64,000 nucleotides of DNA. It comes from Macrostomum lignano (lineage: Eukaryota). The position numbers were made by a program, and so were the translations under genes. Positions 1 through 64,000 of this stretch are shown here, piece after piece (the first letter of the stretch is position 1; every line of letters begins with the position of its first letter). The stretch spans positions 62,001 through 126,000 of the forward strand of contig NIVC01001239.1 in assembly GCA_002269645.1 (NCBI GenBank), read 5' to 3'. Below the pieces are notes generated by a model, which was not told the DNA's origin, did no database searches, and saw only the letters and a list, made by a program, of their open reading frames with translations.

Positions 1-90
1 CTGATTTCGTATTCGACACTGTATTTGAATCTCAACTGCATCTACCTGTCTGCGGTTATCATACCGTGTACTGGCTGTCTCTTACAGTGC

Positions 91-91
91 C

Positions 92-133
<42 letters not shown>

Positions 134-135
134 CC

Positions 136-232
<97 letters not shown>

Positions 233-303
233 GCCTGTCTGTCTGTCTGTCTGTCTGTCTGTGTGTCTGTCTGTCTTAGTGTCTGTCTGTCTGTCTGTCT
301 GCC

Positions 304-368
<65 letters not shown>

Positions 369-371
369 GCC

Positions 372-432
<61 letters not shown>

Positions 433-433
433 T

Positions 434-480
<47 letters not shown>

Positions 481-499
481 GCCTGTCTGTCTGTCTTAG

Positions 500-564
<65 letters not shown>

Positions 565-590
565 GCCTGTCTGTCTGTCTGTCTGTCTCG

Positions 591-631
<41 letters not shown>

Positions 632-663
632 TAGTGTCTGTCTGTCTTGTGTCTGTCTGTCCT

Positions 664-728
<65 letters not shown>

Positions 729-748
729 ATGTCTGTCTGTCTGTCTCG

Positions 749-809
<61 letters not shown>

Positions 810-816
810 TTCTGTC
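91..816. repeat. (TGTC)n tetranucleotide microsatellite with CCTG and TCTTAGTGTC variant units
   Basis: Direct reading; source of the SVCL/TDRQ ORFs. Confidence 0.98.
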
Positions 817-1904
817 GGATCTGATTTTCCCTCCCCATCGATATGTCTGTCTATCGATGTGTCTGCCTGTCTGTCTGCCAATAGGTCTATAATTTCCCGC
901 CAGCAGCCTTCCCAAAGTGTCCCCAGCCAGGACAAGTGTGCATCTCAGTAATAGAATTTGCCTGTCTGAGGTTGGAGGGCGGCTCCAACAGGAGGGGGCG
1001 GCACCCCAGGAAGGAAGGAAAGTCAAGAACTCGTCGACGCCCTGCAAAGTGAAATTCCTTAATGAGCAGCCTGCGTCTCGGGGACTCTCTCCAGATCCGA
1101 GTGGATCTCGAATAAAAAAATCGATAAACAGACTGGACTGGAAAACAGAAGTGAATTGGGAAGGATTTCCTCTCACAAAGTGAGCTGATTTTCTAATGGT
1201 CAACAAAGTCCAAAAATGCCATGTTTAGCAGTGTTTTCGCGTTGAGAAATACCAGCAATTTTTGTAACAAAACTACTTATATAAAACAAAAAAGTAGTGC
1301 AAATAGCATCTTCATGGATTTTTTAGTCAAGTAGAAAATATGAGCAGACTTTAGATGACTTCACACCACCGTCTGGAAATCGATTTTATTTCATTTTAGC
1401 GTTTTTTCGAAAGTAAATTAAATGAAATTGAAGTTAGTTAATATTTAATCAGATGGTTTTCACAGACTCGATTCACTTAATGGCACACGGGTTTGCCCCG
1501 CGGGCTCAGTCAGTCTTCATTGCCGGTGAGTTCTAACTCAAAACCAAACTGAGACTGACATCCCCGATTCTCTGGGGATATTTCCCTCAAGAGTGCACAT
1601 GACGACTGGGATGCTGGGGCGCAGGCACGCTCCAGACGAGATAAGGGACATATGGATGTGTTAAGGGGATGAAATTTGTCGGCGAATAAAGTTACAGGAA
1701 ACGCGCCCAGGAAATATAAAACGCCCAGTCATCCTCAGCGTTCGCTATCTCCGTCTGAGTCTGCGCCATCGCTGCACTCTGCATTCTGCTGCCAGCTGGG
1801 TAGAGGAATTTTAGTAGATGGGGAGCGAGAAGGACTGCTTGGGGAGCATTGGGGATGACAAATCGCTGACTCAGATATGAGTGCTGCTGGGTGACTAACC
1901 AGGG

Positions 1905-3996
<2,092 letters not shown>

Positions 3997-4482
3997 TCAG
4001 TGCCAGTGCGTATCCGATAAACTGCGCCCAGCATCGAATAAAAAGCAGCTGAGCTGGCAAGAGCTGAGAGATCGCAGCGGCAGTGACACACACACAGAGA
4101 TTGGTGTAGTCAAGCCTCCGTTGCCCATTGCTCTGCGGAAAAAGATGGATGAAGACAGTAAAATCCCCACGCCCTAAGATCCTATCAGAACCAGTCTCAT
4201 TCTCCCAGCTCAAGGCTCACCCCCAAAAACTGGATAGCAACTCGCGCAAAATTCGAGCCAAAACAAGTCGTCTACGGAAAAAAGAGCAACTTCACCACCA
4301 ACTCGATTTCTCAACTGGAGACCGCATAGCAAATTGCATCGAATCTTGGGCTAATCTTCAGCAAGTGTCGGTCCAAAGGACGATGCAGGCGACCCAGGAG
4401 GAGGCGTCACCACCTCTGAGGCAGCTGGACAGATCGGTGGGTGACCCACTGGTGATGGGGCAAAGGTTTCGGATTTCTGTAG

Positions 4483-5718
4483 GTTTTAACTAGGTCTTTC
4501 TGCAGGTTCTAATTAGGTGTTTATTTAGGTCCTAATTAGGTGTTTCTGCAGGTTTTAATTAGGTGTTTCTGCAGGTTTTAATTAGGTGTTTCTGCAGGTT
4601 TTAATTAGGTGTTTCTGTAGGTTCTAATTAGGTGTTTCTGCAGGTTTTAATTAGGTGTTTCTGTAGGTTCTAATTAGGTGTTTCATTAGGTTCTAATTAG
4701 GTGTTTCTGCAGGTTTTAATTAGGTGTTTCTGTAGGTTCTAATTAGGTGTTTCATTAGGTTCTAATTAGGTGTTTCATGTAGGTTCTAATTAGGTTTTTC
4801 ATGTAGGTTCTAATTAGGTGTTTCTGCAGGTTCTAATTAGGTGTTTCTGCAGGTTCTAATTAGGTGTTTCTGCAGGTTCTAATTAGGTGTTTCATGTAGG
4901 TTCTAATTAGGTGTTTCATGTAGGTTCTAATTAGGTGTTTCTGCGGGTTCTAATTAGGTTTTTCATGTAGGTTCTAATTAGGTGTTTCTGCAGGTTCTAA
5001 TTAGGTTTTTCATGTAGGTTCTAATTAGGTGTTTCTGCAGGTTCTAATTAGGTGTTTCTGCAGGTTCTAATTAGGTATTTCTGCAGGTTCTAATTAGGTG
5101 TTTCATTAGGTTCTAATTAGGTGTTTCTGCAGGTTCTAATTAGGTGTTTCATGTAGGTTCTAATTAGGTGTTTCTGCAGGTTTTAATTAGGTGTTTCTGC
5201 AGGTTCTAATTAGGTATTTCTGCAGGTTCTAATTAGGTGTTTCATGTAGGTTTTAATTAGGTGTTTCTGCAGGTTTTAATTAGGTGTTTCTGCAGGTTCT
5301 AATTAGGTGTTTCTGCTGGTTCTAATTAGTTGTTTCATTAGGTTCTAATTAGGTGTTTCATTAGGTTCTAATTAGGTGTTTCATTAGGTTCTAATTAGGT
5401 GTTTCATTAGGTTCTAATTAGGTGTTTCATTAGGTTCTAATTAGGTGTTTCTATAGGTTCTAATTAGGTGTTTCATGTAGGTTCTAATTAGGTGTTTCAT
5501 GTAGGTTCTAATTAGGTGTTTCTGCAGGTTTTAATTAGGTGTTTCTGCAGGTTCTAATTAGGTGTTTCATGTGGGTTCTAATTAGGTATTTCTGCAGGTT
5601 CTAATTAGGTGTTTCATGTAGGTTCTAATTAGGTGTTTCTGCAGGTTTTAATTAGGTGTTTCTTGATTAGGTGGTTCTAACTAGGCGTTTTTGTGGGTTT
5701 TAACTAGGCGTTTCTGTG
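4483..5718. repeat. About 24-bp minisatellite (TTCTAATTAGGTGTTTCTGCAGGT)
   Basis: Dozens of head-to-tail 22-24 bp units with CTGC/CATGT/CATT variants. Confidence 0.95.
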
Positions 5719-6584
5719 AAATGATCTATTTTAGATAAATATTTAAACACTCATGCTATCTTGATGCCCTCAAGTCACGACAACCGCTTGAATTTCATAT
5801 GCTTCATTTATATAGAAAACTTGCCACACAATTTTATCTTCGAGCTCCAGAAATGTAATCTGTCTTTTAATGTAAAAAACACTTTGGTAAAACCCCGACA
5901 TCAGGTTGAACAAAACAAAAAATGTTACCCTGGCCACATTTTCACGCAATTTGGATTGTTACATCTTCTGAATCCGCTCTCCAACTGGCCCAAACAGAAC
6001 CATGCTGGCTAGATATGCGCTGAAAGGCAGAAGAAAGCCGAGAGGTGAGGGAAGAAATCAGCAACTGACCCATCCCCCTCCGCGGGTTAGGAAAGTCCAA
6101 ACGTACCGCATCGGAAAGAGGAAGACAAAAGCAATGCGGTATGCAACCAGGCCCAGACCCAATTCCTTCCAAAATGTTCATTCAGTCATGTAGAAAATGG
6201 GAGAAGAGGGAGGGGAGTGAGAGAGAGAGAGAGAGTGAACGGGTGAAAGCTTTAAAGAATTCACCACCACAACTCGTGTACCGCATGGGTTTCTGGCCAT
6301 CATCATTTATGATGCACTAAGGAATCCAATATATTTGGTTTTAGTTCCTATCTTAAATTAGATTCCTATCTTAAAAGGTATTATGGTATTGTGAACAGGT
6401 GTTAACAATTCATAAATACGGACAGATAAATAACTGTAAATATTGAAACCAGCTGACTTATGGATAGTCTTGGCAGCGCCTTCTCACTTGATGTAAGTCT
6501 TTATATTTCTTTCCTGAGGCTAATAATCTTCACTAATCCAAACTCCTGGCTGGATCGATGTTCATCAGTGTCAGATCCTGAGAC

Positions 6585-7070
6585 TCTAACACCCTTAGAA
6601 TGTGTCACCCTTAGACTGTCACACCCTTAAAATGTTAAAACTCTTAGAATATCACAACCTCTGAAGGTCACACCATTTGAATGTTACATTCTTCGAATGT
6701 CACACCATTAGAATGTCCCGCCATTAGAATGTCACGCCTTTGGAATTTCACTCTCTCAGAATGTCACATCCTTTGAATGTTACATCCTTAGAATGTCACA
6801 CCATTAGAATGTCACACCCTTGGAATGTTACGCCCTTGAAATGTCACCCCCTTTGCAATGTCACCCCCTTTGGAATGTCACCCCCTTTGGAATGTCACAC
6901 CCTTAGAATGTCGCACTCTTAGAATGTCACACCCTCAGAAGTTCACACCCTTTGAAGTTCACACCGTTATAAAGTCACAACCTTAGAATTTTAAATCTTT
7001 AGAACGTCACACCTTAAAAATGTCAAACTTTTGAAATGTCAAACCCTTGGAATGTCACACCCTCATGACA
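6585..7070. repeat. Degenerate about 20-bp minisatellite (CTTAGAATGTCACACC)
   Basis: Recurrent GAATGTCACACC core. Confidence 0.85.
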
Positions 7071-7532
7071 AAATTACAAAATGAAGAGTTTTTTCTATAT
7101 GGAGTGTTACTATATATTCACCATAATTAATATGCTAATGATAGAAAATGATGGAGCTGATGCGGTATCAGGTTTCATCGATCACTGGACTTGAGCTTCA
7201 AGTTTCAAGCGTTAGCCAACCCCCCCCCCACCCCGTTTCCTTGATCTGTCACACAATTTGTGAAAGCCATGCGCGCTTGTGACTTGAGCCTCATCTAATG
7301 TAAACTCTGGTAGGGACTCAATGAAAAATGTACTTTTATGATTAATATGTCGATTTTTATGTACTAAAAAATACTTGATAAAATATTTTTAGGAAATTAT
7401 TCAACTAAGATGCCAGAGCGATTTTAATTTCACCGACTTAAAAGTGATCAGAAGGTGCTCAGCATATAGCAACTATTCGAGGCAAGATTGTTAAATCATT
7501 GCCCCCCCCCCCGCTTCTTCCGTTCATTCCAG

Positions 7533-7634
7533 TCGGACCCAAGTCAGAATTTTCTGCGCGTTGCCAGGGCCGGAAATCTGGAGAAGGTCTTGGACTACCT
7601 GGAGTGCGGAACCAGAATCGATACCAGCAATGCT
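7533..7634 (+). CDS. ank: Ankyrin exon, ANK repeat 1 (SDPSQNFLRVARAGNLEKVLDYLECGTRIDTSNA), phase 0-0
   Basis: ttccag| acceptor and |gtgagt donor. Matches the canonical ankyrin N-terminal repeat (SFLRAARAGN) and joins in frame to [14 protein letters not shown]. The upstream start exon was not identified. Confidence 0.93.
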
Positions 7635-7729
7635 GTGAGTGTTTTTGCTCTCGGCTTGAAAGTGCTTATCGTTTTTTTCACAGGTGTCTACAGAGCGCAT
7701 AGTAATAAGTACACATGCTTAAAATCGCT

Positions 7730-8050
7730 AAAAGTTCACACCCTTGGAATGTCATGTCCTTAGAAAGTCACACCCTTAGAATGTCACACCATTATAATGT
7801 CACACCCTTAGGACTGTCACAGTCTTAGATTGATACACCCTTAGAACGTCACCCCCTTAAAATTTGACACCAGCAGAAGGTCATACCTTTACAATGTCCC
7901 GCCGTTAGAATGTCACACCATTTGAATGTCACACTTTTAGAATGTCACACCGTTAGAATGTCACAACATTAGAATATCACACCATTAGAATGTTACACCA
8001 TTAGAATGTCACATCTTTTGAATGTCAAACTCTTCAACTTTCACACCCTT
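7730..8050. repeat. Second block of the GAATGTCACACC minisatellite
   Basis: Same unit and orientation as 6585-7070. Confidence 0.85.
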
Positions 8051-9283
8051 GCACTAATTTTCTGTCATAAGCACTAATTGGCATTTATCACGATAAATAT
8101 TCTCTGCATGCCTTGAGTTGAGCCGAAATACCTGCAATAAGGTTGTAGTTACTATAAGCTACGCTCGTATTTTAGAAAAGTACATTATCCATCTATAGTT
8201 GGTATTTTTTCGTTAGCCAATAGTTCAGTACAGAGAAAGCATAGTCTGCTTCAATATACTTTTCTGTCTGGCTTATCGTGATCTTATGGTATATTCACCG
8301 CGTCGTACTGTACAATGAAAAGATGGAAATTTTATGATTAATCACCAACAGGATTCACGGGGTAATGAAACGGATTAGTCAGAACAGTACAATTTACTTG
8401 TAAACTATGGATACGGTAAATGTTAGATGCCATTAAGCATTTATCAATTTTCTTCAATTATTGAACAAGAATATTGACTTTTACTACTACATAGTGGAAT
8501 GTAGGGAATTAAGCCATTGTTGAGTAGGGAATTACACAATTGCTGTGTAGGGAATTACATGTACACCATTGCTGAGAAGGGAATTACTCCCTCAACGAAG
8601 GAGAATTTGGTGGATAGCTGAAGAGTTTAGTAGGACTTCTCCTTAGTTGTAGAACTTTAAACAAGTTTTCCAAATTTTCTCAAGTAACTTCTTATCAAAC
8701 TACTTAGCAAGAGTAGTAAGTAAAGCTCTGTGTCGCCCTAATATGAGCTATCATGGCTGTCTATCTCTCTCTCTCTCTCTCTCTTACGCCCACTTTGCGA
8801 AACGCAGTTGTCAGACCGTAGAAAAATCGATAGAATCCTCACGATAAGCGTCCTTACTGACGATAGCAGGTTGGCATTTATTATTCGAAGCCAGTATAGT
8901 ACACGAAAGGTTGTGTGCCTATGCTTGCTGCACTTTGCCGTGATTCGCGATATACTCGCCTAAAACTGTTTGCAGGTAGGCAGATATGCGGCAAAATCTA
9001 TTGGGGACTGTTTACTGCCAAACCTAACCCTAGCGAGATAGCTGCCATCGCACAGATGGCGCACCTTTCCAATACAGCCAACGGCAACGAACTACTTTCG
9101 CTCCTTACCTCCACCCCCACCCCCCCCCCAACTCCACAACCCGAAGGTCAAAGCTTGGCATCGCGTAGGCGAGGGGGGGGTAGGGATCGAAGACTGACGC
9201 TGGGAAATGCGGATTATTTTAGTATCTATAGGTGGACGGACGCCTCCCCAGTTGGCTGGTAAGGAAAAGCACAATACGCATCC

Positions 9284-9326
<43 letters not shown>

Positions 9327-9810
9327 TGAAAACAAAATTGAACGTCGGTTGCTGCTAGGAATTAGCTGGCCAACCACTGCGAACTGGGGAAATTTTTCCT
9401 TAGACTACCTTTGCCCACCCTAGCCCGAGAGGAGAGTGAAAAGGCCTGTTTGCCAGTCTCTGACGCAGTAGAAGGAGAAAAGTTCTTCGACTTTCTTCTT
9501 CTTCTACTTTGCGTTAGCTCTCTCCATCATTATCTGTCTTTCTTTCGCCTTCTTCTTCTGTTCGGCAAAAATTCGGAGAGACAAGCGTGCGAATTACAAA
9601 GAGATAAAGAGAGCCGCGTGCAACCAGTTATTAGAAGAGAAGAGAGTTACTTTTTCACCTTCGCAGCACCCGGCCGAATCATTTTGTGCTGTTCGAATTG
9701 GCTCAATTATACACTACCGCCAGAATTTCTGCCGATTTTCGTTTAGTTGGGGGTGCTTCTCAGTAGCTAATAAACTGGTTATTTTGTAGCCCGAAAGGCA
9801 GAACTAAATC

Positions 9811-9921
9811 ATGAGCTCGTCAGCGGCTGGGACCGCCAAACTTTTTTCCAAATCTTTGAAAAGACATCGGCACGCGGTACCGCCGGATATTGAACGGTAT
9901 TTGAATTTCTACGACGAAAAG
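9811..9921 (+). CDS. ank: Putative alternative first coding exon of ankyrin (MSSSAAGTAKLFSKSLKRHRHAVPPDIERYLNFYDEK)
   Basis: aaatcATG, 37 open codons, AAG|GTAGGG donor in phase 0, compatible with the 10189 acceptor. In-frame TAA at 9805-9807. Confidence 0.6.
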
Positions 9922-10188
9922 GTAGGGGGATTCGTAATAATAGCTAGTTTTCTTCGGTTCTTCATCTAGCCATTGATACTCATCTATGTTGATTGAGCAC
10001 TTGACAATCTGAGCAATTTCCCATTGAGTACTTCGCAATCCGAGAAATTTCTCCTGAGTGGTAAAGCTACCGCTAGTCTCGCTGAGCTACGCTTTTACCT
10101 CATCTGAGTTACTTGTCGCAGTCTCTTTTGAGTACAGATTAATATAGAAATTATTTTGATAGTTTATCACTATTTAAAACCCGCACAG

Positions 10189-10665
10189 AATGGACTCAAC
10201 GCTCTGCACCTGGCCAGCAAGGAGGGCCACACGGCGGTGGTACAGGAGCTATTATCCAGAGGCGCAGACCCGGACGCTCGCACCAAGAAAGGCAACAGCG
10301 CATTGCACATCGCATCGCTTGCAGGCCAGCTCGAAGTTGTGAAATTGCTGATCGAACGGGGCGCCAAAGTGAACTGCCAGTCGCAGGCGGGCTTCTCACC
10401 GCTCTACATGGCCGCTCAGGAGAATCATCTGGAAGTTGTTCGACACCTGATAGCGTCGGGTGCGTCGCAGAGTCTGGCTACAACCGACGGATTCACTCCG
10501 TTAGCGGTGGCGCTTCAACAGGGACACGACAAAGTGGTCGCGGTGCTCCTGGAGACGGACACTCGCTGCCGGTCGCGGATGCCGGCGCTGCACGTGGCCG
10601 CGAAGAAGGACGACGTACGCAGTGCAGGATTGCTGCTCACATCCGACTGCGATCCCAATCATCAG
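10189..10665 (+). CDS. ank: Ankyrin exon, ANK repeats 2-6, phase 0-0
   Basis: gcacag|AAT...CAG|gtgagt; [41 protein letters not shown] are canonical ankyrin repeats. Confidence 0.97.
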
Positions 10666-11128
10666 GTGAGTGGTGCTGACAACAATGCAAGTCAAAGGCT
10701 ACTAAGGGTACAACTAATTTTCCATATTTTATTGTCGAATCTTATCGAATATTATCGCTTTGGGGCACTTTGGGATGATCATCCTAATTGCGCCGTCGGA
10801 AAGGAGCACCATCATGGGGGCTCCAGCAGCGGTAGGCCCAATTAGTTGCGGAATTACCTAAATATTGAAAACGGAGACGCCAAATCAACGGGAAAGGTAC
10901 TTTTGCGAGCCTATTAGGGCAAAGCATCCTTGCTCATTGGCTATGCACCTGAAACATTCTTTGTCAACTATAATTGTAATTGATAGTATGTTCGTGAATT
11001 TTATCATATATTGTTTCGTCTGGGGCTTCAACGTGAATGTTAAAAGTTTATCTAGCTATTTGAAAATCGTATTCTTGTTAGCTGAGACGAAAATTCCGAC
11101 AACACTACGCTCGTGTATTTCCTACCAG

Positions 11129-12004
11129 GCCGGCAGCGGCTTCACGGCGTTGCACATTGCCGCCCACTACGGCAGCGCAGGTGTAGCCAGCCTGCTGCTG
11201 GACCGCGGCGCCGACCCGAGCTTCCCGGCGCGTAACGGCATCGCTCCGCTGCACGTGGCCGCCAAATGGGGCATGCTGTCCGTGGCGCAGAAGCTCATTG
11301 AACGCGGCGCCGCGGTCGACGCTCGAACGCGCGACGGATTGACAGCCGTTCACTGCGCCGCCAGATCTGGACAGACGGCCGTATTGAAACTGCTTCTCGA
11401 GTTGAACGCTGGTATTGATCTGCGCTCGAGGAGCGGCCTGAGCCCGTTGCACATGGCCGTGCAAGGTGACCACACAGACTGTGCCAGACTGCTGCTAGCT
11501 CGTGGCGCCAACAGCGAGGACGTCACCGTGGATCAGCTGACACCGTTGCACATTGCGGCCCACTGCGGCTACGTCAGCTCAACGCAGCTACTACTAGACA
11601 GCGGATGTAGAGCGAGCGCACGAGCGTTAAATGGCTTCACCGCGCTGCACATCGCCTGCAAGAAGGGCCGGGTGCGCATTGTTGAGCTGTTGCTCAACTA
11701 CGGAGCCGAACCGGACGCAGCCACGGATGTCACGGGTCTGACACCGTTGCACGTGGCCGCGTTCTTAGGACAGACAGCTTGCGCCGCACTACTCGTCGAC
11801 AGGGGCAGGGGGAATGCGTCCGCGGTGACAGCCAAGGGGGAGACTCCGCTGCACATGGCTATGCGAGGCGGGCATACCGAGACAGCAAGGCTCCTGCTCG
11901 AACAGACGAAGGTGAACGCGGACGCCGCTGCAACAGACGGACAGACGTCGCTTCATGTGGCGTGTCGGACTGGCAACGCTGAAGCTGTGGAACTTCTGCT
12001 CAAG
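11129..12004 (+). CDS. ank: Ankyrin exon, ANK repeats 7-15, phase 0-0
   Basis: taccag|GCC...AAG|gtgagg; GFTALHIAAHYG, NGFTALHIACKKGR, TGLTPLHVAAFLG. Confidence 0.97.
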
Positions 12005-12552
12005 GTGAGGCTTTGCTACCTCGTAGTTTCGCAATATATGTGACATGTAGCTGTTTAATAAATTTTAAGGTCCGAAAATATACCGTCTTAGCAACCGCAC
12101 AAGAAAAAGTTATAATGCGATTTTGAATTAATTCTCGTTGAAAATTTAATCCGAACAAGCAAGATTCAAGCCATCCACCATACATAAGCGTCATTTGGTA
12201 CACAAAGAACTGTTTCTACGTATTCTAAGAAAAGGATTGCTTAGAACACGCTACCGAACCGCTAGTAAAATGACACGGGTACATTTCTACAATAACGCTA
12301 ACAATGTCATTGATGGACGACAAGGAAGTCGACGAATTGTCGAGTAAGCGTTTGTCATTGCCGGTAGGATGCCTGGAGCGTTAGAGCAGAAGCTCCACCT
12401 GCACCGTCTGTGGGCAGTGTGACCTCGGCGCGGATGATGTGACCTGACTGCACGAGTCGCTTCGCAAATCTTGAAAATCGAATCACAGGAAGCCGGTTAA
12501 ACTGGTGTTGGAACCGCATGACTTTCGTCTTCATAAATCCTCACACCCACAG

Positions 12553-13155
12553 GCGGGAGCGAATCCCGACGCGGCCTGTCGCGACGGCTACACCGGTTTG
12601 CACTTTGCCGCCCGCGAAGGGCATGACGCCGTGGTTCGAATCCTGTTGAACTCGCAGCAGCAGGAGTGGCCGTCCGCTCGGCTGCAGCCGGTGACTCGAA
12701 AGGGCGCGACGCCGCTTCACCTGGCGGCTCGAAGCGATCAAGCGGTTGTTACCCGGCAGCTCGTGGAGGCCGGAGCCGATCCGAACTGCGTCGGCGGTCG
12801 CGGCGTGACGCCGCTGCACCTGGCCGCCAACGGCAACCGTCTTCAAGCGCTGCAGGCTCTGCTCTCAGCTGGAGCCAACCCGAATTGCTTCAGCAGCAGC
12901 AGCAGCACCGCCACCACCAGCGTCAGCGGCAACAGCGACATCGGAGTTGAAGGCGGCTGGACACCTCTGCACGCGGCCGCACGTCGAGGTCATGCAGACG
13001 CCGTGGCGTCCCTACTGAAGGCTGGAGCCAAGCCGCAGTGCACTGGAGGCTCTAGCGGTCAGACACCGTTGCACCTGGCCGCCAGGGAGGGCCACATTGA
13101 AGTTGTTCGGCTGCTGCTGGATCAGCCAGGTGTTACAGCTGACTGTCGGAATGCG
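12553..13155 (+). CDS. ank: Ankyrin exon, ANK repeats 15-20, with a Ser/Thr-rich loop insertion, phase 0-0
   Basis: ccacag|GCG...GCG|gtgagc; repeated TPLHLAA motifs. Confidence 0.96.
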
Positions 13156-13284
13156 GTGAGCTGTTTTGCAGCGTTTTGGCGATTCTTTAGAGCACCGAAT
13201 ATAGTGATCGAAGGATCCAATTAGAAATTAGTTCGTAGAATGAGTCTAAATTGGTGAATTTTTCTTTTCCCGTAGGGATACTCA

Positions 13285-13630
13285 AGTACATCTTCTGACA
13301 GTCAAGCATCTCTTCTGACACTCAAGTACATCTTTTGACACTCAAGTACATCTTTTGACACTCAAGTACATCTTCTGACACTCAAGTACCTCTTCTGACA
13401 CTCAAGTACCTCTTCTGACACTCAAGTACATCTTCTGACACTCAAGTACCTCTTCTGACACTGAAGTACATTTTCTGACACTCAATTGCATCTCCTGACA
13501 CTTAAGTAAATCTTCTGACGCTCAAGAATCTATTTTGACACTCAAGTACATCAATTCTTACACTCAAGCACAGTATTCTGACACCCAAGGATGTCCTCTG
13601 ACACCTAAGTACCACTCCTAACACTCAAGT
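13285..13630. repeat. 20-bp minisatellite (CTCAAGTACATCTTCTGACA)
   Basis: Tandem units decaying towards the 3' end. Confidence 0.92.
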
Positions 13631-14056
13631 AATTATTTTGGCACCGAACAGAATCTTTAGGGACCACCTAAGTACTCGTAGTTTTTTCCTGACCAAACGC
13701 ACCTGAAATTTCGGTAGGCGTGTTAGCACAAGGGCGTTGATTTTACTCAGTTGATTTTCAAGGCTTCTGAAAGCAGGTTGACGACGGGGTAATATAGCTT
13801 TACTAAAAAAATCAAGCAAGTTAAAACCAGCTTCCTAAAAAAATGGGATTTAAAATGGTAATCAGGCAATTTGTTATACTTAACTACTCAAGATTTTTAC
13901 GGGCAGAAAATAAAAGAGATTTTCCAGGAAATCTCAAAAAACTTATTTTTTATTTGATCGAATTCGTTGAGTCAATTAATTCTGTAAATAGTGAATTTCT
14001 GCCGGTTACATTCATCATTACTATTTCTAAAATTAATAATCTATTACAATTTCCAG

Positions 14057-14240
14057 GAAAACCTGACACCGGCACACTTAGCAAATCAGACCAATCAAGT
14101 TGAGATATTTGAGCTGCTAAAGCCGCTCACAACCTCTTCAGCGTGGCAAGCCGAAGTCAAAGACGACGCTGACAGGGCTCCAGAATCCGCCATATCGGAG
14201 GATTTAGCCACCGTGATTTCCGAGTCAGACGATGAAACAG
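14057..14240 (+). CDS. ank: Ankyrin exon, last ANK repeat plus start of linker (ENLTPAHLA...ISESDDETG), phase 0-1
   Basis: ttccag|GAA...ACAG|gtaaat; SDDE motif typical of the ankyrin post-repeat linker. Confidence 0.92.
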
Positions 14241-15020
14241 GTAAATAAAATAGAATAAAACCTGAATTTGTCTACTGTAAGTAGAAGAATTTGGGCATTA
14301 AATAAATTTTCTTAGGATAATGAGCCGTACTAATTGGAGATCGATGGGACTTTCTAGTCTAGACAAAAATCTGATTGCGTCGCCCTTTCAAGACTCTCTA
14401 GTTGGTAACCGGAACCCTTTAAAGATTTGCGACTTGCGAACTGCTGAGTGTATCGTTTCCAAATGATCATTAAATCCTCTTTCACGCCTTTTGTCACTCA
14501 CGCGCTGCACTTTGCGGCTTGCCAATAATACGAAAGATGGCGAAAAAACGGCTAAAGAGAAAAATATGGGACTTGGCCGTGCTAGTTTTGTCTAGTTGCA
14601 CTTTTGCAGTACGTTTGCTTTCGGTTCTTAGTGGGTCTGCATGCAGCAGTCGCTAGGGTGGGTCGGGAGGCTCTCTGGCGTTTTGAAAGGAAAAAAATTT
14701 GCGATCAAGAAGGAAGTGCAACTTTTTTTGCTGCACCAAAGGCGGAATAGGGCAGACCCGACGCTATGAAGAAGGCTATTGTGTCTCGCCTTACAATGAA
14801 TGATGGGCTTAGTTATAATAGATAAAGCTGACTATTCAGATCATTCAGTCTCCAAATCAATGCGTGAAGTGTCGTATTGCCCTCGTGACTAGCTAGGAGA
14901 ATACTACTTTTATAAACTCAGGCCATGATTATTAGTAATTTTGCTTATTATATTATAACAATATAATAATAGGTGCTTGGCTTAACTTGTTTACCATTCT
15001 GGGATATAGATTCCAATAAT

Positions 15021-15290
15021 TCTCCCTTCACCCGCCTCTCCCTTCACCCGCTTCTCCCTTCACCCGCCTCTCCCTTCACCCGCCTCTCCCTTCACCCGCC
15101 TCTCCCTTCACCCGCCTCTCCTTCACCCGCCTCTCCCTTCACCCGCCTCTCCCTTCACCCGCCTCTCCTTTCACCCGCTTCTCCCTTCACCCGCCTCTCC
15201 CTTCACCCGCCTCTCCCTTCACTCGCCTCTCCATTCACCCGCCTCTCCCTTCACCCGCCTCTCCCTTCACCCGCCTCTCCCTTCACCCCG
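15021..15290. repeat. 16-bp minisatellite (CCCTTCACCCGCCTCT)
   Basis: Direct reading. Confidence 0.95.
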
Positions 15291-15380
15291 CTTTCATCTT
15301 CACCACCATATCTACCTGCCCCACAACTCTGTCTAAAACCTTAGTCTCATCCGAAAACTGCCTTTAACCCCTCACCGCAG

Positions 15381-15458
15381 CGCACATGACGGAGGCGACA
15401 TTCACGCAGTTGCCAGCCTCGCCAATATTCTCGCGACCAGACTCTGGAGTTGTAGCCG
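15381..15458 (+). CDS. ank: Ankyrin linker exon (AHMTEATFTQLPASPIFSRPDSGVVA), 78 nt, phase 1-1
   Basis: ccgcag| acceptor, G|gtaagc donor, open in the required phase. Confidence 0.7.
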
Positions 15459-15549
15459 GTAAGCTTCGTTCACGATGATGATTCAAGTAAATTATACATA
15501 AAATTCTGACCATAAAATCCTAAATGTCTCAACATTTTCTAATTTAAAG

Positions 15550-15635
15550 ACGGGCAAGCAAAAGATCAACAGCAGCAGCAGCAGAAGCAAAATCAACTGC
15601 AAGTTCCTGGTGCCTCTCAAACAAATGTGAATCAA
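15550..15635 (+). CDS. ank: Ankyrin linker exon, Gln-rich (DGQAKDQQQQQQKQNQLQVPGASQTNVNQ), phase 1-0
   Basis: ttaaag| acceptor, CAA|gtaagt donor. Supplies the phase 1-to-0 change needed to reach the ZU5 exon. Confidence 0.75.
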
Positions 15636-15654
15636 GTAAGTTATGACACCCTGA

Positions 15655-16160
15655 CTTACCCTCTCTCCCTTACCCTCTCTCCCTTACCCTCTCTCTCCCT
15701 TACCCTCTCTCTCCCTTACCCTCTCTCTCCCTTACCCTCTCTCTCCCTTACCCTCTCTCTCCCTTACCCTCTCTCCCTTACCCTCTCTCCCTTACCCTCT
15801 CTCCCTTACCCTCTCTCCCTTACCCTCTCTCCCTTACCCTCTCTCCCTTGCCCTCTCTTCCTTACCCTCTCTTCTTTAAACTCTTTCCCTTACCCTCTCT
15901 TCCTTACCCTCTCTTCCTTACCCTCTCTTCCTTACCCTCTCTTCCTTACCCTCTCTTCCTTACCCTCTCTTCCTTACCCTCTCTTCCTTACCCTCTCTTC
16001 CTTACCCTCTCTTCCTTAAACTCTTTCCCTTACCCTCTCTCCCTTACCCTTTATCCCTTACCCTCTCTCCCTTACCCTCTCTCCCTTAGACTATTTCCCT
16101 TACCCTCTCTTCCTTAACCTCTCTTCCTTACCCTCTCTCTCTTACCCTCTCTCCTGTACC
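15655..16160. repeat. Polypyrimidine 14-16 bp minisatellite (CCCTTACCCTCTCT)
   Basis: Direct reading. Confidence 0.95.
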
Positions 16161-16584
16161 CTCTATTATTTTAGCACAATCGAGGTTGAATATGCTTCGA
16201 CAGACTCAAACACAGAATCCAATAGAATGCCGATACTGTTGACAGCGGCTTTTCAGCTGCAATCAAAGATTAGTAAAAAAAATAGCCAACCCTACTCAGA
16301 TATGCAGAAAAGAGAAGCCTTGATGTTATACGAGCGTAAGGTTTTAGTATCGTTTCATACGAATGCTCCCCATTTTCATGACCATACTCGGTGCCACGCC
16401 CTGTAGGGAATCCATCTATTTCAGTTTTTCTTAGAACTATCAGATAATAATTCGATGACTTATTAATATTTTTTCTATACAACTAATTTGTTTGAAGCTA
16501 ACCTACAGGGTAATTAACAAATAAATTTTATCTCACACCTGTATCTCCCCTGTCTCTCTGACTCTCTGTTTCAAATCAAAACAG

Positions 16585-16736
16585 GCTGCAGTGCCGGAAC
16601 CCGAGTGGCAGAAGCAGTCAGCGGCTACGGCGGCTGCTTCAGTTCCCGTGCCAAATATTCAGCAGCTGGAGCCGAAACTATTGCTGCTTCAGCAGCAGCA
16701 GGAGACGCCAAGCGACCAGATGCCTGTGCTGACCAG
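16585..16736 (+). CDS. ank: Ankyrin linker exon (AAVPEPEWQKQ...DQMPVLT), phase 0-2
   Basis: aaacag| acceptor, ACCAG|gtgagt donor. AG+C gives Ser, producing PVLTS-FLVSFIVDARGG, comparable to canonical SG-FLVSF. Confidence 0.8.
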
Positions 16737-16760
16737 GTGAGTTTATGAGTAGAAAGATAA

Positions 16761-17224
<464 letters not shown>

Positions 17225-17629
17225 TAGCAAATTCATAGATAGATGGTGCAGAAGGCATTTCAATTTGCTGCTGCATTTAAGCTAGGCAACTGAGAACAAT
17301 AGGGTGCAGCAGGCAGTAGAGACATTGCAGTCTGCACCTACGGTACTTGTCACGCGCTTAATTCCCACGAAAATCCTTCAGTGTGGAGAGAGACAGGTAA
17401 CTGGGTCGGAAGGGTGTGGAGATAGAGGGGGGGGAGTTTTTGAGCCGAGGCCCCGGACCATGACAAATTTAGCTGCGTACTGAGCTACAGAGAAAGTATA
17501 TCTGCGGAGTTGTTGACGGAGAATCAGACATGGGGAGCTGCTTGGTACGGTGGCAAATCCAACAAGGATTTGCATAATTCAACAACAACGAGGCGTCCTT
17601 AGCGCGCGCAAAATAACTCTTCACTAAGA

Positions 17630-17706
17630 CTGACAGACACGTGGACAGGCAGACAGACAGACAGACACAGACAGACAGACAGACACAGACAGACAGACAG
17701 ACAGGC

Positions 17707-17759
<53 letters not shown>

Positions 17760-18660
17760 CCAAGACAGACAGACACTAAGACAGACAGACAGACAGACAG
17801 ACACACAGACAGACAGACAGATGGACACTAAGACAGATAGACAGACAGACAGACACAAGACAGGCAGACAGACAGACAGACAGACAGACACAAGACAGGC
17901 AGACAGACAGACACCAAGACAGACAGACACAAAGACATACAGACACAAGACAGACAGACACCAAGACAGGCAGACACCAAGACATACAGACACAAGACAG
18001 ACAGACACAAGACAGACAGACAGACAGACACCAAGACAGACAGACACTAAGACATACAAACACCAAGACAGGCAGACACCAAGACAGGCAGACACCAAGA
18101 CATACAGACACAAGACAGACAGACACAAGACAGACAGACACCAAGACAGGCAGACACCAAGACATACAGACACAAGACAGACAGACACAAGACAGACAGA
18201 CAGACACTAAAACAGACAGACACAAGACAGACAGACAGACAGACACCAAGACAGACAGACACTAAGACATACAGACACAAGACAGTCAGACACAAGACAG
18301 GCAGACACCAAGACATACAGACACAAGACATACAGACACAAGACAGGCAGACACCAAGACATACAGACACAAGACAGACAGACACAAGACAGACAGACAG
18401 ACACTAAGACAGACAGACACAAGAGAGACAGACAGACAGACACCAAGACAGACAGACACTAAGACATACAGACACAAGACAGACAGACACCAAGACAGGC
18501 AGACACCAAGTCATACAGACACAAGAGAGACAGACACAAGACAGACAGACAGACACTAAGACATACAGACACAAGACAGACAGACACAAGACAGACAGAC
18601 ACAAGACGGGCAGACAGACAGAGAGACACTAAGACAGACACTAAGACAGACCGACACAGA
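17630..18660. repeat. Degenerate GACA-derived array with higher-order units (ACAAGAC, CACCAAGAC, CACTAAGAC)
   Basis: Direct reading. Confidence 0.92.
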
Positions 18661-19405
18661 CAAACAAAAACACCGCAGGCCTACTGCAGCATAGCAACAG
18701 ACAGACAGGCACAGACAAGAGTGCACTGACTGTCTCATACCAGACAGCCCCACACGCCCATCACAATTGGACACCGCGCAGCCATGGGACGGGGCGGAGT
18801 CGCAAAAAAGCTGCACAAGGGGATTCAGCCAAAGCCTGACTGAGGGAGGGCTGCAGGACCCACCCCGCACTCCCCTCTGTCTCTGCGTGGCCCGCGTGTG
18901 GTAAAAAAAGAAGCGAAAGCAGATTTGTTCCAGTGTTCAGAAACTGCTATTTCTCACCACACAGCTGCTGTAGCTCAGGCCATACCCGAGGCCCGCTATT
19001 AAGCCCGCTAGACAAGAGGCTATTAATCACTGGCGAGAGGCTTCCATCCTCGACAGTCGTTTGATCGAGACCTACATTTGTATATCCTATAGTCAGTTAG
19101 CTTTCACTTGAAGTCGCAGTTTGCTCTGCAGATATTGCTTGTTTTCTTGTTGCAATCTATTCTCTCGCTACCCTCTCTGCCTCTTCCAAAAAAATATCAT
19201 GCGCAATACAGCCCAGTCATAATTCTACATAAGTTTTTTGTTGCTAGCAATAGTGTCAACTTGCAGAAATGAGCTATTCCTTCTAGTTTTAGCCTCCAAA
19301 GCTCATATATAAGTAACAACATCTTATATTAGTCAGAACATTTCATCTGCTTGTGCTTGAGAAGCTGAAGGCATAAAAAACTTAGAGATTAATTATCGAT
19401 TCAAC

Positions 19406-19536
19406 ATGACTGTGTCTGCTTCTGCAAGTTCCACGAGTTCTGGGCTTTGCGCTCAGCAGCAGCAACAGCAGCAACAGCAGCAACCTGCACTTGCTGCAGA
19501 GCATCGTGAGCATGCTCAACAGAAAAATACAGCTGT
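19406..19536 (+). CDS. ank: Putative alternative (first or cassette) ankyrin exon, MTVSASASSTSSGLCA-Q10-PALAAEHREHAQQKNTA(V)
   Basis: tcaacATG, 43 codons +2 nt, |gtgagt donor in phase 2 matching the ZU5 exon acceptor; in-frame TGA upstream at 19358-19360. Confidence 0.55.
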
Positions 19537-19555
19537 GTGAGTTTATTGGTATTTG

Positions 19556-20690
19556 GCTCTGTTCACTCTCCTCCCATCTCTGCTCTTTTCACTCTCCTCC
19601 CGTCTCTGCTCTTTTCACTCTCCTCCCCGTCTCTTCTCTTTTCACTCTCCTCCCCGTCTCTTCTCTTTTCACTCTCCTCCCGTCTCTGCTCTTTTCACTC
19701 TCCTCCCGTCACTGCTCTTTTCACTCTCCTCCCCGTCTCTTCTCTTTTCACTCTCCTCCCGTCTCTGCTCTTTTCACTCTCCTCCCCGTCTCTGCTCTTT
19801 TCACTCTCCTCCCGTCACTGCTCTTTTCACTCTCCTCCCCGTCTCTGCTCTTTTCACTCTCCTCCCCGTCTCTGCTCTTTTCACTCTCCTCCCCGTCTCT
19901 GCTCTGTTCACTCTCCTCCCGTCTCTGCTCCGTTCACTCTCCTCCCGTCTCTGCTCTGTTCACTCTCCTCCCCGTCTCTGCTCTTTTCACTCTCCTCCCG
20001 TCTCTGCTCTTTTCACTCTCCTCCCCGTCTCTGCTCTTTTCACTCTCCTCCCCGTCTCTGCTCTTTTCACTCTCCTCCCGTCTCTGCTCTTTTCACTCTC
20101 CTCCCCGTCTCTGCTCTTTTCACTCTCCTCCCGTCTCTGCTCTTTTCACTCTCCTCCCGTCTCTGCTCTTTTCACTCTCCTCCCCGTCTCTGCTCTTTTC
20201 ACTCTTCTTCCGTCTCTGCTCTTTTCACTCTCCTCCCGTCTCTGCTCTTTTCACTCTCCTCCCAGTCTCTGCTCTTTTCACTCTCCTCCCCGTCTCTTCT
20301 CTTTTCACTCTTCTTCCGTCTCTTCTCTTTTCACTCTCCTCCCGTCTCTGCTCTTTTCACTCTCCTCCCGTCTCTGCTCTGTTCACTCTCCTCCCGTCTC
20401 TGCTCTTTTCACTCTCCTCCCGTCTCTGCTCTTTTCACTCTCATCCCCGTCTCTTCTCTTTTCACTCTCCTCCCCGTCTCTTCTCTTTTCACTCTCCTCC
20501 CGTCACTGCTTTTTTCACTCTCCTCCCCGTTTCTGCTCTTTTCACTCTCCTCCCGTCTCTGCTCTTTTCACTCTCCTCCCGTCTCTGCTCTGTTCACTCT
20601 CCTGCCTCATGTCTGTTCTGTTCACTCTCCTGCCTCATCTCTGTTCTGTTCACTCTCTTTTAGTCACTCTGTTCACTCTCTCTTTTCTAA
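19556..20690. repeat. 26-27 bp polypyrimidine minisatellite (CTCTGCTCTTTTCACTCTCCTCCCGT)
   Basis: Direct reading; source of three about 400-aa artefact ORFs. Confidence 0.96.
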
Positions 20691-21665
20691 TCACTCTATC
20701 ACCCACTTTTCTCCTGTGTACTTTAGTTTTACTCCTGTTTCTACCTCCCCCGATTCCATTGCTTAACCAAACTGTTCGCTAGCACAGCTCCCAAGAAATC
20801 TTCTCCATTTACCGTCTGTCTTTATCAGTCAGCTTTTCTCTCTCGGCCTCGCGTCGGACTTGGGCCCAGCCAGAGCCCCAGGCCAGACATAAAGCTGATT
20901 AATTTATGACGCAAGGAGCCTCTGGTGCAGACAGATCTATATCTAAGGAACTGTCTGCTACAGTGCGTAAATAAAAGAACTGAAAGCACTGGGATTCTGT
21001 CCGAAGACAAAGCACTGGGATTAAAGAGGCTGCTAACATGTTTTGACCTTAATAATGCAGAAACACATGCAGCACAAAGTCTTACCAAATTATGATGAAG
21101 ATTTACGACTGCACAGACTGACGTTGATGCCACCGGCTTCTACGAGCTAGCAGTCCAGTTTTCCTCTCAACTAATTACATAGACAAGAAACTGTACCTCC
21201 TGTATAACGCAACTGATGGAATTCGATAGTCTTTTTAGTTTAGGTCTCAACTTCGACTTCTAATTAGGATAAAAAGTTTTGGGTGTTTTTGTTTGACTGA
21301 TCGTAAAGAAAGCATCTTTTTGTGTCGGGGATCATTCCGGAAATTATCATTCAAGATGACGGCTTTCGTTTAAATAGAAATCTTTTGATATTTGAACAAA
21401 CTGTAGGAATATGCTCTACTCTACTAATAGTAAGCTTTTCGCAGAGTGTAATGATTTTGATGTGTGGAGAAATGTCCGGATTTCGGTATGAAAGATATTA
21501 GTACTCAATGTATAGAGGAGCGTGCTCAAGCTAACGACCTCAATCTATGGACAAAGAGTGTAACAAAAAAGTCTAACAATAGTTTAACAGTCTGAAATAG
21601 TCTAACAATAATAGTCTAACAACAGCTGGAAATAGTCTAACAAACATCACTGCTCATCGCCACAG

Positions 21666-22722
21666 CTTCCTCGTGTCCTTCATCGTGGACGCGCGCGGCG
21701 GCGCCATGACTGGAGCGCGCTGCCCCGGCCTGCGCGTCGTGGTGCCGCCGAAAGCCGCTGGCGAGCCGCTGCGCCTCACCTGCCGCCTGCTACGGCCCGA
21801 CCGCCTGACCAGCCCGCCGCAGCTCTGCGACGGCGAGGGCCTCGCCAGCCGCATCCTCGAGCTCGGCGGAGGCGGTGTCGACGGCACGTTCCGATCGCCG
21901 ATTGTGCTGGAGGTGCCGCACATTGCCGCGCTGAGAAACGGTGAACGCGAGGTTGTGGTCTACCGCTCGGAGACTGGCGACGTCTGGAAGGAGCACCCAA
22001 CGGAAGCTGGCGGCCAGGACTCTGCTGCGGTGCTGGACGCACTCAGTGGCCTTCCTGGACCTTTGGAGACGTCCGAAGAGCTGCGAGAGAAGCGAATAAT
22101 CAGAATCCTGACCACTAGCATGCCTCAGTACTTCGCCTTGGTGACTCGACCTCGCCAAGAGACGGCTCTGATCGGTCCCGAAGGCGGCGCCATCACCTCC
22201 ACTGGTGTCAGCCGTCAGGTGCAGGCCATATTTCCAGACGGCGCATTGACTAAAAAGATTCGCGTCGCAATCCAGGTGATGCCGATTCCATTGGAGACAG
22301 CCGCACAGCTTGCCCAGGTGGTGTCAGCTTCGCCTATTGTCACCATCGAGCCGAGGCGTCGAAAGTTTCACAAGCTGATCACGCTGACGATCCCGGTGCC
22401 ACCGAGACCGTCAGGCCAGACCGATAATTGGACGCTGCGCCTCATGTGCAGCATCACTGGCGGAGCTCAGGTAGCCGCCTGGGAAGACATCACGGGTTCG
22501 ACGCCGTTGTCCCGAGTCAAGGAGTGCGTGTCTTTCACTACAACAGTCAGCGCCAGGTTCTGGCTGTTGGACTGTCCAAACGGCACGGATGCAGTCTCGC
22601 TGGCGACTAGAATTTACCGAGATTGCCTGCCGGTGCCCTACATCGGACGATTTGTTGTCTACGCTAAACGAAATCGACCGGACGGTGCAATGTTGCGTTG
22701 CCTTTGCGTCACTGACGATAAG
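21666..22722 (+). CDS. ank: Ankyrin spectrin-binding region exon: ZU5-ZU5 and start of UPA, phase 2-0
   Basis: ccacag|C TTC...AAG|gttagt; FLVSFIVDARGG, GEGLASRILE, SPIVTIEPRRRKFHK, SITGG, SFTTTVSARFWL, LRCLCVTDDK. Confidence 0.98.
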
Positions 22723-23106
22723 GTTAGTTTCGGGGAAATTACTCAGTAATAGAGAAATTTAATATGAAACTCTATGAAACTCGATCCTTTGATTTGTGCA
22801 AAAAGGGTTGCACAATCGAACATCGAATGCATGTGTCCTAGCTCAGCGGTTAGGAACATCCAACGAAGATTAATGACTCAGAAACCGTAAAGGCCAGAGT
22901 TGATTGCTGACAGGCGTTATCAGATTAAAATTAAGTTTCGTGGGGAATGCCATCGTACTAAAGTATTTTAAGTGCATGCTCCCAAATAAGGGGTTGTGTA
23001 CAATTACGAATTATCCCGATCAAAGCGACTTCCCTTGAACCATTGTCTTCATCGATTCCCATTGAATCCATAAGCAAGCAAAGCAATTTTCTTACTCCAC
23101 CTTCAG

Positions 23107-24091
23107 CTGGATAAAACCCTGGAATGCGCGGAAGGCTACGAACGCAAAGCAGAATCTGCCGAATTTGAGGTACTCGACGGTCGAAAACGCTGGGTGACGG
23201 ATGCGCCAGGAAATCTGACAGTCATTGCTGACCACGAAGCAACACTGGAGAAGCAACAGCAGTCGGAGCAGCAGCAGCGTCAATCGCTAACAATGACAGT
23301 CCGGCCGTTCCGCGAGAACCGCCTGTCCTGCCAGGTCCGCGTAAGTCAGCCCGACCGACCGGCCGTTGGACGACTCGTCCTGGAGCCGGCATCGGGCAGC
23401 GCCTGCAGTGTCGAGTTGGCACTGCCCGAATACGATGGGCCGCCGATGCCGACGCCGCCGCAGTCAGACCGGCAGCAGCCCCAGAGACTCTCCGATCCGT
23501 CGTCGAGAGAAACTACGCCGGAACCGTTGCGTCTCACCAGCGACACCATCGCTCGAGCTGAGCTGGACATTCGCGACGTGGCGGAGAAGCTGCGCTCAGA
23601 CTGGTCTCTGGCAGCTCAAGAGCTCGGCCTGACCGACTCGGACATCGCTGAAATAGCTGCTAATCGGCCAGATGATCGAGAGCGCGCCATGTCGATGCTG
23701 CGTCGATGGCGCCGAATCAAAGAGCCCAGTGGTGAGGCAACCGGCAACGCGCTCGAGGCCGCTCTGCGACGCATTGGACGAGATGACGTAGTGAAGCAGT
23801 GCATGCGCAACGTGCAGTACGTTACAGAGCCAAAGGAGCACGAGCAGGCGCGAGCGCTGCTCGACGGTAAAGACGATTCAAAAACGGCTGTCGAGGTGCA
23901 CGAGGCCGACGTGGTGCCTCAGCTGGACGAGACACGGCCGAAACCAAAGTCGGCGCCGACCGCCGAGGAAGCGGAGGCAGCTCGTCGCGTGAAGATCGAC
24001 GCCTACGTTGGACTGCTTGAGTCGCTGGACCAGATGCTCCCAGATCCGGAGTCCTTGATTAACTCACATGATCGGGACTGGAAGGACGCAG
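23107..24091 (+). CDS. ank: Ankyrin exon: rest of UPA plus death domain (about 23550-23805), phase 0-1
   Basis: cttcag|CTG GAT AAA ACC (LDKTLE, canonical VDKTLE), PFRENRL, death-domain DWSLAAQELGL...ML..W...LEAALRRIGRDDVV; GCAG|gtgagt donor. Confidence 0.96.
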
Positions 24092-24468
24092 GTGAGTGCT
24101 TGAGTGAGTGCTTGACGAGGCTCTTTTCTGTTGAAAAACTCTATCGGGCAGTGAAACTAGGGGGTAAAGTAGGTTAGCGGTAACTCGCCTGACTCAATTA
24201 CATCAGAAGTTTCGATCTCGTGCACGGCCACATCAAACTTGCTCGCCGTATAATTCAAACCCGCGAGATTCTCGTCGCAACTGTGACGTGAATGATGCTA
24301 TTAGCAACACAAGGCCCTGGCTTAGGCTGGTGAGGAGAGTGGTAAAAGGGGAACTTTAAAATATTGTTGAATGTACATTTCTGACGATAGGAAATTAAGC
24401 GGTACTGCACACCCTGCATGGGCGTACCTGGTTGCGACGCTAAAACCCATTTGCCTTGAAAACCACAG

Positions 24469-24621
24469 AGCCTATCGAAGAGGAAGCGATCTCGGCCAAA
24501 GCCCGAAAACAGGTGGAATCGGGGGAAGCAAGCAGTCCGACTCAGGTGGAAGAGCTGCTGTCAAAATTAGACTCGCTACCGGATCAATCCATGGCTCCGG
24601 AGGCTGAGCCGCCAGAAGATG
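24469..24621 (+). CDS. ank: Ankyrin tail exon, 153 nt, phase 1-1 (EPIEEEAISAK...EAEPPED)
   Basis: ccacag| and G|gtaaat; open acidic frame. Confidence 0.75.
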
Positions 24622-24730
24622 GTAAATAAAATTTGCGCTTCAATAAATGATATTGCATGCTGGTACGGGCTATGCCACCTAGGAACTTGGGTCAAGGATA
24701 AACGCGATTCAATTCTTTCCCGTATTTTAG

Positions 24731-24796
24731 TGGTCGAAGTTCCGAAATCAGTGGCGGTCAGTCATACTGCCCTACCTGCAGCAGTGCCAAAGTCAG
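24731..24796 (+). CDS. ank: Ankyrin tail exon, 66 nt, phase 1-1 (VVEVPKSVAVSHTALPAAVPKS)
   Basis: attttag| and CAG|gtaagt. Confidence 0.7.
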
Positions 24797-25259
24797 GTAA
24801 GTCTAATCAAGCATAATTCTTTTACGCTGAAATTTTTCCTTATATTTGACGATACTCGCGCACCTTAATTTACGTTGTGTAGCAACAACAACTGACAAGT
24901 TTTCCTAAGCACTTTTACTGTTTTATTGTTGTTTCATAGAGACAAAAGTAATGACTGATTATTCTGAGTGCCTGACTCGCCTGGCTTTAGTTTATGCTCG
25001 AATAATCATATTTTCGTAATTTTGAAAGCACAAAACGTCGCAGCCTAAACCAGAGGTGCGAAGCGAATAATTTTACTTAGCTAGCACTCTACAATTAACT
25101 GTTGTCAGCAGCACCTCCTCGCACTGCAGTTATTTTGTACTATGTGAGCACGAACTATCTTATGGTGAGTAGGCCTATTCTTGTTAAAAACGTAATATAT
25201 TAAATACCAGATGGTTGCCATGGATCAACGATTTTTTAACTCAAATTTTTTCATTGCAG

Positions 25260-25334
25260 ATAAGCTTTTTCGAGATGCATCGTTTGAGCAACAGGCATTG
25301 GAAATTGAAGACGATGTTGCAAGCGCCTGCGGAG
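25260..25334 (+). CDS. ank: Ankyrin tail exon, 75 nt, phase 1-1 (DKLFRDASFEQQALEIEDDVASACG)
   Basis: ttttttcattgcag| and GAG|gtagga. Confidence 0.75.
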
Positions 25335-25468
25335 GTAGGACTCAGGCAGTTAGGGCTCTGCTAGACTTCGTGCGCCTGCCTGTGTGTCTGATACTTTTAA
25401 GAAAAAATGTTTTAGAAACAATAGAAACGTTAATGTTCATTTTTTATAGTGGAGAATTATTTTTCTAG

Positions 25469-26002
25469 GCCAGACTAGCTCAAATATTGAGCTGAGGCAA
25501 AAGCAGCCGCAGCAGCCGCAGCAGTGGGACTCGGGTAGTTGGACAACACCAGACTCTGAGCGACATCACAAGAAGCAGCTGTCGCACTCGTCCACGCCTG
25601 GAATCGACACCTCCTCCTTGGAGGCGTCAACAATGTCCGACATCTCGTCGTCTTACACGCCGGATCTGACCGAAGTAACAGCCATAGCCGGTCACCACGG
25701 CACAGTTGGCAGCTTGGACAGGTACCGCCGCTCTCTCGTGTCCGAGTCCGGCCCAGAGGATGCCACCCTGACCACCACGGACACAACTACTAGCTTTGAC
25801 TCACTGGGCGATCATTCCACCGCTGGCGCAGCGGCCAGTGCAAGGAGAACCGTGTCCAGCGCCTCCCAGTTCATTGAAGACGACATCGAAAGTTATCCGC
25901 TGTACAGTTCCGACACTGAAAGGCAGCGAAGGCGGCTGCAACAGAGGCTGTCGTTGCGGATGCAGCGGCGCAGAGGAAACGATGGATCAGGAGAAGGAGG
26001 AG
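25469..26002 (+). CDS. ank: Ankyrin tail exon, 534 nt, phase 1-1; read-through of the donor ends at TAG 26005-26007
   Basis: tttttctag| acceptor; open Ser/Thr-rich frame (ORF 25618-26007 is its 3' part); GAG|gttagc donor; AATAAA at 26059-26064. Confidence 0.8.
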
Positions 26003-26538
26003 GTTAGCTGCCAATTACTGCCTGTGTTCTGCGGCTGCTGCTGCTGCCGCTGCTCCACAATAAAAAAGCTAACGAATGAGCTTTGCCGCTTATTTGCCGT
26101 TCTGCAACCATTCCGCTAAGTCTAAGATAAAGCATTTCTATGGAAACGCATGCGTGTAGGGCACTAAAATACGCTCCGAAATTGTTCAAAATTTATAAGT
26201 GTGTAACATGGCTGCACTATTTGTCTTGGCTTCCTGTTTAAGAATCCTAGCTATTAAAAATACCTAAAAACCTTTTCTTAGGAAAACGTATATTTGCACG
26301 AACAATATTTAACGGTGGAAGTCGCATTTTTTAAATAATAAAGTAGAACTGGCCACATTTACATGCCAGCGCATTAATGTATTCGAAATCTGACATTCAA
26401 ATATTACAACCTTCTCGCATTCCGCCCCCACTCCATCCTGCCCATTCCATCTCTATCGACACGCACCAACTCCATTACCAAAAATCAACCCTCTCGAACC
26501 AATCTCCGAAAACGCCTCGGTGAACATTCAATCTGCAG

Positions 26539-29500
26539 CCGGTCAGAAGCGTCCAACTCCGCCAGCCAGCTTGCCGCTCACGCCAGCCAAAGCTGCCGCT
26601 GCCAACATCGAGCCTGCCAAAGTCGACGCCAATTCATCCGATGCTGCTACCGACGCCGAACGCCGACGCTCTTTGAACTCGTTAATGATTCGCGCGATGG
26701 AGCACGAGGACAGTCTCCGTTCGGAGATGCGCAGTCTGAGTATTGATGAAGCGCTAAACGCGCCGGACGCAACGCCGCAGGTTGAAGAGAAGTCAATCAG
26801 CGAGGAAATGTCAAGGCCGATATCGCCGATGGAAACGGTCGACTCCGAGATGGCCACCCCGGTGCAGGATGTTGCTCCAAGTTTTGAATCTGCCAACACA
26901 GCCGCCTCAGCAGCCGCCGAATTCTCTAGTCAGGAGGCACTTGAGGAAGCGTTTGAAAAAGCCCGAGAGCTCCCCTCAGCGCAGTCGTCTTCCTACGCTT
27001 CAGCCACAGAAGAAGAAGACGACGATGAGGCTGCCGGGCGAAGCTGGACGGAGCCGCAGCTCCAGTCATCCAGTCTGTTTCACTCCGGCGGCATCCGGCC
27101 GGAGGAGCTCGTGTCACCCACGAAAGAAGAAACTGCAGAGCCCGGACGTCGTTTCTCGGCGCTTGTATCCTCTGAATACACCTACCGTAGGATGGAGGAG
27201 AAGCTGGACAGTCCAGTGCAGAGTCCAGTGGACGCTTACAAGAAGTTTCCTCCTCAGCACCAGCAACCTGCTGCGCCGGAGCAGTCACCTCAGCCTGCCC
27301 CATCTCAAGAGGATGAAAATTCGGCATTCGATGCCAGACTACAACGAGCCGAAGAGCTGATGGCTGAGGCAGAGTGCGTCATTGTCAACCGCTACACTGG
27401 TATTGACGAAGATATTGAACAGGTTGGCCTTGAGATTGATCGCGTCATACCTGACAGCATGCTGGTGTCAACTACAACAGCAGCCTCAAAGTCTCCGGAT
27501 CGTCTGGAACCTGATTGGAGTCGGCAGCTGAGCGAACCCGAGGCTGCTGTGCCAGAGGAAGATGCTGAAGGTGTCGCCAAAGAAACCGAGACGCAAATTC
27601 TAGCTGTGAAATTACGTAAGCACAACGATACATTCTCTGGTTCTGTGGAGTACGAACATTTCGCTGAGCCTGAAGAGCCCGAAGCTCGTGCTCAGCCAGA
27701 AGAAACTGAAGCTCGTGCTAAGCCAGAAAAGACTGAAGCTCATGCAGAGCCTGAGGAGACTGAAGCTCATGCAGAGCCAGAGGAGACTGAAGCTCGTGCT
27801 AAGCCTGAGGAGACTGAAGCTCGTGCTGAGCCTGGAGAGACTGAAGCTCGTGCTGAGCCTGAAGAGACCGAAACTCGTGCTGAGCAAGAAGAGACCGAAG
27901 CTCGTCCTGAGCCTGAGGAGACTGAAGCTCGTGCTGAGCCAGAAAAGACTGAAGCCCGTGCTGAGCCTCAAGAGATTGAATCTGGTGCTCAGCCAAAAGA
28001 GACTGAAGCTCGTGCTGAGCCAAAGGAGACTGAAGCTCGCGCTGAGCCAGAAGAGACTGAAGCTCGCGCTGAGCCAGAAGAGACTGAAGCTCGTGCTGAG
28101 CCAAAGGAGACTGAAGCTCGTGCTGAGCCTGAGGAGACTGAAGCGCGAGCTGAGCCTCAAGAGCCTGAAGCTCGTGCTGAGCCTGAAGAGACTGAAGCTC
28201 CTGGTGAGCCTGAAGAGACCGAAGCTCGTGCTGAGCCTGAAGAGACTGAAGCTCGTGCTGAGCCTGAAGAGACTGAAGCTCGTACTGAGCCAGAAGAGAC
28301 TGAAGCTCATGCTGAGCCAGAAGATACTGAAGCTGGTGGTGAGACAGAAAAGACTGAAGCTCGTGCTGAGCCTGAAGAGACTAAAGCTCATGCTGAGCCT
28401 GAAGAGACTGAAGCTCGTGCCGAGCCTGAAGAGACTGAAGCTGGTGCTCAGCGAGAAGAGACTGAAGCTCATGCAGAGCCAGAGGAGACTAAAGCTCGTG
28501 CCGAGCCTGGAGAGACTGAAGCTGGTGCTCAGCCAGAAGAGATTGAAGCTCGTGCTGAGCAAAAGGAGACTGAAGCTCGTGCTGAGCCTGAAGAGACCGA
28601 AACTCGTGCTGAGCAAGAAGAGACCGAAGCTCGTGCTGAGCCAGAGGAGACTGAAGCTCGTGCTGAGCCTGAAGAGACTGAAGCTCGTGCTGAGCCTGAA
28701 GAGACTGAAGCTCCTGGTGAGCCTCAAGAGACTGAAGCTCATGCTGAGCCAGAAGATACTGAAGCTGGTGGTGAGACAGAAAAGACTGAAGCTCGTGCTG
28801 AGCCAGAAGAGACTGAAGCTCATGCTGAGCCAGAAGAGACTGAAGCTCGTGCCGAGCCTGAAGAGACTGAAGCTCGTGCTGAGCCAAAGGAGACTGAAGC
28901 TCGTGCTGAGCCTGAAGAGACTGAAGCTCGTGCAGAACTAGATGAAACACCAGGTACAATTCAGTCTGAGAAGACACCAACTGATCCTGCGGAGACATCA
29001 GCTACAATTGCTCCTGAGCAGACATCTGCACTCACTGAGACCCAAGTTCTTGCTGTACAATTGCGTCAAACAGATGAGCTGACTGAAGCCATTGCCAACA
29101 AGGACATTGTCGTGTCAGACAGAACCACTGGATCACAGTTCGTTCCGAGTGAGAATGAAACTGAAGCCCGTGATGAAAGAGAGAAGACTGAAGCTCATGC
29201 AGAGCCTGAGGAGACTGAAGCTCATGCAGAGCCTGAGGAGACTGAAGCTCATGCAGAGCCTGAGGAGACTGAAGCTCATGCAGAGCCTGAGGAGACTGAA
29301 GCTCGTGCTGAGCCAAAGGAGACTGAAGCTCGTGCTGAGCCTGAAGAGACTGAAGCTCGTGCAGAACTAGATGAAACACCAGGTACAATTCAGTCTGAGA
29401 AGACACCAACTGATCCAGCGGAGACATCAGCTACAATTGCTCCTGAGCAGACATCTGCACTCACTGAGACCCAAGTTCTTGCTGTACAATTGCGTCAAAC

Positions 29501-32500
29501 AGATGAGCTGACTGAAGCCATTGCCAACAAGGACATTGTCGTGTCAGACAGAACCACTGGATCACAGTTCGTTCCGAGTGAGAATGAAACTGAAGCCCGT
29601 GATGAAAGAGAGAAGACTGAAGCTCATGCAGAGCCTGAGGAGACTGAAGCTCATGCAGAGCCTGAGGAGACTGAAGCTCATGCAGAGCCTGAGGAGACTG
29701 AAGCTCATGCAGAGCCTGAGGAGACTGAAGCTCATGCAGAGCCTGAGGAGACTGAAGCTCATGCAGAGCCTGAGGAGACTGAAGCTCATGCAGAGCCTGA
29801 GAAGACTGAAGCTCGTGCTGAGCCTGAAGACACTGAAGTTCGTGCTGAGCCAGAAGAGACTGAAGCTCGTGCTGAGCCTGAAGACACTGAAGTTCGTGCT
29901 GAGCAAGAAGAGACTGAAGCTCGTGCTGAGCCTGAAGACACTGAAGTTCGTGCTGAGCCAGAAGAGACTGAAGCTCCTGGTGAGCCTGAAGAGACCGAAG
30001 CTCGTGCTGAGCCTCAAGAGACTGAAGCTCGTGCTGAGCCAGAAGAGACTGAAGCTCATGCTGAGCCAGAAGATACTGAAGCTGGTGGTGAGACAGAAAA
30101 GACTGAAGCTCGTGCTGAGCCAGAAGAGACTGAAGCTCATGCTGAGCCAGAAGAGACTGAAGCTCGTGCCGAGCCTGAAGAGACTGAAGCTGGTGCTCAG
30201 CGAGAAGAGACCGAAGCTCATGCAGAGCCAGAGGAGACTAAAGCTCGTGCCGAGCCTGGAGAGACTGAAGCTGGTGCTCAGCCAGAAGAGATTGAAGCTC
30301 GTGCTGAGCAAAAGGAGACTGAAGCTCGTGCTGAGCCTGAAGACACTGAAGCTCGTGCTGAGCCTGAAGAGACCGAAGCTCGTGCTGAGCCTCAAGAGAC
30401 TAAAGCTCGTGCTGAGCCTGAAGACACTGAAGCTCGTGCTAAGCCTGAGGAGACTGAAGCTCGTGCTGAGCCTGAAGAGACTGAAGCTTATGCTGAGCCT
30501 CAAGAGACTGAAGCTGGTGCTCAGCCTGAAGAGACCGAAGCTCGTGCTGAGCCTCAAGAGACTGAAGAGACTGAAGCTCGTGCTAAGCCTGAGGAGACTG
30601 AAGCTCGTGCTGAGCCTGAAGAGACTGAAGCTTATGCTGAGCCTCAAGAGACTGAAGCTGGTGCTCAGCCTGAAGAGACCGAAACTCGTGCTGAGCAAGA
30701 AGAGACCGAAGCTCGTGCTGAGCCAGAGGAGACTGAAGCTCATGCAGAGCCTGAGGAGACTGAAGCTCGCGCTGAGCCAGAAGAGACTGAAACTCGTGGT
30801 GAGCCTGAGGAGACTGAAGCTCGCGCTGAGCCAGAAGAGACTGAAGCTCGCGCTGAGCCAGAAGAGACTGAAGCTCGTGCTGAGCCAAAGGAGACTGAAG
30901 CTCGTGCTGAGCCTGAGGAGACTGAAGCTCGTGCTGAGCCAAAGGAGACTGAAGCTCGTGCTGAGCCTGAAGCTCGCGCTGAGCCAGAAGAGACTGAAGC
31001 TCGTGCAGAACTAGATGAAACACCAGGTACAATTCAGTCTGAGAAGACACCAACTGATCCTGCGGAGACATCAGCTACAATTGCTCCTGAGCAGACATCT
31101 GCACTCACTGAGACCCAAGTTCTTGCTGTACAATTGCGTCAAACAGATGAGCTGACTGAAGCCATTGCCAACAAGGACATTGTCGTGTCAGACAGAACCA
31201 CTGGATCACAGTTCGTTTCGAGTGAGAATGAAACTGAAGCCCGTGATGAAAGAGAGAAGACTGAAGCTCATGCAGAGCCTGAGGAGACTGAAGCTCATGC
31301 AGAGCCTGAGGAGACTGAAGCTCATGCAGAGCCTGAGGAGACTGAAGCTCATGCAGAGCCTGAGGAGACTGAAGCTCATGCAGAGCCTGAGGAGACTGAA
31401 GCTCATGCAGAGCCTGAGGAGACTGAAGCTCGTGCTGAGCCTGAAGACACTGAAGTTCGTGCTGAGCCAGAAGAGACTGAAGCTCGTGCTGAGCCTGAAG
31501 ACACTGAAGTTCGTGCTGAGCCAGAAGAGACCGAAGCTCGTGCTGAGCAAGAAGAGACTGAAGCGCGAGCTGAGCCTCAAGAGCCTGAAGCTCGTGCTGA
31601 GCCTGAAGAGACTGAAGCTCCTGGTGAGCCTGAAGAGACCGAAGCTCGTGCTGAGCCTGAAGAGACTGAAGCTCGTACTGAGCCAGAAGAGACTGAAGCT
31701 CATGCTGAGCCAGAAGATACTGAAGCTGGTGGTGAGACAGAAAAGACTGAAGCTCGTGCTGAGCCTGAAGAGACTAAAGCTCATGCTGAGCCTGAAGAGA
31801 CTGAAGCTCGTGCCGAGCCTGAAGAGACTGAAGCTGGTGCTCAGCGAGAAGAGACTGAAGCTCATGCAGAGCCAGAGGAGACTAAAGCTCGTGCCGAGCC
31901 TGGAGAGACTGAAGCTGGTGCTCAGCCAGAAGAGATTGAAGCTCGTGCTGAGCAAAAGGAGACTGAAGCTCGTGCTGAGCCAGAGGAGACTGAAGCTCGT
32001 GCTGAGCCTGAAGAGACTGAAGCTCGTGCTGAGCCTGAAGAGACTGAAGCTCCTGGTGAGCCTCAAGAGACTGAAGCTCATGCTGAGCCAGAAGATACTG
32101 AAGCTGGTGGTGAGACAGAAAAGACTGAAGCTCGTGCTGAGCCAGAAGAGACTGAAGCTCATGCTGAGCCAGAAGAGACTGAAGCTCGTGCCGAGCCTGA
32201 AGAGACTGAAGCTGGTGCTCAGCGAAAAGAGACCGAAGCTCATGCAGAGCCAGAGGAGACTAAAGCTCGTGCCGAGCCTGGAGAGACTGAAGCTGGTGCT
32301 CAGCCAGAAGAGATTGAAGCTCGTGCTGAGCAAAAGGAGACTGAAGCTCGTGCTGAGCCTGAAGAGACCGAAACTCGTGCTGAGCAAGAAGAGACCGAAG
32401 CTCGCGCTGAGCCAGAAGAGACCGAAACTCGCGCTGAGCCAGAAGAGACTGAAGCTCGTGCTGAGCCTGAGGAGACTGAAGCTCGTGCTGAGCCTGAAGA

Positions 32501-35500
32501 GACCGAAGCTCGTGCTGAGCCTGAGGAGACTGAAGTTCGTGCTGAGCCAGAGAAGACTGAAGCTCGTGCTGAGCCAGAGGAGACTGAAGCTCGTGCCGAG
32601 CCTGAGGAGACTGAAGCTCGTGCCGAGCCTGAGGAGACTGAAGCTCGTGCCGAGCCTGAGGAGACTGAAGCTCGTGCCGAGCCTGAGGAGACTGAAGCTC
32701 TTGCTGAGCCAGAAGCGGCCGAAGCTCGTGCTGAGCCAGAAGAGACTGAAGTTACTGAAGACTTATTGAAGACATCTGTACTGACTGAGACACAAGTTCT
32801 TCCTGTAGAGTTACGTCAGCCAAGTGACCTTGAAGCAGTTACTAACAAGGATATTGTTGCTTCAGACAGAACCACTGGACCAGAATTCGTTACCAGCAAA
32901 AATGACCCAGAAGTATTTATCAAACAAAACCTACCAGAAGAAGACACATCGGGTGGCATTCAAAACAAAGATGAAGTGACATATAAAGTAGAAAATTTTG
33001 AGTTTGATTTGGTAAAAAAGCTGGTGAACGACGCAATTGAAACGGCTTTACGTGCTGAAGAGTCCAGATGCAGAGGCATTTTCGAGCAAAATGGTACCGC
33101 ACAGAAAGAGCCTCACTCTGTTGAGACCGAGCCAAAAGAGGAGCCTCGCACTGCTGAGTCCGTCAAGACCGAGCCCAAGTCACAGGAGGAGCCTCGCACC
33201 GTTGAGTCCCTTGAGACAGAGCCACAGGAAGAGCCTCGCACTGTTGACTCCTTTGAGCCCGAGCCACAGAAGGAGCCTCGCACTGTTGAGTCTGTTGAGA
33301 CCGAGCCACAGGAGGAGCCTCGCACTGTTGACTCCCTTGAGCCCGAGCCACATGAGGAGCCTTGCACGGTTGAGTCCCTTGAGACAGAGCCACAGGAGGA
33401 GCCTCGCACTGTTGAGTCCGTTGAGACCGAGCCCGATGCACAGGATGAGCCTCGCACTGTTGAGTCCGTTGAGACCGAGCCACAGGAGAAGCCTCGCACT
33501 GTTGACTCCCTTGAGCCCGAGCCACAGGAGGAGCCTCGCACTGTTGAGTCCCTTGAGCCTGAGTCACAGGCGGAGCCTCGCACTGTTGACTCTGTTGAGA
33601 CCGAGCCCGAGTCACAGGAGGAGCCTCGCACGGTTGAGTCCCTTGAGACAGAGCCACAGGAGGAGCCTCGCACTGTTGACTCCCTTGAGCCCGAGCCACA
33701 GGAGGAGCCTCGCACTGTTGACTCTGTTGAGACCAAGCCCGAGCCACAGGAGAAGCCTCGCACTGTTGACTCCCTTGAGCCCGAGCCACAGGAGGAGCCT
33801 CGCACTGTTGAGTCCCTTGAGCCTGAGTCACAGGCGGAGCCTCGCACTGTTGACTCTGTTGAGACCGAGCCCGAGTCACAGGAGGAGCCTCGCACGGTTG
33901 AGTCCCTTGAGACAGAGCCACAGGAGGAGCCTCGCACTGTTGACTCCCTTGAGCCCGAGCCACAGGAGGAGCCTCGCACTGTTGACTCTGTTGAGACCGA
34001 GCCCGAGTCACAGGAGGAGCCTCGCACTGTTGAGTCCCTTGAGACCGAGCCACAGGAGGAGCCTCGCACTGTTGAGTCCGTTAAGAAGCCTTGCATTTTT
34101 GAAATCACTGAGACGGAGTCTCAATTATTACCTGTTCAATTGATACTCCGATCCACTGGTTCACAGTTTACTGATGAAGAGGGTACTGACTTACAGGCTT
34201 TAGATAAGAAGACCGATACAGCAGTTCTCTCTGGAGTTGGAGAACGACCGCAGTCTGCTGCTTCTCATGATAATTTAGAGGAACAGCTAAAAACAACAGA
34301 TGCTCATAAGGATGCTGAGGAACAACCAGAAAGTGAGGAAATTCTTGAAAACTCTGAAGCAGCGTCTTCGCTTGAAAAAGTTTCAGAAATTGTGATTCAC
34401 GATGCAAAAACTTCGGATATGTCTGAGCATAAGGAAGAAAAGGGTGATGAGCCATCAAATGAAGAGCAGAATGTTGCAGAACTTAACGAAGTAAAATTAA
34501 AAGGTGTGGAGCAAGGCACTGCTCAATCAGATGACTTGTACTCAGATCAGAAAATCGATGACTCACTAATTGACGCCTGTGCGAGAGATTGTGTTCAAAA
34601 AGCTTTGATCGCCGCTTTAAAGAGCCTTTCGGGCGTTAGAAATTCAGTTGAGCACGAGGGCACTGAGACAGATTCGGTTCAAGAGCCCGAAGAAGCTGAA
34701 ACCCTTCTAGTTGAGCACAAGGACGCGATTCAAGAGCCCCAGGAAGCTGTGATTCTTTCGGTTGAGCACAAGGACACTGAGCCACAGCCGCTTCAAGAGC
34801 CTGAGGAACCTGAGATTCTTTCGGCTGAGCACAAGGACACTGAGCCACAGCCGCTTCAAGAGCCCGAGGAAGCTGTGACAAAGCAGGAAACAGAGCCTCT
34901 TCCCAATATGACTGAACCTGCATGCAGTGTTGCTAGAACTGAAACATTAGTGCTGGCCGTTCAACTAAGGAAATCAAGCGGTATGGACACTTTTGTATCG
35001 ACGGGTAACGATTTACGCGACACAGAGTCCCAGTTTATCGCGTCTCAACTTTCTCCGGGGGAGCTACCAGTTGAATACGAGTACAAGGACCCTGAGGAAC
35101 AGTCAGTGGAGTACAAAGAATCTGAGGAGCAGCGTGTTGACTACCAAGACTCCGAAGAGAAGCCTGTGGACTACAGAAAGACTGAAGAGCAGCCTGTTGA
35201 GTACAAAGAAACTGAAGAGCAGCCTGTTGAGTACAAAGAAACTGAGGAGCAGCCTGTTGAGTACAAAGAAACTGAAGAGCAGTCTGTTGATTACACGGAG
35301 ACTGAAGAGCAGCCTGTTGAGTACAGAGAGACTGAAGAGCTGCCTGTTGAGTCCATCGAGGCTGATGAGCTTGCAGATGATGGACGAAAGGCTGAAGCAG
35401 GTTCACCCTCACAAATGCAGAGTACATCTCCTACTCGTAAGGAAGGCGAAGAGGGTCATAAACTTTCAGAGTCTCTTCAGTCTGAGCAGCTGGACGAAGA

Positions 35501-38123
35501 TGAGGCCCAAGTCGTCGAGGATGAAGAAAGCGACGCCCGTTACGAAGATGATTTTGATGCCGAAGGCGAGGATGACGAAAGACCAGCGGGTCGTGAAGGC
35601 TCGCTACAACAGGAACAGGAGGCAGCAAGTGATGAAGAAGCTGCTGTACCACAATCGGACCAGAATATTTTTCGTCACCAAACTAAACCAGCTGTCGCTG
35701 AGCCTGAGGCTCGTATTCTACTCGGTCCGGACGCCTTTATACTTGTTGAGCAGTCTGATGAGGCTGCTTCTGCTATTGTTAACCCTGCGGTTTCTGCTGG
35801 CCCGAGCGAGCTGCCAGAATACGACGAGGAGATTCCTGGCGAATCCGCTCAGAGTCCTGAATCATTTGAATCCGTCATCAAGCGGTCTCTGCCGGCGCTG
35901 GCCAATCTCAGCCTGGCGGCGTCAACGGCGGAGGAGCCCAGAAACCTGGACGAGTCGGTTGGGACGAGCCCTGTCTCTCCTGGACTGGCTAGGGGCACTT
36001 CTGCGATGAGCGGCACCAACTCCGCTTCGCCTGACGAGTGCCAGTTTCAGTTGGAGGATCCGGAGGGCCAGTTGGAAGCGCAACGCCTAGACACTGGAAC
36101 CATGGAAGCGTCTGTGGTTACGCTTGAGGACTCCGAGACCAGCCAGCCGCCAATGGCTCATTCCTCCGAACTGCCACGGGACGCGTCTTCGCTTAGCCAG
36201 GACGCCTCCAAGTCTAGCGAAGTTCTTAGCTCCGGCATCAGTGTAACCGACAACCGGTTTGGCCCTTCGGCAACTGCTGATGACATTCCCAGCATTGTAG
36301 GACAAGATGACAGCGGCTTTATACTGCTAACTCGAGATGACGCCGCTTCAGATATTGACTTCGAGAGCGGCGGAGAAGCTGAAGAAGAAACGGAAGTTGC
36401 TCGCAGACAATTTGATGACGCAACGGATGTGTCAACTTCTCTGGTTAGTGACGTTGCCTCCACGCTAGCTGGACAGGACGACGATACGGTGCAGAACTCA
36501 GAATGTGAGGAAGAGACGGCCGATGCGGATGATGCAAGAGTACTTTTAGAAGAAGCACAACGACGTTCAACCCTATCTTCATCAACCACATCGGGTGGAC
36601 CAAAAAGCCCTACAATTTCTGGTGAGGCGTTCGAGGAATTGGAGGTGCCGTCGGATCAGAGCGACGAAGAAGCGGCTCGTCAGTTGGCTTCTCGTGCTTT
36701 GAGCTCCGCTGCGGATGCCGTCGAGTCGGAGGAATTCGAGCGCACAGCACAGGAGAGGCTGGAGCGCTCGCTACAAGAGGAAGAACTAGCGTTGGATTTC
36801 GAAAAGGCTGCCGAGCAGATAATGATGAAGCAAGGCGAAAAGGATGACGTTGAAGATGAGAATGCCGAGAGCCAAGAATACGAAGGCTTTCGGACCTCGG
36901 TTGGCGACATCGACTCGGAGCTGTTCCAGGGAGCTGTGTATCAGGAAGGAGACGACTACGCTGAAGAATCAGATGAAGAAGACGACGAGGATGATGACGA
37001 GGGCGAAGAACCACTCGGCGCTTCTCCCAAAGCCGCGTACGTTTTCATGACGAATAAGGCTGTTGAACAGGTGGTCATCGATGACAATCTTCTGTCGCCA
37101 ATCATGGAGTTAAAGGAAACACCGGAGAGCTCTCCAGAGCAGCGCTTGTCTCAACAACAACGAAAACAGCAACAACCGCAGCCGGAGAAGCATCTCCAGC
37201 CGTCAATGCAGCAGCAGCTACAAGTGGCCAAGTCTCCACCAAAAATCGGCTTCGAAATCGAGCCGCCACTTACTGAAGAAGATGAAGAGACGCCAACAGC
37301 AGCTGGACTTTCCTCCTCGTTTGGCTCGAAAAAATCGGACCGTTTCCCGGAGATGCCTCAACAGGAGAAGCAGGTCGACAAAAGCGAAGAATCTTACAGG
37401 CCGAGTGCGCAGCAGAAGTCTAACTCGCCTGTCGATTCGGGTGAATCCGACTTCGAGATGATCGCCGCACCGCAAGAAGACGCGGCATCGGGCTCGCTGA
37501 CCGAGTTTGAGCGGCTCGAGCGGGAGCTGGAGACAGCGGAGGAGCCTGCAGAGTCGGTAATGGAGGATGTCGAAGAAGTTGACGAGGACATTCAACAAGA
37601 TGATGAAGAGGATTCTGTCGAACCAGACCAGGCCGACAGTCAGATCTATTCCGAAGCGTCTAAGATTGCTGAAGCGCTGAAAGTGCCAGAGGTTCGGTTC
37701 GAGGAAGCGGACGCTGGTAAAGACGCCGATAGTCTTGGTGAAGAGGACGAGGAGGACGAAGAGCCGGTCGCGGCCGCCGTAGCTCAGAGGCGATTCCCGC
37801 CCGGCCGGTCGAAAAAGATTGCCCCGGTGATGGAGTCGTCGATGGCGTCGTCTGTGTGCGCACCGAGTGAGGCCGACTCACTCACCGAGGAGGCCCAGCT
37901 GGCCATGACCCGCAGTGTCGATAGCATCGATGCGGAGGCGTCCACGACAGCAGGCGGCGATGGCAGCAGCGGCGGTGGCGGCTGGACTCTAGGCTACTCA
38001 ATGAGCACCGACAAGGTCCGGGTGGTACCGGAGCCTGGCCCAGGGATGGTTAGTTCGACTGACAGCCTCGACTGGGAGACTTCAGCTGGAGCAGAGACTA
38101 CGTCACCTGAGGATACTCTATAG
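26539..38123 (+). CDS. ank: Giant ankyrin exon (11,585 coding nt, about 3,860 aa), acidic E/T/A/P/S-rich, 3' of the death domain, ends in TAG
   Basis: Uninterrupted 3867-aa ORF; ctgcag| acceptor in phase 1 matching upstream donors; position directly after ankyrin tail exons. Confidence 0.92.
27660..32755 (+). repeat. Coding 27-bp tandem repeat (AEPEETEAR/H) with three about 220-bp unique spacers and higher-order duplications
   Basis: GCTGAGCCTGAAGAGACTGAAGCTCGT consensus; spacer ELDETPG...SENETE at about 28936, 29365 and 31009. Confidence 0.95.
33125..34085 (+). repeat. Coding 42/48-bp tandem repeat (EPQEEPRTVES/DSLET)
   Basis: Translation and nucleotide periodicity. Confidence 0.93.
35090..35360 (+). 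repeat. Coding 30-bp tandem repeat (EEQPVEYKET)
   Basis: Translation and nucleotide periodicity. Confidence 0.9.
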
Positions 38124-38707
38124 GTACAGAGAGTCGAGAAAGAAGTCTCAAGTCCCTTCTTACTATCCCCCTGTCCGAGTCCCTTGCCCTGGAGTGGCAG
38201 CTTTAGCAGCTACTGCATCGGGTGTCTGATGCCTCGATAGCTGCACAAGAGCTGCCAGTTTGGCTAAGTCTAACACCGCTGCTGTTGTATATAGCGAGTA
38301 TTGATAAATCTGTTGTTTATGTTGTCGCAATCTAACACTGTCGGTGAGTCCTAATCTTTTCATTCACTAATTACTCACTTGAGTTTCTAGCTTGTATTTT
38401 TAAGTTAGTGCAGCACAGGGCAATCACTTACTTCATGTTTTATTTTCTGACAATTTTTTTCTAGACGCTTTAAAACATTCTCAGAATGCTACTATACTAC
38501 TGTCTGCAAGTAGTGCATTGTTAGAATCGTCAAAAACGAAGAAAAACGAAAATTGTTTCATGGAACAACCAATAACAGTTGACTTCTACTTAGATAATAA
38601 AAATGAGTATAAATTCCCTTAGTGAGGCTAAACCAGATTGACGCAGTTGAGCGGACGAGACAGAAGATTCCTGCCAGTTGGACGCAAAAGCATTGAATTA
38701 TTTCTAG

Positions 38708-38953
38708 ACCAGATGAGCTCCTCTCAAGACGCTCCGAACGTCCAAGAGGCGGTCAAGAAGGAAGATAGTAACACAGAATCCCAGCTGCCTGAGGCAACAT
38801 TGAAGCCACAGCACTTGCAAAATCAGCAGACATCCAAACAGGAGCAGACTCAACTTCTTGCGATAGGCAGTGCTCCGGAAAGGCAGGGAGCAGTTGGTCA
38901 TGCTGGCCAGGCCGTCCCAGCAACTGGTGCAGTGGGAAAAAAGCTAGGACACG
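38708..38953 (+). CDS. ank: Ankyrin tail exon after the giant exon, 246 nt, phase 1-1 (DQMSSSQDAPNV...GKKLGH)
   Basis: tttctag| and CACG|gtgaga. Translatable only if the giant exon's stop is skipped. Confidence 0.7.
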
Positions 38954-38989
38954 GTGAGATACTCATGGGCAGTTCAGCATGAGTCATAA

Positions 38990-39460
38990 TAGCTGTGACA
39001 CTATGAGCAGTCTTAGTCAGGGTCATATAGTTGTGACGCTATAAGCAGTCTACTCAGGGTCATACAACTGTCACACTATAAGCAGTATAGTTAGGGTCAT
39101 AGTTGTGACGCTATGAGCAGTGTACTCAGGGTCATATAGTTGTGACACTATGAGCAGTCTACTCAAGGTCATATAGCTGTCAAACTATAAGCAGTATAGT
39201 CAAGGTCATACAGTTGTGACGGTATGAGCAGTGTACTCAGGGTCATACAGTTGACACTATGAGCAGTGTACTCAGGGTCATTTAGCTGTGACGCTATGAG
39301 CAGTTCGGTCAGTGTCACAGGGTCATATAATTGTGACACTATGAGCAGTGTACTCAGGGTCATATAGCTGTCACACTATGAGCAGTATAGTCAGGGTCAT
39401 ATAGTTGTGATCCTATGAGGCAGTTTGTTCAAGGTCATAGCTGTGACAATATGAGAAGTT
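38990..39460. repeat. About 38-bp degenerate minisatellite (GCTGTGACACTATGAGCAGTGTACTCAGGGTCATATA)
   Basis: Direct reading. Confidence 0.88.
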
Positions 39461-39547
39461 AGGTCAGGCCTATGGCATGGCCAGCTGCGACTATCTTATT
39501 GCTGTATCAAAATCTAATAGATGAATAAAACTTCCACTATATTGCAG

Positions 39548-39651
39548 AAATGTCTCTAATCAGTATGGACGAAGACTATGTAGTTGAAATTGATCCTAGA
39601 GAGCACGATCACTTCCTGTCCCAAGGAATACCAGAAGAATTTCGTGAATAG
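39548..39651 (+). CDS. ank: Probable ankyrin late tail exon (EMSLISMDEDYVVEIDPREHDHFLSQGIPEEFRE*); may instead splice at 39643
   Basis: attgcag| acceptor in phase 1, open acidic frame; weak C|gtgaat donor or TAG at 39649-39651. Confidence 0.55.
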
Positions 39652-40036
39652 TACTAGTAAGATACGCAACAGTGTGTCCTTGAAACAAAGGACGATTTTA
39701 CATTTACACGAACATGTGTACCTCTGCACTTAACATGTCATTGAATTGTTTGTAGTCGTAGAAACCGCCCCAAAACAAGTGCAAGTACTGCTATACACTG
39801 CAAGTATTTTCTTTGTCCGCGTTCAATATACACGCGTAAATTATCATTTTCAGCTCACAAATATTTCTTATCGTTGTCCATGCACTTATGTGTGAAGTAT
39901 TTATTCAGCAGCTTGAGAACTAACAAAAACTCGCGCGTTTGCTTGAATCCTGAGTTGTCGCTGCGTACAATGAAGTATGACCGTGTTTATTTTGAAGCAC
40001 AAAAATATTATTTTGTTTAAAATTGCCATTTTTCAG

Positions 40037-40065
40037 ACGGCACTCCTCCGGCAGCAGCGCGATGA
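40037..40065 (+). CDS. Possible terminal ankyrin exon (xGTPPAAAR* in phase 1)
   Basis: ccatttttcag| acceptor followed by a short GC-rich patch, then AT-rich UTR-like sequence; frame uncertain. Confidence 0.3.
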
Positions 40066-42602
40066 TCAGCAATGAAAATGCAGAGGCTGAACTACGAAAA
40101 ACTGACGCCCAAAAAGTTAAACATTTATTATCAAATCTATTACTGCATCGATATCAATTATATGTGTTGCCAACTGATATAAATGATATACCATGAGTTT
40201 ATGAAATTCAGTTTTTAAGGATACATTAGTGCGCTATACTTACAGATTGGTTAAATCCAAATGTCAACTGTTTATAACAAACACAATTGGTTCAAGCAAG
40301 AAACTCTCATTAATAATTTAGTATGTGATTTCTAACAAGGGTTGAAAGGGGTGGTAACGCAATCGATGTAGCTAGTAATTAAATTACTTTACTTAATTAC
40401 TTTTAGAGCAGCTTGTAAAGAAATAAAAGTAACATGAGTAGTGACGCACTAATATATCTGAGCATCCAATCTCAGCAACTTGGTCAGCCATTTACAACAA
40501 AATATCACGCAAAAAAGTCGCGTGTGACAGTCTTTTGCTGCTTAATTAGGAGAAAAACCTGCGCCCTCCTCTCTACATGCATATTCGGCTACTTCATAAA
40601 GACAACTCATAGAGCTGGGAAAATACACAGCTCGCACGCATACTCTGATCTGCAATAAAATACAAAAGTACAAATTAAACTCGCGTCACCGATCACGCCG
40701 TTTTCTTTGACTGTTTTCCTCCTAGCAATTCACGCCTAGTTAGATAATTAGCGTCGTTTGCTTGATTAGAACTTTTTATCTTTTATCTGATGGCCGTATT
40801 CAACAAATGCACTGTTAACGCGTCTGCTCAATAAGTAACAGTTTAGTAAGCTCGAAATTACTTTGTTTGAGCTGGTAATAGAGCATTAAATTTGTTTTTC
40901 TAAGTTTTGGTACGTGGTTTCTGTGTTTTGACATAGGCCTTCGCGTTATGTTTTTGTCTCTTTTGATAATTGTAACCCTACACCACTGAAAAAGCCATTG
41001 GATAAGAACTAGAATTCTAAACTTGAAACTTGTAAAATTACCGTTTACTATCAAAGCAGACGAATAATAAAAAACTGTGATTTTCTATTCTTTCGCTACA
41101 GTGATTAATGTAAGTCCAAATGGCTTTTTAAATGGTGGATTGTTTAAGAGTTTTGGCGTCTAACTTATAATGATTCTACTTTTATAATTGTCGAGTTAAA
41201 TAGTCACTTTTATACCATATATTACTTAACTTATTCAACCATAAAGAAACCATCTGTTAATTCAAATGTGCTTTAAATGAACTTTCGCTTTCGAATTGCT
41301 AATAACTATAGCTATTGCAGTTAAACAATCGTTTTATTTCTAAAACCGTTTCGCTTCGCTAACTTATAGTTCTGCCTTTCATAATAACCGGTTTTTTAAG
41401 CTCAAAAGTCAACTCTACCAACACTTTTGATGCTAAATAAGATCCATTTCTGGCAATTTTCTGTTCAATAACTTTCTCCATTTTTTTCGATTATTGATAC
41501 ATTTAAATTCATTTATAAACTACTTAGTTACTGTAATGTATTAAAAAAGTTTATACGCTTTGCTGTAAAAGAAGACTCAAACGGAAGTTCTTCTTTTCAA
41601 ACTAATTAGACAGCCCAACCTGTCAAATTTTTACTGACCTTCGAGTCCATTTTGGTTTTTATCTTCGTTTACTCGATCAAACCTGATATTTATTTTAGCT
41701 CTCATAATATATTAAATATTTATGCGATTTTCTACAAACATTCATTGTAGCTGCTTGACGAAAGAAGGTTAGAGGCGTATATTTAATGAATTATAAGGAC
41801 AGTTTCTCACACAAAACTACATGTATCACTCTTACACTGATACATGTATCATGCTTTAGCGAACTTAGCAAATTTAGAATTAAGCTACTTGGCTTTATCT
41901 TTGTGAAAGTTGCATTAGCAAATTTATTAATTAGATACTGTTAGTATTTGATTTACTCTGCCAATTTCCTCAATGATCCGTATATACGTTTACTATTGTT
42001 TGCTGAATAATACAATTGTATTTAACAATATGCCTGCCGCAATGATCAGAATAGTAAAGCAATATGATATTTATAAACACACATAGTTACGTCAAATACA
42101 CCTTTGAAAACTGCCATTGCTTTCAGTCTAGATTGAGCTATTAATAATCTAATACGATGTTTATTATTTAATTTATTTTCGCCAAGCTTCACTGTCAATA
42201 CGCTAAGATTGCATAGAAAAGAAAAGTGCGTTGACAACTTCATTCGTTCAAAGCCAGGAAGCTCAATGCAGGAAATGTTGCTCAATGGTTTGTTTGAATG
42301 ATTAAAAAGGAGAGTAACAAAAAGGAGTGAAACTACGGAAGAAATGTAGAGTTGAAATTCTAGCGCATGCATGCACAAGTACGCGTAGCTTTTATAATTT
42401 TTCAGAAGCTCAAACTATATATGTTTATATATACATGTAGCTTGGGAATTTAAATTGTGAAAATGTATGCCATTGAAGCTTTTACGACCAGCACAATAGA
42501 AAAGGCTATACAGGATATATAGCACCACAATATTACTGTTGGAACTGGCAAGAACTCCTACTATGGAACATGGAAAGGTGTAAATATTTATTTGTGCCCT
42601 AG

Positions 42603-42605
42603 TTC

Positions 42606-42640
<35 letters not shown>

Positions 42641-42718
42641 CAGATATATATATATAGATAGATAGATAGATAGATATATATATATATATAGATATATAAA
42701 TAGATAGATAGATAGATA
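42603..42718. repeat. (GATA)n/(TA)n compound microsatellite
   Basis: Direct reading. Confidence 0.95.
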
Positions 42719-43214
42719 CCAAAGCCTCCCGTGGCTAATAGAATTACTCTACAGAAGCAACCTCAGAAACGAAGGAAAACAGGCTGTTAATTAAGAGCAA
42801 GGCCAAAGCCTATGGACCTATGCTAACTAAATTACTAATGAATCTGCATCCTGTCTTGCTCTCTTCCGCAAGGACAAGAAAGTTGGCAGGAAAAGGAAGA
42901 TCGGATTGGCTGCACGTAGAGAATATGTTGCTGTTTGTCAGCATTGGTTATTACTTCAAGCATGTAAACGAGTGTAGCGACACTGATCTCGACGTTTTAT
43001 CATCATGTAAATTAGCACGTAGCTTTACCCAAAACCAGCAATCACCTTCGGACCCTTTGGGCACATTCAGATGATTTTTAACAGCATTTTAACCATTATA
43101 AGTGCGCGACAAGGCTCGAAAAAATATCTTAAGTCGGGTTAAAATTGTATTTTTTACGTCAGAAGCAGAATTATAATGGGAGTCACGAAAATTACAAATG
43201 TGAAGGAGGGTGCC

Positions 43215-43822
43215 AAAATTAGCGAGTCAGGAAGTGTCAGAATCTGAGATCCAGGTGTCAGAATGTGAGAGTCAGGAAGTGTCAGAATGTGGTGGGAGTC
43301 AGGAAGTATCAGAATGTGGGAGTAAGGAAGTGTCAGAATGTGAGAGTCAGGTGTCGGATTTTAGGAATCAGGAAGTGTCAGAATTTGGAAATCAGGAAGT
43401 GTCAGATTGTAGGAGTCATTTGTCAGAATGTGGGAGTAAGGAAGTGTCAGAATGTGAGAGTCAGGTGTCGGATTTTAGGAATCAGGAAGTGTCAGAATTT
43501 GGAAATCAGGAAGTGTCAGAATGTGGGAGTCAGGAAGTGTCAGAATGTGGAAGCCGGGTGTCAGAATGTGGAAGTAGGGTGTCAGAATGTGGGAGTCAGG
43601 AAGTGTCAGAATGTGAGAGTCAGATGTCAGTCTGTCAGAATGTGGGAGTCAGGAAGGGTCAGAATGTGATAGTCAGGTGTCAGATTGTGGGAATCAGGAA
43701 ATGTCAGAATTTGGGAATTAGGAAGTGTCAGATTGTAGGAGTCATTTGTCAGAATGTGGAAGTCGGGTGTCAGAATGTGAGTCAGGAAGTGTCATAATAC
43801 GGGAGTCAGGTGTCAGAATGTA
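43215..43822. repeat. About 16-24 bp minisatellite (GTCAGGAAGTGTCAGAATGTGGGA)
   Basis: GTGTCAGAATGT core repeated; two artefact ORFs. Confidence 0.9.
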
Positions 43823-44874
43823 GGTTTTATGTTTGAAGTGTGAAAATAGGAGTCAAGGGCTTCCGTACAGGATCTAGAACCCAAAAATTCAGAATTGCAG
43901 TAAAAATCAATCAAATGTGTAGCATAGCAGTGAAGTTTCACAACTTAGCTCCAATTTAGAGTAGGAGTTGACAAGAAATCTGAAGTATTTTTCGTTATGC
44001 GACTCAGTACAGAACCAAGTGCACCTCCTAGTGAGAAGAAAGTTGTCGAAAAACTGAAGTAGGGGCCTTAAATTGACAGGCTGTCTGTCTTAGCACCAGA
44101 ATAAGCCTAAAGTCCTAAGACTTGCAAAATATGAATTTTGGCCTACATTTTATTCAAGTGTGAATGAGAAGTCCTTAGTCAATCAAATTTGACGCTTTTA
44201 ACACATAAAAAAGGTCTATCAACCCGTGCACCTCCATTTGGGTTACTTTGTCATCTTAATTAACATGCACCAACTTAAGGAAGTCATTTCGTCATTCACC
44301 AATGTGGGAATTTTGTGTAAACTGCTTAGATATTTTACTGTTTCCAAATCTTGTTGTCCATTCATCGGCTAATTCTCTTGTACTGTAGTACAGGGTATAG
44401 TTTCCAAATTTCCAAGTTACTACTAGGTATCTACACTACTGTTAAATTCATATTCATTAGTATAAATAACTGAACAAAAGAAACTGTTGATTTATCTTCA
44501 AAGTTTGATATTTTGCTGCAAAAATTAGAAACATTTTTATAACAGTGCAGTTTAGATTACTTCAACTTTAGTGGGTTCACAAAGCTGTACATTCATTGTC
44601 CAGTCTTAAGAGTTTAAAATAACAACGCACAACACAAAGGTCAAATGTTAAAATATGCTATCATAAACGCACTAAAATATTAGATAAGAAAATTTTTAAA
44701 GTAGAAAAAAATCAACTTTAAAAATGCAAAAATTAAAAGTAATTGCTGCTATCTTGTCCTAAATGAAAGATGATGATTTTTACGGGTTACAATGATGTAA
44801 AATTTGGTCATAAGGAAGACTTAAGAATTATAACACCATCACCAATTGAATTGTTAATGTCGCCGATTATTTCG

Positions 44875-44948
44875 TTAGTCCTCGCTACTACTTGATAGTC
44901 TTCTGCTTTTGCTGTTGTTGCCGCAGCTGCGGGAACGAAGTTTCTTTT
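44875..44948 (-). CDS. Unknown acidic protein, exon 4 (terminal: EKKLRSRSCGNNSKSRRLSSSSED*)
   Basis: ttttcgttttag| acceptor on the - strand, phase 1 matches the exon 3 donor, TAA stop. Confidence 0.7.
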
Positions 44949-45051
44949 CTAAAACGAAAATTAGAAAAAGTCGCTTTTAGTTTTTTGCAACTACTAAAAG
45001 TAGATGGCTAAATACGCAGTTATCCCTCCTTTTTATAGGCAATTTAACAAT

Positions 45052-45432
45052 AGCTGTTTATCCTTCAGTGTCAGTGACAGTGACTCCTTCAGCAAGAACT
45101 GTTTATCCTTCAGTGTCAGTGACAGTGACTCCTTCAGCAAGAACTGTTTATTCTTCAGTGTCAGTGACAGTGACTCCTTCAGCAAGAACTGTTTATTCTT
45201 CAGTGTCAGTGACAGTGACTCCTTCAGCAAGAACTGTTTATTCTTTAGTGTCAGTGACAGTGACTCCTTCAGCAAGAACTGTTTATTCTTTAGTGTCAGT
45301 GACAGTGACTCCTTCAGCAAGAACTGTTTATTCTTCAGTGTCAGTGACAGTGACTCCTTCAGCAAGAACTGTTTATTCTTCAGTATCAGTGACAGTGACT
45401 CCTTCAGCAAGAACTGTTTATCATTCAGTGTC
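45052..45432. repeat. 48-bp minisatellite, about 8 near-identical units, in intron 3 of the - strand gene
   Basis: TCAGTGTCAGTGACAGTGACTCCTTCAGCAAGAACTGTTTATTCT repeated. Confidence 0.95.
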
Positions 45433-45623
45433 AGCTACGCGGTCAACGAGAACCGCTATCCCAGCCTTCAGTACAGAGGTCAGAAAACTCCTCCCGCGAA
45501 GCTTCTCTATTCGGCCCTCGGATTTTTTGAAACTTCCCAATAGCAATCCGGCCAGTTCAAGGTTTGTCTCTTTTTCTCAGATCTCTTCTCTCCATTCCCC
45601 CTGTTCTCTATCCCCAAAATTAC

Positions 45624-45987
45624 CAGCAATAGCATCATCATCCTCGGAATCTTCAACGGCAGCTCCAGTAGCTCTTTGCTGTTGGCGCTTCTGGCGCCAG
45701 CGCTTTCGACACTTGAATTCGCAGCGTCGACACGACGGGCACTGGCACTGGCACCGGCACTCGCTAGCATGGCCGGCTTTATCAGCTTCCACCCCGGCCG
45801 CTGTGCCGGCTGTCTTACTACCGCTGTCTGGCTCCGCCTCATCGTCAGAGCTGGACGGCCCGGCGGATTCGTGATAGCTGGGGGTGGCGCTGTCGCTAAC
45901 GATAAAGTCTTTGTCCTCGTCGCCGGAGCTGCCGCTGTCGTCCTTCCTCTGGTCTTTGTCTTTAGTCTTGGCGCTTGCATCAGATTG
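45624..45987 (-). CDS. Unknown acidic protein, exon 3 (DEDKDFIVSD; CRCQCQCPSCRRCEFKC), phase 0-1
   Basis: ataacag| acceptor, G|gtaatt donor, open frame. Confidence 0.75.
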
Positions 45988-46199
45988 CTGTTATAAATAG
46001 GGGATAATGGGTTGATGCGCATGGGTTAAATCCAGCATCTGGGAAATCAAGCCGTACTAAAATCCCAACATAGTTCGTAGTAAAGCGGCCAATTAAAACT
46101 GATCTACAATGACATGCTGAACCCAATCAATTCCCACCTGACACACTAAATCATTTGAAATTTTATGGTACCTGACACAATATAAAAATTTTATCCCTT

Positions 46200-46867
46200 G
46201 ATGAAAACGGTACCCAGGCCAAGAAGCATCCCGGGAGTCACTTCAGAGTAGTTTCAGACGCGTTGCAGATGACATAGGTCAAATAGGAAAGAAGTGATTC
46301 TAAACGACTCTAAAACGACGAAATGTCACGGTACAAGTCGCCAAAAACTCGTCAAAGAGTCGCTTCAGAATCACTTTGAAGCGTTCTATTGTCTGCGACT
46401 TTGAAACGTGCACGGCTCTAGTGACTCTGAGGCGACGGTGCAACAATTCTGGGGCCTTAGAGTCGTATTTGAGGCATTTCAGAGCCGCATTAGAGGCACT
46501 GAGTTGTGCTTGAAACGCATTTGCGTCGCTTGATGAACTAAAGTTACATCTCCGGCGTTTCAGCGGCGTTCTGTAGTCGCATAAAAGTCACAGAAACGTT
46601 TTTGCGTCACTAGAATCGTTAGTGCGTCACTTCTGGGGCGTTCTGGACGCGTTACAGAGTCGTTACTACCGACCTTTAACAGACTGCTGGATCGTCATTT
46701 CTGGGCGAATAGAAGATGCATGCTCATCGACTCAGAAGTGATGCACTAACGATTCTACAGCGACGCTGAAGAGCTTCTGCGACTTTTTTGGTGATTTGTA
46801 ACGTGACCTCTCGTTGTTTTATAGAGTCGTTTAGAATCACTTCTTTTATAGTTCTACCGTTTTCATC
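46200..46867. mobile_element. Degenerate MITE-like palindromic element in intron 2 of the - strand gene
   Basis: Inverted pairs GATGAAAACGGTA (46200-46212 / 46855-46867) and a perfect 25-bp pair (46288-46312 / 46822-46846); interior full of GTCGC/GACTC/GTCACT motifs in both orientations. No TSD identified. Confidence 0.55.
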
Positions 46868-47184
46868 GCGCAATAAACACTCAGTTTTAGCCTATTGAAC
46901 CCTATTTGCACTTTAACAATCCTACTGAGTTGTAGGAAGTTAAGCGCCAGCGCAACGATTATTGGACGACTTTTTCGAAACTCTTACGAGTCTACAACTC
47001 ACGTGACGCAATTGCGATGCAACAGTCGCTTTTGACTCTTGTCACATGGTATCGTTTCTAACGGGTCCACCTTGAAATTAAACTGAGCATCAAAAACCCG
47101 GCCATAAACCCTGGCACCCAGTCACTAATAATCAACAAACTCCAATGCTACGCTTCAACAATAAAAGCAATCTGCAACTCGAAC

Positions 47185-47391
47185 CTCATCATCATTGTCC
47201 TCTATCTCTGCAGCTTCCTCCCGAGCAGCATCGGTTTGAAATTCATCATCCGACACTGCAGCAGCCGGCTCCACAGAGAATAGCTTACGACCGTCAACCT
47301 CTCGGACAAATGTTCTCATCCGGTCAGGTACGGGGTAGCGCCTCTCGGCTACGCCCAGATTAATCAGACTTTCAAGCTGTTCCTCGTGCGC
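47185..47391 (-). CDS. Unknown acidic protein, exon 2 (AHEEQLESLINLGVAERRY...EDNDDE), phase 0-0
   Basis: tttctttag| acceptor; donor GAG|gttcga is weak. Confidence 0.72.
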
Positions 47392-47472
47392 CTAAAGAAA
47401 AAAACACAAATTAGCTATTAAATCAGGGTATGGGCAGGCAAGCGTTTTTGCCTTAACGGCCAGATAAATAAT

Positions 47473-47606
47473 GTCAGTCAGTCAGTCATTCAGTCATTCA
47501 GTCATTCAGTCATTCAGTCATTCAGTCATTCAGTCATTCAGTCATTCAGTCATTCAGTCAGTCAGTCAGTCAGTCAGTCAGTCAGTCAGTCAGTCAGTCA
47601 GTCAGT
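47473..47606. repeat. (TCAGTCAT)n grading into (GTCA)n
   Basis: Direct reading; intron 1 of the - strand gene. Confidence 0.95.
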
Positions 47607-47631
47607 CTTTTGTAAGCCAAAGAATGCTCAC

Positions 47632-47883
47632 CTGCTCGTGTAGATCTAACCTAACAAGATGCTCTTCCTCATCATCGGAGAGGACCATTGAGCGCCGGTT
47701 TTTATGCGGACTGATGATCTCATCATCATCATCAATTACATCAGATTCTAATCCAATACTGTTTCCACAAACAGTTGAAAATGAAGATTTAGTTTTTGGA
47801 ACTGTAGCCTCGGCAATCTCACTGTCGAAATTGCTTGAACTATTGCTATCAGTATTGCAGCTCTGCAACTTTTGACTAGTCAT
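47632..47883 (-). CDS. Unknown acidic protein, exon 1 (MTSQKLQSC...LDLHEQ), phase 0 donor
   Basis: ATG at 47883, CAG|gtgagc donor. The four exons sum to 897 nt = 298 aa + stop. Further upstream exons are possible. Confidence 0.72.
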
Positions 47884-48801
47884 AATTTCAACTGAATGAG
47901 CAATATGTTTGATCTTTATAAGTGTTTACCAAACTTAGATAGTCATGAAATGATAAAATTGGTGCACAGATTGAATAGGATTTTAAACAGTATAAAAATT
48001 ACAACAAAAAATCACTTTAACTAACTTTATTGACATCAGTGCATGCACCTAAATGACTGGATATTATTATTAGCTGCTAAAAATAGAAACTGTATATGTA
48101 TAAGTTTAAAATATGACTTCTTGCTTTGCGCCAGCACCAATCAAGCTTGTTAATTTACAAATTGCAGCTTGGTTTCATTTCCAATTTTTAACCAACTGTT
48201 TTTTATACCCTTTAGATGTTGTCTGAGGCTTTATCAATTTGATTTCTAGAAGAGTAACAATTTTTAAAAACATGGCCTTCTTTAACTACATAGTTAAGCC
48301 TAGAAAAAATTCCTGCTAACTAGTTTGTCTTGAGTTAAATATATTTTCCTTTAATATGTTAAATACTTTCCTTTTGATAGGATATTATAGACTAAACTAT
48401 GTGGTAAAAAAATATAAGGCTTAAGATTATAGTCATCTTTTATCTACTAGTTGGCACTGTTTTTTTAGCTACTAGATTTGGTGACTACAAACTCAGACTT
48501 TGGCAACACTATTTGGCATGGATTTTATAGGTTCACATCTAATGTTAACAGTAGAACTACCAAGAGGGGGAACTTCCCCCCCTGACATTTTTTGCTATGC
48601 CAGAATGGAGCAATGCAGGCATATAAAATTTAAGAACATGGACTAACTTTTTGTTGCACACTTTCTCAAACAAGAATCAAGTCACCAGCCCTCTGGACCA
48701 TCAAGATATTCAACAATTCTGCCACGTCAGATTTTTCCCATAAGCACTAGTGTATTCAGTATACCCCTATGTACCAATCAGCGCTATGCCTCAGTGTAGC
48801 C

Positions 48802-49333
48802 CAGTGGTGTTAGCAGGGATGCCCATTTTTTCTTGTACCTTAAATATTTTTTCGCGCCTGCATACTTTTTTGCACTTGCAGTTAGTATAGCATAAAATAT
48901 GCTTATTTAAAAAAATTCCTGAAAATAGCTAACCCTAGCTAATATAATTTAACTATAGCTTGATACTATATCATACCTAAACACAATTTTTTGTGCTGCT
49001 TTACATGTACATTACATTGAAAAATGCCTACATGTAAGTTGACTAAATTTCAATAATTTCAATCAATGCAGAACTTTAAAAGTGGCTTAATTAATTATTG
49101 TAGCAAAAATAACAAGAAACACAAGGCAAGATATGATGACATCAATCCAAAAACAAAATGGCATGAACTAAATTCATAAAATATTGCACAGATAAGCTTT
49201 AGTAAGAGCAGAATCAACGTCTAATTTTTCGTGTTATGGGCTTAAACGAAATTCATGCCATACCTCAAAAATTGTGCATTCGCGCCATTAAGCACAAAAT
49301 TTGCGCCTGGCACAAATTGGGCTAACACCACTA
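48802..49333. mobile_element. hAT-like MITE, 532 bp
   Basis: 13-bp TIRs CAGTGGTGTTAGC / GCTAACACCACTA (12/13); 8-bp flanks GTGTAGCC vs GGGCAGCC (6/8). Confidence 0.6.
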
Positions 49334-51422
49334 GGGCAGCCTTGCCAAGCCTCCAAATTTCATCAGCATGTCGACCACATGTCTGCATCAGCTCTGACTT
49401 GATTAGAGATATAACAATTGAACACATTGTATTAAGATATAAGAAGGCTTTGGGAGGAATAGAGAGTTTAAAGAGTCAAGAGAATTAGGGGTTATGGACT
49501 AATGGCTTATAAATGAAGAGAAGGAATTAAGGAAGGTACAATACATGGCATGCTTGAGTAGTCACAAGTATGTTATGCTTAGAATTAAGGCTTTAGAAAA
49601 AATGGAGCATTAATGCTCAAGCTGATAGAACATAGATTTGGGGATATTAATTCCCACAATTCCACAAACTTGGAAGGGTAAGTTGCTATTTGGTCTAGGT
49701 GCATTTAATTAGACAGTAAGTAAAGATATAGGCCTATTGTTTGAAAGCTATTAAATGGTCCTTATTTAGTGTAATAAATATTAAATACCATGCTTTAAAC
49801 AGAGAATGATACGTAATAGCAATCTATTTAGCATAAATTCATTCAACCAATAATTAGCACTATTAGCAAAGGGACAAAAAATAAGGTGGATATATTATCA
49901 AACTTATGTTCTATTATCAGATACTCAAATAGGATTTAATCAGTTTGAAAATTTCATTTTATTCTATTTATATCAATATGCCATAATTAGATTGCTAAAT
50001 TAAAAAATAAAAAAAATATTGCCTTGAATTTTTATATAGTGCCTTAACAATGAATATTTTAAATGATAGTTGGTTTAATAAACAACCATAACAAGTTTTT
50101 AATATTTAATTTGTAGTTAAATCTGATGATAAACTAGGGTTTTTTATACGCAAAGTGTGCATAGGCCTATGCATCTTAAAATAGAAATTGCACATTGAAA
50201 TTAAAAAAGTAGGTGGTGTTTAGGTGCAGTCTCAGAACCTATTTTTCTTTTTAAGCCTCATTTGCTATCTTGACATAAGAAAAAAAGAGAAATTACGCTT
50301 TAAGCCTTGAATTGCACCTTGAAAATAGGCATAGAGTACAGTTTTGCACTTTGTCTTGGGCAAAAAACCTAGTGATAAGCCTTTTTTGATTGATTTCTAA
50401 TTATTTGGACCATTTTGACTAAGTAAAATAAGGTTTATGTAATGAATGAGAGAGTTTTGATAGAAATAAATTTGCAATTTTATACCAATATTCCTAATAG
50501 ATTTTTTGAAGCTGATATTTTTGACAATATTAGAATTTATAAGTTTACTTTAGTACACTAGCTTCTAATATAATTTTTAACTTCTTTGTTTTAGTCTAAT
50601 ATTCTAATATTACCAAACTTTAAAAAAAACTAATTTTAAATGAATAAAATGTTTGTATTGTAGACATATACTTTTATGGAAAATAATAATAATAGGCCTA
50701 TAGGTCAATAAATGTTGAATAACAAATATTTTTAAAACAAGTTTTAAAAGTAAAATACCTGCTAATAAGGCCTATGGCCCTATGCTATGTATATTATATT
50801 TTGTATTTAAATTAGTTAGGAATAATTATCATTGAAATTGCATTATAATGATATTAAGCCTATTTATTTATCAATTATCAATGATTCATTGATTATAAAC
50901 AATAGATCAACTAGGGGGCCTGAATCTATTTTATTTAGCATTGTCACTTATAGATGAACAATCTATTTATCATTTGATTTTACTAAGGCAGATAAACAGT
51001 CATAGAGGTATAAGACCAAGATGACCACATACAAATATGGCCACAGCTGGGGTGGGGGTCATGGAAAATGATAGCTGGTTTACTATTGGATAGCTTTGGG
51101 TGGGGAGATGTGGGGTTGAAATGGGGGGGTTTAGATAGGCAGTCAGAAATTTTTGAGTATATTGGGTTAAAGACAAAAATGGTTATGAGTCTCAATTTCC
51201 TACTTATAGTAGGTCCCTAAGAAGTGTAAGCATATTTCCTATTAAACAAATTTCTTCATATAAAATCAGGTGTAGCTTTTTTCAATTTCTCTTATTGGTT
51301 GAGACTATAGTCCCCATTCCCCATTTGTTTAAAAGGGATAAAAACTAGGTAAATTTCATGCCCTGTTCAAAATTCATCTGTTTCATTCACTGACAATAGT
51401 CTAAGAAGCACTTAGATACAAA

Positions 51423-52860
51423 ATGGCAGGCGCATATCCATGTGTGGTCTGTCTGCAGCTAGTTTGCGATGGACAAGAAGCAATTGAGTGTTCTTAATGC
51501 TTGAATTGGCAGCACTGTGCATGTGATAGTCACGTCACAATTGATCAGTATTCTGCAATGAGAAATGTTGGTAGGTTTTTCTGGCTTTGCAATCAATGCA
51601 ATCAATGCTCCTGCAGGTAACTTAGCAGTGTCTCAAGCTGCAGATGCTGCAGTGGTACATGTACAAGCCCCGAATTCTGGACCAGCGGCTGTTCTTCTGC
51701 CTGCTGAAAATCCAGAACCAGTGCATTTGATTCTGGCACAAGCAGAAAATTGTAATTACCATTATCCAGATTTCAATGACCCTGATCTAGCTCTAGAAGA
51801 ATCAATTCAAATTCCTCCAGCAGAGCTTGCACCATCCTGCAGCCCAACTCCCTAGCCCTTTGAGATTCTTACAGGTGCAGGATGCAGTCATGGAAAAGAC
51901 CTTCTACTGCAGTATGCCCAACGAGACCTTGGTGGATGCATCTGATGGATGCAAAACCTTGGCAAAATGGCAACATGTACTATTGCTGCACTAAGCGTTT
52001 ATCACTACACTGTCATGGCTCCACCATCTGCCGGGCTGATGGAACCATAGAAGCCTTTGCCCCGCACACATGCAATCCTGTTGATCGGCCAGCTCAGAAG
52101 AGAAAGGCAGCAAAAGAGATAAAGGAGGGAGAAAAGCACATGTTGTTTACCTCTGCTAAAATTATCGCAGAGGAGAAGGTAAGAGAATTTTCACCTGAAG
52201 TGCAGGAGGTGCAGGAGGTCATTGAGTCAATCGGCTGGTATATCCAGGTGCGCAAGTTCGCGGCTGCTATTTCCATTATTGTCAGCCTATCTTCAGGCAT
52301 GTCCAAAATCTTGGCCTTCAGGTGCAGTATTCTACTGTTCTAGCAGTTAAGTTGGTTGTACGCATGCTTCTCTCAATTCCATGCTTGCTGTCTGCTTGTA
52401 TGCTTGATGGTCTGGCAGCCTGCATTCAACAGGCAATAGGTAATGAGCTACTCCTACAGCTAGCCAAGTATGTGTGCACTACCTGGCTGCAGCATCCCAT
52501 CTGGGACCGTGATGCTATCTGCGTCTTCGAGCAGTATAAGAAGACCAACAAAGACATACGAGAAGCCTCATAGAAGCCTGGCATGGTCAACTCAACATGC
52601 GTGGACAGAAGCTGCTGAACTTCTATCTTCTGCTGGACCTGCTCAGCATGATACTGAACGGGTTCAATGGCTACAGCATCAAGTTCACAGGGCCAGGCTG
52701 TTACTCATCACCAGCAGGTGCATGTCAGATATGCACGAGTGAATGCTGCCTTTGAGACACATTGCAGACATCTTAGAGAAGGTACACTCTTAATTGCGGC
52801 TTTTCTAAGGGCCTGTAGCCATCTGCACACTCAGCCTGTCTGGCAGGTATAGTAGCATGC
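51423..52860 (+). pseudogene. PHD-finger + FLYWCH-like + MULE transposase C-terminal relic
   Basis: CVVCLQLVCDGQEAIECS*CLNWQHCAC (PHD, premature TAA); YYCCTKR..CHGS...HTCNP (FLYWCH-like); KYVCTTWL..IWD...VF..YKKTNKDI/EAWHGQLN..LNFYLLL resembles MULE YF..TW..RTNN..EGWH..LN. Stops and frameshifts; catalytic core apparently deleted. Confidence 0.7.
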
Positions 52861-53509
52861 AGATGAGGAGGCTTAAAAACTCATCAACTACCCAAGCCCT
52901 CCGCCTACACCTATTGCCATTTCAGATCATAACAAGTTAAAAAAAGCCAAAAAAATCCGCAACCTTACTTTTTTGCTCCACCCATTGCTATAATTTGTTT
53001 GAACTTCATACTATCCATACCATCCGTACCCTTATTGCCATTTCAGATCATAACGAGTTTTAAAAAGCCAAAAAATCTGCACTTACTTATTTGCTACACC
53101 CATTGCTATAATTTGCTTGAACTTCATACTATACATGCCACCCATACCTTATTGCCATTTAGGATGGGGGGGTTTATTGCGTCATACTTACAGAGCAAGC
53201 AGCCTTTACTTGGGCTTGTCACTGCATGTATGTGTGACTCAGTGCACTGCTGCCTCCATAATTCATCATCATCCTATCATCCCCATCATGCCTAATATTA
53301 TATGAGCTATGCATTCGAGCTATTAAAATGCAGATATGAGATACCTAAACTTTGTGCCCACATTTGCAGAACAGGCCTGATGAAAGCCAGTTGCTTTTAG
53401 TGCAGGGGTTGGCAAACTTTTTACCTCGATTGAGAACCCAGCTCATGACTGCCCTTCTGGGTCCGCTTCGTTGGGCCCCTAAACGAAGCAAGGAGTCCTG
53501 ATGACAACG

Positions 53510-53825
53510 GGCCAGAGGTGAGGAGAGAGGGTAAGGAATAGAGAAGAGAAATATGAGCATAGGATAAAGGAGAGGTGAAGGAATAAAGGAGAAGAGAGTT
53601 GATGAGAGGAGAGATTAAATACGAGCAGAGAGAGAGAAGGGAGATTAATGGAGAGCAGAGAGGAGGGAATGGAGAAGATAATGAAGAGGAAATGAGAGAT
53701 GAGAGGAAAGAGGTGAGGAGAGAAAAGAAGAGAGAGGTAAAGAGAGGAAAGAGGAGAGGGCAGAGATGAGAGAGAAAAATAAGAGACGAGAGTGCAGAGA
53801 TAAGAGAAAAGATGAGACACAAGAG
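53510..53825. repeat. GA-rich polypurine low-complexity tract
   Basis: Direct reading. Confidence 0.85.
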
Positions 53826-54457
53826 GGCACTACAATTTTGCTTACTTCTATTATAACTAATACCTTTACCCTCTACCTTTAACTTTTAACATACACAAAC
53901 AACACATCAGTTTTAGTATATTGAGATAGGTTTGAAACTATTATCTATGATACAAAAATCAAATGTCTTGTGCTAGTAGTGCTACTAGCTTTAGTAAGTA
54001 GTAATACCTGCTGTAAAGGGAAGTATTTTTTTTACTAATCTAATTTTAATAACGAAATCTGTCTTCTCTAAGACTTGAAGCTAGGTCATACCCTACCCAA
54101 ATCACAGCCAATAGAAAATGAGGAAATATATAGACCTATTCCTATCTAAGCAGCCATTCAGAGCTGTGGCCATCTTAGTATGTGGCCATCTTGGTCATGG
54201 ATCATGGACCCCGTCATAGATCCCTGACTCCTTTTAAATCTACCCCTGAGCCTAAACCAAATTTTCTATATTTAGGCCTATACCTATATGTCTATAACAG
54301 ACTATTTCTATTCTATTCTTCTGCTCTGGCTAAACTCAAGATAAAGGCCTTAGTGGCATAATTCTAGTTTCTCACATAAATTTTTTTGAGTTAAACAATC
54401 AACTAATGGCAAGTTAAACAGTTAGTATTTTTAACATAACAAATGTACATAACAAAT

Positions 54458-55527
54458 TGTAAGAGTCACTATTTTGCATATCATTTATATGTACATTATA
54501 CCGCCTTAGTAAATGACTATTTTTCTAAATTGCTATAAACATCTCTGTGCCTGCATAAATAAATCTTTTATTCGCTCGTCGCTATTTCCCCAGCCGCCAT
54601 TCAGTGCCAACCCCCTAATGCCAGGTCAGCGATTGTATTAACGACGAACGAATCCCCTCAGCCACCCATCCGCCAGAGACTAGGCCTCTGTCCCTCATTG
54701 ATGCAGCCAGAACCCCGTCCTCATGGTCCCCACCAAAGCAGCCTGAGAGACCAGTGGTCACTCTGCCACCAACTTACGGAGTTCATCCTATGAGCTAGCC
54801 GCGCCTTCCCAAAATGCCGCCAATTAAGATAGAGCCATTGGACTCTGGTGTGCCACCTCTGATGGCAGGATTCATCAGACAGGGCCAGCCTCTGCAAGAA
54901 ATTGGAGGAAATTTCACTCAAGCTGTTGAGAGTCTGCCCAAAGCTCGATATGCTAATTATCGCTGCCTGGTTATGGCCATTCAGCTCTACTTAATCCATG
55001 CCAGAAGATTTCGTGATGGTTGAGAGTTTCCCTAGTGTGAGACCTTGCAGCCAGTACTGAATAACTTGCACCAGCTGCAGCCAGTGCACGTGATTGCCGC
55101 CTAGAGGCACACGATGTACTATGCACTATCTGACCTTCACTGCGGTCCATACCATTTCAACGAGCAGAGTCTACAGATCGAGATCTGCTAGCTCGGCCAA
55201 GAGTGTGGCTGGCCGCACTGCCACCAGCTGCCCAGTGAATTTAATATGTTTTAATGACATAACTAATAACATATTTTGCATTTTAATACTTCCATTATTA
55301 TAGCTTTTTCTGTAAATATATATATTGTTCTATTTTTTGCTCTATTATTACTATCCTATGTGTAATGTTGAAAATTTTCACTATGTATTCAAATTTATCA
55401 AGCCAGGAAGGCCAGTTGCAAGAGTCACTATTTTGCCTATCATTTTTATGTATACCGCCTTAGTAAATACAACTATTTTTCTAAATTGCTAAAAACATCT
55501 CTGTGCCTGCATAAATAAATCTTTTAT
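54458..55527 (+). mobile_element. LTR-like relic: about 110-bp direct repeats flanking about 850 bp
   Basis: Repeats 54458-54571 and 55417-55527, both starting TG(T/C)AAGAGTCACT and containing AATAAA; purine-rich AAGCCAGGAAGGCCAG just before the second copy. No RT/integrase recognised. Confidence 0.45.
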
Positions 55528-56433
55528 ACTATTAATAGTAAATCTTAGTATCAATTAGTAGCTTACAGTATAATCTAATGTTTTTATTATTTTAATGCAT
55601 ATGCCATATTGATTATGTTTTATATATAAGCGAGAGAATAAATCGAGAAGGAGAATACCTCCTCCACTAGCCTGGCTATAATTAAGGCTTTTCTTTGTGG
55701 TTGTAATTGAACATTGTTCTAAAAATAGACTAGTCTTAGTCATTTAAAGGCACTCTACCTTCCTTCTCCTGGGAGGCTTGTATAGCTAGAAGTGTTCAAC
55801 ACTTTCCATCCCCCCCCCCTTATTCCCTACTCCCTGGGACATTCAGTCCTACCCCGAGTGATTGCCCTCCCCCCTTTCCCAGTAGAACTGGCGCCTGCCT
55901 CTTACCCTTCCCCCTTTTAGTGGATAGTCTATCTACTCAGGTGTATAGGCTCATTCCCTCAGACATACAGTCTGCCCCAGCATCCCCACTCCCAACCCTT
56001 CCTAGTAGAAATCTCCCATATTCATTAGGCAGATTGCCTTTTTACCTAATGCTATATTAGACAGTCAGTCTACTTAGGCCAGCATTCCCTATTAGTGTTT
56101 AGAAATTCCCCATTAGTGCACTCTCCCAGACAACTCTGGTCCACTGCAAAGCAAAGACAGTGTCTTGCTGCTTGGACACTACGTTACCAGGAGCAACCTC
56201 CGGCTATTCCCTATAGTAATAAAGATTGAATATTATCCCCATTCTAAGAAAATCATATTCTAATATCCAAGAACCCTACAACGAATTAGTAGCTAAGTGG
56301 TGGGATCAACGGATCAAGCTATCATAAATAAACACCCCTGTAAACTAGTTTGACCTAACTTGTTTTAACTTATTGAGTCAGTTTTTTAACTCAAAATAAT
56401 TTAATGCAGGAAAATAGGACTATACTGCCCTTA

Positions 56434-57926
56434 GGTAGGGAGTCCAGTCAGCTCCGCGCAAGGCGGGAAAATTTCGAAACAAATGGAAAACAGTATTGAC
56501 TTTAACGGTCTATAGAATGCAAACGAGAAGGTTTTAAAGAAAACCAAGATATACACAAAAGAGCTGATAAAACCTACTTTCTAATGAGTGTTTGTGTTTT
56601 TATATTGATAAAGCATGTACAAAGTTACCGTTCGTCAAAATTTCCGATTTTTTTGCCGAAAGTGTAATTTGAAGCCGTTTTAACGGGAATATATATGGTT
56701 TCAGAAAGTTGAAAATGTAGACGAAAATCATTGGAATATAACAAAATATGACAACTCCAGTTGGAAGTACTGATATTTTGTTAGTTAAAAATAGGATTCC
56801 AAGCAAAAAAAAATTTTTTTATCTAGCCATATACGAGGCTTGAAAATTATTTTTTTCTTTTTCACCCTTAGCGGCAACAGCGATGGCCGTTTTGAATTCT
56901 TTTTTCTAGTTTACGTTCCACGCAGTTTCTAATGCAGAAAACTGCTTGTTATTATGTATTCCCGCATTTACACAATACTAATTCAAAGTTTGAGCCAAAA
57001 TACAGGTAAACTGCCATTTAAAGTAGAAAATGTTGTGCAATTTTTTCAAATATGCATCGATGGTGTTTTTTTCTTTTGTTTTATTATCTAAACTGGCATA
57101 CAAACAAGACGAAACAATGATCTCATTGCCAGCTCTTCCCGCAACTCCAGTGATGGCACCGATGTTTTGGGTAAACAGCAGGAGTAACTATTACTACTGC
57201 TTCATAGGAAAGTGACTCGTCACCTTATTAGTCAAATGATTTTGAGTTTACTATTAAGTTTCATTGCATTGGACATTATATGTGCATATAAGCATGTATG
57301 TACATGAATACAATGGCTGTACAATTTACTTATTAATCGAAAAAAGCAACTTAACTATGCCTCGTCTAAATGCTAAATGCCTCGTCAGCTAATCAGTACT
57401 ACTTTTGAAATGTTTTGAATGTGCATTTTTGCAGCTTACCTTGGCTGGGCCCCTTGCCAGCCAGCTAGATCGGCTTGGTGTTACATCTGGATGATCTATA
57501 TAAGGACAAAACAGGCTTAATTATGGTGTAAGAATTAAAATTCTCAATATAGCATATTTTTTATTTTGAGAATAAAAAAAACTATTAGTTATATTTTTCA
57601 AAGGACTAATGCAAAATAATCTACAAGAAAAATGCTAAAAATGACATATAAAGAATGAAAATCCATTGAATAGTTCAAAAGTTATGTAACTTATTAGTCA
57701 AAAAAATGCTTCTTTTCGCAAAAATGATCACAGTGGCTTATGGGAAAAATACATTACGGAGACAACAAAATATATGGCACTAAAACTAAAAGTGCTATAA
57801 CTTTTTTATTACTTGACCAAAATTCAAAAGTGAGGTGTCATTTTGCTCATATAACTAAGATCTAACAAATGGTATAGAAAATAATTCTGAATTTAGAAGT
57901 TTTAAAATCTCACTGGACTCCCTACC
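56434..57926. mobile_element. Non-autonomous DNA transposon, 1,493 bp, 15-bp perfect TIRs, TTA flanks
   Basis: TTA|GGTAGGGAGTCCAGT ... ACTGGACTCCCTACC|TTA; short - strand transposase-like relic near 57090-57165. Confidence 0.8.
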
Positions 57927-58087
57927 TTAGGCCTTACTAATTGAGGCAAATAATTTTCAACTTTGTTAAAAAATATTGAAGAGGTTGCACTAAAGGCTTT
58001 GTGCAAGGCATTAAACAAAAATGTATTATAACTGCTAACTGTATGTATAGGCCCTAGCAAGTTTAAACTCATAGCTAGGCACTTGTA

Positions 58088-58613
58088 CCATAGTCCGGAT
58101 CATGTAGTATACGCCCGAAAATTCGGGCGTGCATTTGTTTGCACGCCAAAGTTGGCGTGCAATGGCACACGCACTAAAAGTTGGCGTGCATCACTCGTGA
58201 GAAAATAGTATGCGTGCACACCTGGCGTGCACTTTATAGAATCACGCGTAAGAGTTGTTGTAAAGTACGTAAGAAAAAAGATAAAAAAAAGTTCATTTTT
58301 AAGCGCAAATTTCAAGCTTTCCGGGTTTTTCTAGCTCATAAAGTACAATATAAACAAATTTTTGCGTGTATAAACTTTCCGCTGTAAATAATATCGCGAA
58401 GATAGCTTTAAAAGCAACAAAATTATTTAATATTAAGGGTCTATTACGCAATTTTAAAAAAGGTCTTTTATTGTCACAACGTAAAAAAAGGTCATTTATT
58501 GTCGCAACACCGGCATATTTTTTAGAATGGGCGTGCACTAAGTTTTTTTCGGCGTGCATTTGTAATTATTCAATTTTTGTTCGGGCGTGCACCCAGCATG
58601 ATCCGGACTATGG
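58088..58613. mobile_element. Young MITE, 526 bp, 17-bp perfect TIRs, perfect 8-bp TSD
   Basis: CACTTGTA|CCATAGTCCGGATCATG ... CATGATCCGGACTATGG|CACTTGTA; subterminal GGCGTGCA motifs. Confidence 0.92.
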
Positions 58614-60984
58614 CACTTGTAGGCTGTCAATCTGTCAGATCATAGGCCTAGTCAAGCCCAAGGCATGCAAGAAAAATTTTAAAACTGATTAATGGCTTAA
58701 TGAGCTTTGTCAAGCAATAACCCTACGAACTAGATGTATGGGAAAACTTTTGGACCTTGGCTTAACTCACTGTAGACCTACTGAGCATATTATTAGGCCC
58801 TATATTAGTCTATACTATTATCATATAGTATATTATCATATATACTATTATACTATTATATATACTATTAATATATTAGTCTTACCGTTGCCCCATCGTT
58901 TGCCCCATCCCTTGCCTTGTTGCCCCATCTGTTGCCCCATCCCTGTCCGGACGACACTTCCTCTATTTATATGACCCATTCGGGCCGCCAGTTTTTATCC
59001 TCCTTCTTCCCTTCTCCTTCCTGCTTTTAACTTCTTACGTTTTTCTGGTTTTGTACTTAGTTTCTCTTGTTGGTTTAACGTAGCATAACTTAGTTTGGTG
59101 CCTTAAGTTTTTCTTTGGTTAGTTAAATTGGCACCCGGCACCGGCCGCGATCACCGTCGTTTTCAAATAACTTTTCGAATTTAACCAGTAACACTGCCTG
59201 CTCAATAAATAAACCTAGTAATAATTAAAATAAGTTGTTCAATCATCGAAGCCCATAACAGTTTATCTTGAGTTATTTGCCCGTGGGGCGTTAAACAACC
59301 AAATTTATCTCAACTCTAAGCGAGCTCTGAGATCTCAACGTTCCGTAATACGCGATTACGGTGGTGGCAGCGCTACTCTACTGATAGTAATCAGCTCAAC
59401 AACGCATTAACAGATTTTCGGTGTCTAGACCATAGAGTCTAAAGTCTGAACGACCGTGCCGCTTACGACCGCTCGACTACGATTACAACTACCCTCCCCC
59501 CGGACTTGAGAACCCGGCAGTCGGAGTAAAACAGGAGGAAATAATTCGTTGTGATTCGTCTGCGCGATTTCCGGCTTTATTCGTGCGAACTCAACGCCGT
59601 TCGGTTTCGAAGAAACCCACCAATTTTCCAATTTTGTTATTTTCTTTCTTCCTCCGCCCCACCTCATAAGTCCCCGATCCCAAGGTCAAATTCGAATTTT
59701 GTACAGAATTACTACGAAAAAGTTACAGATTATAACAAAATAGTCACGAAACAAAAAAATAGGAGAACTTAAAGCTTTTATGAAGTGTTCTTAAAGAGTA
59801 GTCTTTAGTAGCAAAGCGTATAAAAATTAGTTAACTTATTTAAAATTCTTTGTCGCCTCCGCCAAGCGTCAGGGTCATATATGCGCCAAGGTTACTTTAA
59901 TTAAGCTACAAATCCTAGCTCATTCGTTTGCATTTGCATTGTTTAGCAATTTGACGACCATTATTCACATTTTTAATGCAGAACAATCCATTACTACAAA
60001 CAATGCATTGTCTGTAGGATCGTCAAACAGAAAAACAATGCAAAGAATCAGCAGTCCCAGTGCGTGACAACGATTGTCTGGCGAGCGCCGGTATTTATCC
60101 ATTGCAAATGCACTTGGTTCCTACTACGTACATACGTTTGCATTTGCACTTGCAATTGTAAATTTATAAGCCATATCGACTCCATATAACTTGGAGCTAT
60201 AAAAACTTGTGATGTAGTATAGTATACATACATACAAGCTACACAGGACTACTCAAGTGACATATATCTACTTAAGTTGTCCTTGCATGCATGTACATTA
60301 CCCGGCCCTATGGCCGATGCAAGCTCTGCATACACGTATAAAATTAGCCAACAGCAAGTATACAGATGGTAAAACTAAAATTAAAGGTGATAAAATGTCT
60401 TATTGAAAAAATGCAGCCAGATCATCCAACTCGCGGCTGATTCGAAGATTATACGATTCATGTACCATGTACATGTACCATGTACAATACGTATGTACAT
60501 GGTACATGTGGCTGGCGTCTTACTATACATGTAGGATTCCTTTTTGGCCATCGGTCGGCAACTTTGAGTTCGAGGACCACTAGTTGCTTCAATTGGTCCT
60601 TGTCTAAGTTTCTGATTTGGTTGGGTGAGATCTAAGTACGTTTAGAAAGTCTACTTAAATTCCACAGCTCATTATAGGAGCTGAGCACTGATCTGAGTAT
60701 TTTTGAGTATTTTGAGTATTTTGACTGAGTTTGACTGAGACTGAGTATTGCACTTTGCACTTTCTTTGGCCTGTCGTGATACTTTTAATTGTACATCTAA
60801 GCTGTACGCTGTACTCTAAGCTGAGAAGGTGTAATAGAAAGACACGGCGATGCGATTAGCATTGTTTTTAATTGTATTGTACTGCAAAGCGCCAGAAATT
60901 ATAAAGGAGCATGTGAGACGCTGGAAGGAAACAGGTTTTGCGCTAGAAGGAAACAGTTGAGGCGTGTCACAGACGTATAATTAC

Positions 60985-61885
60985 AAAAAAGTCATTCCTA
61001 ATCACCAGAAAGTCACTCCCGATGCCATAAAGTCGTTTCAAATCACCAGAAAGTCACTCCCAATCACCAGAAAGTCACTCCCGATGCCATAAAGTCACTC
61101 CCAATCACCATAAAGTCACTCCCGACGCCATAAAGTCACTCCCAATGCCATAAAGTCACTCCCAATCACCATAAAGTCACTCCCGATGCCATAAAGTCAC
61201 TCCCAATCACCCTAGAAAGTCACTCCCAATCATCAGAAAGTCACTCCCAATCATCAGAAAGTCACTCCCAATGCCATAAAGTCACTCCCAATGCCATAAA
61301 GTCACTCCCAATCACCCTAGAAAGTCACTTCCAATCACCAGAAAGTCACTCCCGATGCCATAAAGTCACTCCCAATGCCATGCATAAAGTCACTCCCAAT
61401 CACCATAAAGTCACTCCCGATGCCATAAAGTCACTCCCGATGCCATAAAGTCACTCCCAATGCCATAAAGTCACTCCCAATCACCATAAAGTCACTCCCG
61501 ATGCCATAAAGTCACTCCCAATCACCCTAGAAAGTCACTCCCAATCATCAGAAAGTCACTCCCAATCATCAGAAAGTCACTCCCAATGCCATAAAGTCAC
61601 TCCCAATGCCATAAAGTCACTCCCAATCACCCTAGAAAGTCACTCCCAATCACCAGAAAGTCACTCCCGATGCCATAAAGTCACTCCCAATCACCATAAA
61701 GTCACTCCCGATGCCATAAAGTCACTCCCAATCACCCTAGAAAGTCACTCCCAATCATCAGAAAGTCACTCCCAATCATCAGAAAGTCACTCCCAATGCC
61801 ATAAAGTCACTCCCAATCACCAGAAAGTCACTCCCAATCATCAGAAAGTCACTCCCAATGCCATAAAGTCACTCCCAATCACCAG
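60985..61885. repeat. 20-23 bp minisatellite (AAAGTCACTCCC core + AATCACC/GATGCC/AATGCC variants)
   Basis: Direct reading. Confidence 0.96.
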
Positions 61886-61990
61886 ACTCTAAAATACCGG
61901 AAGCCGTACATGCAGATCTCGCTGCACAGCTCCACCGTCACCGCCAATGCTAGCTGTTTGACTGCAGTGAGGCATATTGAAACCGGTCTG
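61883..61990 (-). pseudogene. Fragment of a WSC-domain paralogue (PVSICLTAVKQLALAVTVELCSEICMYGFRYF)
   Basis: GCAGATCTCGCTGCA(C/A)AGCTCCACCGTCA shared with 63277-63304; ends at the minisatellite edge. Confidence 0.65.
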
Positions 61991-62785
61991 TATGGAGTGG
62001 TTTTTCAGCTACGAGTACAGTACATGGCTTTTCGTATAGATATGAGCTGTGTTGCAGATGGAGCATCAATGTCTGCCAGTCTGCCTGCGTCTGACACTTT
62101 ACGATGCTTTTCTTTACTCTACTTGATATGTTGATAAGCATTGACGTGCAAGCGTACGCGATATGCAGCCCTTCTCAGAGGGTAGTGGGTCACAGAAATC
62201 GCTTGAAATGGTAGACTGATAGGAGCGAAGAGGTGTTGGATACTGGAGTGACTCAGACGTTGGGTAAGAGAGATCTCAAAATTAAGCTCACAGAAAATGA
62301 ATCTTGAATCAATGATCATTTATCGTGCTTGCAGCGTTGCAGTAAACGAAAACAGACTTCAACTGAAATCTAAGAATTTTCTAAAATGCTGTCGTTATTG
62401 AACTGCCACAAGCTAAGTGACATCCACATGGACACAGATTCGTACGCAGACACACGCTCACTCTAGGTGTACACAGCGCGGCCCTGACTTTCTCTCTGAG
62501 CCTTGCGGGTTGGCTCCTTTGTACATATTGTGTCCCAGGAAGCCATTGTGTGAAATATTTTTATGGCTACTTTTCATTGTTTCAGTGTCGCGGTATCTCT
62601 GTGGAGCTAAAAACAGGCTTATTGCTGTTTAGATTTGCAAATTCTGTGTAAAAGACTTTGAAGTCTGGGCACAGCTGTACACTGAGGTTGCCGTTTGAAT
62701 GCGATGATCCGGTGTATTTCTAAGAGCAAACGAAGACCACAGTCCAAATCTCTGTCTGATCAGAACAGCCTGAACTCAAGAATGC

Positions 62786-63510
62786 TCAGCCGATGATCCA
62801 CACATCGCCAGTCTCGTTGGCGAAGGCGGTGGCGAAGCTGCTGAGGCGGCAGAGGCCGCTGCTGCTGTTGAAGCGATAGGAGGAGCAGCTGGCAGTCCGG
62901 GCACAGAAGACGACGCAGTCTTCCAGGCTCTGCGCCTTGACGCCCCAGCCCAAGGCGCCGGCGAATGCAGCGGTGGTAACCAGCTTCGGAGCTGCGAACT
63001 TGTGAAAGTTGATCTGTGATCCTGTAATTCGAGAGAATTATGAGGTTTCATACCAATTCCTAAATTACGTAGTAATGCCTAAAATACCAAAAGTACTGTG
63101 TGGTAGTATTCGCTCGCTCAGTGGGTGCCTGTTCTCGTAGATGGAGTTTCTGTAAATTCCACCGCAGATTTGGTCGGCATTTCCAGAGCAGCTGGTGTTG
63201 CACTCAGATTGCGGCGCGGGACCCCAGGAGCCGTAGCTGGAGTCGCACATGCAGTTATTGAAATGCCACCGTAGACGCAGATCTCGCTGCAAAGCTCCAC
63301 CGTCATGTCGGCTCTTTTTACAGATGCCTGGGCCATGTAGGTGACGCTGATTGGGCCGAGTTGGGCGATGCCAACGAGTCCTCGCAAGTCTCTACCAGTA
63401 CCGCTGTAGTCAATGAAGCAGCCGACATAGACCGGAGTGGCCTTGCGCTGGCACAGCAACCCGGAGACCAGCAGAGCCGCCACCGCAAAGATCACGAGCT
63501 TGTAGCGCAT
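62786..63510 (-). pseudogene. Secreted WSC + PAN/apple-domain gene, 2 exons (63510-63088, 63021-62786), frameshifted within WSC
   Basis: Signal peptide MRYKLVIFAVAALLVSGLLC; YVGCF..MTVELCSEIC / CMCDSSYG..SECNTSCSGNADQICGG..RNSIY (WSC, split over two frames); 66-nt GT-AG intron; SLEDCVVFCARTASCSSYRFNSSSGLCRL (PAN-like). Could be an assembly error rather than a pseudogene. Confidence 0.7.
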
Positions 63511-64000
63511 TCTGAATTATCTTGCGACTTGGGAGCATGGGCTGGGAGAAATTTCCCCGTATTTATATCGACAGCTTCTTCTCCGCCATCAGCTCAAGAG
63601 GCGGAAAAATTGCTAGGCTTCTGGAGCTTTTCAGCACCTGAATGCGATTCCGCTCTCGATGGAAAAGATCGAGGGCTGCTCAAGCAAAAACAATGCATTC
63701 CTCCTGCTCTTATCGCCTGGCATAGAGAAAATGAGCCTAAATGTTTTTTTCTGCAAGATCTCTCAAGCGATGGACAAGTAGTGTAACTGCTATATAGAAA
63801 ATTTGCGTGAATCGACTCAGAATCCAGCTATGGGCTGAGCTGGAGGCCCGAGATGCGGGAAGAACCCACAGCTGCCACAGATGCTGCATTAACGCTTGAA
63901 AGCCAAAAACTGCCAGTAAGCCTCCGAATTCATCAGTATACATGTATGTCTCTAAAATAAGGAGATAAAACTAACTCCCTTTACTTCTAATCCCATTGCT

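What the first reader, a model, noticed from the sequence alone, without database searches (positions are those of the whole stretch)
26539..38123. Giant ankyrin: 11.6-kb exon downstream of the death domain gives an isoform of at least 5,670 aa
Seen: one unbroken phase-1 exon of about 3,860 codons after ANK-ZU5-ZU5-UPA-DD. The summed exons 7533-38123 give 17,013 nt = 5,671 codons including the stop. Known: giant ankyrins organise axons. Vertebrate AnkG/AnkB giant exons lie between UPA and DD, whereas C. elegans UNC-44 AO13 carries its giant S/T/E/P-rich segment C-terminal to the DD. Inference: this is an UNC-44-like, post-DD giant neuronal ankyrin in a lineage (possibly flatworm) where it may be unannotated or split by gene predictors.
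Basis: partly seen in the sequence, partly recalled or inferred. Interest (0 to 1): 0.8.

Follow-up and report, generated by a model that had tools for sequence, protein, structure and literature searches.

The report
Flatworm giant ankyrin long exon
The 11.6-kb open reading frame is real and is almost certainly an alternatively used, unannotated last exon of an ankyrin gene of the flatworm Macrostomum lignano, giving a roughly 5,700-residue "giant ankyrin" of the kind already known across bilaterian animals.

Summary
There is one uninterrupted + strand frame; the exon 26539-38123 holds 3,861 codons. It lies downstream of exons that Pfam identifies as ANK repeats, ZU5-ZU5-UPA and a death domain.

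The window is Macrostomum lignano: GenBank PAA70403.1 matches its exons at 98-100%. In GenBank's RNA-seq-derived annotation, the short ankyrin isoform's last coding exon lies at 40037-40065. The giant ORF therefore sits unannotated inside an annotated ankyrin intron. UniProt model A0A1I8JDY8 already joins the ankyrin exons to its first ~389 residues.

Two paralogous M. lignano ankyrin loci carry homologous long ORFs in the same place. One RNA-derived GenBank model (PAA50710.1) runs continuously from ANK-ZU5-UPA into its long exon.

All post-death-domain junctions are phase 1. The acceptor at 26539 is conserved in a paralog, and composition matches the published giant-exon signature.

A long exon after the death domain is the known ancestral bilaterian arrangement (Jegla 2016), and a planarian long-exon ankyrin isoform was noted in 2022. 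This is a new member of a known kind.

Direct transcript proof of the junction in this gene, and neuronal expression, remain untested.

The parts
7533..7634 (+). Coding exon SDPSQNFLRVARAGNLEKVLDYLECGTRIDTSNA, the start of the ANK-repeat domain. The upstream exon(s) encoding the 145-residue N-terminus of PAA70403.1 were not found in the window.
   Evidence: Canonical AG/GT sites in phase 0. The spliced chain reproduces P0243 with 0 mismatches over the 1,593 residues compared. tblastn of the N-terminal 145 aa gave no hit in the window.
9811..9927 (+). Alternative first coding exon (MSSSAAGTAK...FYDEK) used by GenBank short isoform PAA74996.1.
   Evidence: tblastn of P0123 residues 1-39, 97% identity.
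10189..14240 (+). Four ANK-repeat exons: 10189-10665, 11129-12004, 12553-13155, 14057-14240. They hold about 21-22 repeats; about 80 residues are missing relative to the paralogs.
   Evidence: Pfam Ank families, E 1e-36 to 1e-78. Match to PDB 4RLV ankyrin-1/2 repeats, E 3e-179. Boundaries; alignment to the paralog.
15381..16736 (+). Three small linker exons: 15381-15458, 15550-15635, 16585-16736. They convert phase 1 to phase 2 between the ANK and ZU5 exons.
   Evidence: Needed to reproduce P0243 and P0123.
21666..22722 (+). Exon encoding ZU5-ZU5 and the start of UPA (the spectrin-binding supermodule).
   Evidence: Pfam ZU5 9.7e-30 (two stretches) and UPA_2 1.1e-08. About 50-57% identity to ankyrins across animals over most of the exon, up to 63% over 84% of it for one unnamed ENA protein.
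23107..24091 (+). Exon encoding the rest of UPA plus the death domain. Its donor is phase 1.
   Evidence: Pfam UPA_2 1.5e-13 and Death 4.2e-13. The boundary at 24091 is fixed by P0243.
24469..24796 (+). Two small exons after the death domain, 24469-24621 and 24731-24796, both phase 1 in and phase 1 out.
   Evidence: Present in P0123, P0243 and (the first) P0124.
25259..25381 (+). Candidate exon (DKLFRDASFEQQ...DFVRLP) used only by UniProt model A0A1I8JDY8, immediately before its entry into the giant ORF at 26547.
   Evidence: tblastn of P0124 residues 1123-1163, 97.6% identity. Splice-site context. Its status is unverified.
25469..26002 (+). Ser/Thr-rich exon directly upstream of the giant exon, phase 1 in and phase 1 out.
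   Evidence: Canonical sites. The homologous exon (DSGTWATPDS...) is used in the RNA-derived paralog model PAA83415.1 and lies just upstream of that paralog's long ORF.
26539..38123 (+). Giant exon: 3,861 codons, own stop TAG at 38121-38123.
- Unique N-terminal part: 26539-27662.
- 27-nt (9-aa, EPEETEARA) array, about 188 copies: 27663-32751.
- 42-nt array, about 22 copies: 33121-34086.
- 30-nt array, about 9 copies: 35079-35352.
- Unique tail with conserved islands: 35403-38120.
   Evidence: Intact (4,369 codons stop to stop) in the second M. lignano copy. Both unique ends are homologous to paralog long ORFs.
38596..38601 (+). AATAAA about 470 nt after the giant-exon stop; a possible poly(A) signal for a terminal-exon transcript.
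   Evidence: Pattern match only. This is weak evidence.
39548..39651 (+). Conserved mini-exon (x)MSLISMDEDYVVEIDPREHDHFLSQGIPEEFRE with a stop at 39649-39651 and a phase-1 acceptor. It gives an in-frame alternative C-terminus when the giant exon is skipped.
   Evidence: 69-80% amino-acid and 77.5% nucleotide identity to paralog loci, downstream of each long ORF. In-frame joins from 26002 or 24796.
40037..40065 (+). Last coding exon (DGTPPAAAR, stop) of the GenBank short isoforms. It places the giant ORF inside an annotated intron of the ankyrin gene.
   Evidence: Peptide located in the window and in L002. Phase-1 acceptor. The annotated gene span in L002 is 10001-43768.

Best explanation
The window holds most of a Macrostomum lignano canonical ankyrin gene, the copy corresponding to BOX15_Mlig001215g1. 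Region 26539-38123 is its alternatively used long last exon.

SHOWN
- The gene encodes ANK repeats, ZU5-ZU5-UPA and a death domain.
- Every junction after the death domain is phase 1. The donors are 24091, 24621, 24796 and 26002. The acceptors are 25469, 26539, 39548 and 40037. Any donor can therefore join any acceptor in frame.
- RNA-derived short isoforms splice from 24796 over the giant ORF to 40037.
- The giant ORF is intact in a second genomic copy and has homologous counterparts in the same position in two paralogous ankyrin loci.
- An RNA-derived paralog model joins the ankyrin core to its long exon.

INFERRED
- In some cells, by analogy with other animals probably neurons, the donor at 26002 (or 24796) joins 26539. 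This gives a protein of about 5,650-5,800 residues and about 630 kDa that ends at the exon's own stop.
- The added 3,861 residues are extremely acidic (pI about 4.1, net charge about -850) and largely disordered.
- Seven short 'TETQVLAVQLR'-type modules separate arrays of short acidic repeats. A 900-residue tail follows, with about a dozen conserved islands, some of them predicted helices.
- By analogy with Drosophila Ank2-L/XL, C. elegans UNC-44 long isoform and vertebrate 480-kDa ankyrin-G and 440-kDa ankyrin-B, the N-terminal half anchors membrane proteins to spectrin. The long tail projects into the cytoplasm as a spacer and docking platform that couples the membrane skeleton to microtubules or other partners in axons.
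For: - Domains.
- Source species and annotated isoforms.
- Giant ORF inside the annotated gene span, with the last exon of the short isoform downstream of it.
- UniProt model joining ankyrin exons to the first 389 residues of the ORF.
- Paralog L003 has the same order (S/T exon, 3,827-codon ORF, mini-exon, terminal exon).
- Paralog L005: PAA50710.1 runs from ANK-ZU5-UPA into a 5.6-kb long exon. GenBank models derive from RNA-seq assembly, with repeat-overlapping transcripts excluded (PMC5730564).
- Phase-1 modularity, and the acceptor AATCT(R)CAG conserved at the homologous phase-1 position in L003.
- Coding constraint:
  - 1,799 unique codons open, P about 1e-36;
  - all four indels between the two copies are multiples of 3;
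  - variation within the array is concentrated at third codon positions, with 168 synonymous against 183 non-synonymous codon differences from the consensus;
  - both unique ends are conserved between paralogs, about 68-70% at the N-terminal end and 44-79% in tail islands, while the repeats differ completely.
- Protein-level similarity to the paralog begins just upstream of the first in-frame ATG, and no ATG precedes it in the open frame.
- Composition: S+E 32.4% and S/E/T/D/K/P 58.3%, against 31.8% in the core. This matches the published long-exon signature.
- AlphaFold: 728 of 906 tail residues below pLDDT 50, with confident helices at conserved islands.
Against: - No transcript or protein of this particular gene that crosses 26002/26539 was available. 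The only model that enters the ORF (A0A1I8JDY8) uses 25381->26547; the basis of that model is unknown to me.
- dN/dS between the two near-identical copies is only moderately below 1 (0.55-0.61, on 38 differences), so it is underpowered.
- The paralog models PAA50710.1 and PAA83415.1 show no Death-domain hit, so 'after the death domain' is demonstrated only for this gene's exon order.
- One fetched paralog locus (L004) has no comparably long acidic ORF; its only ORF of 500 codons or more (518 codons, 38933-40486) reads as a simple repeat.
- The extension is strongly acidic and has almost no SxIP motifs. A direct microtubule or EB-protein contact like that of fly Ank2-XL or vertebrate ankyrin-G cannot simply be assumed.
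Confidence: 0.85

Rival explanations
1. The long exon is part of the ankyrin mRNA, but the main junction is not the reader's 26002/26539. It could instead be 25381->26547 (as in the UniProt model) or 24796->26539, skipping the S/T-rich exon. The 11.6 kb may also be trimmed by internal splicing.
For: - P0124 uses 25381->26547.
- All donors after the death domain are phase 1, so 24796->26539 is also in frame (5,612 aa).
- The annotated short isoforms of this gene skip 25469-26002.
Against: - The acceptor motif AATCT(R)CAG at 26538 is conserved at the homologous phase-1 position in paralog L003. There the S/T-rich exon lies immediately upstream and is used in an RNA-derived model.
- The 25381 donor that P0124 needs is phase 0, unlike every other junction in this region.
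Confidence: 0.3
2. The ORF is an independent gene nested in an ankyrin intron. It would be transcribed from its own promoter or trans-spliced, and translated from the first in-frame ATG (LMIRAMEHED...).
For: - M. lignano uses spliced-leader trans-splicing widely, and primary transcripts often hold several genes (PMC5730564).
- The GenBank annotation does not join the ORF to the ankyrin gene.
- The exon has its own stop and a downstream AATAAA.
Against: - There is no in-frame ATG in the first ~100 codons of the open frame, and similarity to the paralog starts before the first ATG.
- The homologous long exon is joined to ankyrin exons in an RNA-derived paralog model.
- The acceptor is phase-matched and conserved.
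- The arrangement matches that of giant ankyrins in other phyla.
Confidence: 0.07
3. The ORF is not a functional coding exon. It would be a decaying or never-expressed remnant kept open by chance through expansion of stop-free tandem repeats, or an assembly artefact.
For: - About 55% of the ORF is tandem repeat. Other frames of the repeat arrays are also open for 400-550 codons.
- dN/dS between the two copies is not far below 1.
Against: - The unique 1,799 codons are open in one frame only.
- An independent assembly has the same ORF intact with a different repeat number.
- Indels are in frame.
- Third-position variation is in excess within the array.
- Islands are conserved across paralogs.
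Confidence: 0.04

Closest known systems
[quoted passage not shown] 2016, PMC5135030), for example Drosophila Ank2-L/XL and C. elegans UNC-44 long isoform
   Same: - One multi-kb exon on the same strand within a canonical ankyrin gene, placed after the death domain.
- Glu/Ser-rich composition (S+E 32%, S/E/T/D/K/P 58%).
- Tandem repeat arrays that are not conserved between lineages.
- Short isoforms that skip the exon.
   Different: - Flatworms were not among the groups examined in that paper or its supplements.
- The repeat unit (27 nt) is shorter, and the copy number (about 188) higher, than the ranges reported there (36-228 bp, 5 to >160).
- No sequence similarity to any long exon outside M. 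lignano.
- The tail is far more acidic and Ala-rich than the Ser-rich average.
Schmidtea mediterranea ankyrin-3 homologue with 'isoforms with one long exon' (Neiro et al. 2022, PMC9522251)
   Same: A flatworm ankyrin gene with extensive alternative splicing and a long-exon isoform, read by the authors as support for ancestral giant ankyrins.
   Different: A different flatworm order. That paper gives only a one-sentence remark. I could not compare sequence, position relative to the death domain, or repeat content here, and the M. lignano tail found no planarian relative.
Vertebrate 480-kDa ankyrin-G and 440-kDa ankyrin-B
   Same: - Same core architecture, and a giant, largely unstructured insert encoded by one exon.
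- Known function as an organiser of axonal membrane domains and microtubules.
- A conserved island in the tail (QDDSG-F-I-L-[LVI]-x3-[DE]) resembles their LIR core with an acidic residue at +7.
   Different: - The vertebrate exon lies between UPA and the death domain and is an internal cassette. Here it is after the death domain and carries its own stop.
- The +11 hydrophobic position of the vertebrate extended LIR is not matched.
- SxIP motifs are nearly absent.
M. lignano paralogues: PAA50710.1 (BOX15_Mlig013172g1), and the long ORF in the PAA83415.1 locus (BOX15_Mlig030409g1)
   Same: - Homologous N-terminal blocks (RRxSLNxL...DATPxVEEKSIS; GGIRPEELxSP...EEKLDSPVQSP) and tail islands.
- The same 'LAVQLR' module.
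- The same downstream mini-exon.
   Different: - Unrelated tandem repeats (HEEPAHAEEKVTEV; EEPSQQHLRESPVPT).
- Lengths of 5.6-11.5 kb.
- Those paralog protein models show no Death-domain hit.

Membership tests
Canonical ankyrin (ANK-ZU5-ZU5-UPA-DD adaptor) | N-terminal ankyrin-repeat solenoid homologous to that of ankyrin-R/B/G | tested here: met
   Pfam Ank families, E down to 1e-78. PDB 4RLV ankyrin-1/2, E 2.9e-179 for one exon.
Canonical ankyrin (ANK-ZU5-ZU5-UPA-DD adaptor) | Exactly 24 ANK repeats | tested here: not met
   The repeat region is about 710 residues, or about 21-22 repeats. There are three gaps totalling about 80 residues relative to the 24-repeat-length paralog P0244.
Canonical ankyrin (ANK-ZU5-ZU5-UPA-DD adaptor) | ZU5-ZU5-UPA spectrin-binding supermodule | tested here: met
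   Pfam ZU5 (two stretches) 9.7e-30. UPA_2 is split over two exons, 1.1e-08 and 1.5e-13.
Canonical ankyrin (ANK-ZU5-ZU5-UPA-DD adaptor) | Death domain after UPA | tested here: met
   Pfam Death 4.2e-13 in exon 23107-24091; 3e-12 in PAA70403.1.
Bilaterian giant ankyrin (long-exon isoform; Jegla 2016) | Exceptionally long ORF or exon inside the ankyrin locus, on the same strand | tested here: met
   11,585-nt exon and 3,909-codon open frame; the next longest in the window is 554 codons. It lies within the annotated gene span.
Bilaterian giant ankyrin (long-exon isoform; Jegla 2016) | Protostome and ancestral position downstream of the death domain | tested here: met
   The death-domain exon ends at 24091 and the long exon starts at 26539.
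Bilaterian giant ankyrin (long-exon isoform; Jegla 2016) | Composition bias: Ser+Glu about 25% or more, and S/E/T/D/K/P above 55%, against about 32% in the core | tested here: met
   32.4% and 58.3% in the long exon; 31.8% in the ANK-ZU5 core. Criterion quoted.
Bilaterian giant ankyrin (long-exon isoform; Jegla 2016) | The long exon is spliced to the ankyrin core exons in mature mRNA | tested here: inconclusive
   - Not shown for this gene by any transcript.
- UniProt model A0A1I8JDY8 joins them.
- The RNA-derived paralog model PAA50710.1 joins its homologous exon.
- Phases and the acceptor are conserved.
Bilaterian giant ankyrin (long-exon isoform; Jegla 2016) | Neuron-specific expression and an axonal organising role | not testable with these tools
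   No expression data were accessible.
UNC-44 AO13-type long segment (sequence homology) | Detectable homology of the long segment to that of UNC-44 or any other phylum | tested here: not met
   An exhaustive profile search of 1.84 billion representatives returned only the two M. lignano input proteins. The word-indexed search likewise. This is expected from Jegla 2016.
Vertebrate ankyrin-G/B giant insert | Long exon inserted between UPA and the death domain as an internal cassette | tested here: not met
   UPA and the death domain are encoded on one exon (23107-24091). The long exon is downstream and ends in its own stop.
Extended LIR ('LIR core + C-helix') of giant ankyrins | Phi-x-x-Psi core preceded by acidic residues, acidic residue at +7, hydrophobic residue at +11, binding to Atg8/GABARAP | tested here: inconclusive
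   The core F-I-L-[L/V/I] and the +7 Asp/Glu are conserved in three paralogs. The +11 position is Asp, Asp or His, not hydrophobic. Binding is not testable here. Criteria from PMC8727931.

The most novel reading that the evidence does not exclude
The conserved tail islands are functional docking motifs shared in kind with vertebrate giant ankyrins. In particular, QDDSG-F-I-L-[LVI]-x3-[D/E] would be an Atg8/GABARAP-binding LIR. If so, Atg8-family binding would be an ancestral property of giant ankyrin tails, hidden by their fast sequence turnover. The M. lignano paralogs have conserved flanks, exchanged repeat cores and recurring 'LAVQLR' modules, and the animal is transgenic-capable. They would give a tractable system to dissect what the repeat spacer and the docking islands each do.
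Probability: 0.12. Interest if true: 0.55.

Novelty: new member of a known kind. Interest (0 to 1): 0.3.

Why it matters
It extends the documented range of giant ankyrins to a macrostomid flatworm. That adds to the view that long-exon ankyrins after the death domain date to the bilaterian ancestor.

It also flags a concrete annotation gap. An 11.6-13.1 kb coding exon is missing from the GenBank annotation of a model flatworm, probably because repeat-overlapping transcripts were filtered out.

M. lignano can be made transgenic and is amenable to RNAi, so the exon gives a handle for testing what giant ankyrins do in a simple nervous system.

The three paralogous long exons have conserved ends and unrelated repeat cores. 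They are a neat natural experiment on which parts of these huge tails are under constraint. None of this overturns current understanding.

Tried and rejected
- A homolog search with the whole 3,860-residue exon timed out. I replaced it with searches using unique segments.
- Pfam finds nothing in the giant exon, the S/T-rich exon or the tail proteins.
- dN/dS between the window and the second genomic copy was meant as the selection test, but the copies differ by only about 1% (38 substitutions). It is underpowered. I relied instead on indel phase, within-array codon-position variation and paralog conservation.
- I first placed the death-domain exon donor at 24103 or 24172 and assumed no exon between 24174 and 25469. 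The annotated proteins showed the donor is at 24091 and that exons 24469-24621 and 24731-24796 exist.
- I looked for a phase-1 donor near the 3' end of the giant exon that could splice on to the mini-exon. There is none, and all three paralogous long ORFs end in their own stop soon after the conserved ...STDSLD. I therefore dropped the 'internal cassette' reading.
- Paralog locus L004 (P0125) has no comparably long acidic ORF; its one ORF of 500 codons or more reads as a simple repeat.
- The UniRef name 'ELMO domain-containing protein' for P0122 led nowhere: there is no ELMO hit.
- The exhaustive profile search for tail relatives in other species found none.
- SxIP (EB-binding) motifs are essentially absent.
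- The N-terminal 145 residues of PAA70403.1 could not be located in the window.

Full report

Yes. The mechanical ORF list gives 26520..38123 on the + strand, 3,867 residues. The stop-to-stop open frame is 26394-38120, 3,909 codons; the next longest in any of the six frames of the window is 554 codons.

About 55% of the ORF is tandem repeat:
- a 27-nt unit, about 188 copies, 27663-32751;
- a 42-nt unit, about 22 copies, 33121-34086;
- a 30-nt unit, about 9 copies, 35079-35352.

Other frames of these arrays are also open for a few hundred codons. I therefore tested the non-repetitive parts alone. They hold 1,799 codons with no stop in the coding frame. The other five frames show 3-71 stops per segment. 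Expectation from base composition is about 1e-36.

Upstream exons give Pfam hits to ANK repeats, two ZU5 stretches, UPA and a Death domain. The ANK exons also match the solved ankyrin-1/2 repeat structure 4RLV at E 3e-179.

**2. What organism, and what is annotated?**

A first search with the ZU5 exon gave nothing above 63% identity. That tool evidently lists only proteins up to about 1.75 times the query length.

A 2,011-residue spliced query then found Macrostomum lignano proteins at 97-100% identity. Cluster look-up added PAA70403.1 (BOX15_Mlig001215g1, 1,760 aa). It matches the window's exons at 98-100%. The window is therefore M. lignano.

Forcing the spliced translation to reproduce PAA70403.1 fixed the exon table:

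| Exon(s) | Content |
|---|---|
| 7533-7634, 10189-10665, 11129-12004, 12553-13155, 14057-14240 | ANK repeats |
| 15381-15458, 15550-15635, 16585-16736 | linker |
| 21666-22722 | ZU5-ZU5 and start of UPA |
| 23107-24091 | rest of UPA plus death domain |
| 24469-24621, 24731-24796 | small exons after the death domain |
| 40037-40065 | terminal coding exon (DGTPPAAAR, stop) |

That last exon lies downstream of the giant ORF. In the GenBank contig holding the sister copy (L002), the annotated gene spans 33.8 kb. The giant ORF lies wholly inside that span, with no gene called on it.

The GenBank models come from a genome-guided RNA-seq assembly from which transcripts overlapping repeat annotations were removed (PMC5730564). 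That plausibly explains the omission.

UniProt model A0A1I8JDY8 (P0124) does join the ankyrin exons to the first ~389 residues of the ORF. It uses a candidate exon at 25259-25381 and an acceptor at 26547, and breaks off in the repeats.

**3. Does the ORF belong to the ankyrin mRNA?**

No transcript of this gene was available to me. The case rests on five convergent lines.

(a) Phase. Every donor after the death domain (24091, 24621, 24796, 26002) and every acceptor (25469, 26539, 39548, 40037) is phase 1. The giant route and the skipping routes are therefore all in frame.

(b) Conserved acceptor. In paralog locus L003, the motif AATCT(R)CAG precedes the long ORF at the homologous position, also in phase 1. 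It lies directly downstream of the homologous S/T-rich exon, which an RNA-derived model uses.

(c) Paralog architecture. L003 has the order S/T exon, then a 3,827-codon acidic ORF, then the mini-exon, then the terminal exon. L005 has a 1,866-codon long ORF.

(d) Paralog transcript model. PAA50710.1 is RNA-derived and partial (2,938 aa). It runs without a break from ANK repeats, ZU5 and UPA into its long exon. That exon begins with the same conserved blocks as the window's exon (ARRHSLNxL...DATPxVEEKSIS; GGIRPEELxSP...EEKLDSPVQSP) and ends in the same tail islands.

(e) No usable start codon. There is no in-frame ATG in the first ~100 codons of the open frame, and similarity to the paralog starts just before the first ATG.

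**4. Is it under coding constraint?**

- The second M. lignano copy is 96-99% identical in unique DNA. The sequenced DV1 line carries duplicated chromosomes. That copy has the ORF intact at 4,369 codons, 460 more than here, with the same first and last residues.
- The four indels in the unique tail are 33, 3, 3 and 3 nt.
- dN/dS between the copies is 0.55-0.61, against 0-0.18 for the folded domains. It rests on 38 substitutions, so it is weak.
- Within the 27-nt array, entropy is highest at third codon positions (0.52, against 0.36 and 0.29). There are 168 synonymous and 183 non-synonymous codon differences from the consensus, far more synonymous than neutral change would give.
- Between paralogs the repeat cores are unrelated. 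The unique ends align co-linearly, at about 68-70% at the N-terminal end and 44-79% in the tail islands.

**5. Anatomy of the product**

That is 5,645 residues encoded in the window. With the annotated N-terminus it is 5,790 residues, about 633 kDa, pI 4.3.

The long-exon part has a net charge of about -852 and is 25.9% Glu.

Seven copies of a short module (TETQ-V/L-L-A/P-V-Q-L-R...) punctuate the repeat arrays. The same module occurs in the paralog.

AlphaFold2 on the 906-residue tail gives pLDDT below 50 for 728 residues. Confident helices lie at about 420-480, 697-712 and 744-758, which coincide with conserved islands.

The long ORFs of this gene and both paralogs end in their own stop within 7-30 codons of the conserved ...STDSLD. 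No phase-1 donor is present there. The exon is therefore an alternative last exon, not a cassette. An AATAAA lies 470 nt downstream.

A strongly conserved 34-codon mini-exon follows each long ORF (39548-39651 here). It offers an alternative C-terminus for shorter isoforms.

**6. How it probably works**

Shown: a canonical membrane-to-spectrin adaptor gene with modular phase-1 3' exons.

Inferred:
- Cell-type-specific choice of the 26539 acceptor appends a roughly 3,860-residue acidic, disordered extension.
- By analogy with fly Ank2-L/XL, worm UNC-44 and vertebrate giant ankyrin-G/B, this extension reaches from the cortical skeleton into the axoplasm and organises microtubules and membrane domains.
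- The mode of contact is open. The tail is very acidic and has only two SxIP-like matches.
- One conserved island, QDDSG-F-I-L-[LVI]-x3-[D/E], fits an LIR core with the +7 acidic residue seen in the ankyrin-G/B extended LIR. It lacks the +11 hydrophobic residue. This is a lead, not a result.

**7. Comparison with what is known**

Jegla et al. 2016 found long exons in all bilaterian groups they examined. They found them downstream of the death domain in protostomes and echinoderms and proposed that position as ancestral. They also found no sequence homology between phyla, only a shared Ser/Glu-rich composition. Flatworms do not appear in their text or held supplements.

Neiro et al. 2022 noted in one sentence that a planarian ankyrin-3 homologue has isoforms with one long exon.

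The present exon meets the positional and compositional criteria. As expected, it has no relative outside M. lignano in an exhaustive profile search.

It is a new member of a known kind. It is partly present in databases already, as the fragment A0A1I8JDY8 and the paralog PAA50710.1, both unnamed.

**8. Verdict**

Novelty is modest. The useful outputs are:
- a corrected gene model for a transgenic-capable flatworm;
- an explanation for the annotation gap;
- the paralog comparison, which separates constrained islands from fast-turnover repeats.

Noticed in passing
window 1-4050 and 17600-18700: Kilobase-scale (GACA)n-type microsatellite blocks. They read as DRQT or CLSV repeats in all frames and produce many spurious ORFs of 150-550 codons on both strands.
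   Followed up: no
window 15000-16200, 19500-20760, 43200-43800, 45000-45500, 61134-61900: Further simple or short tandem repeats in introns and intergenic DNA. This fits the reported high simple-repeat content of the M. lignano genome.
   Followed up: no
window 39000-39450: A tandem repeat of roughly 45 nt (GGGTCATATAGTTGTGACACTATGAGCAGT...) in the intron between the giant exon and the mini-exon. Part of it (about 39200-39400) has no counterpart in the second M. lignano copy: identity falls to 0-0.6 there.
   Followed up: partly
window 26539-38123 versus L002 28990-42096: The two near-identical genomic copies of the gene differ by 460 codons in the giant ORF. All of the difference lies in the repeat arrays: 127 against 139 motif matches, 7 against 6 modules, and 20 against 14 copies of the 14-aa unit.
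   Followed up: partly
window 12553-14240 (ANK exons): This ankyrin paralog lacks about 80 residues in the region of ANK repeats 18-22 relative to its 24-repeat-length paralogs. It also has a Ser/Thr-rich insertion (CFSSSSSTATTSVSGNSDIGVEG) in a repeat.
   Followed up: partly
window 62789-63516, minus strand: Open frames with a PAN domain (E 3e-08) and a borderline WSC domain (E 5e-06, just under the Pfam cut-off). Probably exons of a neighbouring secreted or surface protein gene.
   Followed up: partly
window about 45100-48400, minus strand: Acidic, Ser-rich open frames (for example 45580-45990 and 47605-47925). They correspond to a 298-residue minus-strand gene annotated in the sister contig (L002 48603-51907) and have no Pfam hit.
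   Followed up: partly
P0122 (UniRef A0A1I8JMR8); L003 52840-56544: This UniRef entry is named 'ELMO domain-containing protein' but has no ELMO or other Pfam hit. It is in fact the tail of a paralogous ankyrin long exon plus the mini-exon.
   Followed up: yes
L003 27298-30604: All three + frames are open for about 1,040-1,080 codons over a Glu/Arg/Gly-rich simple repeat (EGRDGKGRDGE...) inside an intron of the paralogous ankyrin gene. It looks like repeat DNA rather than a second long exon.
   Followed up: no
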